This document shows, piece by piece, positions 1 to 64,000 of a DNA stretch of 64,000 nt. Under the pieces are notes generated by a model. That model searched no databases. It had not been told where the DNA came from and saw only the letters and a list, made by a program, of their open reading frames with translations. Source of the stretch: Raillietiella orientalis (taxonomy: Eukaryota); assembly GCA_036172245.1 (NCBI GenBank), contig JAYWIR010000016.1, forward strand, positions 2,976,001-3,040,000, given 5' to 3'. Numbering within the stretch: position 1 is the stretch's first letter; each line of letters begins with the position of its first letter. The position numbers and the translations under genes were made by a program.

Positions 1-2927
1 CCTTGCGAAATGCACCGTCGGAGAACCCCATCAGCGGAGGTAGCTTTCAAGAGAGTTTCAGTTTTGCACACGTTTCACGAAGAACACTGAATGCTACCCG
101 GCTGTTTGCCGTTGCGAACCTCGGGCGTCACTCGTGGATCGCAGGGAGCATTGGTTCGTGTGGATGTAGTGAATTGAAGTTTGAAAATTCGATAATGGGC
201 TGAAGTTTTTTCTTTCTTTCCTTTTTTTCTTTTCAAGACTTCGAAGATACCTGTGGGCAGCTTTTCCCGGAAATGGATGCAACACGTTTAAGCCACTCCA
301 CTCTTGTAAGAGTAGAATAACTCACGCGAGCGAAGAAACCCTACCTAGCATCAGAAACCCGTATCAGAGGAGCTGGAAGCTGAGCTGCACCCTTTTCTCT
401 GGCGCCTGTGCCAATTGCTGGTTTCCGGATTGCAATACAATGCCGAAAAATCTCATTTCCAGTATCTGTGGCACCAATTTCTTCATAAAGTGAACTCGTG
501 CTTGCAGAAAAAACGCACGGTTTCCGGGTAGGTGATTTCCGTGTTGGTACTTCCCCGAAAATTCCGTACGCCTTTGTAGCTTTTCTTGTACCTCTTTTTG
601 CGCACCGTACGTTGTTGTCTTCCGTTCCGGATTTTCCCGTTGGGAGTAACCGTGGGAATTCTGCCGCCATCTCACCTTTTTTCTTCGCCCTATTTCCCCC
701 CTCCCCCCTTTTTATCTTTCCTTTTTGCGAACCGAGCTGCACATGGAATCGAGAGCGATTGAGTGAGCAGCATTTAGTAATAAGAGCGTTTTGTTCCATT
801 TTATTGAAATCAGGAATGTCCATTCCACTCCCTTCCTTCCAGTGCCTGTCTTGTTCCGGAAGGTTCGATTCGAATCCGGCCAGGTACGTTTCTCCTCCGC
901 TCCTAATTACCGAGCGATTGAATAATTGCATTCGGTTTCCACGTTGCGCAGATGACCTCGAGTGGCCGTCGCGGTTTCTCTTCGAGCCCGTACTTTCTGC
1001 CCTGTGTTGAGCTGCGTTCTTTTAATTTAGCAATTTACTTTGGTCTGTCGATCTTTCTTTTCGGTCTGTCCACCGCCGTTCCACTTTCCAACAGAGAGGC
1101 AAAGCGGAAAAGGTCCGAAGAAATCGGGAATTCGGGGTATCTCAGCCTGTCTTCAGTGTAACGGAAATCCATAGGCCATAATACCGATTTTTCGAGTTCG
1201 TGGATCCCACAGAGTCTTTTGGTGACACGCGAAGAGTCACTGTGCGTTGGAATTCGTGGCAGCCCCGAGGCCCTCGTGGAGAACGCCTTTTGGTCGATGC
1301 CGTGCGTGGCACACGGGAGGCAGAAGGTCTTCGCGGTAGTGACCATGGTTTCCGTGAAGTCTGTACGATGAGCTGTTCTTGTGGGGTGCTGGAAGATTGT
1401 TTTCATCGTTGCTTTTGTGTATATCTGTCGGGCGTGAGTGGTCCGTCCGAGATTTGTGGTACTTATCGGGACAAAAACAAGCAATCGTCAGCTTTTTCAT
1501 AGCAATAGTCACCCGGAGGGTTTATCGTGCACCGAGAAATCTTCTTTTTGCGTACGATGGCCCGGTCGTTGCAAACAGGTTGCCTTTTTTCTTACGTGTT
1601 GCATCTTTAAGTTTTCTCCCTCCTCTAATTTCCTGTTATCTGTAGTTTGACACGGTCGCTGTAAAAGTGTTTTCGTTCCTGAGGTTAGCTGGTGTCTGTT
1701 GGACACCAGCTGACCTCGCTCAGGTAGCGAGGTCGTTAACAGTTGGTGGCCCAAGTTCATATGAGGTAGTAAATAAGGACACCTTGAAGTGGAACGTGAC
1801 TCATGCCATGCAAACCCCCCGTCTTTCGCAATTTTTCATTGAGTAGCGAAGCTGAAAGTTTGTCTTAAATTCCCCCCCCCCCTTTTTTTTTTTTTTCGTT
1901 ATGGGGTTATAATCAAAGTCAGAGGCCAATTTTGAAAGCTTGCCTTCCTCTGAAAGCCCTTTTCTTCCGTCGTCCCAACAGGTGGACTGTGCGTGTGATC
2001 TGACGAAGGGTGGAAACCTATGGGTGGCATTAGTGTTCGTCGCAGAAAGTGTTGTCGATCCCCTTTTCCGTTGCCACAGTGGCCTGGAAGAAGTTTTAGA
2101 AGTTTTTGCAGCGGAAAAATCTGGTGTTCCAAAAAACAGTGATCTTTTCTTCCTTAGGGTGTTGGGCTTTAAGTGCGTTTCTTTTCTTTTTTTTTTTTTT
2201 TTTTTGCAAAACTCTTTGTTTGTAACGAAAACTCACAACTCGAGTCCACATAATTGGGGGGGGGGGGGGGGGCGAAAACGGCACGGATTTCGACGTGAAC
2301 TTTGCGGAATTGGTTATTGCGGAGAATGCGCATGGATTTCCATGCTTGTGGTCAATAAAGGGCATTCGTGTATCGCGTGTCAATTTACGAAATACACTCT
2401 CTGCTTGGAAAGAAATTAGCGGATCTCCGATGCGAGCAGATGCAAATGGATTTGAGAGGTTCTCCGTCAGTGTCGCGTGCATTTTCATGCACTGCGATAT
2501 GTCACATCCCTTGGCTATTTCATCGCCCACGGAACGTGTCGATGTTGGCCTTCTCATTTGTGTAGCTCCGAACGTGATTTCGGTTGCTAGCAGGTAGCTA
2601 TGCAACCGCGAACGTGTGTGAGAACGTCGCAAGTGAACACCTCGCGGAACATACCTTCATTTTACTTAGTCGTACCTAAGAGATATGGCCGATGCTACCA
2701 GTGATCTTGATGTGTTCGGTTGCTACCACGTGGAAAGCTGTCGCCATCGCTACGCCAGTGGGAGCAGAGGGTCAGTAGGCTGTTGTGCGTTGGTCGTCGT
2801 TGATCGTGGACTCGATGGTGGTACTCTGGTTTCCTTTGCATTCTGGTTTTCGGTCTCTTCGATGGTAGCAGAAGATTTGCACCCACCGCTTTTGGTTGGG
2901 GAAGGGGGAGGGGGGAGGCTTTATAGC

Positions 2928-5900
2928 TTAAAACTCAGTGTCTTTGGTCGTGTTTTGAGTCGAGTACATGTCCATTTCGTGGTCCACCCACTTATCGGTG
3001 GCTCCGTCGTGCGCATACACGAAAGCCATCATGGGGGAACTGCTGGATGTTCGTTGACAGAACTTTTGGGGTTCTCGAACTCTTGTCCAGTCTCTCCTGT
3101 TCTTCGAAGAGCTGCTCGCGTTGCTCTTTCGGCTCATCACCGACATGCTGTCCCCAAAGTCTCCTCCGAACAAATCTGTAAAACAGCACCGGGTGAGCAC
3201 ATGGTTTTAGCAACCTGTTGAGAGAAAGAAATGCGGAAGCACCAAAGCGTTCTAGAGGAGTGTAGCAGTTTCCAAATGTGCCGTATTGGGAACACCTTTA
3301 TAGTACACACCTGCGTGGGGTGATACTGAAACGAAGTGTGGATGCCCCTCTGTCCAGTGTTGCTTCCCGTTCATGGGCGGAAAATTCTGGAAGTCACCGA
3401 TGTTTCGAGACTGGTACCTCTTTTTTGTTGACAGACGGGAGGAGTAGGAAAGATGAGAAACGTGTGATCGAGAGTCTTCTGGAATGTAGCTTCCGTTGAT
3501 CGTTCCTAGCAAGGAAAAAAAGAGAGAGAAAAAAATTAATGTTTCACTTGCAATGCGTTTGTTTTGTTCTTGCATTCACAGAGAGCTCTTAAAGTGGCAA
3601 AAGCATTCTGCGAACCACATGGACTTTGATTTTTTTTTTCATTATCCGATCGATCGCGGTCATTAGCGGTCAAAGGCTTCTTCCAAACACTCCCACGGTG
3701 TGCGGCAGACCCCAGCAGCTTGTTTCGTTCTTTCGCATGTGCGAACTTTGAATTCCTTCTAACCTTTCTCCAAGTCGACCATCTGCGCCCGTGGGATGCT
3801 GCCGGTGCTGAACATGGAGATCTGGTCCCAGTCCTTGGGGTTCCCCATTAGGCTGCCCAAGCTCGCCAAGGGAGGCTCCATGGAATTGTAAATGTGCAGA
3901 GGCTTCTCTTTCATCTTGCTAGAATCTCTTTTGCTGTTGATGCATATGAAGACGAGCACCGCCAGGATCACCGTCCCGCATATGGCTGCGCTCGCTGTTA
4001 TGATTATCTTGTCCAAGTACGAATGCACGTTGGCTTCCGTCCTGACTTCTCTGCACTGATCCAGTGGGGTGTTGAACGGGGTCACCTGCTTGCTGTTGTC
4101 CGTGAGCACCACGCAGACTACGATGCACTCCTAACGAGAAAGAACAACAACTCGTGGTCAGGTGCGCGAGTCGGAGTTAAAGCTCCCGTCCCTACCGACG
4201 GCGGAACGTTGCTGATCTTGAATTCCCTCGTGTGGGGATCCAAGGCCGTGCTCAGCTTCAGGTTGTAGTCTCCGAACAGCCTGTAGGCCACCCGGAAGCC
4301 GCTGGCGGGAGAGCGGTTCGCTTCCCACTCTATGATCACGTTGTCGCCTGCCTTGAAGGCGTTTTTGATCCGGAGCGGCGCCAGTACGGACTTCCTGTTT
4401 GTGAACTTGCCCACCAGCTTGGTGTTGGGATGTGGTGGAGGATCCAGGGTGGTCTTCCTCGTGCCCTGCCTGCTTGGCAGGTCAGGAGTGAACGCCAGAA
4501 CGTCCGGGACAGGGATCCCGCTGTCTGCCGCCGGAGCCCGCGATCTGTGCTCCAAGGGTGGTGGTGGTGGTGCCTGCGTGGCAGACTGGTAGACACTCGT
4601 CATGGTGGCATTCGTGGTAGGGTATTTCTTCAGAAGTCCGGCTGTCGTCTGCGTTGTGAGGAGCGAGCCCTGCGAGCACGTCAGTTCTGGAAATTCGATT
4701 CCCCGCTTTCCGAAATTTTTGGCCGGGAAGTTTACCTTGAGGTTGCAACTGGTACAAGGATTTGCTCCTGAATTTTACGGGTGTCCCGCAGAACTGCGGA
4801 TTCCGTTCTCTGCTTGTCACTTGCAGATTGGTTTCGTGCATCCATTCAACGATCCATCGGGCCTGACAGTCGCAACGAAAGAATCTCCCGCCTACGCTGA
4901 GGCCTCGAAGCGTTCCCTTCAGGTGCGCGAAAGCTTCTTTCGGAGCGACTGTCAAGGGGTTGCCATCCAAGGCCAGGAGATTAAGCATGTTGAGAGCTTT
5001 GAAGGCGTCCTTGGGCACTTCCCGAATAAGATTGAAGCCAAGATCCAGAACCTGGAAGTACTTGCCCGTGAGGAGGGTCAACGGGACATCTGGTTGTGCT
5101 CCGTCGGATCCTGAAAGAGGCAGTCGCGCGACTGTGGTAAACCTCCCACCCCGTGGTGACCAACGCTCGTTAAGATCGAATGCTTTCACCGTAACGAGTC
5201 CTGGCAACGCGCCCAGATTTCGTGACCATGAGTACGTGGCCGCGAAATCGTAGGTGACCGCCTCCCCTACTAGGGTATACTCCTCGGGTTTGGTAATCTG
5301 ACTCGACTGTGCGGCCAGCTTCTGTGCCTTTTAATCGTTGCTTGTAATGGTAACTTGACGGAAGTGAAATATAAAGGTTCCTGTACCTTCAAGTGTTCCT
5401 TGGGAAGATTTTGCCGGGGATCGATTGATTGAGGGACGGGATACACATTGACACGTAGTGAGTGCGTATTCGTCCCGTTTTCTGTGATGAGTAGGGTGGT
5501 CGGATTGCGTTTCTCGCGCGTCGCTGGTCTCTCGATTCTTGGATACCTTTTATCCCATCGCCTGGGGGGTTCTTCTTGAAAAGCCCTATCTCTCTCCGTA
5601 GCAGTGATTTTAGCCCTCAGGAGAGGGAGAGGACGCGATCTGCGTTTCCACTGATATCCCGGGAGTCATGCTCAGAAGGAAACGCGTGAAGTCCGCAGCT
5701 GGGGTGTATTTTGACTCTTGAGAGCCGTAGGCAGCTTTCGTGGCGGTGGTCAAAGTAAATGGATGTGATTGCTGGGTTCTTTTCATCTTCAAGGCAATCC
5801 TTAGATCCTGTCGCCCAAATTTCGTTTTCCCATTTAAAGCGAAGCTTTAAGTTCTGTTTGGGCGAGAAAGTGTGCTGCTGCGATTGCTGCACTGACTTCG

Positions 5901-8722
5901 GGGAAGAAGTCCTCTCGACTGAACATTGGTCAAACAAACGCGCGAGTACCGTCGTATAAGACGACGATGTCCAGTATCCCGATGCTCCGAACTTCCCCGT
6001 GACAGGAGCCATGCGGTACAATCTGACTGAAGTCTGTGAAATGTTTGCAATGGACCAGAGAGGGATCTCGGATAAAAGCCACAGTGCCGCGGATCCGTCG
6101 TCTCCCTTCGGTGAAGCTCCGGCAATTTTTATTACTTTGGTGTTCTGGGTGCAGGTTACAGTTCGGTTCCCAGCCTGTTTTCCTGCCTATTCACATGCAT
6201 CCTAACATCGGGCACTCCAGGAGCGTGACGAACCAGATGAATCGCTCCTTGGTTGGCCACCCGCGTTCCAATGCGCGGTGCACCAAGAGGTGCTCTGATT
6301 GTCGACAGGACGTCGAGGTCTTCGCTTCGTCACGTTGAGTCGAGACACATTCAAAGAAATCCCAAAGTGTCCGAGCTTCCCGCGTTTCTCGAGAAACCAT
6401 GGGAGCTATAGTTGCCGTGCTCCGCAAGTCCCAGGGCCTTTCTCACGTGGCACAGTGTGAGCATTCTCGAGCCGCTGACCAGGAGAGATTGTCTTCATCA
6501 TGTACAAGGGGTACGACGAGCCCGCGGTTTTCAGAGCTCGCGTCTGTTCACGAATCCGGGTGGTTTACCTGCAGTGCACGAGCATACCGACTTTCTTCGG
6601 CGAGCACGGTAAGGATGGTGGGGACCTCGCCTAGCTGAAGGGTGTGTGACGATGGGTCCGAACATCGAAACCCACGCGGATCATTCTGCAGCAGCGTTGT
6701 TCCGGGAAACGATCTCGTCCCACCAACGCTGACTGCGCCGTAAAAGAAAAAGAAATTGCCTTTTCATTACCGGAAATCTGCTCGATCTGTTGGAGCGGAA
6801 CGCGGGCTACATGCGTGACGGCTACGCGTCTCAGTTCACCACGAACGGTGTTCTGGCCGTTGCCATGAGAGCGCCGTGGGATGTCTGCCTTGACAATCTC
6901 GCAGCAATGGGAGCCCGTAAACGGCTGAATCCGTAAATTACTTTAGGGCGATACCTTAGCGAGAGTTCTTCGCATGCGAGGAGGACCTGGATGCTGAGAA
7001 CCGAGGAAAACCGGGGAAAAAAAAGAGTGGGATTTGGCCCCAAGTTGAAAAATATTCCTCGAGTAAAAGAGCAGAGCGATGTTCTCGGAGGGCCGAGTGG
7101 AAACCACTGGTGATGAGGTCTTCGTCCGTCTGACTCGAGTGACTGCCACTTCCTTAAATAAAGTGCTCTCCATATATGATTAGCGAGCCTGCAAGCACAA
7201 AGCCCTTCCGAGGAGGCAAGGGCACGTGCCCACGCTGTTAGACCTTTCTTACACCAGCCCTTTTTTTTTTTCTCCCTATGCCTGAAGGCGTTCCGGGCTA
7301 CTGCTTTTGGCGGGAGGAAGATTCCAAAGGGTACTTGCGTTTTCAAGAATAATGCGGCGAATTCGGAGGAGCTGATGGTTTTCGTCATTGGAGGACTACG
7401 CTTTCCCGGAACTATCGTTATTCCGTTCTTCCGGTTCGGTCGTTTTAGCTTGTCCGCGGTTTCGACGGGAGGTCCCGAGGATTAACGAGGGAGACACCCG
7501 ATGCAACGGGACACTGGCGCGCTCGTCCGTCACGGAGTGGCGCCGTTGGATGTGACAACAGCGGGCGCGCGATCCCGGAATGGTAAGGCAATGAGCCTCG
7601 CGATCTTCGGGACCAGAAAGACGAACACGGAGAACGCGCGGCCCGAACGAGGATGCTCCCATCCCCGCCGTCCCGTTTTTTCCGCTTCCGCATCTCTCGC
7701 CCGACACCACAGCCGTTCCCGGCCCGTTCGGGCGAAAGCGGTGGGGGTGCCGACCGCTTTTGTCCGATTCGTGCGCCGCCCGCTCCCCCCCCCTACTTGT
7801 CTTCAGGGAGGTTCGCCCTGTGCGGTGATCCGATTCTCACGAACAAAACCGTGATCTGGTTGCTTACCCGTAGTCTCGCCGTCCCGGAAAGAGCTTTCCC
7901 GGGAAATTCCCTGAGCAGGTTGTTCAGCAAGCTCACTGAAGTGAGACTGTTGCTCACTTTGACAAAGGCCTCGCCGTCCAAATGCGATATCAGATTTCTC
8001 TCCAGATTGAGAGCGGTCAGCGATTTGGCATTCCAGAAAGCGTCCCCCTTGACACTCGTGATTTCGTTGCGAGCCAGGTCCAGGTAGACGAGCGATCTCA
8101 GGTTCTGGATGGCCGCGGGCACGGCTTGCTGTTTCGTCCCCCTGAGGTCCAGCTTTTTCAGCGTGCCTTCGATGCCGCCGAACGACGAGGGGGACAACGT
8201 CAGGTTGTTGTCCCCTAGCTTCAGAGTTTCGAGCGGCAGTGCGCTGAACGCGTCGTCGGGCACGTGGGTGATGCGATTTCCGGAGAGGTCCAGCAGGGAT
8301 AGGCGGCCGAGGTTTCTCAGGGCCACGATGGGGACACCCCTCAGCTCATTCTGGGGCAGTTTCAAACTCTGCAACGTGTTCTCTTGACCGCGAAGAGCCC
8401 TCTCCTCAACTGTGTGCACGTTGCAGTTGTGGATGTGGAGATTCTGGATTGCCAGGTTCTCCAGGGTGCCGTTCCTCAACACTCCGACGGAGGTGTTGGA
8501 AACGTGCAGCAGGTTTATGGTCTCCCCCGGTGTCCCCATGTTCAGGGCACGGATCAACAGGGAGTAGTTCGCGCGGGTACACTGCACGAACACTTCGGAT
8601 ACGAAATTTTTTGCACAGGAGCACGAGTAGGTCAGGTCGATCCAGTTCATTCCCCAGGGACACTCTGCCAGCGCTCTGGTCCAGAAAATGACGGTTAGGA
8701 TCCAGCTCGCCTTCCCGTACAT
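2928..8722 (-). CDS. haf: LRR + LRRCT + FN3-like + transmembrane protein, hattifattener-like. Coding exons 8722-7868, 5051-4736, 4686-4196, 4130-3764, 3505-3311, 3175-2928.
   Basis: Signal peptide (MYGKASWILTVIFWTRALA), Cys cap, tandem LxxLxLxxN repeats, CDC..W..W LRRCT, FN3-like segment (GFRVAYRLFGD...ECIVVCV...QCREVRT) and TM helix (IIITASAAICGTVILAVLVFICI). Cytoplasmic motifs DWDQISMFS..SIPR and W.DHEMDMY are recalled from haf. All five introns are GT-AG and phase-consistent. Confidence 0.85.
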
Positions 8723-8913
8723 GCTGAAGCCGTAGGGCCGCTACGCGAATCTGAAAGGATGAAAAAACTCACACAGGGAAGGCAGGGAAGGTGACCACGG
8801 CGGATGACACCACGACACGCAGACGGACGCGCTTGAGTCGAATGGTATTCACGACGTGGAGTAGTCCGAGAGCCTTCATGGCGAGCGTTCCTTTCCGGTG
8901 TCCCATGCATTTT

Positions 8914-8914
<1 letters not shown>

Positions 8915-8938
<24 letters not shown>
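8915..8938. repeat. (CT)n microsatellite, about 12 units
   Basis: Read directly from the sequence. Confidence 0.9.
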
Positions 8939-8944
<6 letters not shown>

Positions 8945-11900
8945 TTCATTTCTTTTATGTGTTTTTGGCGGGATGGATACGAGGCGACACGTTGCGCGCA
9001 CGGGTCACGCACATCCTGAAGGAAACTGGGGAACAAGTGCTCAAGACGTACGGGAGGGTTTCCATCGACGGGGTTTACCACGCAAGCAGCGGCCGTGGGG
9101 AATTAGTTACCCGAGAGGTGCTCGGGGAGGTAGCTGGGGCCAGAACGGGGGGGAGGGAGGGGGGTATGCGCCGAGTGCTCGAAGCGCGAGGGGCGCATTT
9201 CGGTGGGCGTTTTCCGATTCGACGGCATTCGGGGTGCACCATTCCCCGTCGCGTAGTGCTCGGGTGCCGTACACTAACGGTGCACCGCGGTGAACGAGTG
9301 CCTGCAGCGAGTGGCGCTTGCGTTTTCGGCTCGTGGTGTCGCTTCCACCCGTCTCTCCCGCCGGAGCGAACCTCAGTCGGAGGCTGCGCCCGGCTCCTCA
9401 AGAAAAGCGGACCGTCCTCCGGTTCGCAGGGTCTTCTTTTTTTAAAGCGCTCGCGCGTTTCCTCTTTTCGCGGGCGCGCACTTTCTCCGGTCGCGAGCGT
9501 CCAGCGGCACGAGGCGCGCCAGGGATGCGGGGGTTCTGCCCCGCGGCCGGCAATCGCGACTGTTTTTTTTGTTCTTGTTCTGGGAATGGGCTGGGTAAAC
9601 AAGCCCTCCCCCCTTCTTCCCTTCCGTGGCGGCCGCGTGCGACAAACTGTGCGGAGTTCACATGTGTGGTTCTCACGATCAACGGGTCTTCCGCGATTTG
9701 AGCGCGTTCCTCGCTCTCTCTCGCCCTCGACGACGACGTTCCGTGTGGTCTCAAATTGCTCGAAATCATTTGCCATGAGCGTGGCCGTTCACTTTTTTAA
9801 TGGTGGTTATTGAAAGATGCGCGTTCGCTTCCCCCGGGAATCGGTTTCTTGCCGAAGCCGCGCTTTTCGCGAGCCTGCGGATGCCGTCGGGGTTCGGAGT
9901 CACCCCTGACGCCCTCCCTCTGGGCGTTGTCGAACCCATCCGTCGGAGGCCGACAGACACACAAACACCGTCTTGCCCCCAACGGCGACACGTGCACGCG
10001 TGGATAGGCTCGTCAGCAGCTCCGTACCACCACCACCTTCCGCGGTGTTCCCGCTGTTCACGCTCGTTTTGTGGCGATGCCTTCCGCACGAAAGAAAAAA
10101 AAAAAAAATTCTCGGCGAGCCCCGGTAAAAGAAAAAAAAAAAAAAAAAAAACGGATGACAGACCAGCGGTCAGGTACCCCGAAAACGGAACGCCGCATCG
10201 ACCGGTAGCGCGTCGTCATCTTCGACCTTCAACGCGCTATCGCCAAAGACCAGGCGTCCCCCCGGGTTCGATTCCCGCAAACACGCGTGGAAAAAAAGGG
10301 AACATTCTGATCGCAGACAAACGGCGAACCCTGCTTGAGCAGGAAGCGTACCACGGGGATGGAACACGTGGTCATCCCGCTATGCGTGTGTGTGTTTTTG
10401 CCGAACCGTTTGGTGAACCACCGATCGCTACGCGGAGCGTGCACGAAATCTGTTTACCTGCACAGTGTCCTCCGAGTGCTGCCCCTGTAGACCATGGCTT
10501 GCCTCAGAGCAAAAGTAGGGCCGGCTCGACGCGAGGGCGGTGAAGGCTCATCAAGGACGGGCCACGGACCGGCTCCATTCGGCGAAACGTCCTCCGATCT
10601 GTGTGTTTTCGTTTTCGATCTCGTTTCCCTCCGCAGCCGCCGCAGCCGTCGCTCAAGCACGCATCGTGCTCTCACATGTGGAGGCCGCGCATTCCACAGT
10701 CGAGCGTCTTTCGAAGGGTCACAAGCACTGAGAAATGGAAAGTCCTCAAGCGGTTCCCCCCCCCCCCTCTCCCTGTTGGTCGCCGCTCTAGTGGCGAACT
10801 CTACAACACAGAACGGAAGGAATGCAAAGCGTGAAAGGGAAAGCCCTGGGCGGCGCGAACCACCTTTTGGGGGGGGGGGGGGCTTTCGCCATTTCTTGCG
10901 CGGAGCCTCGATGAAACGTTAGGACGTGTAAACAGCGCGTGTCTCCTGCCTGCTACGTGTGCGCGGCGCCATCGGGGGGAGTCGGACCACGCGCCCACGT
11001 GCACGCGACGACTCTCTGTCCCGTTTCTTGGACATCCAGATCAGTTGGCCCCTTCGGGTTTTTAACAGCGGGGCAGCTGCCCTTCGTCTCGCAGAGCACC
11101 GCGCGTACGATGCAGCAAGTCGTGGTCTCGGGAAAGTCCTCGTCTGTTTCGCGTTCTGCGACGAAGGTGGGGGGTGGTGGGAAGCTGGCTCGCTCGACCC
11201 GAGACCCGCTGGTCACTGCTGCCTGTCGGTAGCGGGCACGGCCAAACGCAGGGCGAGCAAACGCGAGGGCGCACAAAGTCTTGCTGACACGCATAGGGCG
11301 CCCGAGCACGTGTCGGCGCCTTCCCCCCTCCCCCCTTTCCCAGTTTCGTCCAGAAGCTCGCAAGCCTGCTTTTTCCTGGCTGTTTTGTAATCCCCCCTTC
11401 CTCTCGGAACGAAGTTCGAAATTCGCGGTGCTCCCTTCGAGGTCTCCTCGTTGCCGTCGTCCAGAACACCTCCAGGTGGTGCGCGCGGGTACACCGTCTC
11501 GCAGAGGACGTGCGTTCCGCGCAGAGATCTGCACCGCCTGCTGCTGTCGGCGCTCGACGTGCTCTGCCGCGTTAATTTTAGATCCACCATTTATTATCAT
11601 CATTTTTTTTTTTTTTTTTAATCGTCCCGTGGGAATTTCGGGAGGCTAATTATAACCACTCCCACTTCGATGGAAAGGGGAGGAAACGGATAAAACGGAA
11701 GGAGTGAACGCGCGCCGTGGGTGCCAGATGGATTTTTGCCGTTCGCGCCGAGTGGCTGCGACCTTTCGGGTGGTTTATGAAACTTGCGTGGTTCGCGTGG
11801 TTTCGTGAGAAATGCGTAACCACCTGCTCCTTTCGCGTTTTGTACGCCTCCAGGTTGTTTTTTTTTTTTCTTCTTCTTCTTTCTGTCTTTCTTACAGACG

Positions 11901-14146
11901 GCAGTTCGAATTGGTTTCGTTTTTTTCCACAGACCCGCGTTGGCGGCTCCGCGGTCTCCGCGCGCGGTGCCAAGCGTCATTTTTCCGGGTCCCAATTCGG
12001 TTTCCTTTCTTTTCGTCTCTGGGATCTGGTCTGCCTGTCGGCCGTTGGGCGTTCCACCTACCTGGGCAGTATCCGCAGCCTTTGGGGATGTGTCCAGGAT
12101 GGGATTCTGCTTCGGCAGCTCCTGATGTCCATCACTCATCCGGACGAGCCCCTTCGAAGTGGCCCGACGTTGCTTCTCCCGATCCTCTCTCACTTCCTCC
12201 TTTCTGATCACGACGCTCGCGATGAAGAGGCGAACTGTTGCTCCTCACCATGGGAGCGTGGCCGTCCCCTTCAAACGGCCCCGTCGGGGATTTCCATTCC
12301 TTGTGCCTGGGCCCGTCACCACCCTCGGCGCCGCCTTCCAGTCTTCGTGCTGCCTTGGGTAGGGGAGAACGTGGAGCTTAGTCCCACACGCCATGCAGAA
12401 CTCGTCCCGGACGTTGCCTGTCGAACGTTCAGCTCTCGATCCACCCGGGATTCCTCCGTGGGTAAAACGGGAAGGATCCCGTCCTGGGGGCCTGGTGGCA
12501 GGTCGCTCCTCCAGACTGTCGTTGCAGCCGCTCGCTGGTTCGCGTCCCGAAACGGGTGGCAGTTCCGTAGCGAGGACATTGTCATTCCTGCTTTTTATTT
12601 TTTATGTTTTGAAGGAAGGAGCAGGAAGGGAATGAGGGTTTCCCAGCATTCTGTTTTGAGATGCTGGCCTACGCGTTGCCGTCTTGGTTCTTCCGCGTTT
12701 CGCGTACGCGTACCTTCCTTTGAGATCTTCCGGGTGCGGATCGCATGAGGCGCCGCTTTGCGGACTCTTTCGGAAACTCCCTTCCTTCCTGAGTTCGTGT
12801 GTCTTCCAGGCTCATGGACCCGATTCGAGGCAGCTCATGCAACGCGCTGTTCCATCAGTTCCAGGTATGCCTCTCCCTTCTTCCTTCTGCCCTCCCCGGA
12901 CCCACACGCGGATGGCTCCGTGGGGAGGGGGAGAATTTCGTCCCCCGGACAGGTCGCATGAGCGGGGAACGGAGGAGCACCGGGAAATCGGGAGCTTCCG
13001 TCCCGACAGGTTGTCCCGGGGCGACGACGGCCACCAGCGGCGACCCGTTCCACAATTCCCCTCCCCCCGCTCCGCCATCCTCGCACTGCTGCTCGTAGAT
13101 GTGCCCTGCAGGAGGCGACTCCATCGCACTGCTTGCTCACGGCTGCCCGCAGCACCAGGCCGGCCGCTCCTGAAGGTCATGGGACGCGGAGCTCTACTTT
13201 CCAGAGAAAAGGAAGATGCAGGGAGGGCAGAGGTTGCGCATCTATGTGGTACCTTCCATTTTCCTCTCCTCTTCCCCTTCTCCCTCGAAGAAGCCAAAGC
13301 CCGGAGAGATCCCTCCGGCACGCGCGGATTCTCGCTCCCGTGCCTTCTGGGTGCTTATGGGGATGCTCTTGAAAAATAAGCCGTTTCCATGGCTTCGGGA
13401 ATCCCAGCGCGAGACGCGCTCGCAACAGCGAGGGGGGGGCTCTCTCGGCGGATCGGTTTTCGCTTCTTTCGTCCTTCGTCCTCCTCTCCCCCTCCTCCGT
13501 GCGTGTTTTCACCCGCTCGTTGACGGGATCCCTTCACGATTGCGGAGAGGAGGAGGGGGGAGGGAGAGAGAGAGAGGAAATGCCATTTCCTGTTATCAGC
13601 ATGCCTTCTCGCGTCCGCAAGCCGTTATTCCTCGGAGTACCCTTTTCGCTGTGTTCGTCGGTTGGGGAGCTAGCCTGTGTCCATAGTTGGCATGGACGCA
13701 TCCTCGGAGGGGAGAGACGGGAGCGGAAGGAACCGTTGGACCACAACGGTGTCTTCCACTCATCTCTGGGAAAAGGGATTTGGAAGGGGGAGGGAACGCC
13801 CTTTTTGGAGGGGGGTTGGAATTGAAGGGCGGAAAAAGGGACGACGACGATCGCGAGCGCGCCTCGATGGACTCAGGGTTACCCTTTTTCTGCGCGCGCG
13901 CACCTTCTCGCTGTGCTCCCTGCTGCAGTTCGCGTCCACTGCGCCGCTCCTTCGGCTTCCTGTCTCCCTCTTCCTGGTGCTCCCTGGTCCGGATTCTCTG
14001 GCAGGGCGCGACCCAAAGGCCTATGGGCGCAGCTCTTCGCCTGATGAGGGGAAAAGCTCCTCCTCTTCCTCCCGGTATCCCTGGAAGCCGCCGTGCCGGG
14101 AGGAGTCAGAGGTCGGCTCGTGATCCCGTGGCGCCGATCGTTTCAG

Positions 14147-14365
14147 GTCTTCAACTGGTTCGTCGAACTCCAGAACGCTTCCGAACTGCTGCTCGCACGA
14201 GGTGGCGATGGCAGCGCCAGCAGCGACGAGGAATTCCACGACTGCCGGGAGGAACCGTTCGACAGCCTGGAGTCCCTGCCTCACTCTCTCGCCCTCCTGC
14301 GTCAGCTCTGGCACTGTCTGGAGCAGTCGTTCGAGTCCAGGAGGCACTGCGACTGGCTCCGCGAC
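14147..14365 (+). CDS. Putative coding exon (VFNWFVELQ...SSDEEFHDCREE...LRQLWHCLEQ), possibly an upstream exon of the Rab3GAP1-like gene
   Basis: tttcag acceptor and gtaagg donor, phase 0-0, protein-like composition, acidic FFAT-like motif. The link to the downstream exons is not demonstrated. Confidence 0.45.
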
Positions 14366-15746
14366 GTAAGGCACCTCCCACCCTCGTGGAGCGGCTTTTT
14401 TGGGGATGCTGGGTCCTTCCGGGCCTTCTTGTCCCCCTTCCCTCTCTCTCCCGCACACTTCTCCGCGGCGGCTCGCGGGGGAGGGAATGGCGCAAGAGAA
14501 AGTGCTGCTCCCTGGAGCTTCCTTCCGCAAGCCGTCTTGCCCTTCGTCCTGGTGTGCAGCCCGGCAGCCGTCCTCTCAGGCTCTCCTTCTGCATCTCGAA
14601 ATTGTGCTGTTGCCGTCGGTCGGACCGACGTCTGCGGTTGCCGGTTCGGGCGCTCTCCAGTAGGCGCGCAGCGACGGCGTCCCATCTCCCTTCCCGGATG
14701 CTCTCTATGTGCGTGTGCGCGCGCGGAGCAGGATGCGGCGAGCACTGGCTCCGGCTCCCGGGAACGCCTTGAAGAGACGGCGGCGCGGGACTGCCGTGCG
14801 AAACGCGCGAGCCCCTGCACCTCCCGCGCGGTAGGTGAGGTGGGGGGGGGGGGGGGGGGGTCGAGATATCCACGTGTCCGCTAGGAAATTGACGCGCCTT
14901 GTTCTCGTTCCCTTCCTAAGATTCGTCGAGTGCAGAATCTTCTTGCGGGTCCCTTCCCTGGATCGCAGAACACCTGGCGTTACGGAAGCAGCTAAGCCGG
15001 CCTTCCTCCTTGGTATCTTTTGCGCGCATCTCCACGCTTCCATCCTTGCGCCTCCGACCGCGTCCATAGGAGACCCCATGGCATCGTAAAAGCGAGTTTG
15101 TAACCTCCCTGCCCCCCCCCCCTTCACTCCCTCCTTCCCTTCCTGGAGGGCGGTTATCATAGACGCTCGTCAAAGAACGACATCTGCTGCTGGTGGGAGC
15201 GCGAGGAAGAGACCTTCCACGTTCCCATGCAGCAGCCACCTGGACCATGTGCGTGGATGCGCACTCGGAGGGACTTTTTTGTCTCCCGCTCTGTGCATCC
15301 GAGCTCCTTCGTTCCGGGCGGGGGCGGTTCGTCTCCATGACCACCGAAGTCTCGCCACTCACGACGAAGAGGGGTCCGCTCCATCCTCGGCACTACACGC
15401 CGGGTTCGACTGGAAGCGTCAGCGAGCGGCTCCGTGCATCGCGAGATCTGGAGGTGGCGGGAATGTGTGGAAGCTGCTTATCGGGAGCATCCTCTCCGCG
15501 TTCCGAGGAGCGTCCGTCCGTCTTCACCTCCTCGTGCTCGAAGGCGGGTTCGTCCGGGCCCACGAGGCTCTTTCGGTCCGCTCCCTCCGGAGCCTCCTCC
15601 TCTCCCTAAGCTCGCTCGCGGACACCGTTCGGGAACTTAGTGGGTACTTTTCCGGGGGTCCCCCCTTGCACCCTTTCTTCACGGCGGGGTGCGGCGAGTG
15701 TCCTCCTCCTCCCACGTCCCATGCCCACACAAACTTTCCACTGCAG

Positions 15747-16805
15747 ATCCGAACGCTGGAAAACGTGACCACCGAGGTGGACCTCGCTTCCCGTCAGATC
15801 TTCGTGTCCCTGGTCCTCGTCATGGAAACGTTCATGGTAAAGGACGGGAGCGAGGCGCTAGGCAAGGGCCGCGCGCTAAAGAGCGGCCCGTCGCGTTTCC
15901 TTGCAGAGGCGCAGCGTGGGGCCCGTGAGCTTCCACGAGTTATCTCGGCTGCTTCGCATCCGGTTTCGCCCGTCAGGAGCGGAGATTGTGGTCCTGGACG
16001 AGTCTGGTTCGAGGCAGGTGAGCGACTCCTTCAAACCAGGGGATGGGAAGGTTCCCGCTGCTGTCCCAGCAGTCCATACTCGTCATAGCGCCCACGAAGA
16101 AGGCGGAGCGGCTGCTGAATCATTTCTTCCACCTATCCCTTTCTTCCCTCGCCTCGTGCCTCCTACCCGTGCTTTTGGATCATTCTCTTTCGCTCCTGTC
16201 TTTCAAGAAGGACTTCGTCTCCGAGGAGAATCAAGATGGCGTCGAAGCGGAGGTGCCGTTAAGTTTGCCGCGCTCTACCCCTTCCTCCCCAGCACGCCCC
16301 TTTTTCTTCCAGAGGCTTTTGCAGCTTCTGGAACAGAAGGAAGTGGTTTATTCGGCGACCTTCTCCATCCAGGCGAAGCTGCTCGAGATCAACAGGAGGC
16401 TGTCGGATCTCGTCGACATCGAAAGGATCCGGGACGTGTCCTACAAGCTGGCTACGGGGGAAACCGTCCTTCTTCGTGACCCCACGGATTGCGACCTCGG
16501 CAAGCTGTTCCAGGAACTGTTTGCCCGGGAGGGTCTCGCGGAGGTAATGCCGGCGCGCGGTCGATCTGTAGGCACGCGCGAACGTCGCATTGCAGCAACC
16601 GGACCCTCATCCGGTGGCGTTCGACAGCACTTCCAGGCTCCGGCCCTTCGGCAGCTACCCCTTTCCCAAACCCGCCCTGAAAGAGTACATCATGCACTAC
16701 TCATCAGAGGATGCCCAGAAGCTGCCCCAGCGAGTGTACTGGTCCTTGAGGGGAGGGATGCTGCGTTTCGGGACCTCCTCCACGGAAAGTCTGGCGTCCG
16801 ACTGA
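15747..16805 (+). CDS. Rab3GAP1: Divergent Rab3 GTPase-activating protein catalytic subunit-like protein, C-terminal part. Exons 15747-15836, 15907-16017, 16070/16073-16252, 16313-16543, 16596-16805; 5' end undefined.
   Basis: Four phase-0 GT-AG introns. The spliced product is collinear with recalled Rab3GAP1 blocks: TKKAERLL..LASCLLP vs TREAEKVL..LARHLLP; SIQAKL vs SLKAKF; GKLFQELF vs GRIIHKLF; FPKPALKEYI..LPQRVY..L....RF vs FPPPAGREFI..LPQRMY..L....RL. AATAAA follows the stop. Confidence 0.7.
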
Positions 16806-16915
16806 AGGATTCCCCGTCCTCTTCGAGTCGCCACCATCGCCCGGCCGCCAGGCGGACCTCCGGACGAGCCGCATGGTCCCTGGCTGCTTCGGAGAAATTC
16901 TTTTCTACGTCGACC

Positions 16916-16921
16916 AATAAA
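16916..16921 (+). terminator. Polyadenylation signal of the Rab3GAP1-like gene
   Basis: AATAAA about 110 nt after the TGA at 16803-16805. Confidence 0.6.
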
Positions 16922-19900
16922 CGGTGCTGCTGGAAGCATCGAGAGCTCTTGTGACCCCTTGTCGGGCGATGGGGCGCCTGGGAACCTCCGGGCGCAGAGG
17001 AAGCGGCCGCACGAGAGGTCGCGGGTCGATCCCAGGTGGTCAAGTCGCTGTACCGGGGTTTTCGTGTCCTGGTCCCTGCCTGGACGCGCGCGCGACGAGG
17101 ACTTGCTCACACGCGCCCCTTCCCTCCTTCCCTCCCTGCAGGTACGCGAGCCTGTCTGCCTGCCCTCTTGCGCGGGAGCAGGCGAGCTCCTGCGGCGGCG
17201 GCGCAGGCGCCTCGCTGCGTGTTCCTTTTCGATGGCGTCGGTACCTGCATGCGTGGCGTAGGCTCGTGAAGCGCCTTCTCTCCACCTCCACCCCCTGCCC
17301 CTCCCCCTCTCAAGGACCGGATTCTTTGCGTTGCCCTTGGTTGTGCGCCTGCTTCCCGACGCTGATTGACATCCGTCAGTGCCAAGTGCTGCGCCTCTTT
17401 GCCGCCGCCGCGCACGCTGCGTTCCAAGTGGCACCCGATCCATCACGCGCGGGCGTTTTCTTTCGGCGCTGCCTTTTTTTTTTTTTTGCGCGACAACCCG
17501 TAAAAGAGCGAGTCGTTCGTTCTCCTCCCCCTCCGCGCGCACCAGACCTCAGGAACCGCTGGATGGGGGGGGGGGACGATCGGGTGCTCCTCGCTTTTCC
17601 TTTCAGACTTGCGCGCGCACCTCGCACTCTCGAACAAGGCGCTCCCGTTGGGCGTCGCCGCCGCGCGAGTCCTGGCGCATCTTTTTGCCCGGCGGCGGGA
17701 AAGGAGAGGGATGACCGGGTCCTCCCGGCCGGTTCAAAGGAGGAGGCGTTCCGCGACCGACCGGAACGGCGGCGGCAGGGTCGTTGCCGCTGCTGCAGGT
17801 CAGCCTCCTCCTCCTTTTCCCTGAGGGCTTAAAGTAAAGGCGACAGCGTCTTCTGCGTGCGTGGGGTGTACTGCAGGGAGGCTCCTCCGGCCGAGAAGCT
17901 GCCTCGGTAGCTGGCTGCATGCATCCCCCTCCATTCGCACTCCTCATCCGGGAGCCGCTCTCCCCCGCTCGCGCCTCCTCCGCGCCTCCTTTCGGGAGTC
18001 TTGGGAAGGGGAGGGGGGGAGAGAGAGGGAAAAGAGGCGCTTCGTGCCAGTTTTCCGGCAGTTTCGGCGCGGCCTTTTCCGTGCTCCCTTCTCTCTTCGC
18101 CTGCTCCCGGCCTCCTTTCCTCCAGGAATCCTCTCGCCCCCGCCTGCTTCTACCGGTCATTGCACGGGAGATGAAGCACTCCCCGGGGGAATTTCCCATT
18201 GATGACGTCACCTGACACTTATGGCTCGCCTCCGGACGCTGCGTTTTTCTCCCCTGTGCGCGCGGAGAGCGGCAGGGGCCACTGCACGCCCCATTCTTGT
18301 CGGGAAGCCGGCGGTATTTCGCGCGCCGAGCGTTCCCCCTCCGCCCCTTTCGAGGGGGTTTGGAGGGGTGAGACGGCGACAGAGACCCCCACGACCGCAC
18401 CTGCGCTTTTCGCCGGCCGCCTTTCAGCGAGCGCAGCGTCCGCCTATTCGTAATGGGAAGATGGATTGGCGACGACCCGACCGAGATCGCGGCCCCAGCC
18501 CCGACGGAGGGGAGGGGTCAATTTATCCCCTCTCCTCTTCCTCCTTCCACGCCTGTCTTGCTGGCTTCACTCCCCGCCCCCTCGTCATCCCATCCCGGCT
18601 AGCGTCGCCCCGTCTCCTGGCCAGGCCTGTTCTGCTCTTCTTCGGCGAGGTCTCGTGACTCCTGCTAGCTCCCTTCCCTCGTGTGCGTTCCTCCCCTTTC
18701 CCCTCTTCCACCCCAGTCCACAGTCTCGGGATTCCTTCAGCTCGTTTCCCGGCTCCGCGCTGCGGTGCGCGCGCAGGTTCGGTTGTCCCGGACGTCTCCT
18801 ACTCAGGCGCGTTTTTTTTTTCCTACGGCGTCGCCTTAATCGCTGCGTTCTTCTCTACGAGTGGTGGCGACCGTGGGGCCTTCGCGGACGCCATGCGCGC
18901 TCCTGTGCTTTGCCTGGCCCGGAGGCTGTCTGCAGGCGGTCTCGGGTGATATCGGGAAAGGATTTTTTTCCCTTTGACTCAGGTATGGGTCTTCCCCCCG
19001 GAACACGGTCCGGGAAGAAATCGAAGGGTTTAGACCTCTTCCTCCCGCAAGAACCCCCCCATGGATGCCTACTGAGACCCGAAGGGAAAAGAGGGGGAGT
19101 GGCTGCACTGGGTCCAGCTGTCCCTCGTGGTGAAGCCGCCATTTCCCTAGCCCTTCCGGGCGCTTCCAAGTCTTTGATAACCGGGTGACGGGAGAGCGCC
19201 CTTTCTCCAGCTTCCCGCTCTCAGGATCTTGTCTTCCTCCCTCCCTTGCCACCTTCCTGCCTACACCTGGGGGAAGGAGAAGGAGACAAAAGCCCTTCTT
19301 TGCAAGTATCCAGGGTCATAGATGAACCCCAGGACGTCTCCGCAGCGAGCAGGTCGCTCCTCATGACCGACGGCGAATGTTCTCCCGAGCTGACACGCTC
19401 GACCTCCTGAGTCACTCGTCAAATGGCTTCTCTCGGACCGAAAGGATTCGGAAAGGCCTCTTGCCGCTGCCTCCGGCACTCCTCTCCGGAAAGTCCCCCG
19501 GGGTCTCTCCCGTGGGGGTGGCGACCTCGCAGCATCTCCACCTGGAGGCTCTCTGCAGTCGGTCGCGGTAGCGGGCTTCAGAGAGTCATCTTCAGCCTCC
19601 AGGAGCAGGAGCGGCGAGAGCTAGGGGCTGATCCGCTGATGCACTCTCTCCAGGGAGATGTCGCCACGCGATCCTCCTTGGCTTGCTGCTTGCCTTCTTC
19701 CTCCCCTCATGGTCTCCTTGACGCCACATCTCCCTCTGTTCCTCTTCTCCTCTTCCCCATCTCCTTTCCTACCCTTTTCCTGTGGACGGATTGACACCCT
19801 TATGACATTTCCCTCGAGAGCCGGGGCGCCGGTGGGTGTGCTCACCCAGGATGGAGCAGCGTTCTCCTCTCGGCAACGGCTGCCCTCTCGCCTCACTGCC

Positions 19901-21501
19901 CCGCCGGGCTCAAACGCATGGTATCCTGAGATCTCGATTTATGGGGAGTCCTCGATCCTGGAACCCTCAGGATGCCTCTGGCTGCCTTCCCGTGCAACTC
20001 CCGGACGTACCCTACGGCGTTGCTCCTCCCACGTCCGCGGCTCTCCCTCCGGCTGCCTCGGGTTCCTCCCGTTCCCGGGATGGGACTCTGCGCGGGATGA
20101 GCCAGCCGTCTTCTGCATTGTCCACGGATCGTCGTTTCTTCTCCTCCTCTTCCCTTTTCTTTCCCCCTGGTTTCGCATTTCCCCTTTCATCCCAATGGGA
20201 GTCCCGTAGCTCCTGCGAACGGGTTTCCAGGAGTTTCCCGCTTACCGCCCTTGGTTGTCGTTGCGCGAGGGGCTCTCAGGTCCGGGAGCACCTCTTTCTC
20301 GGAAGACCGGGGAACCCTGGCTGGACCCTCCAAGTTGAAGGTTTGGTCGGCGCTGGGGTCTGCGGTGACATCATTCCCTCGGTCCCCTCTCGCTGGAGCA
20401 GCCCCGGCCTCACTGCGCCGATCCTCCTTGGTCCCGACCTCCGCCAGAGGACGCGCCGACGAACGCAGCTCCTCTCGCGCGGGGGACACCCGTGAAATCC
20501 CGTAGGGGCTCCTCCGGCTCTCTCTCCCGCCTTTCCCTCTTCCGTCCCCCTCCCGCGCCTCGGATCCCACCATCCATCCGCCTCCCGCTTTCCCGCCTTC
20601 CGGCGGAGATCGCTCCAACCTCCTCTCCTCTTCTCGTCTGCCTTGCCGCTCTCGGAGATTCGCTCAGCATGACAGCGGGCACGAGGGCTTCCCCTCCTCC
20701 TCCTCGACCCATCCTCCAGAGGAAGCTCCAGGGAAGGATCCTGCGCCCGCGCCACTCGTCTCCCCCGAACCGGCTGCCCTACAGCCTGCGCGTGTTCTGG
20801 GCGATTGGCCCCCTCTTCCCGTAAGGCAGAAGCTCCCCCTGCCCATGAAGGTACGAGAAGGATCGGGGAAAAGGGACGTTCCGAGTCGCTGTGGCAACAG
20901 CGACTGCGCTGACAACTGCGTCCCCTCCCTCCTCCTCCTCCTCCCTCTCTTTCCCTTCCCAGCACTTTTCCCGAGGTCGCGTGTGCCGCTGCCAGCGGGC
21001 ATCTCTGCCGAAACGGGAGCGAAGGGCTTCCCATCCATTCCCTTTTCCCTCCGCCACCCGCGTTCCCGTTTTCTCCCTCCTCTTTCCTTCCACATTCTTG
21101 GCCATGATCCCGAAAGCCCTCCTCCTCCCGGGAGAGTGCGCGCCCTCCTACGGCGCCCCCTCACTGATCGTGGAGGACCGATCATGGCCGGGAAGAGGTG
21201 TCCGAGAGAGGATCCTGCCGTCCCCCACCACGCCATCCTCCCTCTCCCTCTCCCGCAGGTTCCCGAAGGAGGAAGAAAGCGTCATGGGAGTTGTCCTGGA
21301 CGGGAGGTGGCGGTCACCTGGTCTCTTTCTCCTCCCCCTCCTTCGGAGGGGCGCGCGCGTCCCGGAGGTGGCGGTAAGTCCCTCGGAACAGGTCCCCTGC
21401 CGTCTCCCATTCCGCTTCCATCCCTTTCATTACTCTCCCTCTCTTCTCTTCCCTTCTCTTCGATGCGCGCCTCCTGGCCGCGGTCCAAGCGGGCATCCCG
21501 T

Positions 21502-21568
21502 CAGATGGTGCCTTATAAAGCGATCTACAGAAATAGACCCGACGCACTCCCGGACGGTTTAAAAATAC
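21502..21568 (+). promoter_or_regulatory. Candidate muscle-type promoter/enhancer upstream of obscurin
   Basis: E-box CAGATG (21502), CArG/TATA-like CCTTATAAAG (21511) and MEF2-like TTAAAAATAC (21559) form an AT-rich island in GC-rich DNA about 1.4 kb upstream of the ATG. The last two motifs are imperfect. Confidence 0.3.
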
Positions 21569-22951
21569 GGGATGGGCGCGCGCGCGCCTTCCTGGATTCG
21601 GCCGTGAGGGGAGGAGGCGGTTCCGCGCCTCGCGCCGCCGTCTCCGCGTTACCCGGGTGGCCCGAAGGCCCCGCCCGGCCTCCTCCCTTTCCGGTCCTAC
21701 CCTCCGGTCTCCGCGGGAACGCGCTCGAGCGGCGGCCACTCGGATGTTCCGCCCCGCTCCTCGAGTCCCCGGGGCGTCCGGGAGCGGACGGCGCGCTCTC
21801 CCTCCCGCCCATCGTGCCCTTCCCCGGTGGGCACTCGCTGCTGACCGTGGGCTCTCGCGACTCCGCACCAAAATAAACACTGCCTATCGAGGCCGTCCCA
21901 GTTTCCCCCGCCTGCCGGAGTAGGTGAATGTTGGGGCGGACAGGCGGGAAGGGGGGAGGGAAGCGGGACGGCAGTGTGCTCGCGGAGGTACAAGGTCTCC
22001 GAGGAGGATGAGCCGTTCCCAAAATACCCGCTCTGTGACGCAGGAAGAACGCCCTCGCGCTCCCTCCATCCCGGCCCAGCGCGATCGCTGCCGCCGCCTT
22101 CCCGCAGTGTGCGACGGCGGCCGCTGCGTGGAGGCTGAGAGGTGAGCGACTTCCCTCCTTCTCTTACCACTGCATCCTTTCCGCTGTTCGAATGGGAGGG
22201 GGAGGAAGACCCGCATGCTTCCGGGAGGTCCTGCGCAGCAGTCCCTGGATCTTTGCTCCCCCCGCTGCTGAGAGCCGACGGGTCGGTGCTCCTCGCCAGC
22301 CCTTCGGCTCTCTTCCTTCTCGCCCCGGACACGGTGTGCTTCTGAATCTTCTCGAGAAGGGGGGGGCGAGAAGAAGGGGGGAAGGAGACCCCGGGGTCCT
22401 TCTCAGGAGACGGGTGTCACTCCTGCTACTCCCCTCGCGGAGGACCTCCCGTTACCTCTTCGTCATCGAAGGGGTCTCTCTCCGTCCTCCTCCGAGGCGA
22501 ACTCACCTTCCCATCGCCCGCCACAGGGAAGGCAACCTCTGTTGCCGCTTCCTTCCGAGTAGCCTTGGGCGTGGTTCAGAAACGCTCGCCTCCGGGTCAT
22601 GGAAAGAGGAAAGTGGTTCTCTCGAGGAAGAGGAGGGGGAGGCCTCGGTCGGAACCTCTCGCCGCAGTGTAGAGGATCGCTCTCTCTTCCTCTTCCCCTT
22701 GCTCATCCTCAGGAGGGGGGGAGGAGGCGGGTGGAACGCTTTTCACCGATTGCCTTCTCCCGAAATCTTTCGGGGTCAATCCCGAGAAGGGAGGGCGACC
22801 CCTTGCGCGATGCGAGCCGCCCCCTGATCATCGGGAGCAAGATTTTCTCCTCCCCCGGCACCCTTCTTGCTACTGGGGGGACCGACCCTGACCGCCGTGA
22901 CCTCAGTCGCCCCAATCCTTGCCTCTTACGGTGTGTTCCAGGTAGCGAAGG

Positions 22952-25900
22952 ATGTCACTGAGCGCCCGTTCGTACCATTCGTCGTATTCCGAGATGAGGA
23001 AGGAAGGTAGGAGCAGTGGTGACAGACCCCCCCTAGGATCCCACTCCCATCCTGGTCATCGAGGAAGTCCCTTCCCTCTTCCCTCCCCACGTTCGACACC
23101 ATATCTCCGCCCAACGGATCGCCCGAGGATCCTTCGTTCCTTCTGGGAGCGAGATGCTAGAGGAAAAACCCGTCCGGGCAGGAGTGGGGGCGGTGAGGGT
23201 GGACGCTCCTTGAGGGTGGACGCTCCTAGGAAACGGGAAGGTGTGGGAGGAAGGGCAAAAAGTGTGCCGCTGGACTTAGGAACACTTCCAGCGCCACGTG
23301 AACGTTAGGCCGCATCCCCCGCCCCTCCACCGTCTCTGTGGCACGATCCCTGTCCTCAGGAGGAGGAGCAAAGGAAGACGATCGGGACGACCCCCCAGGA
23401 TATTCCCCTCCTTCCGATCCCCCCACTCTCGAGCTTTGCTGTGGTCCGCCCCTTCCTGCAGCCTTCCTCAGCCCATGGAAGCAGCCGTCGAGGGATTTCT
23501 CGGGTTCCTCCTCCTCCTACGCCGTTCCTCCCACGCTCCCGCCCCAGAAACAGTCCTGCCCCAAGCGAGTTCGTCCCTAGCAACCCCCTTTGCGTCCCCC
23601 AGAAATGAGAGAGGCGGTGCTTCCCAGACAGAATGACCACTCTCGTCCTTTCCCAGCGTCTTCCTCCAGGTTCAGAACGCTGCTCGTGAGATTCCCATCT
23701 CCCCAGCTGACAACGATGCTACACGCTCATTCCCCCCCCCCCTTCCTCCAACGATTCTTTCCCATGTCCTTCCGTCTTCCCTCTTTCGCGCGTACGAAGA
23801 ACCAGAGGTAGAAAGCTCAGTTTCTGTGGTTCCCGGAGGATCCCGGGATTCGGGAAGGAAGAAGGAGCGCCTACTAGGACCCAGAGCTCTTCCTGTCATC
23901 TCTCCCCTTCAAGAAAGGGGCGCCGCAGCAGTCCGAAACGGAAGTGTGGAGCGACGGTAGCCCACCTCTCCTCGTGCCTCTTGTCGTTCGCCTCCTCCCC
24001 TCCCTCTCCCTTCCCCTTCCTTCGGAACTCCACGCGAAAGTACTCCATTTTTTATGCCGCAGGCTTTCTGGAGGAGCTCAGCCACCGCCTGGGGCACGGG
24101 TATGACTTCCGGGACTCGTCGTCCGGAGGAAGTTTGCTGACCCCCGGAGCGGCCTATTCCCATTCTCAGCACCAGCGCTACTCCTCCTCCTCTTCTTCAT
24201 CTTCCTTCCGCCAGCAGCAGCAGCAGCAGCGCCATCTTCTGGAGGAGGAAGGGAGATTTTCCCACAGCCGGGTGAGTGTGCGCCCGGGGGCGCGCGGCAA
24301 ACCCTCTGGGAAGCGGACGGGGACGGCGAAGAAGAACGTGGAACTGCTCGCGGCCTCCTCGTCCCGCTCTCCCTTCCCATCACCTCCTCCTGCGGACCGC
24401 GCGACCAGGGAAAGCGCGTCCCTGCGGTGTCGCCTCCTGCAGGAACGGCGCTTCCCAGGAGGTCCGCCAGTCCAGATCCCCTTTGCTTTCCTTCCTCTCG
24501 TGCTGCCAGCGCGGGAAAAGGCCGGCGGGGAAGAGGAAGGGGATCTCTCACGGGACCTTCGGGGAAGCTCCCTCAGGAAGCTCACGCCAGCTTTCACTCC
24601 CCGCGTCCGGAACGAAGGCGAGATCGTGCGTCCCTCCCTCGTCCTGGTCAGGAGGGAAGACAAGAAGGGGGCAGACCCGGAATCGCGGGGTCTCCTTCCT
24701 CCCCTGGAAGGAAGGACGCTCTCCTGGAAAGCAAGAGAATTCTCCGCAACCAGGGACGGAGTGGGGAAGAGGAAGAGGATCCGTTGACGGGTCTGTCCCC
24801 ATCCCTCGCGTAGGCAACCATCGTGGGTGCACCCCCGGGCGTCCTTGCATGCCCCGCGCGCCCTCCGGAAAACTCCTCGCCCCTGCCGAGGTTCCGCATC
24901 CTCCGTCCCCAAGTCCCCCCTTCTTTCTTCACCCTTTCCTTCCCCCTCCCCGGCGCCTCCCGTTCATCCTCCGGTGAATCTGAGGTCGTTGTGGCCTGCG
25001 GCCAAAAGACTGTGGATCTCCCCATCCTCTCATACCCTTCCCCGCAGCGCCTGGAGGTCGCGCGCTCCCTTCCGCAGCAACCTGTCCAGGGGGACCCTCC
25101 CCTCCAGCAGAAGCAGATGGGCAAGGATGGCCTATTCCGTCGGAACGCTCATCTCTCCTCCTCAGCTGGAGAGCAGCCTCCTGGACCACCAGTCGGAAAG
25201 GATCTTCTCGCACTCCGGCAGCTCCGGACGCTTCCTACGGGACGGCGGCTACGACGCGCAGGACGTCGGCGGGTGAGCGTCAAGGAAGGGACTCTTCCCT
25301 CCTCCCTTTCTGCTTGTTCCCAGCCGCCTGCTTTTCTCCCCTTTTCAGAAGGAGGACGAAGAGGAGTCCAGAGATGGCCTCGAGGGCGTCCGAGGAAAAA
25401 GTCTTCTCCAAGGAGACGTCCCGCCACGCGGCTGGCGTCCGCGCAGCCGCGGGTGGACATTCGGAAAGGTTTGACATCCAGACGGAGGGCTCGGAGGATT
25501 GGTGAGTGCGGGAGGGGGCGCGAAGACCTTCCCCCTTTCTCCCCGATCTCTTCTTCCTCCTCTGACGGAGTCCTTCCTTCAGAGGGCATGCTGGAGAAGG
25601 TCGAACAAGAATGCGGGAGGGGGGTAGGGGGAGGCAAGATTTATTCGCAGGGCGGAGGGGTCGGGGAGGAAGGATCTGCGTCGGGAAGCGGGAGAAGTCG
25701 AAGTGAAGCAAAAGTTGCTCCCGCTCCCCATTTCCGTAACGGAACGTTTCCTTAACGTGCTTCCCTCTTCCAGGTTCCTGACTTCCCCGCGCTCCCCTGG
25801 GTCGGAGAGCAGCGACAGCCTGCGCCAGGTTCGGACACCGTCCCTGGCCGCGTCCTCCCGCGTCCTCGAGGAGGACCTGACACATCCCTTCCCGCAGGCA

Positions 25901-28900
25901 CCGTCCGGAAAGAGCTTCGTCGACGCCGAGTCCCACAGGAGGTGAGGAATGAGCCTCGCGGTCGCCTCCGGGCAGGAACTGCAGGAGAGACGCCGGCAGC
26001 GAGGGATCGGCCGCCTGACGTCGCTGCCTTGCCGCGGGGAGTTCCCGATCCCCAACTCAGCCCGGGGTCGGAAGCGGGGCGATGAGAACCCGCTGTCTCC
26101 CGCTCCTCCTCCTCCTCCTCGTGTTCCCAAGATGACGGCACAAGGTCTGGTCCGCAGAGTCCCCGGATTCTGCGGTCTCTCCCACCCCCCTTTTCCGCAC
26201 AGATCCCCGTGACCATCCATCCTGATCCGTGGAGACGTGACCCCTTGTAGACAGGTCCCGGAGAGATCTCGTCTCTTGGCAACGAATTCTAGGCCGAGCA
26301 TCCTTCTCTAGGTCGCTCGGGTACTCCCTGATGCACGGAGCATCCTAGCTCACGTCGGCACTCCGCCACAGAGGGAGTTTCGGGAGCGGCGCGTTCGCGG
26401 CGGGCGGACGCGAGCACACCCGCTACCAGGCAACGGCTAGGAGAGGGTCAGTCCCTGCGTGGTCCCCCACGGGGACAATTTGCTTACCGGGAGGATTGTC
26501 CCGGAACTGCGCCTGGGAGCAGGGATGCGAGCCTCCGTTCGAGGGATTCCCGGAGTGTCCTCAGCCGCTGCAATTCGAGGGGGCTGCCGGCGCGCGGAGG
26601 AGCGCCGCCGGGCTGTCCGGTTCCTGCTGCGGGGGAAGAGATTGGAAGAGGGAGGGAGAAAGGGGATAGAAGGAAAGGGATGGGGAAGAACCCTTTTCAA
26701 CTATTTCCTGCCCGGCGTTAGGACTGTCTCTCCTCTTCGCGCCTGCTGCCCCTGCAGCGACGAGAATCCCCGAAGGTTCGCCCGCGGTCTTCGCGAGTTG
26801 CCTAGCGGGCAGGAAAAGGGGATGACCAAGCGGGGGGAAGTTGGAGGTGCAGGCTCTGGTGGATGCCCGTCTCACTGTCTCGCGACCCTTCTGGCGACGG
26901 GAAGAATGAATCAGCGACTCATTTTTTCAGCTGGACCAGAAAGCTGCGGAATCCACGATCTCCTGATCAGCGCTTAAGTCTGCTCGTGCCGCTCTGACGC
27001 GCCCGTCCTCGGCGTTTCTGTGGACTGCAGCGCGCGTCCGAGGGCGTGGACAATGCTTCTCGCCCTTGGTCAACAGCAGAGACGCTGTCCGTTCTCCATC
27101 TCCTCAGCTGTCACAGAAGTCATCCGGGTGATTCATCGCATGGCAGGAAGGGAAGGGGATCCACCACACCGCCCCCACCTCCGTAGTTCCGCCCTGAGGG
27201 GTCAAAACGGAACTCCGGTGTTAACAAGGGGAGGTCTGCCACTCTCCTCCGCGCTCCCCTTTCCATCTCTGTTTCTCCCCTCTTCGGACTCCCCCGCGCC
27301 CCACGACAAGCACTGCCGTGAAAGAGGGAGGAGACGAGCTCCTCCCCACTGCCTGCATCCCCCTCTCGCCTCAGTCTTGCATGCCCCAAGGCCACTTTTG
27401 TTTTTTGTTTTTTTTTTGTCCCGGAATACCGGAAGGATGCACCGTCCCATCCGTAGGGGTGGCCGCTCCTGAGGGACTGGAGGAGCAGGGCTTCTCTTTT
27501 TGCTACAGCACCCCCATGTGACTTCGCTTCCCTACCCTGGTTCCCGCAGGGCATCTAGTGCTGAGAGGGTGGACGGGGAGTGCAGCATGTGAGGACGGGA
27601 GGCAGTTTCTCCTGCCCCCGGGGGGCGCACGCGAGGGTCGGAGGACTCCCGGTGATCGCGGGCACTCGCCTGCTTCCAGTGCCCTCGTCAAAGAGCTCAT
27701 CGAAACCGAGGAAGAATTCTGCCATGACCTGAGGTACATCGTGGACCACCACTTGAGGCAGATCGAGAAGCCCACCACCCCGAAGCACGTGCAGGAAACC
27801 AAGGACATCTTGTTCGGTAACCTGAAGAAGATCTGCGACTTCCACAACAGGTGAGCCGCTCTCTCTCCCCTCCCCTTCCTTCCTACCCGCGCCCAACCGC
27901 GCGCCGAAGTCGACCCCGCGAGTGCAAGCACTCGGCATGGGGCAGCACGGTCTCCGAAGCAAGGAGGTATTCCAGAACGTCGTTGACCTCAGGTCGCACG
28001 GTTGCCCCATGCCCCAGTCCCGTTACTGCTGGGAGCTCTCGTCATCTCTCGAGGGCGGTCTCCCCGCTACAACGTCTCTTCGTGCTTGCACCGAGGCATC
28101 CTCCAGGATGCTCTCTCTCCGAGGAGGAGGTCCCTTCGGGAGGTCTTCCTCTCGTCACAGAGCGTCACGACTGCTGTTGCGGCGCCTCCTCGAGAGACGA
28201 GGACGTGACCTACTGATAAGACCCGTTGCCCCGAGTGTCCCAGAGGTCATGCTCCTGTCGATCGAGCCTTCCCGCTCAAACGCGCCTCTCCGTCCTACTG
28301 GCAGAAACGCTCACTGTGTCTTCCTGTTTCCCGCGATTCCTGTTTGGTCCCCGCGGACCTGAAGAGCGTCTCCCTTTCCAGTGTCCTGCTTCCCGGTCTG
28401 AAGTACTGCGAAAACAACGAGACCCAGATGATAGGCCGCACCTTCCTGAGGCTGGTGAGTTGGGCAGCGCTGATCTGCTGCTGCGGTCCGCAACGAGGTC
28501 TCTAAACTTCAGCAAAGAGACTTCGACATGCACGCAGAGTACTGCGCCACGGAGCCGGAGTCCCAGAAGTTGCTGCGAAGTAAAGGGGAGGTCTACAGCT
28601 TCTTCGAGGTAGGTGGGCGTGGTGACCCCCTCTCTCCTCTTCCCTCACCCCCTCCTCCTCCTACAACTCTTTGCGACTGCCCTGGTATAAGAGCAGGAGC
28701 GAGGTGGCTTCCCTGACACATGGAAACGAGAGTGTGTTGACCACAGGTCAGCGTTTCCAACTTCTCCGGAGAACTCTTGTCTCCCCTTTTTGCTCTGCTC
28801 TTCCCATTTCGTCTCCAAGCCCCGGAGTTCTATCTGCCCAGGGATTCCCTTCGGGAAGAGGCTGGTATTCCCCGGCATACGGATGCCCGGGAGGCGCTCG

Positions 28901-31900
28901 ACCGCTACTGCTGCGGAGACGGCGCGGTTCTCTCATTCCTCTGGCTGGCGATGAGGGCTCTTCCTGGTGGTCATAGAGGGGAGGAGATGTGTCACTCACT
29001 TTCCTACCCCTCATGGTCATGGTCGATGACGGAACGCGAGGATCGCAAGTGCTCCAGAGACTGTACCGAGGGCCTCCATCCTGCAGCGTGGGAGGGAACG
29101 AAGGACACTCCGCGCTTCCCTTGCTGCACTCTCAGCCTCCTCTCTTCCCTAGAACTACCGCGATTTCCTGGACGACGACAAGACGGTGTCCGAGCTCCTG
29201 CAGCTGCCCATCCAACGCTTGAACGACTACCAGTTCCTTCTAAAGGTGGGACCTCCCATTCGTTGGAGGGACTTGACGTTCGCCTCCGTCCCCCCCCCCC
29301 CCGCTCTCCTCCCAGGAGCTGATCCGCTGCAGCTACTTTACGAGTGAAGACTCAAGCGAGCTGGAGAACGCTCTGGAGTTCCTGAAGAACATTCCGGAGA
29401 AGGCCAGGGGCTCCAAGGAGCTGCAGAACGTGCAGGGGCTCAAGGGAAACGTGCAGGACCTCGGGAAGCTGTTGAGACAGGTGGGTGCTGGCGCCACAGG
29501 CGCGGGGTTTCTCCCTCGTCCCGTCTGCCATCTTGGAGACGGCGCTCGGTCGGCTAGCAGCGGGTTCGGCCAACTCTCGCGCCCCCCGCTCTTCTCCAAT
29601 CGCCTTCCCCACCGGTTGCCATGGGAGTGGAGAGGAGGAGCTCGCGAGACGGGAGAGGGCCGTTCCCGCGTGGCGACGGGACCGACGCGTTTTTTCCCTC
29701 CACCCTTCCCCCTCTTCCCATCCGCGGCCTTCTTTCCGAGAGCGCTCGTGAACAATGCCCTTCTTCCGGAAGACCTTGAGAAGACCCCCGCAGAGGCGGG
29801 AACTCCTGGGAAAATTCAAGGAGCTTTCCGGGATTTTCCGCCCCGACGTCGACTTTCGGGTTCCTGTCAGAAACGATCCGGAGCGGGCAAAGACGCGGTT
29901 GCCAACACGGAGGCGGCCTGCCTGAAGGATGGAAAAGGGGACACCCTCCTGCCCTCCTCTTGTCATCTCTTTCTCGGGCTCGCAGCCAGGAGTCTGTCGC
30001 GGGTCCTGATCCAGGGAATGTACTGCCCGTCTTCGTCCTCCCACCTGGACCCTTCCGCTCCTGATAAGCGCTTCCAGAGGCGGGAATATGGGGAGTATCA
30101 AAGTGATGAGGTATCCGGGAGCCGGGAGGGGAAAACTCGCGAGGGCAGTGGGGTCTTCCCAGAGGACAGGATGATGTCCACCCTTTTTTGTGATAAGGAA
30201 CGCTCGCGGATGGGGGAACACGTTGCAAAGAAGGCCCGATGGCTCTCGCGTCAGCCCCTTAGCGCTCCCTGTGTTCCCGCGTCCAGGCACCAGGAAAGAG
30301 TAAAGGAGAGGGTATGCCTACCCTGTGCTGTTCAAGGTGCTCTCCGTTGCTCTCGGGAGACGAACCGGAGGACGGCACGCCCAGCGCCTGCCAGATCTCT
30401 TCGGTTGATCCGCTTCCTGTTCTCCTCTCCAGGACACGTTCCTTTTCACCGACGAAGAGGGAAAGGAGGAGGAGGTGGAGGCGCTGCTGTTCCGCGGACG
30501 CATCCTCGTCTGCAAGAAGTCTGCCGAAGGCGGAGGGCATCTGATCGCACGCAGGATCATAGAGGTGAGGGTGCTCCCTTCTGAGCGGCACAGCGGTGTC
30601 GGGAGGGGAGAAGAGGAGCCAGCGAGGGAGGAATCCGGTCTTCTCTCTCTACAGCTTCATGATGTGGATTTGAACGAGCACGTCGGGGAGCGTAGGGGCT
30701 TCGAGCTGCGCCGCAAGTCGGAGCGGTCAACCACGCGCTTCCTGGCCTCGTCCGCGGAGGTGAAGAGGTCATGGGTGGACCAGATGCGCAGTCTGTCTTT
30801 CCGATATGGTGAGCCAAAAAACAGAAGGAGGGGAGAGAGGGGATGAGGGGGAGAATTCGCTCTGCGGCGCACTCATCGGAATGTCCCAGAAGTGGACGGC
30901 CTCACGGGCGGCGGTGGAGACGAAGTCAGCGTGGTCGCCGCCGAGGAGGAAGGAGCGCCACTTGAGCTCTCTGCAAAACCGAAGGAGGGCGCGAGAAGGG
31001 AGGAGCAGTCCGCGGCTCCACAGGAGGAAGAGGTCGGCGCTCGTGGGATCCCAGCGGAGGCCAAAGGTGCCCCCGTTGAAACAGGAGAGTCTGGGTATCC
31101 GGAGAGAGTTCCAGACCAATGTGGTGGTGAGTCATCGGGTTTTGAGGGTTCCGGAACGGGAGGAGGAGCGGAACTCCTTCAGGCGAGCGGGATTCTTGGG
31201 AAGCAAGGAAGACCCCAGCAGACCAGCGGGAGAACGAGGGCACCGAGCGACCGGTCCGAGCTGTGGAGGAAGGGGCAGAGCCCCTGTCCTCAGCACCCCA
31301 GGCGACATCTCCGCGGCTGCCAGTGCCGGTCATCCAGGAGCCGCCGGATGCAGAGGCGGAGGATGACATCTCCAAGCCGCGATTCATCAGGACGCTTCGG
31401 AGCCTCCACATGGAGCGTAAGTGATGACGCACCGCCTCCCTCGGTAACGGTTCCCTCATCCTCCAGCCGGCCAGTCCGTGACATTCGAGTGCGAAGTCCT
31501 CTCCAACCCTTACTCGACCGTCACGTGGCTCAAGAACAACAAGCCCCTCGACAAGCTGGCCGACAGGTTCGTCGTGACGTCATCGGGCAACATCTTCAAC
31601 TTGACCGTCGCCAATCTGACTACGGAAGATACCGGGTTGTTCACGGCCAGGGCCTTCAACAGGGCAGGCGCCACCACATGCTCTGCCCACCTCACCGTCA
31701 GCCGCGGTGAGCGCTTCCGTCCAGCTCCCGCCTCCTTTCCTTCTTCCCTCCCACTCAATGGAGGGAGGGGGGGGGGGTTACGGCCCTTCCTACTTCAAAC
31801 GGGTGCCTTGCAGATAGCGAAGAGCTCCTAGCGGAGGAAGACAAGCAGAAACCGAGGTTCCTGGTGATGCTCAAAGACACGGAGCTGCTGGAGCATACTA

Positions 31901-34900
31901 ATGCCACCTTCATACTGAAAGTTAGCGGCGAGCCAGTGCCCGAAGTCTTGTTGTGAGTGGTGCAATCCCGGCCGGAGAGGTCTTCTGGCAAGCGGGAAGG
32001 AGGGTAGGGAGGAAGCTGGAGGCAAGGGGGACGGGAAAGAGGGCAGGGAGCGTGGGCCTCAGACGTAGAGGGGTGCGACTCCCTCGCACCTCCTCGTTTC
32101 TCCTTTCGCCGCGTCGCTCGATGCAAGGACCCAGAATCGGGTCCGACGTTGCTCTCTCTTCCCTCTCCAGCTTCCTCCCCCTTCCCCCTCCATTTCCTGT
32201 CGACAACCAGAGATCCTTGTGGTCTCTTCATCACCAGCCGCCGCCATCGTTCCCCTCTCCTTCCACAGCTACAAGAATGGTGAGGTGCTGAGGACGGACG
32301 ACAGGATGTCCGTGGTCTACGAGGACGAAGAGAGGACGTCCATTGAGATCAACATGCGGGACGTGTCTAAGGAGGACGCCGGCACCTACCGATGCGTGGC
32401 GAGGAACTCCAAGGGGGAGTGCACCACTGAAGGGCGCATCACGGTGACAGGTGCGCAGCATGGGCAGCAACGGTCTTTCCTTTCTCTGGACTGTCGTTCC
32501 CGAGCGCTCTCTCCGTCCCTCTCTCCTTTCTTCCCTCCCCTCTCTGTAGCCGCCCTCCTTCTGTCCCATTTCTGCTGGGATCTGTAGAGGAAAGGGGAGG
32601 GAAGGGGGTGAGGGCGGTTGACTCACGCGCCAGCAATTGCTCCTCGCCTCTTCACCGTCTTCTTTCAGAAGCCTCCTGGCAACCGTGGGGCGGAGACTCC
32701 GCCTCTACGGGAACCCAGAGGTAAAGGAATTTTTCCGAGAAGGCCAGGAGGAGAACTTGGCCCCTTCCCTGGAGACCTTCCATTCCCTTTCCTCCCCTCT
32801 TTCCGCCTGGAGCGGAAGCGCAGGCAAGCGGGAGACGCGGAGCAACACCGCCGTCCGCCTTGGGGATGTTCCTCCCAGCTTACTTCCTGACTCATCTTCC
32901 CTTCTCCTCCGTTTGCAGACGTGCGACCCCGGCGCTTGTCGATGCTGTCGGAGGAGGTGATCAGCACAGAGCCTCTCTTCACGTGGTTCAAGGACGGGGA
33001 GTCCTTCGAGGCGACGGAGCGCTTCAAGGTCCTCTACGACGTAAGTCTCGGCCCCGCGCCCTTCCTCCGAGCCCCCCCGAAGCAGACACGAACTCTCAAA
33101 CCATACCCCAACCCCCTCCTAGCCGTTTGCTCTCCTCTCTCCTGTTCTGTGAAAGAGGGTGGAAGATTCTGCTTTTGGAGGCACCACCCGCGAGTCGGCG
33201 GTGGGCAACAGTTTCTTCCTCATCCAACAGCGCCCAAGACCGCGGTTCATCCATTTCCTCGATCCTCTTCCTCCGTCGAGAGCGTCTTCTCCGGAGGCGG
33301 TTGCGAGCTCTGGGATGCCATCGACAGACCGAGGAGGAGGAACGGAGGAGGAATACCGCGGATGGGGGGAGAAAGGGGAAAAATTGATTCCTCCGTCATC
33401 CGGTCAAGCCGTAGGCCCACGGAACAAACTCCACGCAAGGTGTCGGCGCCACGGGGCCCGCGCCCAAATGGACGGAGTCGTCATTTTCTCCTCAGGACGC
33501 TCGGCTTTCCGCGACCGAGTTGGCAGGCAGGCAGAGACCGCGCTAGTGGTCACCCGGCGCTCCATCCACCTATCAGAGCCGGTCGGGAACCCCTCCCTCC
33601 CTTCTCCACGAAACGACGTCGGTACCTCCGGAGAATCGATGCTGGTCCTTCGGTCTTGGTGGGAGCTCCCTTTCCTCCCTCGTTCCTAGCGGTGCAGGAA
33701 TCCCCCGAATGCATTCCCATAGCCCAAGGTGCACCCCAAGGTGATGGGGGGCATTGACCGTCTTTCTCCGGAATTGCAGCTGCTGGGAAAGATGAGCTGC
33801 CAAAGGAAAGAAATGCAAGGATAGCGGCAGAGTCTCCTGGAACCCCATGGGGACCTGGAAGCGGCGCTTTTCTAGAGGGATGAGAAACAGGCTTCTCTAG
33901 GAATACCTGGGGCGTATCCGTAGTCACCTTGTGGGAACAGATCTTTCCCGGAAGATTGGAACGACACCTTGCTCGGCGTCTACAGGGGAACACATTTGGG
34001 ATGCTTTTCTGGAAGTGCCTCGCACAGACCGAGGAGGACGAAAGGAGGTGGAGGAGGAGTACCGCAGATGGGGGAGGAAGAGGAAAAGGGATTCCTCCGT
34101 CATCCGGTCGAGCCGTGGACCCGCGGATCAAACTCCACTAGAGTTGGTCGGCTCATCCTGGGTGTCTTGCCAGGATGATCCGAAAAAGCGCTGCTGGGAA
34201 GTGTCCCCCCTCTTCTCAGCAACGCTTTTGCTGAAAGGAGCCTCCTTGGAGAATTCCGCGGGGAGCATCTTCCTAAAGACATCCCAGGGAACGAAATGTT
34301 TTCCGGAAACTTCTGAGAGGACTTATGGGAAGGCTCCCGAAGAACGAAACATCAAGAAACCAAATCCGGGAATATCCTTCCAGGATTTCCAACTCTAGAA
34401 GATCTCGCCCTCCCTGCACCGACCTCCGAAATTCGTGTTTCTGGGCTTGCTCGGTGCCCGTTACCTGGGTTCTTCTTGTGACTGCTGGTCAATAATGGGT
34501 GATCAGCATGGGAACCAGGAGCACCAAGGAGGCACTTGCCGGGCCGAGTCATCTCCCAGGAACGAGGGATAGGCAATGGTGCGGCTCTACCGGAAATGCT
34601 TACACGAAGCAAACAGGAAAGGCTGGCGATGAACTACGTCGGCGCCAGCGTGTCCATTCCTCCACGGTCCGTGGGACCTCCGGTGTCCTTGCCAGCGATC
34701 ATCGCGGTGGTCGGGAGGGAAGGATGGGGAAGAGAGGAGGGTCGTGAGGGGGAACTGGTCTACCAGAAGGGGGAAGGGACGAGTAGTTAGGAAGGAACCT
34801 CCTACTCGAGGATGGGGATGCTGTGTGGCTTCCGCCGCTCAATGCTAGGGTGGAGACGAGAGGCTTTCGTTCCTCCCCGCCACGCCCTGTTTCCTTCCTG

Positions 34901-37900
34901 CCCCACCCCTCCTTTCCCCTGCGGATGATCAGGGCATGCTTGTTCCAGGAGGAGGAAAATACTCTGGCCTTGATCTTCCAACATGTGACCACCGAGGACG
35001 CTGGCCTGTACACGTGCGTCGCCAACACCGAACACGGCAACATCTCCTGCAGCGCCGAGCTGAACGTGCAAGGTGAGCGAACCGTTGGGGATGGGCGTTC
35101 CCCCGGGAACGCTGGTGTCTCCTCCCTTTCCTCAGGGACGGTGCACCACTTCCTGAGGGCCCTTGAGCCTCCCGCCTTCTTACTGGACCTGGTCGACACC
35201 GAAGTCAGCATGGGCGGCTCGGCGATGCTGGAAGTGAAAGTTACGGGGTATCCCAAACCCAAGGTCAAATGGTAACGTACCGGTCACCCTCCCTCTCCCG
35301 TTTCACTTGTCCACGTGGCGAGCGAGTCCCCCTGCGTCTGTCCATCCACGCAGTTCTCTCTTTTTATCCCCTTCCTTCTATTCTTTGGGTGAAGAGGCCT
35401 TCCTTCCCGAACTGCCTCCGGGCTTCCTCCACCCGGTGCCGAAGGGCGATGCGAGAAACCGCACTCGCGCGCGCCTTCAAGGTCGTTTAAACACGGATCC
35501 CGTTCAGGTCCCGTCGTCGCTAGGGAAACGGGGAGGGGAACGCGCATGTGCGGAACCGATCGGTGGGAAGATGCGGAGCGCGCGCGACCACGCGGAACAG
35601 CTTGTCTTTCCCCCTTCCCTTTTCCTTTTCCCTTGAATCCCCCTTTCCCCGCTGCTCAGCACCGGGAGCGACGAAAGAATCTCACTCCCGTCGCCAGTTC
35701 GGGCCCCCGCTCGGATTTTCGTGCCAGGAATGCACCTCTAGATGCAGAATATCCTTGGAAAGTAGGCTGCGTTACACGGAACTCTCCTTCCTAGAGGACG
35801 TTGCCAAAGATCTTCGCGGGAGACGCTGCTGCTCCTTTTCCAGACGGTGTTTCTCCGGGCGTTCTCAACTCCCATCCCATCCCACCTGCAGGTAGTGGTG
35901 TTCCTGGTTCCAGACTGCAGGATATTCCCAAGGGATCATCCCCTTGACCACGAGGTCTTCCAGGGAGGTCGCCGTCCCCTCGGGCGCTTCATGGGGTTCC
36001 CACAAGAAGTCTTTTCTTCTTCGTATCGCTCCCGGAAACTGCTCCTGGTTCTGCGTTTTAGAGATTGATTTCCAGGAAGGAGGTTTCGCCTCCGGGGATT
36101 GCACCAGGAAGGAGGTGCCGCTTCCAGGGAGTGCACTAAGAAGGAGATCTCCCTGGATGCTCCCACCCACAGGGCATTCCGCGAGGAGCTGCTCTTCTCA
36201 GGGGCTCGTTGGGTCTTTTTCGGGATGCCACTCCCGTGAGTCGCTCACGGGGAAAGTCCTCAAGATCTTGCGCAAAGTAAAAAGGGGGAGGGGAAAAAAT
36301 CCCGGAGGAAGCCGCTTTCCCTGCCTCTCCCCCCTCATCCTTACCCCGACCCACGCGCGGTTTCGTGGGTGTCCAGGATCCAGGATTTGTCTCCTTCCCT
36401 CCTCCCCTTCCTTCTTCCCCTTTCTGTCCTCGAACCCACAGCGCCCCCTCCTCACCACGCGCATCCCTCTCGAAGGTACCGCGATGGGGAGGAGGTCACG
36501 GCTGGCGGGCGCTTCCGCTTCCTGCACGAGGACGAGCAGACCATCTCGCTGATCGTGAAGGGCGTCCGGCTGGAGGACGCCGGCGAGTACTCCGTCGTGG
36601 CCACCAACGAGCTGGGTGAGGTGTCTGTCCAGGGAAAGCTCTTCGTCAAAGGTGAGTTGCCTCCGGCGCCTCTCCCCTTGAGCGACTCCCTCCTTCGTTC
36701 CAGCTCCCCCACGCTTCAAGTCCAAGATGAAGGACATCGCCTGCATGACCGACCAGCCCCTGACCCTCGAGGTCGAGGTGGAGGGCTCTCCCCTGCCAGA
36801 GCTCAAATGGCAAGTGCAATCCATCTCCGCTCCCGCACAAAGCCGAAAGGCTTTGCTTCCGGGCAAGAAAAGGGCAGAGAAGAAGGGACGATAAGGAGAT
36901 ATCGGAGAAGCCCTCTCTTGCAGATTCCGACTCGCTGGGGAGGGGAGCGAAGGGTAGGAGCTGTGGAAATTGGCCTCCTCCCCGTCCCGAAGAGAAAACG
37001 ATGGTGTCGGCTCGGGAAGGAGGAAGGGAAGGGTCGGCGCCTCCCTTTGAGAGGCCGCTCCCTAGAGGGAGCAGAAGGAGGATGCAGGGACTAAGGAGAC
37101 GCGGCTCGCGCAGCAGCGGCAGGAGCTGCCTGCGGGCAAGTTTCGCAGAGATGAGAGGAAGGGACCGGGTGTTCGGGCTAAAGGAGAAGAGGGAGAAGGA
37201 GGGGGGAAGGGGGGAAGCATGTGGGAAAAAGACGCCACCTGTCCTACCCTCGGAGTGGTCCCCGTTCTTTCGAAGGTCTCAGAGAGACGAGGACCGCTCA
37301 GAAGGGGACAGCAGCGACCCCTGGGAGAGCTGCAGTGGTGTAGGCGGATGCTCCTCCTCTCCTCCCATCCGCACGAAGGGGAGCCAGCTCTTCCAGGAAT
37401 TCCGTAGGGCTGTCCTCCCATCGTCGGCAGAGTTCCTCGGAGACTCAGGGAAACAACCGGGAAGAGGGAGTGAGGAAAGCAAAATGAGCGAAAGGGAGGT
37501 TGAAGGGAAAGCAGGGGCAGAAAGTCAACGAGAGAAGTCTCCCGCGCGTTCGTCCGGACGCAGGCGAGGGCTCCGGCCAGTCCCGCTGCTGCTGCCGCTT
37601 CTGCTCCCGGCCGGAGTGACTTGTAAAGCGGATCCGTTCAACCCGAAAGCCCTAGTGACCAGAGACCAGTCAGGCTCGCCATCTCCGAGGACGCAAGGGA
37701 GGCAGAAGGACAGGAGAAAAAAACAGCCTTCGCGCCATGTTGGATCCCCCGAGGGAGCGGCGCTTTCCCCTCGCGGAAAGGCGTAAGCGAGGGTTGCGGG
37801 GGAGGGCACCATTCCGAACGCAGACTCTGGCAGGCAAACAGGGGAAGAAAGGGGCCTACTGCTCCTTCCCTCTCGTGCGCGGAGAGAAGGGAGGAGGAGG

Positions 37901-40900
37901 AGGAGGAGGAGGAGGAGGAGGAGGAGGAGGAGGAGGAGGAGGAGGAGGTCGGGAGGATGTCGACACGGTTCCGGATGGATGCCGGCGTCTGGCCGTCATG
38001 TCCTCTGCCGAGTTCAGGCGTCACGGTCCGACGAGCTCTCCAGAAGCCTCTCGGCGGGCACGGAGCTCCGGCTTCTGGCTGTAGACGGTGTCATGGCAGG
38101 TCGCCAACTCCTGCAACGGAAGGGCGCGCGCCCGCCGAGTTCCCTCCTGGGTGCAGCCAGGACGTTCGCTCCCTCCCCCGCGCCTTTTCGCGTGGGAGTC
38201 GGGCCCCGTCAAGGTCAGGTCGAGGTGCCGGACTTTCGCGCCGTGGATCCCCCCTCCCCGTACGCCCACCGTTTGCCTTGCCGCCGAGGACCACGCGTCC
38301 GATCGCGCGCCTCTTCCTCTTTCCACTCCCCTCTCGCTTTCCTCCTGGAGGGCCCTGCCGCACATCCAAAGTCACTCGACCCGTCTTTCCCCACCCGAGC
38401 TCCGATCCCGCTCCCTCGCTCCCCAGTCGGAACTTGCGCGGAGACCTGCCGGCTTGCGTTCCTGGAGCCTCGCCCGCATTCGGCTGAGGGCCCGGCGGAC
38501 GGCGGCGTTGTCGGAGCGTCGCCGAGAGGAGAAACCGGCATCACGGAGGTGGATTTTTCCTCGGTCCGGATCGAGATGAGTGTTGCCCCACGGATTCGAT
38601 GCTGCGCTCTGCTTCCGTCGGAACCGTGCCCGCGCCGCTACCTCGGAGACGCTTCCGGTCAGATGGAGTCCCTCTCTGTGCGTCGTCGTCATCGTCGCGG
38701 GAGAGGGATCGCAAGGGAACGCGCCTCACGGATTTCCGTTACCATGTTCCTGATCCGCAACAATGAAAACGATTGTTGGATTTCGACAATGGGAGAGGTC
38801 CGAGTGACTTTGGATGGAAGCCGTTTCATCGGAAACATTGTTGCTCGCATTGTTCGAAGCAGAACGGCTTTCAACAATGAGAGCTGCACTGACGGGGGGC
38901 TTGCGCGACTGCCGCGCGCTGGATGTGGAAGCGCGGTGAGAAAGGCGGGCGGAAGGAAGGCGCCCTCGATCGCCGCTCGGCTGTGAAGAACTTCTCCGGG
39001 TGGGGTCCCTTGCCAGGGCTCTCTCCGGAGAAGAAATAAGGAGTGATCTCCTGGACGAGGTCCCTCCGGAAAGAATAGGGAAGAATTCCCTTCGGAGACA
39101 AGGAGAGCGGGGGTTCTCTTCGGGACTCCCTCCCAAGCGTAAGAGGAACGAATTTCTTCTTCCGGAGCTTTCCTGGATTCATAGGTCGGCCCTCCAGGAT
39201 CACCCCCTAAATCGAAGAGTAAAGGCGCACCCTCGAGTGGCACGTTGACTAGAAGGTTCGTGTTGACCCCAAGGCTAACGGCTCTCGAGTACGTCGCGAA
39301 CCAGGAAGACAGGAAACTCAGAAGAAAAAAAAAAAAAGCTGGAAGGAAAGCAGCAAAACGGAAGAACCTCAGGAAACCCAGAAAGATGGGAATTCTCTTC
39401 CCATCTTTCTGGGTAGCCACGACCTCCCCGTGGGGTCGCTACTGACCTCAAAAAAAAAAGGAAAATGAAAAAGGAAAGGTGCCGAGGGGATCACTTGTTT
39501 CCCCCTTCCAGCACTCCTTGGCGCCCGAGTATCGTCTCGAGGCAGCTGTGGGCGGGCGGGCCTCCGCCGGCCCTCTTCCCCATGTGTCGTCCGGCATGGC
39601 GCCGAGTGATTGAACGGAGGAGTAGGCAGGGGGTTGCCGGGAGATCAGGGGAAAAGTCTGGAGAGGGAGGGGGAACCACGAAACTCTCTGCAACCCGCCA
39701 CTATACCGCTTGCAGGTTCCGGAACGGGGAGCTGATCGTCAACTCGCAAAGGGTGCGCATCCAGCAAGAGAAAGAGGGCCGGTTCGTGATGAGCATCGAG
39801 AAGGTCCTTCTGGAGGACAGCGGCTGCTACTCCATCGTCGCCACCAACGTGGTCGGGCAGATGTCCGAGTTCTTCAAGCTCGCCGTCCACTCGCCGCCTT
39901 TCGTCGTCAGCGAGGACGGCTTCCGGGACGTGGATGTCAACTCGGGAGAGCAAGCGGTCCTGGAATTCGTCGCGGAAGGATTCCCGGCTCCCCAAGTGAC
40001 CTGGTGGGTTTCCTTTCTCCCAATGGCTGCTTCCTTTTTTTCGGGCTACCGAGTCTGTGCGTCCTCCCAAGGTCAGATGTTCCTCCTAAGCCTACTCCTA
40101 CTCCTCCATTTTTCCTCCTCCTCCCCTTTCCTCCCCATCCTTCTGACCTCCTTCCCTTTCTCTTTACGGCTTTTCCTCTTCACAGGATGAAGAACGGAGA
40201 GGTCCTGAAAGATGAACCGAGGGTGCAGATATTTGCCAGCGGGAACCGTCACGGCCTGCTGATACGCAACGCCGAGAGGAAAGATGCGGGCTCGTACGCA
40301 TGTCTTCTGGAGAACGAGCACGGTGTGCTCGAGAAGGAGGCTCACGTGGGCGTGCTCTGCCCCCCGGAAGTGCAGGAGACGCTGGGCACTGTGGAGGTGG
40401 TCGAAGGGGCAAAGGACGCTGAGATCGTCCTGCACGTTGCCGCCTATCCCGAACCGGACGTGAAATGGTGAGGTCACCTGAGCTGCTCCTCCCTCACGCG
40501 AAGCCTCCCTGACTCGATTGCGTAGGGTGGTGGGCGACCGGGAGGTCATCGGGGACGCGAACTTCGCGTGCGTCGATGAAGGCGACCTGCACAAACTGGT
40601 CATCAGGGAGGTCACGGAAGATCTTTGCGGGCCGGTCCGCTGCATCCTGACCAACGTCATGGGAGACGTTCAAGAGGCCGGAGAGATCGTCGTCAAGAGT
40701 GAGTGTCCTGGAGGGAAAGGAAAAAGCAGCGGAGCGAGGGATCTCCTCTTTCCTGTTCCAGAGAAGCCCAGGGTCAAGGAAGGACTGCGGCGCATGGAAG
40801 TCAGAGAAGGGGAGGACGTCAGCTTCCAAGTGAGATGCGGCGGCTTCCCGAAGCCGGAGTTCTCCTGGTAATTCCGAGTGGGGGGAAGGGAGGAAAGAAG

Positions 40901-43900
40901 GATGAGGGATGCACGTGTGCGCAGGTTCCGGGACGGACGCCTCATCTCCGAGGACGAGAGGACTCAGATGAAGACGATGACCTCCTCCTCCACTGCCGAA
41001 GGCCACCTCTACACCCTGCACATTGGCAAGGTCACCCACGAGGACGCCGGCACATACCGATTCGTGGGCAGGAACGAGCTGGGAGAGGACAGCACGGAGA
41101 CTCAGCTCACCATCCGATGTGAGCGCCCCTATCATGAAGGCCTTTCCATCCCCAGTGGTCTTCCCCATCACATCTTGGGAAAGCTCTTGGCACAGGAAAG
41201 GGGGGGGGGCAATCCGATCGCCTTGACTCGCCCCCCTCCCCTTCCCTTTTGCCGCTTTTCCCCCCTCCTCTTCCTTCCGCGTTCCCTGTTCCTCTTCGGG
41301 CTCCGGGAATAGTTCGACCTGCGTTCCAGGCAAACCCGTGATCCTGGACGACGACTTCGGGAAGTGTCAAACCTACGAGACCCAGGACGTGACCTTCACG
41401 CTGGTGCTGAGGAGTTACCCAGAGCCGCAGATGACAGTGTGAGTCACGCCACGCCACGCATTCCTCACTACCACGCTACCCATCACTTCCCTTTCCTTTC
41501 TTCCTCCCTCTTCCCTCCCCTCGCCTCAGTTCCTTCTGCTCCCCTCCCTCCTTCCCTACCCCTTCCTCCAGCCTTATCCCATCCGCGCTGCTCTCCTTCC
41601 TTGTCCCCCACCCCTTCATCTGCTGCTTTTTTACTCCGGGATTCCTCCCTTCCCTCAGGATCAAGCACGACGTGGAGCTGCAGTCCTCCGAGAGGGTGGA
41701 GTTCTCTCGGGAAACCTTCGATGGCGTCACCTTCTCCTACTTCATCCGCTTCCGGTCTCTTGAGGTCGTGGACAGCGGCAGCTATGTGGTCAGCTTCTCC
41801 AACGATCTGGGAGAGGACAGCATCCAGAGGGAGCTGTCGGTGGAAGGTGAGCGTCAGAGGAGTAGCGCGAGGTCAGGCGACGTTTTCGATGCCGCCCGAC
41901 CTTCCCGAATTCTCCTCATCTCTCCCCTCCCTTGCACCCCTATCCACCCCTTTCCAGATCTCCGCAGCCGCAACTGCCCGAAAATCCTCAGCAAAACAGA
42001 CCGCGTGAAAGTCGTGGAGGGAGAGACAGCCGTCCTGAAGGTCGTCGTGCAGGGCGAACCGGAGCCCCTGGTCACGTGGTATGAGCGCGCGACTGGCAAG
42101 CAAGTGCGGCTCGCGGGCCTCGGGCGGGGCCGGATCTAATCTTCCTCCCCTTCCTCACGTCCTTCCTCCCAAGGCGGCGGCGGCACGACGGGCGTGTTCT
42201 GGAGAGGGGCGACCTCGGAGGCAGGGTCAAGGTGGACCCACCACCAGCGTCCTGCCTGGAAGTGGAGCGCTCCGAGGAGAGCGACGCCGGCACCTATGTC
42301 TTCCGCGCCGAGAACACGTACGGAGAGCTGGAAGAGGAGGTGAGCGGGAGCGGAAGAGAGGGAGAGTATCGCTGAACGGGGCTGCGAGCAAGCCGACTCG
42401 TCCCTCCTCTCGATCCCGAGGGAGGAAAGGGGAGGGATAGGATGGGAAGGAGCAAAGAGATGCTTCTCCCCGTTCCCTCCGCTCGCTTTTGAGGCCGTCA
42501 CACGGCCCCTCTGCGAGAGATGAAGGGAGGGGGGAAGCACAGGACCGTCCCTATCCCTCCTTCCTTTTCCTCCAGGTCGAGCTGGAGGTGTGCTTCGGAC
42601 CGGAGATTCGAAACTTCCGGGACACGAAGGTCCGACCGGCGGAGGACGCTGTCTTCAGCTGCCGCGTCCGATCACACCCCGAGGCTGAAGTCTCGTGGTG
42701 GGTGCTGCTGCTCCCCCTGTCCAGGGTCACTCGAGGTTCTCGCGATCCTTCCCTTCGTCCAGGTGGAAAGATGGCAGGGACGTCTCCTCTGACACGGCCA
42801 AGTACGAGGCGCATCCCGGCGGAGACTGCGACAGCGACGGAGCACTCTTCCTGCTGCGCGTGAAGGGATGCGTCCCCGAGGACTCTGGAGTAGTAACGGT
42901 GAAGGTTTGCAGCGACCTCGGGGCGTCTGAGGACACCCGGCGCCTCATCGTGGAAAGTGGGTATCTCTTGGTGTCTGGGAGGGCATGGCGGGAAGAGAGA
43001 TCGGGAGGGTGCCACCGATCGCATCCTTGCAGCGCGGGAACCCGTCTTCTTGGCGCCTCTGGAAGACGCTGCCGTGGACCACAGGGAACCGTTCGAGCTG
43101 CAGGTGCGGGTGGCTGGGATCCCAGAACCGGAAGTGCACTGGTAAGGAGTTGTGCCCGGAAGAGGCGGCAGCTCACCTCCCCCTTTCACTCCGCAATCAG
43201 GTTCAAGGACGGGTTCCCCGTGGACGCGGGCCGCCTGACAAGAGAGGATGACGGCGGCGCCTCTGGCGAACGCACGTACTGCTGCTCCATCCCGTGCTTC
43301 GATGAGGAGGATACCGGCAAGGTCACCACCCTCTTTTCCTCCTCTCTCTCTCCCTCCCTCTTTCTCGGAGGGGGAATCCAGAGTGCGTTGCGTAGGGAGG
43401 AGGGACCCAGGGGCAAGCGGACGCTCCTCCTCCGTAGGGGACGCTCCTCCTCCGCCCACTCTCCCGAGAGGAAGAGGACAGCGACGCGTCCCTTTTTTTC
43501 TCTTACAGTACATCGTCAAGGCTGCCAACTGCGTGGGCATCAGCGAGTGCTCGGCTTTCCTGTCCATGCGGAGGACGATGCCCGAGATCCAGGAACCCTT
43601 GGATGCACTCCTGAAGGCCGAGGAGGGATCCACCGTGAAAGCCAGAGCCAAGGTCAAGGGGTCACCTGTTCCTGAAGTCAAGTGGTCAGTAGGGCGAAAA
43701 GAGTCTGGTAGTTTCGCTCTTTCCCGGGCTCGTTCTTTGCCCTTCCCTCCCCTTTCTCCTCCCGCCTCCTCCTTCCTTGCTCCTCAGCGAGCCTCGTGAA
43801 ACCCCCGCGCGCTCTCCATCTCTCAGGGGAGGAAGAGACGCATGGAGTCTTCCCTCGTCCGAAGTGATCGCGTCAGAAACGGGGAGGGGAGCGATCCGGA

Positions 43901-46900
43901 TTCGTCGACGGGAATCCTCTGGTCGACGATGACCACGAGCAAGGTGGGAGAGTGAAGCACTTCCCTCCTGCCCATACCCCATGTCTGTCTCAGTTGGAAT
44001 GCGTTTTGTCCCACCTCGTGCATTCCTCATGTCTGAACTCTAGTGTAAGTCACTGACCGCCTCAGGTCAGAGAATTTTCTTGCCTCCGTCAGCATACCAC
44101 GCCGGTACTAATCAGCGTTGAATGAGAACAGCTTGCCCTGCGGCGATTACCCACCCCGAACTTCTTTTCAGTTTCTCGAGAGAATCTCCTGCCGTGATTT
44201 CTCGTTCCGTCCCCGTTCCTGACCCTCCAGAAGTCCCTCTACAGACCGTTCTGTCTGACCCTTGAAAGGATGGTCTGGACCCCCATCTCTTTGGGACAGG
44301 CCAACGAGGTTTTCGTCACTGCCAACAGGAACTTTCGTCTTTTTACAGCCTCCGACCACCTCCACATACCTATGCCTTTCTAGGACGGATGGGCCGATCA
44401 GATGGTCGTCAAGACTTCTCCCATTTCCTGGCAACGCGAAGGATTTCCCTGCCTCCTCCGGTGCCTAAGGAGACCTGCTTGTTCTTCCTCACGCGCGAGG
44501 CTTTCCTGTTCTCTCCTCCTCTTCCTTCCCTCCCCCCCCCCCATCTTGCGGCGACGGCGACGGTGGCTTCCTCCTTCCCACTGGTGCCCTCTCCCTCCAG
44601 GCTCCGCAACGGAGAGGAAATCGCCTGCGGCGAGAAGACGGAGATGCTCGTGGAGCCGGATGGAACGTGCCAGCTACTCCTCAGGGACGTGCATCCCGAG
44701 GATGCCGGCCTCATCACCCTGGTTGCCAGGAACGAGTGCGGCGAGGTTCTCACCAAGTCGCTGGTTGTTGTTGAAGGTGGGCGCTCCCTGCCGCCTGACT
44801 TCCGGGGTCAATCCCAGTCCTTCGGCCAGGGTCCCAGGCCCCCCCGGAGTTCCTCGCGTTGCCGGAAGATGCCGTCTTCGTGGAAGATCAGCCCTGCAAG
44901 TTGACAGCGAGGGTCATCGGCTCTCCCCTGCCCGTCGTCGAATGGTGAGCTCTCTTCCTCCCCTCTCCCGCCCTCATCCCTTCTGAGGGGCAGGCTGAAC
45001 GGGCGAGGCACGAATCCCACGTTTTAGGAAGAAGAACGGACGATCCCTCCCTTTGAGCCAGTCGAGGATCAAGTGGGGTACCGAGAAGGATGGCCTCGCG
45101 ATCTTGGAATTCCTCGAGGCGCTCCCGTCGGACGCCGGGAGGTACTCGCTGCTAGCCCGCAACGTTGCTGGGGAGGCCGTCGCCGAGTGCAACGTCATCG
45201 TCAAGCGTAAGCTTCCTGGGGAGAAAGGGATGGCCTCCAGAAGCGTATCCTCTCCCCCTTCCTTCCTTGCAGCTCCGTCCTTCTTCCCGAAGTTTACCAA
45301 GACCCCGGAGACCGTGAAGAGCGTGGAGGGCTACCCGGCGTTGATCCGCGCGCAGGCCGTGGGCCAACCCGCGCCGGAGATCGCATGGTGAGGGTCTGTC
45401 GCGCGCGAAAGGGGGTGGGGATGGGAGTGAAGACCGCCTCCCTATTTCACCCTTTTCGTTCCTTTCCGGCATCGCAGGCTCAAGGACGAGGCTCGCATCT
45501 CCGACGGCGAGCCGGCAAAGCACAGGATCCTCTACGAGCCGGGCAGGGCAGGGGAGACGTCACTGGTCATCCTGGACTGCGCGCCGGAGGACGCCGGGAA
45601 GTACGTGTGCGTGGCTTCCAACGAGAACGGCAGGGACGTCACCCAGGGAGAGCTTGTCGTCGTAGGCAAGTAGAGGGGCGAAAGGGGAGGGGGAGTTGAG
45701 GGATGGAAGCTAAGAGGTGGAGGAAGGGAAGAAAAAGGTCGGCGATAAATGAGTAGCAAGTCGAGGGGTGGGGATGGGGAGGGAGGGAGAGAGATGGAGG
45801 TGAAGCGATGGAGGAAGAGTTGCAGAGAGACCATTCACCTTCGACATCGTTCCTCCTTTCCCTTGGGACTGTGCGTAGGCGACCCCTCACTCCCCCATCT
45901 TCATCCCTCAGGAAAGCACGACCCGTCCGCGCCTCGCTGCGAGCCGCGGTTCGAGGATCCACCGAAGGACGCGTACGTGAACGAAGGAGAGGAGCTGGTC
46001 CTGACCGCTCGGGTCTCTGGAAATCCCCTTCCCGATGCGCAGTGGACCAGGAACGGTCACCCGCTCCTGCCGGGCAAGGACGCTCTGCCGATGGTTCTCT
46101 TCGACGGAGAGAAGGTGAGTCCCCCCCTCCTCCCTCCCTCCGTCCCCCTTGCAGAGCAACACCACCTGGATCCTCCCTTTCCCTCAAGATGAGCCTGGTT
46201 GTCGGCAAGGCCACCCTGGAGGACGAAGGGACCTACGAGTGCATGCTGACCAATGACCTCGGTCAGGCTAAGAGCAAGTGCGACGTCTCCGTCAACGCGT
46301 CCAGGAAGCGTCCGTGCTTCCTCGAAGGCCTCCAGGATGTCCGACAGGTAGGCCCTACATACTCGCTCCATGTCTCAAGGACGATTTCATCATTTCCTTG
46401 CCCCCTCTCCCTCTTTCTCCCACCCCCCCTCCACTAAACCCTCCTGGAACCTCCAACTTTTCCCCTTGCAGGTGGCCGGCTTGAGCGCCAGATTCACCGG
46501 GCGCATCGTGGGCGAGCCGACCCCAAGCCTCACCTGGTTCCACGGCGGCAGACAGATCTTCCCCGACTTCCACAAGTATGAGGTGAAGCGGTTCGATGAC
46601 TTAGCAACCCTGATCGTGTACAAATGCCGTCCCTCGGACGAGGGCGAGTACAGCTGCGTGGCGACCAACGCCCACGGGAAGGACCGCAGCGGCGCTCGAC
46701 TCTTTGTGGAGCACGCGGAGTGAGTGACGAGGGGACGTGGCTCATGTGGGGGGAGGGGGGAGCAGGGGAGTAGCCGCCTCCGTCCCTACGGATGGCGACG
46801 CTCTGGTTTCGCGCCCTCTCCAGGCACACCGCGAAGCCTCCCGAGTTCCTCAAGAGGACGCTGGACTGCGAGGTGTTGCCCGGAGAAACGGGAAAGTTCA

Positions 46901-49900
46901 CCGCCTGTGTCTTCGCCGATCCGGAGCCTGAGGTGTCTTGGTACCGCGACGGAACGCTCCTGCATCCCGGGACCAAGTACCAGATGGAGAGGAACGGCCA
47001 CTTGCACCGGCTGTTCGTGAACCACGTGGATGGGAGCGACTTCGGCACGTACCGCATGGTCATCTCCAACGCCCACGGCCAAGCGGAGTGCTCCTCCAGG
47101 CTCGTGGAGGAACTGGTGCCAGGTGAGAGGGAGGCTACGCGCCAGATGAATCCCTCAACCTCGCTCCTCCTACTCGTCTCACCTTTCCTACGCGGAAGAT
47201 GAACAGGGGAAGGGGAGACCGGGCGTTCCCGCTTTCAGGAACCTCGAGCAGGAACCTGGCCGACGCGCTACCCTCGTTTCCGGGCAGGATGGGAGCGGGA
47301 AGTCCCCCGGATCCCCTGCCCCACCCGCCGTTCATCCGAAGGATGACGGACGACCACCTGATCGTCTCCTGGAGCCCGTACATCCCACCCGTTCACCTGG
47401 ACGCCCCCGTGACCTACTGCCTGGAGATGCAGGAGCTTCCTGACGGGGACTGGTTCGCCTTCAAGAAAGGTTCGGGTTCTTTCCCTCCACCTTTAACACC
47501 CTCCTCCTCCCACATCACCTTCTTCCAGGAATCAGGGGCCTGGACTACGAGATTCACAATCTCACGCCACAGAGGAACTACCGGTTCCGGGTGCGGGTGG
47601 AGAACCGGTTCGGGATCAGCGACCCGTCCCCCCACGTCACCACGTGCCGGGACAGGCTGCTTCCCGACCTGCCGAGGAGCCCCCCGGAGGAAAGGCCGAC
47701 GGGTCCGCCCTTCCGCCTTCCCCCCGGAGTCTCGTATGCCGACGCCCTGGACCAGCCGACTCACGAAAAGTACCGCCACCCTCCCGAGTACGTGAGTGGC
47801 GCCTTACCGCTCCCCCTCCTCCCACCCCCGTTTTCGTTTTCCCGTCCACTCTCCCCTTTTTCTCTCTACTCCCTCTCCGGAAAGGTTCCTGTCGCAGAGG
47901 GACGGGGTCCAGTTCGCGGTGGAAGGCCTTCCCTGCACCCTGCGGTGGTTCGTCTACGGCTGCCCTGTCCCGGAGGTGACCTGGTCCTTCGGCGAGGGTG
48001 ACCTGAAGAGCTCCTTATCTTCCTCCGCGGTGACCACCAGCTACAGCGGCAGCACGGGTCAGGCCACAGTGTATATCGACAGGTGAGGGTGCCACCTGGT
48101 CGAGGAAGGGGCGGGGAACAGGAGGGGAGCGGAAAAACAGGGGAGGGGTAGAGAAGGTGGCAGAGGAGGAAGGGAACGCCTGCTTTCTCTAACGTGCTCC
48201 TCCCCTTTCCACTTTTTCTTGCTCCACCCAAGGATGAGCCGTGAGCGCGCCGGTGGCTACCGGGCTGAGGCTGCCAACGAGCTCGGCCGGGCCTCCCAGA
48301 CCATCGACCTCCTCCTCTCCCAGCATCCACGGGTCCATGAGCGTCTCGTGGAGAAGACCGCGATGGAGCACCAGAGTGTCCGCTTCAAGTGTCGAGTGTC
48401 TGGCCTGCCGGACCCAAACGTGCAGTGGTACAGGGACTGGCAGCCCCTGGTGACGGACTCCGGGAGGGTGCAGGTACGACCGCCCCCGAGGTTGAGCGCC
48501 GCCGCTGCCGCCACCACCATTATGCTCTCTTCCTCTCCCCAGACGTTCTCCGACGGGTCAACGCACACGCTGGTGATCAGCGACGTGTCGAGGAGGGACA
48601 CTGGCCTGTACTCGTGCTCCGCACGGAACGCCGCCGGCTACGTGTCCACCTCCGCCATGCTCTTCGTCGAGGAGGAGCAGGGTGCGTGGGACTTCGCCAA
48701 CTACGTTAGGCGCTCGCCCGTGAAGCTGCGACCCGGCCTGCTCGAGGATGAGTACCTGCTGGGCGAGGAGCTGGGTCGCGGGACGCAGTCCATCGTGAGC
48801 CACGCCGTCGACCGCAGGAGCGGTGAGGGGGTGGGAAAATGCCTGAGAGGGGCTGCGGGGGGAAATGGAAACCGGGAGCTTCTCTCTCCCTTCCCCCTCG
48901 CCAGGTCGCCCCTACGCGTGCAAAGCCATGACCGCCGGGTCGGCCGACTTCTTCCGGTTCATGAGGGACGAGTTCGAGGTCATGAGCCGCCTGTCCTCTC
49001 CCTACCTGACCAGGCTTGTCGACGCTCGCGGCAGCGGCGACCACTCGATGTACTTGATCGTCGAGCTGTATCCTTTCCTGTGCTCCCGCCTGTCTCCCGC
49101 CTCTTTTCCTTGCGACGAGGGCCATCAGGTGCGAAGGAGGCAACCTGCTGGAAACCCTGACCCGCAGGTCACATGTGACCGAGAACGAGATCGCCTTCTA
49201 CGTAAAGCAGGTGCTCCTGGGGCTGGAGTACCTGCACGGCAGCGGTTACGCCCACCTAGGACTTAACGTGAGTCTTCCCTTGCCCTCTCCGCCCCCCTCA
49301 TTCCTTGAAACGGAGACTCCATCTTCGCCTTTTCAGCCAGGGGATATCCTCTTCTCGAGGTCGAACGGCCTGGAGCTCAAGCTGTCCGACTTCGGACTAT
49401 CGCGCCTCATCGACTCTGCCGACCTCAGGCGTCTGGACTACGGTAGGACCGGGGGGGGGGAGACGCGCGCATCGATGACCTTCCACGGCAAGGCTTCCCC
49501 GAGTTCGTGGCCCCGGAGACCGTGAACGGGGGGGGCGTCGGTTTCGCTGCCGACATGTGGGCAGTGGGCGTCCTATCCTACCTGCTTCTCTGCGGGACGT
49601 CCCCGTTCCGGGGAAGCAACGACAGGGAGACGCTGACCAACGTCCAAACGCGGAGATTCGCCAGGCGCGTCGAGGAGCTGACAGATCTGGGAGTGGAGGC
49701 GAGAGACTTCCTGGAGAGGCTGCTGCGCCACGATGCCTCCGAGAGGATGGACGTGCACGAGGCCCTCCTCCATCCGTGGCTGCGAAGGGCGGAAGAGGAC
49801 TTCTCGGGAAGCCGACTGATCTCCACGGACGCATACAGGACCTACTATTGTCTCTTCAGGTGCGCCTTTCTCGTCCACCCCACCCACCCCTTACTTTCGA

Positions 49901-52900
49901 GGAGGAGGAGGCGGGAGATGGGACAGAGTGAAGAGATGAAACGGGATTTTTTTTTTTTTCGTTTGTTCTTTTCACCTCCTCCTTCATCCCCCTCTTTCAT
50001 CGCAGGGAGTGGTACGACAACGCCAGCTGCAGGAGGTGGTACCGGAGGCGCCCTCTAAAAGGGGCGTTCACCCATCCGTCCTGCATGGTGTACCCGCCCG
50101 ACGAGTTCGTGTCCCACGCGAAAACTCCCCCTCCTCACCGCGCGACGAAGAGGCCGATGGCGACTCACGACTGGACGGGCTCAGCGCCCCGCCGAGAGTT
50201 CGACCACGATGTCGGAGGCAACTTCTCCTCGGACAGCCAGTGAGTGGGGAACGTCCACGGGAATAGAGGGACTCCGTGTCCGGCTCTCCTCCGCGAGCGT
50301 CCTCACCCCTCCTCCTCCCTCAGGTACCAAGGAGGTCCAGACACCATCCTGCTGCAGCTGCGGGATGTGGACTTCCCCGTGCGCATCAGGAAGTACATGA
50401 AGGTCGCCTCCCAGAGGAGTCCCTCCATGTCCGTTCGGCTGAGAGAGTACCCCTGGGACGACATGGTGAGCGGGACGCGCTCCTGACCCCCTTGCCCACT
50501 CGAGGTCGGGCAGCGCCCCCTACCCTGGCGCGCGCGACGGCGGCGCCGAGACTACTCCTCGGGGAAAATCCGGAGGCGGGCGAGCGTCGGTTTCAAGGCG
50601 CTCCTTAGCAGAGCACGCGGGACGACCTCGGAGCCTGCTCGGGGGGCGAGGGGTTCCCATCTGCTAGAAGCTCCTCCCTCCCTCCGACTTACGGCACTCT
50701 TCCGAAATTCTGGAAGCTCCTGGCCCGAGTTGAGGTCAGGGGGAGGCAGGGAGCTAAAGAGGAAGAGGACCTGCCCCCCCTTCCCCTAAGTGGGGGCACA
50801 AATCCATGCGAGTTGCAGATGCCAACCCACGGCGAGGAAGTGACCGACCGAGCGGTCACTGATGACTTTTCGCCGGGGGCAGCCACTCCAATCCCCCTTT
50901 TGCTTGCAGCCGGTGGTCTTGGAAAGAAGACGCTACACGGACGTCATGGACGAGCTGATTGAGGACGAGAAGGCGTACTACAACGAGTGTCCCCTGGAGT
51001 ACCAGTACCTGCCCAAGCGTCTGCGGCACGAGATCGGGGTCAAGTCGGACGCCATCCTAGAATGCGAGGCGGAGCACGAGCGCAGGAGGAGCGGACGGGT
51101 GCGTTCCCCGGAAACGGGGGAGGAGGAGGCGAACGCTCATCTCACGGAGCTCTCTCTCTCTTCCATTCTCCTCCAGCCTCCCTTCTTCCGCAAGAAGCTA
51201 CTGGACCAGCCTCTGTTACCCGACGGCCAGGCCGTCGAGTTCTCCTGCCTGGCGGCCGGCGACCCGGAGCCCATCGTTCAGTGGTTCAGGTGGGTGCAGC
51301 AGCAATCGGGGAGGGGGGGATGTATCCGGAATTTCCCCCCTCTTCCAGGAACAACATGCTGCTCACGGGGGAGGAATCGCAGCGCCTCAGCATCCACCGT
51401 CAGAGCACTCCAGATGGAGGCACTAGATCGGTCCTGAGGATCGAGGATGCCTGGCCGGAAGATGTGGGCTTGTACAAGGCGGTGGCCACCAACGAGAATG
51501 GGCGAACTGCATGCCAGGCCAGGTGAACACGGGAAAGGGGAGGGGGAAGGGGAAAGGATGCGAGGGTTTCCCCGCTCGTCCCTTCCCGGAAGGACCGACC
51601 GAGCACTCAACCCACCGGTCGGTGTTTTCCAGGTGCTTCCTCGGAGGCCTCCCCGACGCGCCGACCGACATCCGCTGCTCCCGCCTTCCGGGATCCCAGC
51701 TCATTCGGCTGGTCTGGGAGACGCCGCTCTCCCACGACGGGCGTCCTCCTCTTGTTACATGCTACGCCGTGGAATCGAGGTTGTCAGGTAGGAGAACCCC
51801 GTCGGGAGGGGAGGGGGAGAAAACCCCTTCTCCTATCCCCCCTTTCCCTCTCCTCCCTGGTCCTGGAGCTGAGACCTCGCTCGTCTTCGCAGGCGTCGGA
51901 GAGTGGTCGCGTCTGGCTGACAATGTCCAGTGCAACTCGTTCGTTGTCGACGCTCTCCAGAGCTGCGGAGACGGCCCCTGCCAATTCCGGATTCTGATCA
52001 GGAACCCATACGGATGGGGACCTCCCAGCGCACCCTCGGACTGCATCCAGCTCGAAGGTAAGGAAGGGGCGCGGCGACTGGGATGGCAAACGTGGCGCTG
52101 TTGAGAGAAACGACGTCCCGATATGGACCCTCCATTCGGGAGCAGACGACGGCGAGGGTACGCCTGTTCTCCCCTTGCCCACACCCTCGGACGTGGAAAC
52201 CCCGTAGCGGAGGACGCGAGCGGAGGCCCTTCTTCCTCCCCCCCTCACCTTACCTGGTCCTAGGATTGGGCCGCAGCGTCGGTTTGAGACCTTCCACGAA
52301 ACAAATCAGGTCCATATATGTCCCTTCTTTCCTTCCCTCCCTCTCTCTGCTGGGATCCCTCCACCTTCCGTGTCCTGGCCACAGAGCCCGCCGTCCTCCG
52401 AAAGAGAAGCCCCCCAGCTGCTGTTTGCTTGTAGTCCGTTGCCAGTCTTCTCGAACCGACTTCCAGAACGCGGAACAGAGATCCCAGCTCTCCCGTTCCC
52501 CTTGAATACTGAGATTTTTCGGCAACTGCTCCCAGTAGACGTCCGCGCCTGCCCTTCCTCCTTCTCCTCACCTCTCTCCCTTTCCTCCCTGCAGCCATTG
52601 GAGGGCGGTTCCTCTCCACGGGTGACCTGCGATCCCGCCCTAGTGGTTTTTTGGCAGAACTGCGCGTATTTCTCTTGGGATGAGCCGCTGCAGTGTCGCA
52701 TCAATCCTCGAGGGCTTTTCCTTCGGGTGCGCACTCGAAGTCATCCTGGTAGGTCAGAGGTGAGGAAGTAGACGATCTGCTAGCACTCGACTGTTCTTCA
52801 GCGGATTCTCCCGGCGCACTTCGTTTTGTTCCTTCCAGCTTCCATCATCTTCCCATCTTCTCCCTTCTTTCCTCTTCCCTTTGTCCACGACCCCCTAACT

Positions 52901-55501
52901 TCTAAAAATATCTTTCCATGTGGATGGGCTGCTCTCGAGAGCCCGCAGGCTCCTCCGCCCTTCCTTTTCATCCCACCTCCTCTTTATTCCTGGGCACGGG
53001 GATTTCTACACGTGAGTGAAGACACGTTTGTGGGAACGAAAATGGGGGGGGGGGCACACGCGTGCGAAGGCACACTGCGTAGCAACGGGAGTCGGGGTCC
53101 CGGCTGCACGCACTTGGGTGTAAATAGCGGGTCCGCGATCGCAGCATCACAGAGAGAGCAGCAGCATCTTCCCTAAACCTCTGCAGACGCTGGTGCCCCG
53201 GGAGAGTCCGGACCTTCGCTTGCTGAGGTTCAGCTCGTCGGCTCAGAACTCCACTGCCTGGAGGGCAGCGCTCCGCGGGCCCGGGAAGAGACTGGAACCG
53301 ACTACGCCAGGGAGACGGACCCGTTGCCTATGGAGATGGGACCTCCAGAAGGCCTGTACCGGTGGGTAGAGGAGATCTCCAGGTAAGATGCGCCTCCAGC
53401 ACGCACCAGTCGCTGACATTGCCCTCCTCCTTCCTCCCGGAGCAGAGGCCGCTTTTCGCAATTGGGGAGGTGCGTGGACTCTGCATCTGGGGCGACAGTG
53501 GCCCTCAAGCTGGTCGTCAAGGATAAGGGATCGCGCAGCTCGGAGGAGTTCGAGGGTCTCCGCCGTCTGCGCCACGAGAGGCTGGTGGACGCGGAGACCT
53601 TCCATGACCTCGGAAACGCCCACGCTTTCGTTCTTGAGGACCTGCACGGGCCTGACGTGCTTGCCTTCCTGAGTGGCCTGAGGCGGTACAGTGAAGGCAC
53701 CGTCCGGCGCATCGTGATCCAGGTGAGAAGAGAAATCGCGTTTCGCCGCCGCCACCGCCTCCGACCGACGACCTTCCCCTTCCAGGTCCTGGATGCTCTT
53801 GAGTACCTTCACTGGCAACGATTCGCCCACCTCGACGTGCAACCGGACAACGTGGTGGTCAGCAACGCCCTCTGCCCTGACGTCAAGCTGGTGGACTTGG
53901 GGAACGCGCGGAAACTGAGCTGGCCCGAGAGAGTGGACGGCGTCGTCGGATGCCTGGACTACCTCGGTAATTCCGTGCTCATCCAATAAGCACTTCGAGA
54001 GGCGCCGCCACTCCTCACCGGGAGGATGCGAGCACCCTTTATCTCCCACCTCGTCCTGGAAATCGCGTCCCGCCAGCCACCCTCTTTCATGTCCCCCCTC
54101 GGGCATGCCGTGGTATGCGGCAAGTTGCCTCCCTCTGCTTCTGTCAGCCTTCCCGAGCCACGGTTTTGGAAGCCACATCACCCTTAAGGTCAAGACGTGG
54201 CATCCTCGGAGCCCGGAGGTGTGGACGTCCCAGCCATCCTCTAGACTCCGGTTCTCTCCTCAACGTCCGTTCGCCTTTCCCTCCCCATTCGGGTCACCGT
54301 GTATCCTTATCCCTTTCGAGCTGCGACCCTAGATGCTTCTCTGCGCCTGCCCTAACCTTAAGGATGGAAGGTCGAAAGCCTTCATCCTCGCTCCTCCCTC
54401 CCATCGCTTCTCGGCCTTTTGGCTAAGATCAGAGTCTAGTCTCCGGGCAACCAGGGACTACCGCTTCTCCAAGGGGAGAGATCCTTTCCGTCCTTGCAGC
54501 TCTTTTGTCTGATACGCAGTCTGGAGGAAGAGAGGAAGGGAGTCCCATAAGGGAGTCTCATTCAACTTCCGCTCTCCAAGGAGCACGCAGGAGGGAGGCC
54601 TCGACGAGGGCCAAGGGAATTCTTCCTGCATCTTTGATAGGATCCTTGACATTCCTTTGCACCTGGAGTCGTAGCCAGGGGGGAAGGGGCAAAATTTCCC
54701 TCCCCTCTATCTGATGGACTGCTAATTTTCTGCACCCCTTCTCCACTTCTTACTGTCTCGCCCGGCAGCTCCCGAGATCTTCAGCGGCGAACCCGTCAGC
54801 TGCTCTGCAGACATCTGGAGCTTGGGGGTTCTGTGCTACGTCCTGCTCTCAGGGACCCCCCCGTTCCGCGGGCAGGTCCCGGAGGAGACCAGGCAGAACG
54901 TCATCTACGTCCGCTACCTCTTCGACGCGCTCTACGCTGACCTCAGCCCGGAGGCCGTCAAGTTCCTGATGGCAGTCTTCAAGAGAAGCCCCAGGTGAGC
55001 GACGGCCCCTCCCCTGCCTGGAAACTGACCATCCTTCCCCTCTCTCTCTCCCACCAGCAAGAGACCGACAGCGACGCAGTGCCTCGAGAGCAGATGGCTG
55101 TCGCTGCAGCACTCCGACGTCTTGGCGAGGAAGGCCGAGGGAACTTTCTTCAGCACTGACAGGATCAAGGTGAGGGATTTCGGGATGAGGGACGGGCCGA
55201 TGGCAACAGGAAGGAAAGGAATCATGGAGGAGAGTGGGGAGGAAGAAGCTCCCGGAAGGAAAATGCCCGTTGCTGATCCTCCTCTACTCTACCTTACCTC
55301 CCCCCCCTTTCTTCCTAGCTTTCCTTCCCGCTGGGATCTGCCCTGAATCTGGAACGACCCGTTGCTTGATTCGCACCATCCTAATTACTCATCCTGCTCA
55401 CGCCGTCCCTGTTCTTCCAGGTGTACTCCGAGGAATACCATGAGGACAGAAAGAGGCGTGCCGGAGACGTGGGACGTTTGTTCACCGTTCTCCAGAGGTG
55501 A
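22952..55501 (+). CDS. Unc-89: Obscurin / muscle M-line assembly protein Unc-89, about 68 coding exons: Ser-rich N-terminus, RhoGEF DH-PH, about 18 Ig, FN3, 2 Ig, kinase 1, Ig, FN3, kinase 2
   Basis: A phase-consistent exon chain runs from MSLSARSYHSSYSEMRKE (22952-23006) to VYSEEYH...FTVLQR-TGA (55421-55501). Diagnostic segments: ELIETEEEFC, ERFKVLY.EEENTLALIFQHV..EDAGLYTCVA, ELGRGTQ, WY.NASCRRWYRRRPL.GAFTHPS, YQ.GPDT.LLQLRD.DFPVR. The first five exons and the small exon at 52108-52157 are less certain than the rest. Confidence 0.93.
27680..30808 (+). other. Obscurin RhoGEF (DH) and PH domain exons
   Basis: ALVKELIETEEEFCHDL...LFGNL...GRTFLRL...LPIQRLNDYQFLLKEL (DH), then GKLLRQ...LLFRGRILVCK...KRSWVDQM (PH). 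Confidence 0.9.
33324..34138. repeat. Diverged direct repeat of about 110-115 bp (33324-33434 and 34024-34138) in an obscurin intron
   Basis: Shared ACAGACCGAGGAGGA...TACCGC.GATGGGGG...GATTCCTCCGTCATCCGGTC.AGCCGT...CAAACTCCAC; the copies start 700 bp apart. Confidence 0.85.
37890..37948. repeat. (GGA)n trinucleotide repeat, about 19-20 units, intronic
   Basis: Read directly from the sequence. Confidence 0.95.
38757..38879. promoter_or_regulatory. Candidate intronic enhancer: six ACAAT/ATTGT motifs (Sox or DMRT/Dsx type)
   Basis: AACAATG 38759, GATTGTT 38771, GACAATG 38785, CATTGTT 38836, CATTGTT 38848, AACAATG 38873. Confidence 0.45.
45666..45911 (+). other. GC-AG intron in obscurin
   Basis: GTAG|GCAAGT is the local donor giving the phase 1 needed by CTCAG|GAAAG (ELVVV-G-KHDP); the GT 4 nt upstream is phase 0. 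Confidence 0.75.
48750..49795 (+). other. Obscurin kinase domain 1 (pseudokinase-type catalytic loop HLGLN)
   Basis: YLLGEELGRGTQ, YACK, HLGLNPGDI, SDFG, PEFVAPE, DMWAVG, HPWL. Confidence 0.88.
49068..49128 (+). other. U12-type (minor spliceosome) GT-AG intron, 61 nt
   Basis: 5' site GTATCCTTT; branch-like TTTTCCTTGCGAC ending 12 nt before the end of the intron; no polypyrimidine tract after it. Removal restores IVEL-CEGGNLL. Confidence 0.8.
53357..55100 (+). other. Obscurin kinase domain 2
   Basis: EISRGRFS, VALK, HLDVQPDN, VDLG, YLAPE, DIWSLG, KRPTATQCL..RWL. Confidence 0.88.
54403..54516 (+). ncRNA. U2 snRNA-derived element (variant or pseudogene) with an insert of about 45 nt, inside obscurin intron 53967-54768
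   Basis: ATCGCTTCTCGGCCTTTTGGCTAAGATCA matches the recalled U2 5' end exactly (29 nt). GAGTCTAGT follows in place of AAGTGTAGT. After the insert, CAG...TCTGATACG resembles stem IIa. No canonical Sm site at the expected spacing. Confidence 0.75.
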
Positions 55502-55728
55502 CCCGCCTGCCATCTTGCTACGGTCTCTGCGCGTGGAAGTGGTGCGAATTTCAGAGGGAAGACGAAGAAGGACGTCCGGCTTCGTGCGTCCGCAAGGTCT
55601 CAGGTGCCCGAAGAGGCCAGCAGAAGCGACGCTGCTTGCATTAACACAGGGCGTGCTGTGACCTTTTACCTTTCTAACGCGCTTCAAAGGGGAAAAAAAA
55701 GAAAAAAGAAAAAAAACAACTGCTCCCA

Positions 55729-55734
55729 AATAAA
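55729..55734 (+). terminator. Polyadenylation signal of obscurin
   Basis: AATAAA about 230 nt after the stop codon. Confidence 0.55.
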
Positions 55735-58128
55735 GTTCAGGAAACTTTGTCCGCCTGGAGTATCTGGGGGAGTCCATCTTGACCCGCGGACATTATCCTG
55801 CCCCCATCTGCAGCATCTTTTGACTGCAAGGATAATTTGCCGAAATCCCGGCAGAAAACAATGAAGCGCCGCGCTATCCATGAGGAGAGGCAGTCTGCAC
55901 AGCCATGTCAACCGGAGGTCAGAGCCAAGGATGGGTGGTGGAGACGTTGCCGTCCGCCAACTGTCCGATGCCTCCGCGTGCAGACGCCTCCTTCGCCAAT
56001 CGTCACGCGAAGTCCGCCCGCATCCCTGTACCAGCAGGGAGATCCTTTCACGTTTGCGTTTCTGGAAACGGCAACACAGCGCACTGAGGGAAAGAACACC
56101 CTCTCGGATTGCCCGAGGGTGCTTCCTGTAGATCGTCTGCAACTCCCTCCCATTTTCCCCTTTCAGTGGCACTATGGTCGGTGCATCTTCTGTGGGAGAT
56201 GCCTCTCGCTGCTTCCTAGACCATCCACCGGAACGAAACCGACGCGCCCCATGGAGAAGGGGTGGCCAGGAAGATTCTGCCCTCGAGCGATTCTAGCAAC
56301 TCAGGAGTTTACGCTTATCCAGGGATTGCAGTGTTTCTTGAGCACCTCAACATCAAGGACCCATCGTTCTACGGAGGGGAGCGGTAGTGCGCTTTTGAAG
56401 GACACCCCACTGCTCCCTCCTTAAACTTTGGGAACGAAAGAAGGAGATGAACAGCAGTCCACTGCTCCAACTGGGAAACTGGGAAACGCATGGAGACTGA
56501 GCTGGCTCGAGGGAAGACGGCGTCGTTGGACACCTGCTTTCTCAGCGTGTTGCGTAGGCAACACACGGAGAGAACAGAAAGAAGCTCCAGTGCTTGGACT
56601 CGCCTGGCAGCTCCAGGATACAGCTTTCTCTGTATTGTCCGACGGCGGCACTAGAGCGCTACTCTTCAGACTGTTCAAATTTCTCCTGAGCAGAGGCTGC
56701 AGGAGGCGGTTACCTCTCGAGTGTCTTCCTCTCCGTAGACCCAAGGACGTTGGACAAAGGTTTCATCTTCGTTTCAGTCTCAGGTACCCCCTCTGGTCCC
56801 TGCCAAGGACCACCGGTTTTCTCAGAGTTTCTAGAATGCCCTTTCAAGGATGGAAATGAAAGGGATGAGGAAGAGGTTTGTCTCTTTCCGAAGACAACCT
56901 TAACTTCTCGGGGTCTGGGCGGCTCTAAAAAGGGACGCCCGTCCAGGAGGCTTACCACAAATGTCCGTGGCACGTCCGGGAGACATGCCGCGGACACGGA
57001 AAGATCTCTCCCCCAGCTTCCACTTCGCGGGAACAAAGCTGATACGCAATGAATGTGATAAGCGAGGGATCTGTCCACCGGTCATCAGCGACCGCATAGG
57101 AGATTCCGTGGCGAAATCCTCCCCTTCCCCCTCTCTTCCTTCTTCCCTCCAGTGGTGAGGGAATTTTCGAAAATACGTAGGGATCACGGTTGCACCTTCC
57201 CAAGTTTCCCCTCTTCGTAGGTCGCTTCGCTTCAGCTGCGCATGTGTTTGATACGAGCTGCCATTTGTTGTTTTCGTCATCTCGAGGACAGAAGAAATGT
57301 TTCAAGAAAGCACTGGTCTTTCGGAGCACGAGGTTCTTTCCCTCCTCTCTCCTCCCACTTTTCCTCTCGCCCAGGTGGAAGCGCTGGAAACGAGCAGGAA
57401 ATGTCGCTGCTGCTGCCATCTGGAGAGCAAATGGAAACGGTGGAAAAGGAGCGGAAAAGGGACAGCATGAAGATCCTGGACTCAGGAATCACAATAAAGA
57501 TGTTACAAGAAAGCAGGATAAAGATTCTGCGGCAGCTTTTCGTCGTAGAACAACCGGACCAACCAGGAGGCGGGGCAGCGAGGAGAAACAGAAGAGGAAA
57601 AGCTGACGAAGATACGAAGCAGCGCAGCAGCATTCTGAAGAACGGGAAACACAGAGAGAACGACTCTCGTGAGCACGCCTTGAGTTCCACCGGCTGGAAG
57701 CTGCGGAGTTCGATCTGAGAAGCACGTGGAACTCGGCTCCGCCGACGCCGTCGGCGACATAGGCAATGACGACGACGGCGTCTCCCAAGCGACCTGAGCA
57801 GCTTCGGAACCGGGACTCCGTTCTGCTCCTTCCCTTCCCTCCACGGGCCCACAATCCTCGGAGGATCATCTTCCTGTCGAAACTTCTAGCCTGCCGCTTC
57901 TCCTCCCTCCCCTCCAGGCACTCCCGAAACTTCGTGCCTGGAGAAAGAGAGAAAGGAATATGAATAGAGTAGTAAGAGAAAGGGGAGTTAGCGTGCTCGG
58001 TCCCTCCCCAGTGGGCCTTCTTTCCTCCTCTTCTTCTTGGTTCTTCCCCCTTCTTTCCAGCTCCCTCCTTCCGGAGGCGGCTTCCCGGGGCGAGGAAACA
58101 GCTCGATACCCACGCGTCTGAAGTGCGG

Positions 58129-58136
58129 TATAAAAG
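58129..58136 (+). promoter_or_regulatory. TATA box of the allatotropin gene
   Basis: TATAAAAG 86 nt upstream of an ATG in strong Kozak context (CACCATGG). Confidence 0.7.
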
Positions 58137-58214
58137 TCCCGTTCTAAGAGAGTCTCTGCCTCCATCCTGTGCGATCTCGCCTTTCTCTCCTCCTCCGGTA
58201 GTGGCGGCAGCACC

Positions 58215-58387
58215 ATGGCGACGAAGAGGATCATCATCGTGGCGACGGCGGCGGTGGTGGTCTGGGCGTGTCTAACTCTAGGAGAACGTGAGGGGACCCC
58301 GCCCAACAGAAGGGGCTTCAAGACTTCTTCCCTGTCGACGGCCAGAGGATTCGGGAAGAGGGCACATCACGCAGAGGAGGTCATCAG
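58215..58387 (+). CDS. AT: Allatotropin neuropeptide precursor, first coding exon; mature peptide GFKTSSLSTARGF-amide (58314-58352)
   Basis: Hydrophobic signal peptide, RR cleavage site, GFKxxxLSTARGF, GKR amidation/cleavage signal. Likely donor CAG|GTACTG at 58387/8; the unspliced ORF stops at 58460. Confidence 0.9.
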
Positions 58388-60660
58388 GTACTGCACGCGC
58401 ACCCCCACCCCTCGATTCCCACTAAACGATGGCAGCGGCCATCTCTGCTGCTACTGCTGATGCTCTTCCCCATACGGAATGCTTCCGTCCGATAGACCAG
58501 CCAGCAGCAGCAGTGGCACTCATGCGCTCCCCTGGCATGACTGTCTTCTCCTTGTGGCTGCAGAGACAGCACCAAGTCCATACCTTCCGCCAATGCCGGG
58601 ATGGGATAGGGAAAAGGAGTAGGCTCGTTCCTATTAACTTTCGTGAAGAATGAAAGAAGGGAATGGGAAAGAATGATTCTGTCCCTTTGGACCCGTGGCA
58701 CTTCGGCTCTCCTCTTTCCTTCTACAGAAAAAGGGAGGCCGAAGTTCTCCAGCGACGACGAATCCTTTCCCAAGTAAAAGGGAGGGGAACAGAATGAGTG
58801 GGATGCCACACATAGGCATGTCACCTAGGGGGTTGCGGGAAGCCCAGTCAATATCCCACCTTTAAGTGGGGAGGAGGGTACCCTTGGGGGAAAAGAACTC
58901 GCGCTAGAAACCCCCCGTTGGTACCCACCCTTGCTTTTCAACATCCGTTAGGCCTGTCGTATTTCTCATGGATTCACTCCAACATTGCGTACGCCGACCA
59001 CAATTCCTTTCTACTCCTCCCCCCGTTCCCACCGTGGTGTCTCCCTTCCTCCTAGTCCTTTCTGATTGGCCTCCTACTGTGTTCCAGGAGCCTCGGTGAT
59101 CTTGGTGCGGGTCTGTTCCCTTCGTCTTCCCTACTGATGAAGCTGAGCCGGCTAGACAACGCTGACGATGAGGAAAGAAAAGTCCTGTGGATGCCATAGT
59201 GCGGGAAAGGCTTCCCGTATGTGACGGTGGCGAAACTACAGACCACGTTTTAAGAGGTGTTTTGTCAATGCGGCCACTTTTGGCTTCAGTATATGAAGGG
59301 AGCTGGGAAGGTGGGTGGGAAGGGAAAGGGAAGCGGGGAAGGAAGATCCACCACCCTCGCTAGTTACCACCCTTCTTCGATTCCATCTTGATCACTCTGA
59401 ATGAATTCGTCATTACAAAAACCTCAGGACTCGCCCCTTCCCTTCCGCTTGCTTCAGAGGCAGTCTAAGAGGGGACAAGCTTGTTTGTCAATCTGCAGTT
59501 CCTCTTGCTACTCTCCCTAGGTAGGCAAGGATACTAGTGATGGTGGGGGTGGGAGCAGGGCAGCAGAGAAGGAGGCAGTGCACCAGCTACTGAGAGCATC
59601 CTTTGCAGTGCCATACTTCCAGCTCACCATTTCCAGGAACAAAACAAGTCCACATCAGTGAGGCAGTAGCACAAAATGCTGGAGATTCCAAGCACTCCTC
59701 CCACCAGAAAGGAGGAAAAGAGGGGAGGGGTGAGGGAAACAAGTCAACAAAAAGAAAAATACTGGCACAAAGAAAATGAAGCAAACACCCAGTTTCCCCT
59801 ACCAAGTTACCATGCAGTGCCCATCAGCAGCCACCATCATCCACTAGTACAGAGATGGCAATTAGCAAGAGCAGAGAGATATTTCCACATATCCTCCCCC
59901 TCCCCCCTGACACCTTTGAGACAATCCTGGAGATGCAGTAGAAATAGCATCTTTACAGCAGTGCTCCCCGGCAGACACTCCACAATCAATTCAGTTTCTG
60001 AAACCTTGGATCCCAATCCCACAGAAGCTTTCCCGAAGGCTCCTGAAATGAGGGATTTGTGTGCTTCTTAAATGAAGCTGGCACACTGCACATGTATATT
60101 CCAGTGAATCTCTTGTACTTTGGACTTGGAACTCGCCACCTGCACCTATGTGTCAATGTGACTGGAAACTGCGAAGGAAAACAAATGGAACTAAAGATCC
60201 TAATTTTTGAAAGCCACAGCTTCTCGATTAAAACAACATTCCTGGAAACCAATCAAAAAAAATGTTTGAAACCGAAGTCATTAATAAATGCTATTTCAAT
60301 TGATGGGAATCAAATGGAAACCAAATTTTGCAAAACATGCACACTCTGATGACTGCAACTTTTATAATTGGTTGCAACTGGATACATCAATAAAATTCCG
60401 ATGCTTAGAACAAGCAAATAAAGTTAATGAGATCGAAGAATTACAAACACAGATGTCTGACTTCAGCCGTGTAATTACTTGACTGTAACAAATACTTTGG
60501 TTTGAAAATTTGCCTTTGAACTAGTTCTTACAGCAAAACACTTACAATTCTAAAATCCATAGCATGAGATTGTCTACTCAACCATGTTTGCCAAATTTTA
60601 TAGGATCACTGAGGAATCAACAATTTATCCCATTTACCCAGGAACTGCAGCTTTAAGTTT

Positions 60661-63600
60661 TTACAAAGCTACTCTTGGAATGGCTCCGGAGAATTCCCGC
60701 GATTGTTGTTTTCCCCCTGTCCTTCCCGTTCTTTGCTCGAATCCTTCCGGAGGGAGATCATTATCCAGATCATCGGGTTGGGTTTCGTCTTTCCTTCTTA
60801 CGTGGGTTGCATATATGCTACTTGAATAATACCGGATCCAGGTGGCTACCATCCGTTGCCTTAGCTCCGCAAGCTTCTTTTTTGGTATTCCTAGGTATTG
60901 CAGTACCTCTTCGTTTCCAGGAGGATCCCATGCTCCCAGTGAGCAGACAATGATCGCATGCACTTTGGGGAGTGTTTCCCACTGTTTCCGGGTTGCATTA
61001 CGATATCTTGGTATTTTCCTTCTTCGGCTTTCCTAGCTGTAGTGAACGTCTCCTTTCCACTTTCGTATGGGCAGGAGATGTCCAGCACACTCATTCGGTC
61101 CCTTTTCTCTAAAAACCGGGTCCGGTTCGAGGCCAGAGGTGGTTCCTGGTAGTCTGCGATTGCTTCACAAAAGACCCCACTTCGCTTCATCCGCTGCGGC
61201 CTTTCTGATGATTTCCTGAATGACATCAGGCCGCTGCATCGTCAGAGGGACGTGCTTCTCGCATCTATTTAATACGTGGGATGGCGTTTCGTCCTCCGTC
61301 CCGCAACGCCGACATATACTCTTTCGTGTCCTTTTTTGGTTGACCCAGAGTTGACTGGAAGTTGAGTCTTGCAGCATGGATGGATGAACTTGTAGTCCTA
61401 GAATCTGAAGTGGATTCCGTTTGTATGGAAGAAGCTTGAAGAGTGATGCATGCCCACACGCTGCATGGCCTTCCCTTGACTAACGTGGTTTTCAATGAGG
61501 GATTGCCACGCGTGTTGTGCAATGTGCAATGGAGAGGATATGTGCAATGCTCTCACGCCGGAGGGAAGCCCTCTTCTTGTACTGCTGGCGAAGATTACGC
61601 CGTCAACCGTTATACGGGGTTCTCCTTGTTGAACTCCCAACGGACTTGAATTCTCCTAGAGGCCTTCCTTCCTTTCGACCAGAGGCTCTCAATATCCCAT
61701 CTGGGCTTTGCGGTCTTCATGCCCGTCATGAATTCCCCGAGATTCTCATCTGTCGGTACTTCATGGTTACATTATTAGACGATTTCCTCCGGGGTCTCTC
61801 TTGTGCTAACTTTCTTACCGCTTTGCCTGGAGACGTAAGCAGCTTGAAGCATCTGTCCATGATGAAGAGGTCGGATTCTCCAGCTAGGTTCATTAGTCCT
61901 ACGCAGCCTTTGCTCCTGGTAGGTGTAAGGCCTTTTTTATTTTCTTCCTGACTTCTTCGCCAACATGATGCATTCCCCTTTTCGGTGAGTTCCCAGCCTC
62001 TCGTAATGAACTAGCCTGGAGTAGAAGGTTTTCAATGCGTCCATCTTATGCCATCCTGAGAGTACACTCTCAAGTATGGCACTCGCGTTCTGGCAGATGT
62101 CTTCCATAGTCGGTTGCATGTGGAAGACCTTCATGCCGAAGGGTTTTCCCAAGTATTTGCGTGCCTGCGATAAGGCAATACAAGAAAGATAAATAAGAAA
62201 GCAGTTCGATATTACGAACCTTCTCATCGTTTATACGGTTCCTTGTAATAGTTTCAAGGCGAAATCGGATCAGCTTCCCATGTACCGATTTTGTAAAGGT
62301 CTTGGCGCAGAACTGCATAGCCGGAAAGGAAACTGGATTGCTTGACACTCATGTTGACCTCTGTCCCGTCATTTCTGTGCACCCAATTTGAGAAGCTGGC
62401 GCTTGGAGCTACACGCCCAAAGACTAAGGTCCGAAAAAGGAAACCCTCTGAGAATCTGAACTTTGCTTCGAAGGTTCCGCCCATCCATTCGGCTATCCCT
62501 GTTCATCCACGTTTCAGTTGCGATGGTTTCACGCAGACCACAGCCCTGCCTGCCCTGTTCCCCTTAGAGCTCACTCTCCAGTATGGCACTCGCCTTCTGG
62601 CAGATGTCATCCTTGGATAGTTGTGTATTGAATACCTTAACACCAAAGAATTTTCCCAAGTACTTGTATGCTTGTGATAAGGCAATACAAGGGATTTTCC
62701 CTTCCTTCACCTGGCTTTCCACGTTCCTTGTACCTTTCGGAATTCTCCCGCTGTACAATATTGAGGCGCATTTCGCCGCGTTGATGGATAAGCCAGCTTG
62801 CTCGACTAATTTCTGGAAAGGTACTATCATTTCTTCGACTCTCGCTTCGTCCTTTCCCAGTATAACGATATCGTCGGCGTAAGCTAGTATCAGTCGTCCC
62901 CATAGTTATGTCTCATTGAGCGCAGGCTCAATGAGACATAACTATGGGGCTCTATTGAGATGATAAATAGGAATGAGTTTAAGGGACATCCCTGCTTCAC
63001 TACGCGCCGCACGGAGAAGGTCCTCGTTTCTGTCTTTTCCAAGGTGAAACTTCCTGTGTATACTTCTTCAATGATATCTATTATGTTTTCTCCTGCCCCT
63101 GCTTCCTTCGACCAGCGATGTGCAGCATCCAATCTTGTTGTAAGATGAAATTCTGTTCTAGCACTCCATCAAAGGGCAGGAAGCCCTTCTGTTGGGTGCC
63201 ATGATCTCGTTTTCCAGAATCCATCTTCTGATTCGGGAGGCTAAGCATTTGGCATACAACCTATAGGCACTGTTGCTAATGGATATTGGCCTCCAGCTGG
63301 AGATGTCATCTGCTGCTGTGGGGTTCTTCGCTATGAGTACCGCTCTGGTACACCTCCACTCTTCTGGAATTCGACGAAACCTTTTTAGAATATTAAAAAT
63401 TATTGTGAGCATTTCGGCCTCTGGATCAATGCTCTTCCATCCAGCGTACGTAATTCCATCTTCTCCGGGGGATGAATTTTCCGCACTCCGCAGTATCGCC
63501 GCTACCTCCTTTTGAGTAAATGGAGATAGGTCTAAGGGGGATGCTGCTTGGGCTCTTCCTAGCAGTATCTTCTTGGGAATCTCTTTATCTGCTTCCTGTT

Positions 63601-64000
63601 TTATCTCCAGCTCATTCCGAAAATGCCTTTTAACCTTGTCAACTTCTAACTTACAGGTCGGGTCCTGCTGACCTAAAATCGCTCTAACTGCTCTTCTCCT
63701 ACTGACGTTGTAAAGTTTTTGGATTGACGATCTGTTGCTCGGGTCAATCCTTGGTTTCTTCCTGCCTTCCTTTCCGCTTTTACTTTGAGTACCTCCTGGA
63801 TTTTAACTTTCACCCTTTGATACATCAGAAGTCCTCCCAACGAGGCCTTTCTTCATCCAGGATCCTCTGGAGATGAATTCGCTCCTCTCTGAACTTTGAG
63901 GAGTAGTTCGCTCTCCATGTCCACTTTCCTGCCGTGCCTTTCGGTTTTCGTGTCTTTGTATGGCTTCCATTTTACTCGTTCCTTCTGGAGGTTCTTGTTT
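60661..64000 (-). mobile_element. Degenerate non-LTR retrotransposon with restriction-like endonuclease (Utopia/NeSL-like); probably continues past the window edge
   Basis: IQKLYNVSRRRAVR, SSPGEDGITY..WK..DP, WRPISI, KQGCPL, LAYADD (about 62870-62887), YKYLG, CCHC knuckle CRRCGTEDETPSHVLNRC, VLDISCPYE..K..KY, IIVCSLGAWDP. Many frameshifts, and RT subdomain 3 appears deleted. Confidence 0.88.

Follow-up and report, generated by a model that had tools for sequence, protein, structure and literature searches.

Chimeric retrocopies, in which a small nuclear RNA (snRNA) is joined to other sequence, and U2-derived heads on SINEU and Tx1 elements have both been published (PMC4494074, excerpts). The chimeric snRNA retrocopies are ascribed to template switching by a LINE reverse transcriptase (Buzdin 2002 and Garcia-Perez 2007, as given in PMC4494074); those that appear in the excerpted text are mammalian and driven by L1. 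They begin with an snRNA, mostly full-length (U6), continue with an unrelated 3′ part and an A-end, and lie between target-site duplications; they are dead on arrival. Among retroposons, SINEU-1J and SINEU-1F have short 5′ U2-derived heads and Tx1-11_Crp has a U2 head (Kojima 2015, PMC4494074), and the account of SINEU-1 in the same excerpts speaks of “recurrent addition of U2-derived sequence” and of partial duplications. Two further elements, Utopia (NeSL clade, RLE) and Keno (Tx1 clade, APE), cut U2 genes at nt 38|39 (Kojima & Jurka 2015, PMC4640811, excerpts). Tailless snRNA retropseudogenes (Schmitz 2004, as given in PMC4494074; Noll 2015, PMC5322556) are 3′-truncated U2 copies dispersed by LINEs, in which the truncated RNA stands alone between target-site duplications.

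The locus described here lies in a 64-kb window (the whole stretch of DNA that was analysed) and had been proposed in an initial annotation to be either a U2 pseudogene or an intron-encoded U2 variant or decoy. We find that 54403-54696 is probably a dead, U2-headed chimera of 294 bp, retro-inserted as an ordinary by-product of reverse transcription.

The U2 head and the sequence that follows it

The features of the locus, all on the + strand, are as follows.

53967..54766, +, host intron (GT..AG, 800 nt), between a kinase-2 exon ending in GCLDYL and a kinase-2 exon beginning with APEIFSGEP
54361..54388, +, GAAA-capped hairpin in the 5′ flank (−12.4 kcal/mol, z −3.74, 0 of 200 shuffles as good)
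54395..54402, +, left candidate target-site duplication, TCCCTCCC (direct repeat), adjoining U2 base 1 at 54403
54403..54443, +, U2 snRNA head, model positions 1-40 (5′ end, stem-loop I and altered branch-site region; cmscan, RF00004)
54437..54460, +, junction fold-back hairpin, TAGTCTCCGG / CCAGGGACTA with loop GCAA (−11.5 kcal/mol, z −2.81, 1 of 200 shuffles as good)
54444..54690, +, non-U2 body, with no Rfam or Pfam assignment and a GC skew that differs from the flanks
54456..54474, +, internal direct repeat, copy 1, ACTACCGCTTCTCCAAGG (local alignment)
54564..54581, +, internal direct repeat, copy 2, ACTTCCGCTCTCCAAGG (local alignment; direct-repeat search)
54691..54696, +, short tail AAAATT, holding the only A-run of at least four bases in 54403-54770 (regex scan)
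54697..54704, +, right candidate target-site duplication, TCCCTCCC (direct repeat, control scan)

The host gene is obscurin/UNC-89-like and encodes a giant muscle protein; the intron interrupts its second kinase domain, and the insert is in sense orientation to the gene. Both exons next to the intron match Pkinase in Pfam (53417-53986 at 1e-17 and 54726-54995 at 9.2e-10). Searches with the kinase-2 exon returned no homologous proteins of greater length at E ≤ 1e-10 and, in the ESM Atlas, generic kinase clusters only. The host gene is arthropod-like in look.

The near-perfect match to the U2 5′ end that had been noticed from the letters alone stands: 54403-54431 is an exact 29-mer, identical to consensus positions 1-29, which has this single match in the window when up to 3 mismatches are allowed and which occurs in none of 100 shuffles. 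In the cmscan alignment the similarity extends over 54403-54443 and U2 positions 1-40; two bases are substituted and one is inserted. Stem-loop I is predicted in the computed folds. The Rfam search that the annotation had proposed thus does give a match at the locus, but its 32.1 bits lie below the gathering score of 46 (E = 2.2e-4 in 1.2 kb and 0.0037 in 20 kb with the Rfam U2 model), a score that is reached by nothing in the whole window. The head had also been called arthropod, a label that we drop, as 40 bases cannot separate arthropod U2 from that of any other animal.

The alignment bears out the reported CTAGTC in place of GTAGTA in the branch-site-pairing region: U2's branch-point recognition sequence GUAGUA reads CUAGUC here and is preceded by an extra G. 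Nucleotides 1-29 of the head carry no change and the next 11 carry three (hypergeometric p 0.017, calculated by hand), and this packing of the changes into the last 11 nt agrees with errors close to the junction of a young insert and not with the slow decay of a whole U2. The similarity stops at model position 38-40, at most 2 nt from nt 38|39.

Beyond this point nothing of U2 was recovered. The cmscan alignment skips U2 model positions ~47-185; scanned alone, 54441-54770 gives no U2 match at E ≤ 10, and body 54444-54690 gives no other credible Rfam match at the same threshold. Stem-loops IIa/IIb, III and IV are absent from the insert in the Rfam U2 scans, and the same model finds no U2 3′ part within 10 kb to either side. 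The Sm site consensus is A-U4-6-G with purines on either side; a regex scan of 54403-54770 for an Sm-like A-U(3-7)-G found none. The earlier statement that U2-like sequence resumes within the element is contradicted by the empty U2 scan of 54441-54770 at E ≤ 10, by which TCTGATACG and TCCGTCC are likewise ruled out as resumed U2; the two motifs that had been cited for it also come in the wrong order for U2. Since there is no U2 match downstream and no Sm site, what had been called a decayed 3′ part is foreign sequence, not decayed U2. The hint of selection, which rested on the contrast between a near-perfect 5′ end and decay further 3′, fails with it: the 3′ sequence is simply not U2.

The origin of the body was sought in several ways. 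Pfam searches of six open reading frames (ORFs) across the element gave nothing at E ≤ 0.001 and no remnant of a reverse transcriptase or endonuclease; with the threshold relaxed to E ≤ 10, the one weak line on these ORFs, DUF2461 at E 0.061, was taken as noise. The 36 minus-strand ORFs likewise hold no reverse-transcriptase or LINE remnant by Pfam, the only domains being LRR at 4.5-8.7 kb. A blastn search of 54201-54800 against the 64-kb window returned the query itself, the next best hit being 20 nt long (E 0.11), and the number of look-alikes of the insert among the other scanned DNA windows was 0. An exact 22-mer from the junction and another from the body had 0 matches each in metagenome contigs, which is weak evidence as this collection is not expected to include the organism. 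Within the body, the two copies of the internal repeat are identical in 17 of 18 columns with one gap, a score that 1 of 500 shuffles reached. A repeat of the U2 5′ end had been reported as well: CGCTTCTC does recur, at 54462, yet its score is attained in 30 of 500 shuffles and is borderline.

Insert boundaries, composition and folding

One copy of the 8-bp TCCCTCCC abuts U2 base 1 on its 5′ side, and a second comes straight after the only A-run in 54403-54770. Of 63,292 control positions, 23 show this arrangement of repeat and A-run, as do 8 of 2,906 when the control is confined to all-pyrimidine 8-mers; four or more A followed within 0-3 bases by TCCCTCCC is found at one place only in the window, the 3′ end of the insert. 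The repeat is of low complexity, with 24 occurrences in the window and 3 in the host intron, and the duplication is therefore only moderately strong as evidence; the 3′ boundary was, moreover, picked after the repeat had been seen. The A-run itself is 4 bases long and is followed by TT. A direct-repeat search found no repeat of the upstream flank after 54443, where the U2 head ends; the repeat lies 250 nt further on. The composition changes over the same interval: on either side of the insert the intron has a GC skew of −0.2 to −0.45, against 0 to +0.22 in 54480-54680.

Two of the hairpins described in the initial annotation are present. The fold-back hairpin with the GCAA loop (z −2.81, 1 of 200 shuffles) brings the last bases of the U2 head into pairing with the first of the body and appears in both the minimum free energy (MFE) and the centroid folds. 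The GAAA-capped hairpin that precedes the element (z −3.74, 0 of 200 shuffles) also appears in the MFE fold of a 340-nt stretch; it sits outside the left target-site duplication and so is not part of the insert. Both stretches (54361-54388 and 54437-54460) were chosen for their hairpin look, which makes these z-scores flattering. The other two hairpins fare worse. TCTCC-AAGG-GGAGA is no better than chance (z −1.06, 28 of 200 shuffles), and the hairpin likened to the U1A/U2B″ loop has a z of −0.56 (53 of 200 shuffles) and is missing from the 340-nt MFE fold; its TTGCAC loop was rejected as a U2B″ site on the same z of −0.56. The 118-nt core folds like its shuffles (z −0.51, 60 of 200 as good) and the 340-nt stretch somewhat better than most of its own (z −2.08, 3 of 100 as good). 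With a junction hairpin that beats 199 of 200 shuffles and the 340-nt z of −2.08, the insert may hold some structure. One speculation is that the U2 end was copied in inverted form, by a small snap-back, to give the 3′ arm of the junction hairpin; the reverse complement of this arm has just 5-6 bases in common with the branch-site region.

Origin of the insert

With the extent of U2, the lack of every later U2 feature, the repeat with its A-run and the break in composition all observed, we propose the following course of events. The insert would be made up of the first 38-40 nt of U2 snRNA, an unrelated non-coding stretch of ~250 nt and a vestigial A-run, and a non-LTR (LINE-type) reverse transcriptase would have pasted this chimera into a C/T-rich stretch of the intron, duplicating 8 bp. 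The head could have been acquired by either of two routes: (a) the RNA may have been the transcript of a U2 gene in which a Utopia- or Keno-type retrotransposon already sat at nt 38|39, and would then start with U2 1-38, or (b) the reverse transcriptase may have switched template onto U2 snRNA at its single-stranded branch-site region. How the head was acquired is what we infer, and we favour neither route. Judged by its sequence, the element would have no function as U2 and would be a passive passenger in an intron of the host pre-mRNA. The pseudogene option of the initial annotation thereby survives in modified form, as a U2 5′ fragment fused to non-U2 sequence.

The insert resembles the chimeric snRNA retrocopies in its 5′ snRNA part, unrelated 3′ part, target-site duplication and, perhaps, its A-end (AAAATT). 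It differs from those in the excerpts of PMC4494074 in that it carries U2 nt 1-40 only, and in its 4-A tail, its C/T-tract target in place of the TT/AAAA site of L1-type retrocopies and a 3′ part for which Pfam, Rfam, the window and the other scanned DNA windows gave no match. With the tailless retropseudogenes it shares a 3′-truncated U2, but it has 250 nt of other sequence inside the duplications. Its head of U2 1-38, the break within the branch-site recognition sequence and the foreign sequence that follows are like the 5′ junctions of Utopia and Keno; unlike these elements as they appear in the excerpts, the insert has no reverse-transcriptase or endonuclease remnant, lacks U2 nt 39 onward and is not in a U2 gene. 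Arthropod Utopia, moreover, makes no target-site duplication (PMC4640811, excerpts), so the 8-bp duplication found here is unlike an insertion by Utopia’s own endonuclease.

Of the alternatives, the one that fares best refines the chimera explanation without contradicting it. The insert could be one copy of a multi-copy family of U2-headed, non-autonomous retroposons similar to SINEU, in which a master copy with the head-body junction was amplified by a Tx1- or Utopia-type LINE. The snRNA head, non-LINE body, putative A-end and length below 500 bp fit the description of SINEU in the excerpts of PMC4494074. The weak second unit at 54462-54483, which runs from CGCTTCTC to GATC, and the internal 18-nt repeat recall the head-like units and partial duplications of SINEU-1, and the C/T tract at the insertion site recalls the (TTCC)n or (TC)n favoured by some Tx1 groups. 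SINEU, however, is reported in these excerpts from crocodilians only, with thousands of copies of a common structure, whereas a single copy is known here. The blastn search found no second copy in 64 kb, no look-alike turned up among the other scanned DNA windows, the two 22-mers went unmatched in the metagenome contigs (a weak objection, as noted), and the second U2-like unit is neither significant against shuffles (30 of 500) nor matched by the Rfam U2 model. We therefore regard a LINE-mobilised (Tx1- or Utopia-type) SINEU-like family in this non-crocodilian, apparently arthropod genome as unlikely, while giving it more weight than any of the readings that follow.

Much less probable is that the locus is what is left, in situ, of a U2 gene or full-length pseudogene into which a U2-targeting retrotransposon jumped at nt 38|39, most of this element and of the 3′ part of U2 having later been deleted. 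The break in U2 does fall at the site used by Utopia and Keno (PMC4640811, excerpts), but the 3′ part of the interrupted gene is not found within 10 kb on either side and the six frames hold no Pfam-detectable remnant of a reverse transcriptase or endonuclease. The whole unit is, furthermore, bounded by the target-site duplication and the A-run, and an 800-nt intron within a conserved kinase domain is an unlikely home for a U2 gene.

We give still less credence to a U2 pseudogene that was once full-length and has lost its 3′ three quarters to decay or replacement. Short motifs are common to the body and U2 (TCCGTCC, TTGCAG and TCTGATACG), but their order differs from that in U2, cmscan of 54441-54770 finds no match at E ≤ 10, and 0 changes in 29 nt set against no similarity over 150 nt are incompatible with uniform decay.

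Least credible of all is the variant or decoy of the initial annotation, a functional intron-encoded RNA, or the intron itself, that would still pair with U6 through the U2 5′ end while its recognition of the branch site was masked or altered: the perfect 29-nt 5′ end with stem-loop I, the sense orientation within the pre-mRNA, the predicted junction hairpin that sequesters the altered branch-site region (z −2.81) and the fold of the 340-nt stretch (z −2.08) speak for it, but the match falls short of the Rfam gathering score, the locus shows the marks of a retro-insert, the 118-nt core folds like its shuffles, and the perfect 5′ end is explained by a young insert without selection. With its altered branch-site sequence and neither an Sm site nor stem-loops IIa to IV, the RNA would moreover have no apparent route to snRNP assembly. 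Compared with genuine U2 snRNA (RF00004), the 5′ end and stem-loop I are the same and everything else is missing or altered.

The retro-inserted chimera, our preferred explanation, removes a false lead, that of a U2 variant with altered branch-site recognition, and the locus by itself matters little. The insert looks like a further case of a known type, the snRNA-headed retrocopy, and not like a new kind of U2. If a SINEU-like family did exist here, snRNA-headed short retroposons would be a recurrent invention and not a crocodilian oddity. A U2 copy that is perfect at its 5′ end and absent at its 3′ end carries the signature of a chimera, not of selection.

U2 snRNA head and insert boundaries

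The first 29 bases of the segment at 54403–54443 are identical to the U2 snRNA 5′ end. This 29-mer has no other match at up to three mismatches in the 64-kb window, and 0 of 100 shuffles yielded one. The search with cmscan (Rfam 15) aligned the whole segment, the U2 head, to U2 model positions 1–40, from the 5′ end through stem-loop I and across the branch-site recognition region, and passed over model positions ~47 to 185. At 32.1 bits the match falls short of the family's gathering threshold, 46 bits; E was 2.2e-4 when 1.2 kb was searched and 0.0037 for 20 kb. Across the window, no Rfam family attained its gathering score. The head carries one inserted G and two substitutions relative to the model, with GUAGUA changed to CUAGUC, in agreement with the U2-like start with an altered branch-site sequence reported in the initial annotation. 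All three differences are found within the last 11 of the 40 positions and none in the first 29 (hypergeometric p 0.017, hand calculation), a clustering consistent with error near the junction of a young insert.

The octamer TCCCTCCC abuts U2 base 1, and its second copy comes straight after AAAATT, the only A-run of at least four bases in 54403–54770. As a control, the left 8-mer of each window position was examined for recurrence 100–600 bases downstream, at most 3 bases after an A-run of at least 4. This arrangement was met at 23 of 63,292 window positions and, among all-pyrimidine 8-mers, at 8 of 2,906. Because TCCCTCCC is frequent (24 occurrences in the window, three of them in the host intron), the direct repeat is moderately strong evidence of insertion, not proof. 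GC skew ranges from −0.2 to −0.45 upstream in the intron, from −0.30 to −0.35 downstream, and from 0 to +0.22 within 54480–54680. Given the flanking repeat, the A-run and the agreeing composition, we read 54403–54696 as one insertion composed of a U2 head, a non-U2 body and a short A-end between two duplication copies.

Features of the insertion and its host gene (window coordinates)
30400–55000, + strand: obscurin/UNC-89-like gene, second half of the window (Pfam domain series)
49.1–50.1 kb, + strand: kinase 1, after fn3 (Pfam)
53.4–55.0 kb, + strand: kinase 2, end of the domain series (Pfam)
54395–54402: left copy of the candidate target-site duplication, TCCCTCCC, adjoining U2 base 1
54403–54443: U2 head, aligned by cmscan to U2 model positions 1–40
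54403–54696: read as a single insertion, 294 bp, between the duplication copies
54697–54704: right copy of the candidate target-site duplication, TCCCTCCC, directly after AAAATT

Host gene and surroundings

The host gene is obscurin/UNC-89-like. Pfam on 122 plus-strand ORFs gave its domain series, which starts with an SOS1/NGEF-type PH domain at ~30.6 kb and continues through a long run of I-set exons (about a dozen), fn3, kinase 1, and a further Ig and fn3-like exon to kinase 2. Among solved structures, kinase 1 is closest to PDB chain 8ak2 (1.3e-28), labelled Obscurin and representing the Drosophila protein; kinase 2 is a divergent DAPK/MLCK/titin-type domain. The insert is in sense orientation within GT..AG intron 53967–54766, which divides kinase 2 between ...GCLDYL and APEIFSGEP. 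Many Ig domains of the gene are divided between two exons.

The window has a GC content of 58.8% and 433 stop-free stretches of at least 90 codons; the length of an ORF is no sign of a gene in this sequence. Minus-strand leucine-rich-repeat ORFs at 4485–8740 (LRR_8, 3.7e-35 at 7796–8740 and 1.6e-06 at 4485–5330) apparently belong to another gene, located upstream of the obscurin-like one. The mir-549 model matched the 48 bases at 62900–62947 with 30.4 bits on both strands, far below its gathering score of 93, and the identity of the two scores indicates a near-perfect palindrome or hairpin-forming repeat.

Sequence and folding downstream of the U2 head

U2-like sequence had been thought to resume 3′ of the interruption. 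Searched alone with permissive filters, 54441–54770 returned no U2 match at E ≤ 10; the five RNA-family matches listed were all noise (12–16 bits), leaving no RNA-family signal at a credible level in this region. The U2 3′ part was not found anywhere across 44000–64000, an Sm-like A-U(3–7)-G motif is absent from 54403–54770, and the motifs taken for resumed U2 are short and do not follow the order of U2. Together, these observations show that U2 and the element have only the first 40 bases in common. No second copy of the body was found within the window, and its six frames gave a lone protein-family line at E 0.061 and otherwise no signal. Two 22-mers, from the junction and the body, had no match in an exact scan of metagenome contigs. 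A search of an index of scanned windows gave no look-alike. The body carries a tandem 13-mer duplication at 54536–54561 (AAGGGAGTCCCAT / AAGGGAGTCTCAT, 12/13 identical).

Two proposed hairpins were recovered, with z-scores inflated by the selection of these segments for their hairpin looks: the fold-back over the altered branch-site region (54437–54460, GCAA loop; −11.5 kcal/mol, z −2.81, 1/200 shuffles) and the GAAA-capped hairpin at 54361–54388 (−12.4 kcal/mol, z −3.74, 0/200). The latter is host-intron sequence just upstream of the left target-site duplication, outside the U2-headed unit. Neither the TCTCC/GGAGA hairpin (z −1.06, 28/200) nor the one likened to the U1A/U2B″ loop (z −0.56, 53/200) exceeds chance level. 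The fold of the 118-nt core (54403–54520) matches its shuffles (z −0.51, 60/200), and that of the full 340 nt has z −2.08 (3/100). CGCTTCTC, reported as repeated from the U2 5′ end, gave a borderline match, its score being reached in 30/500 shuffles; another internal direct repeat of 18 nt (54456–54474 and 54564–54581; 1/500) is firmer.

Origin and classification of the insert

The snRNA retrocopies described in PMC4494074 include tailless 3′-truncated pseudogenes, A-tailed copies, and template-switch chimeras with LINE, SINE or mRNA 3′ parts; U1 or U2 heads are borne there by crocodilian SINEU families (snRNA-headed short retroposons) and by some LINEs of the Tx1 group. According to PMC4640811, Utopia and Keno, unrelated retrotransposon lineages, break U2 genes at one common site, with U2 nt 1–38 upstream and nt 39 onward downstream of the insertion; the U2 likeness in our insert stops at position 38–40. 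Two routes are compatible with the insert: RNA could have initiated from a U2 promoter whose gene had earlier been broken by a Utopia/Keno-type element, or a reverse transcriptase could have jumped template onto U2 snRNA at the single-stranded branch-site region. Since arthropod Utopia is said to make no target-site duplication (PMC4640811), whereas the insert has one of 8 bp in a C/T tract, this does not look like insertion by arthropod Utopia itself. TC-rich repeats are favoured by some Tx1 groups (PMC4494074), and the duplication may reflect another LINE machinery.

That the insert is a functional U2 variant or decoy, as the initial annotation had entertained, is very improbable: although it lies in sense orientation within pre-mRNA, retains the U6-pairing 5′ end of U2 and has a junction hairpin better than 199/200 shuffles, the defining U2 features past stem-loop I (gathering score, GUAGUA, Sm site, stem-loops II to IV) all fail, and a perfect 5′ end would call for no selection in a young insert whose remainder was never U2.

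In the literature covered (PMC4494074, with mentions in PMC5786205 and PMC4758252), SINEU is described exclusively from crocodilians. That the insert belongs to a SINEU-like family outside this group is rather unlikely. The 54403–54696 unit is most likely a chimeric snRNA-headed retrocopy, a kind already known.
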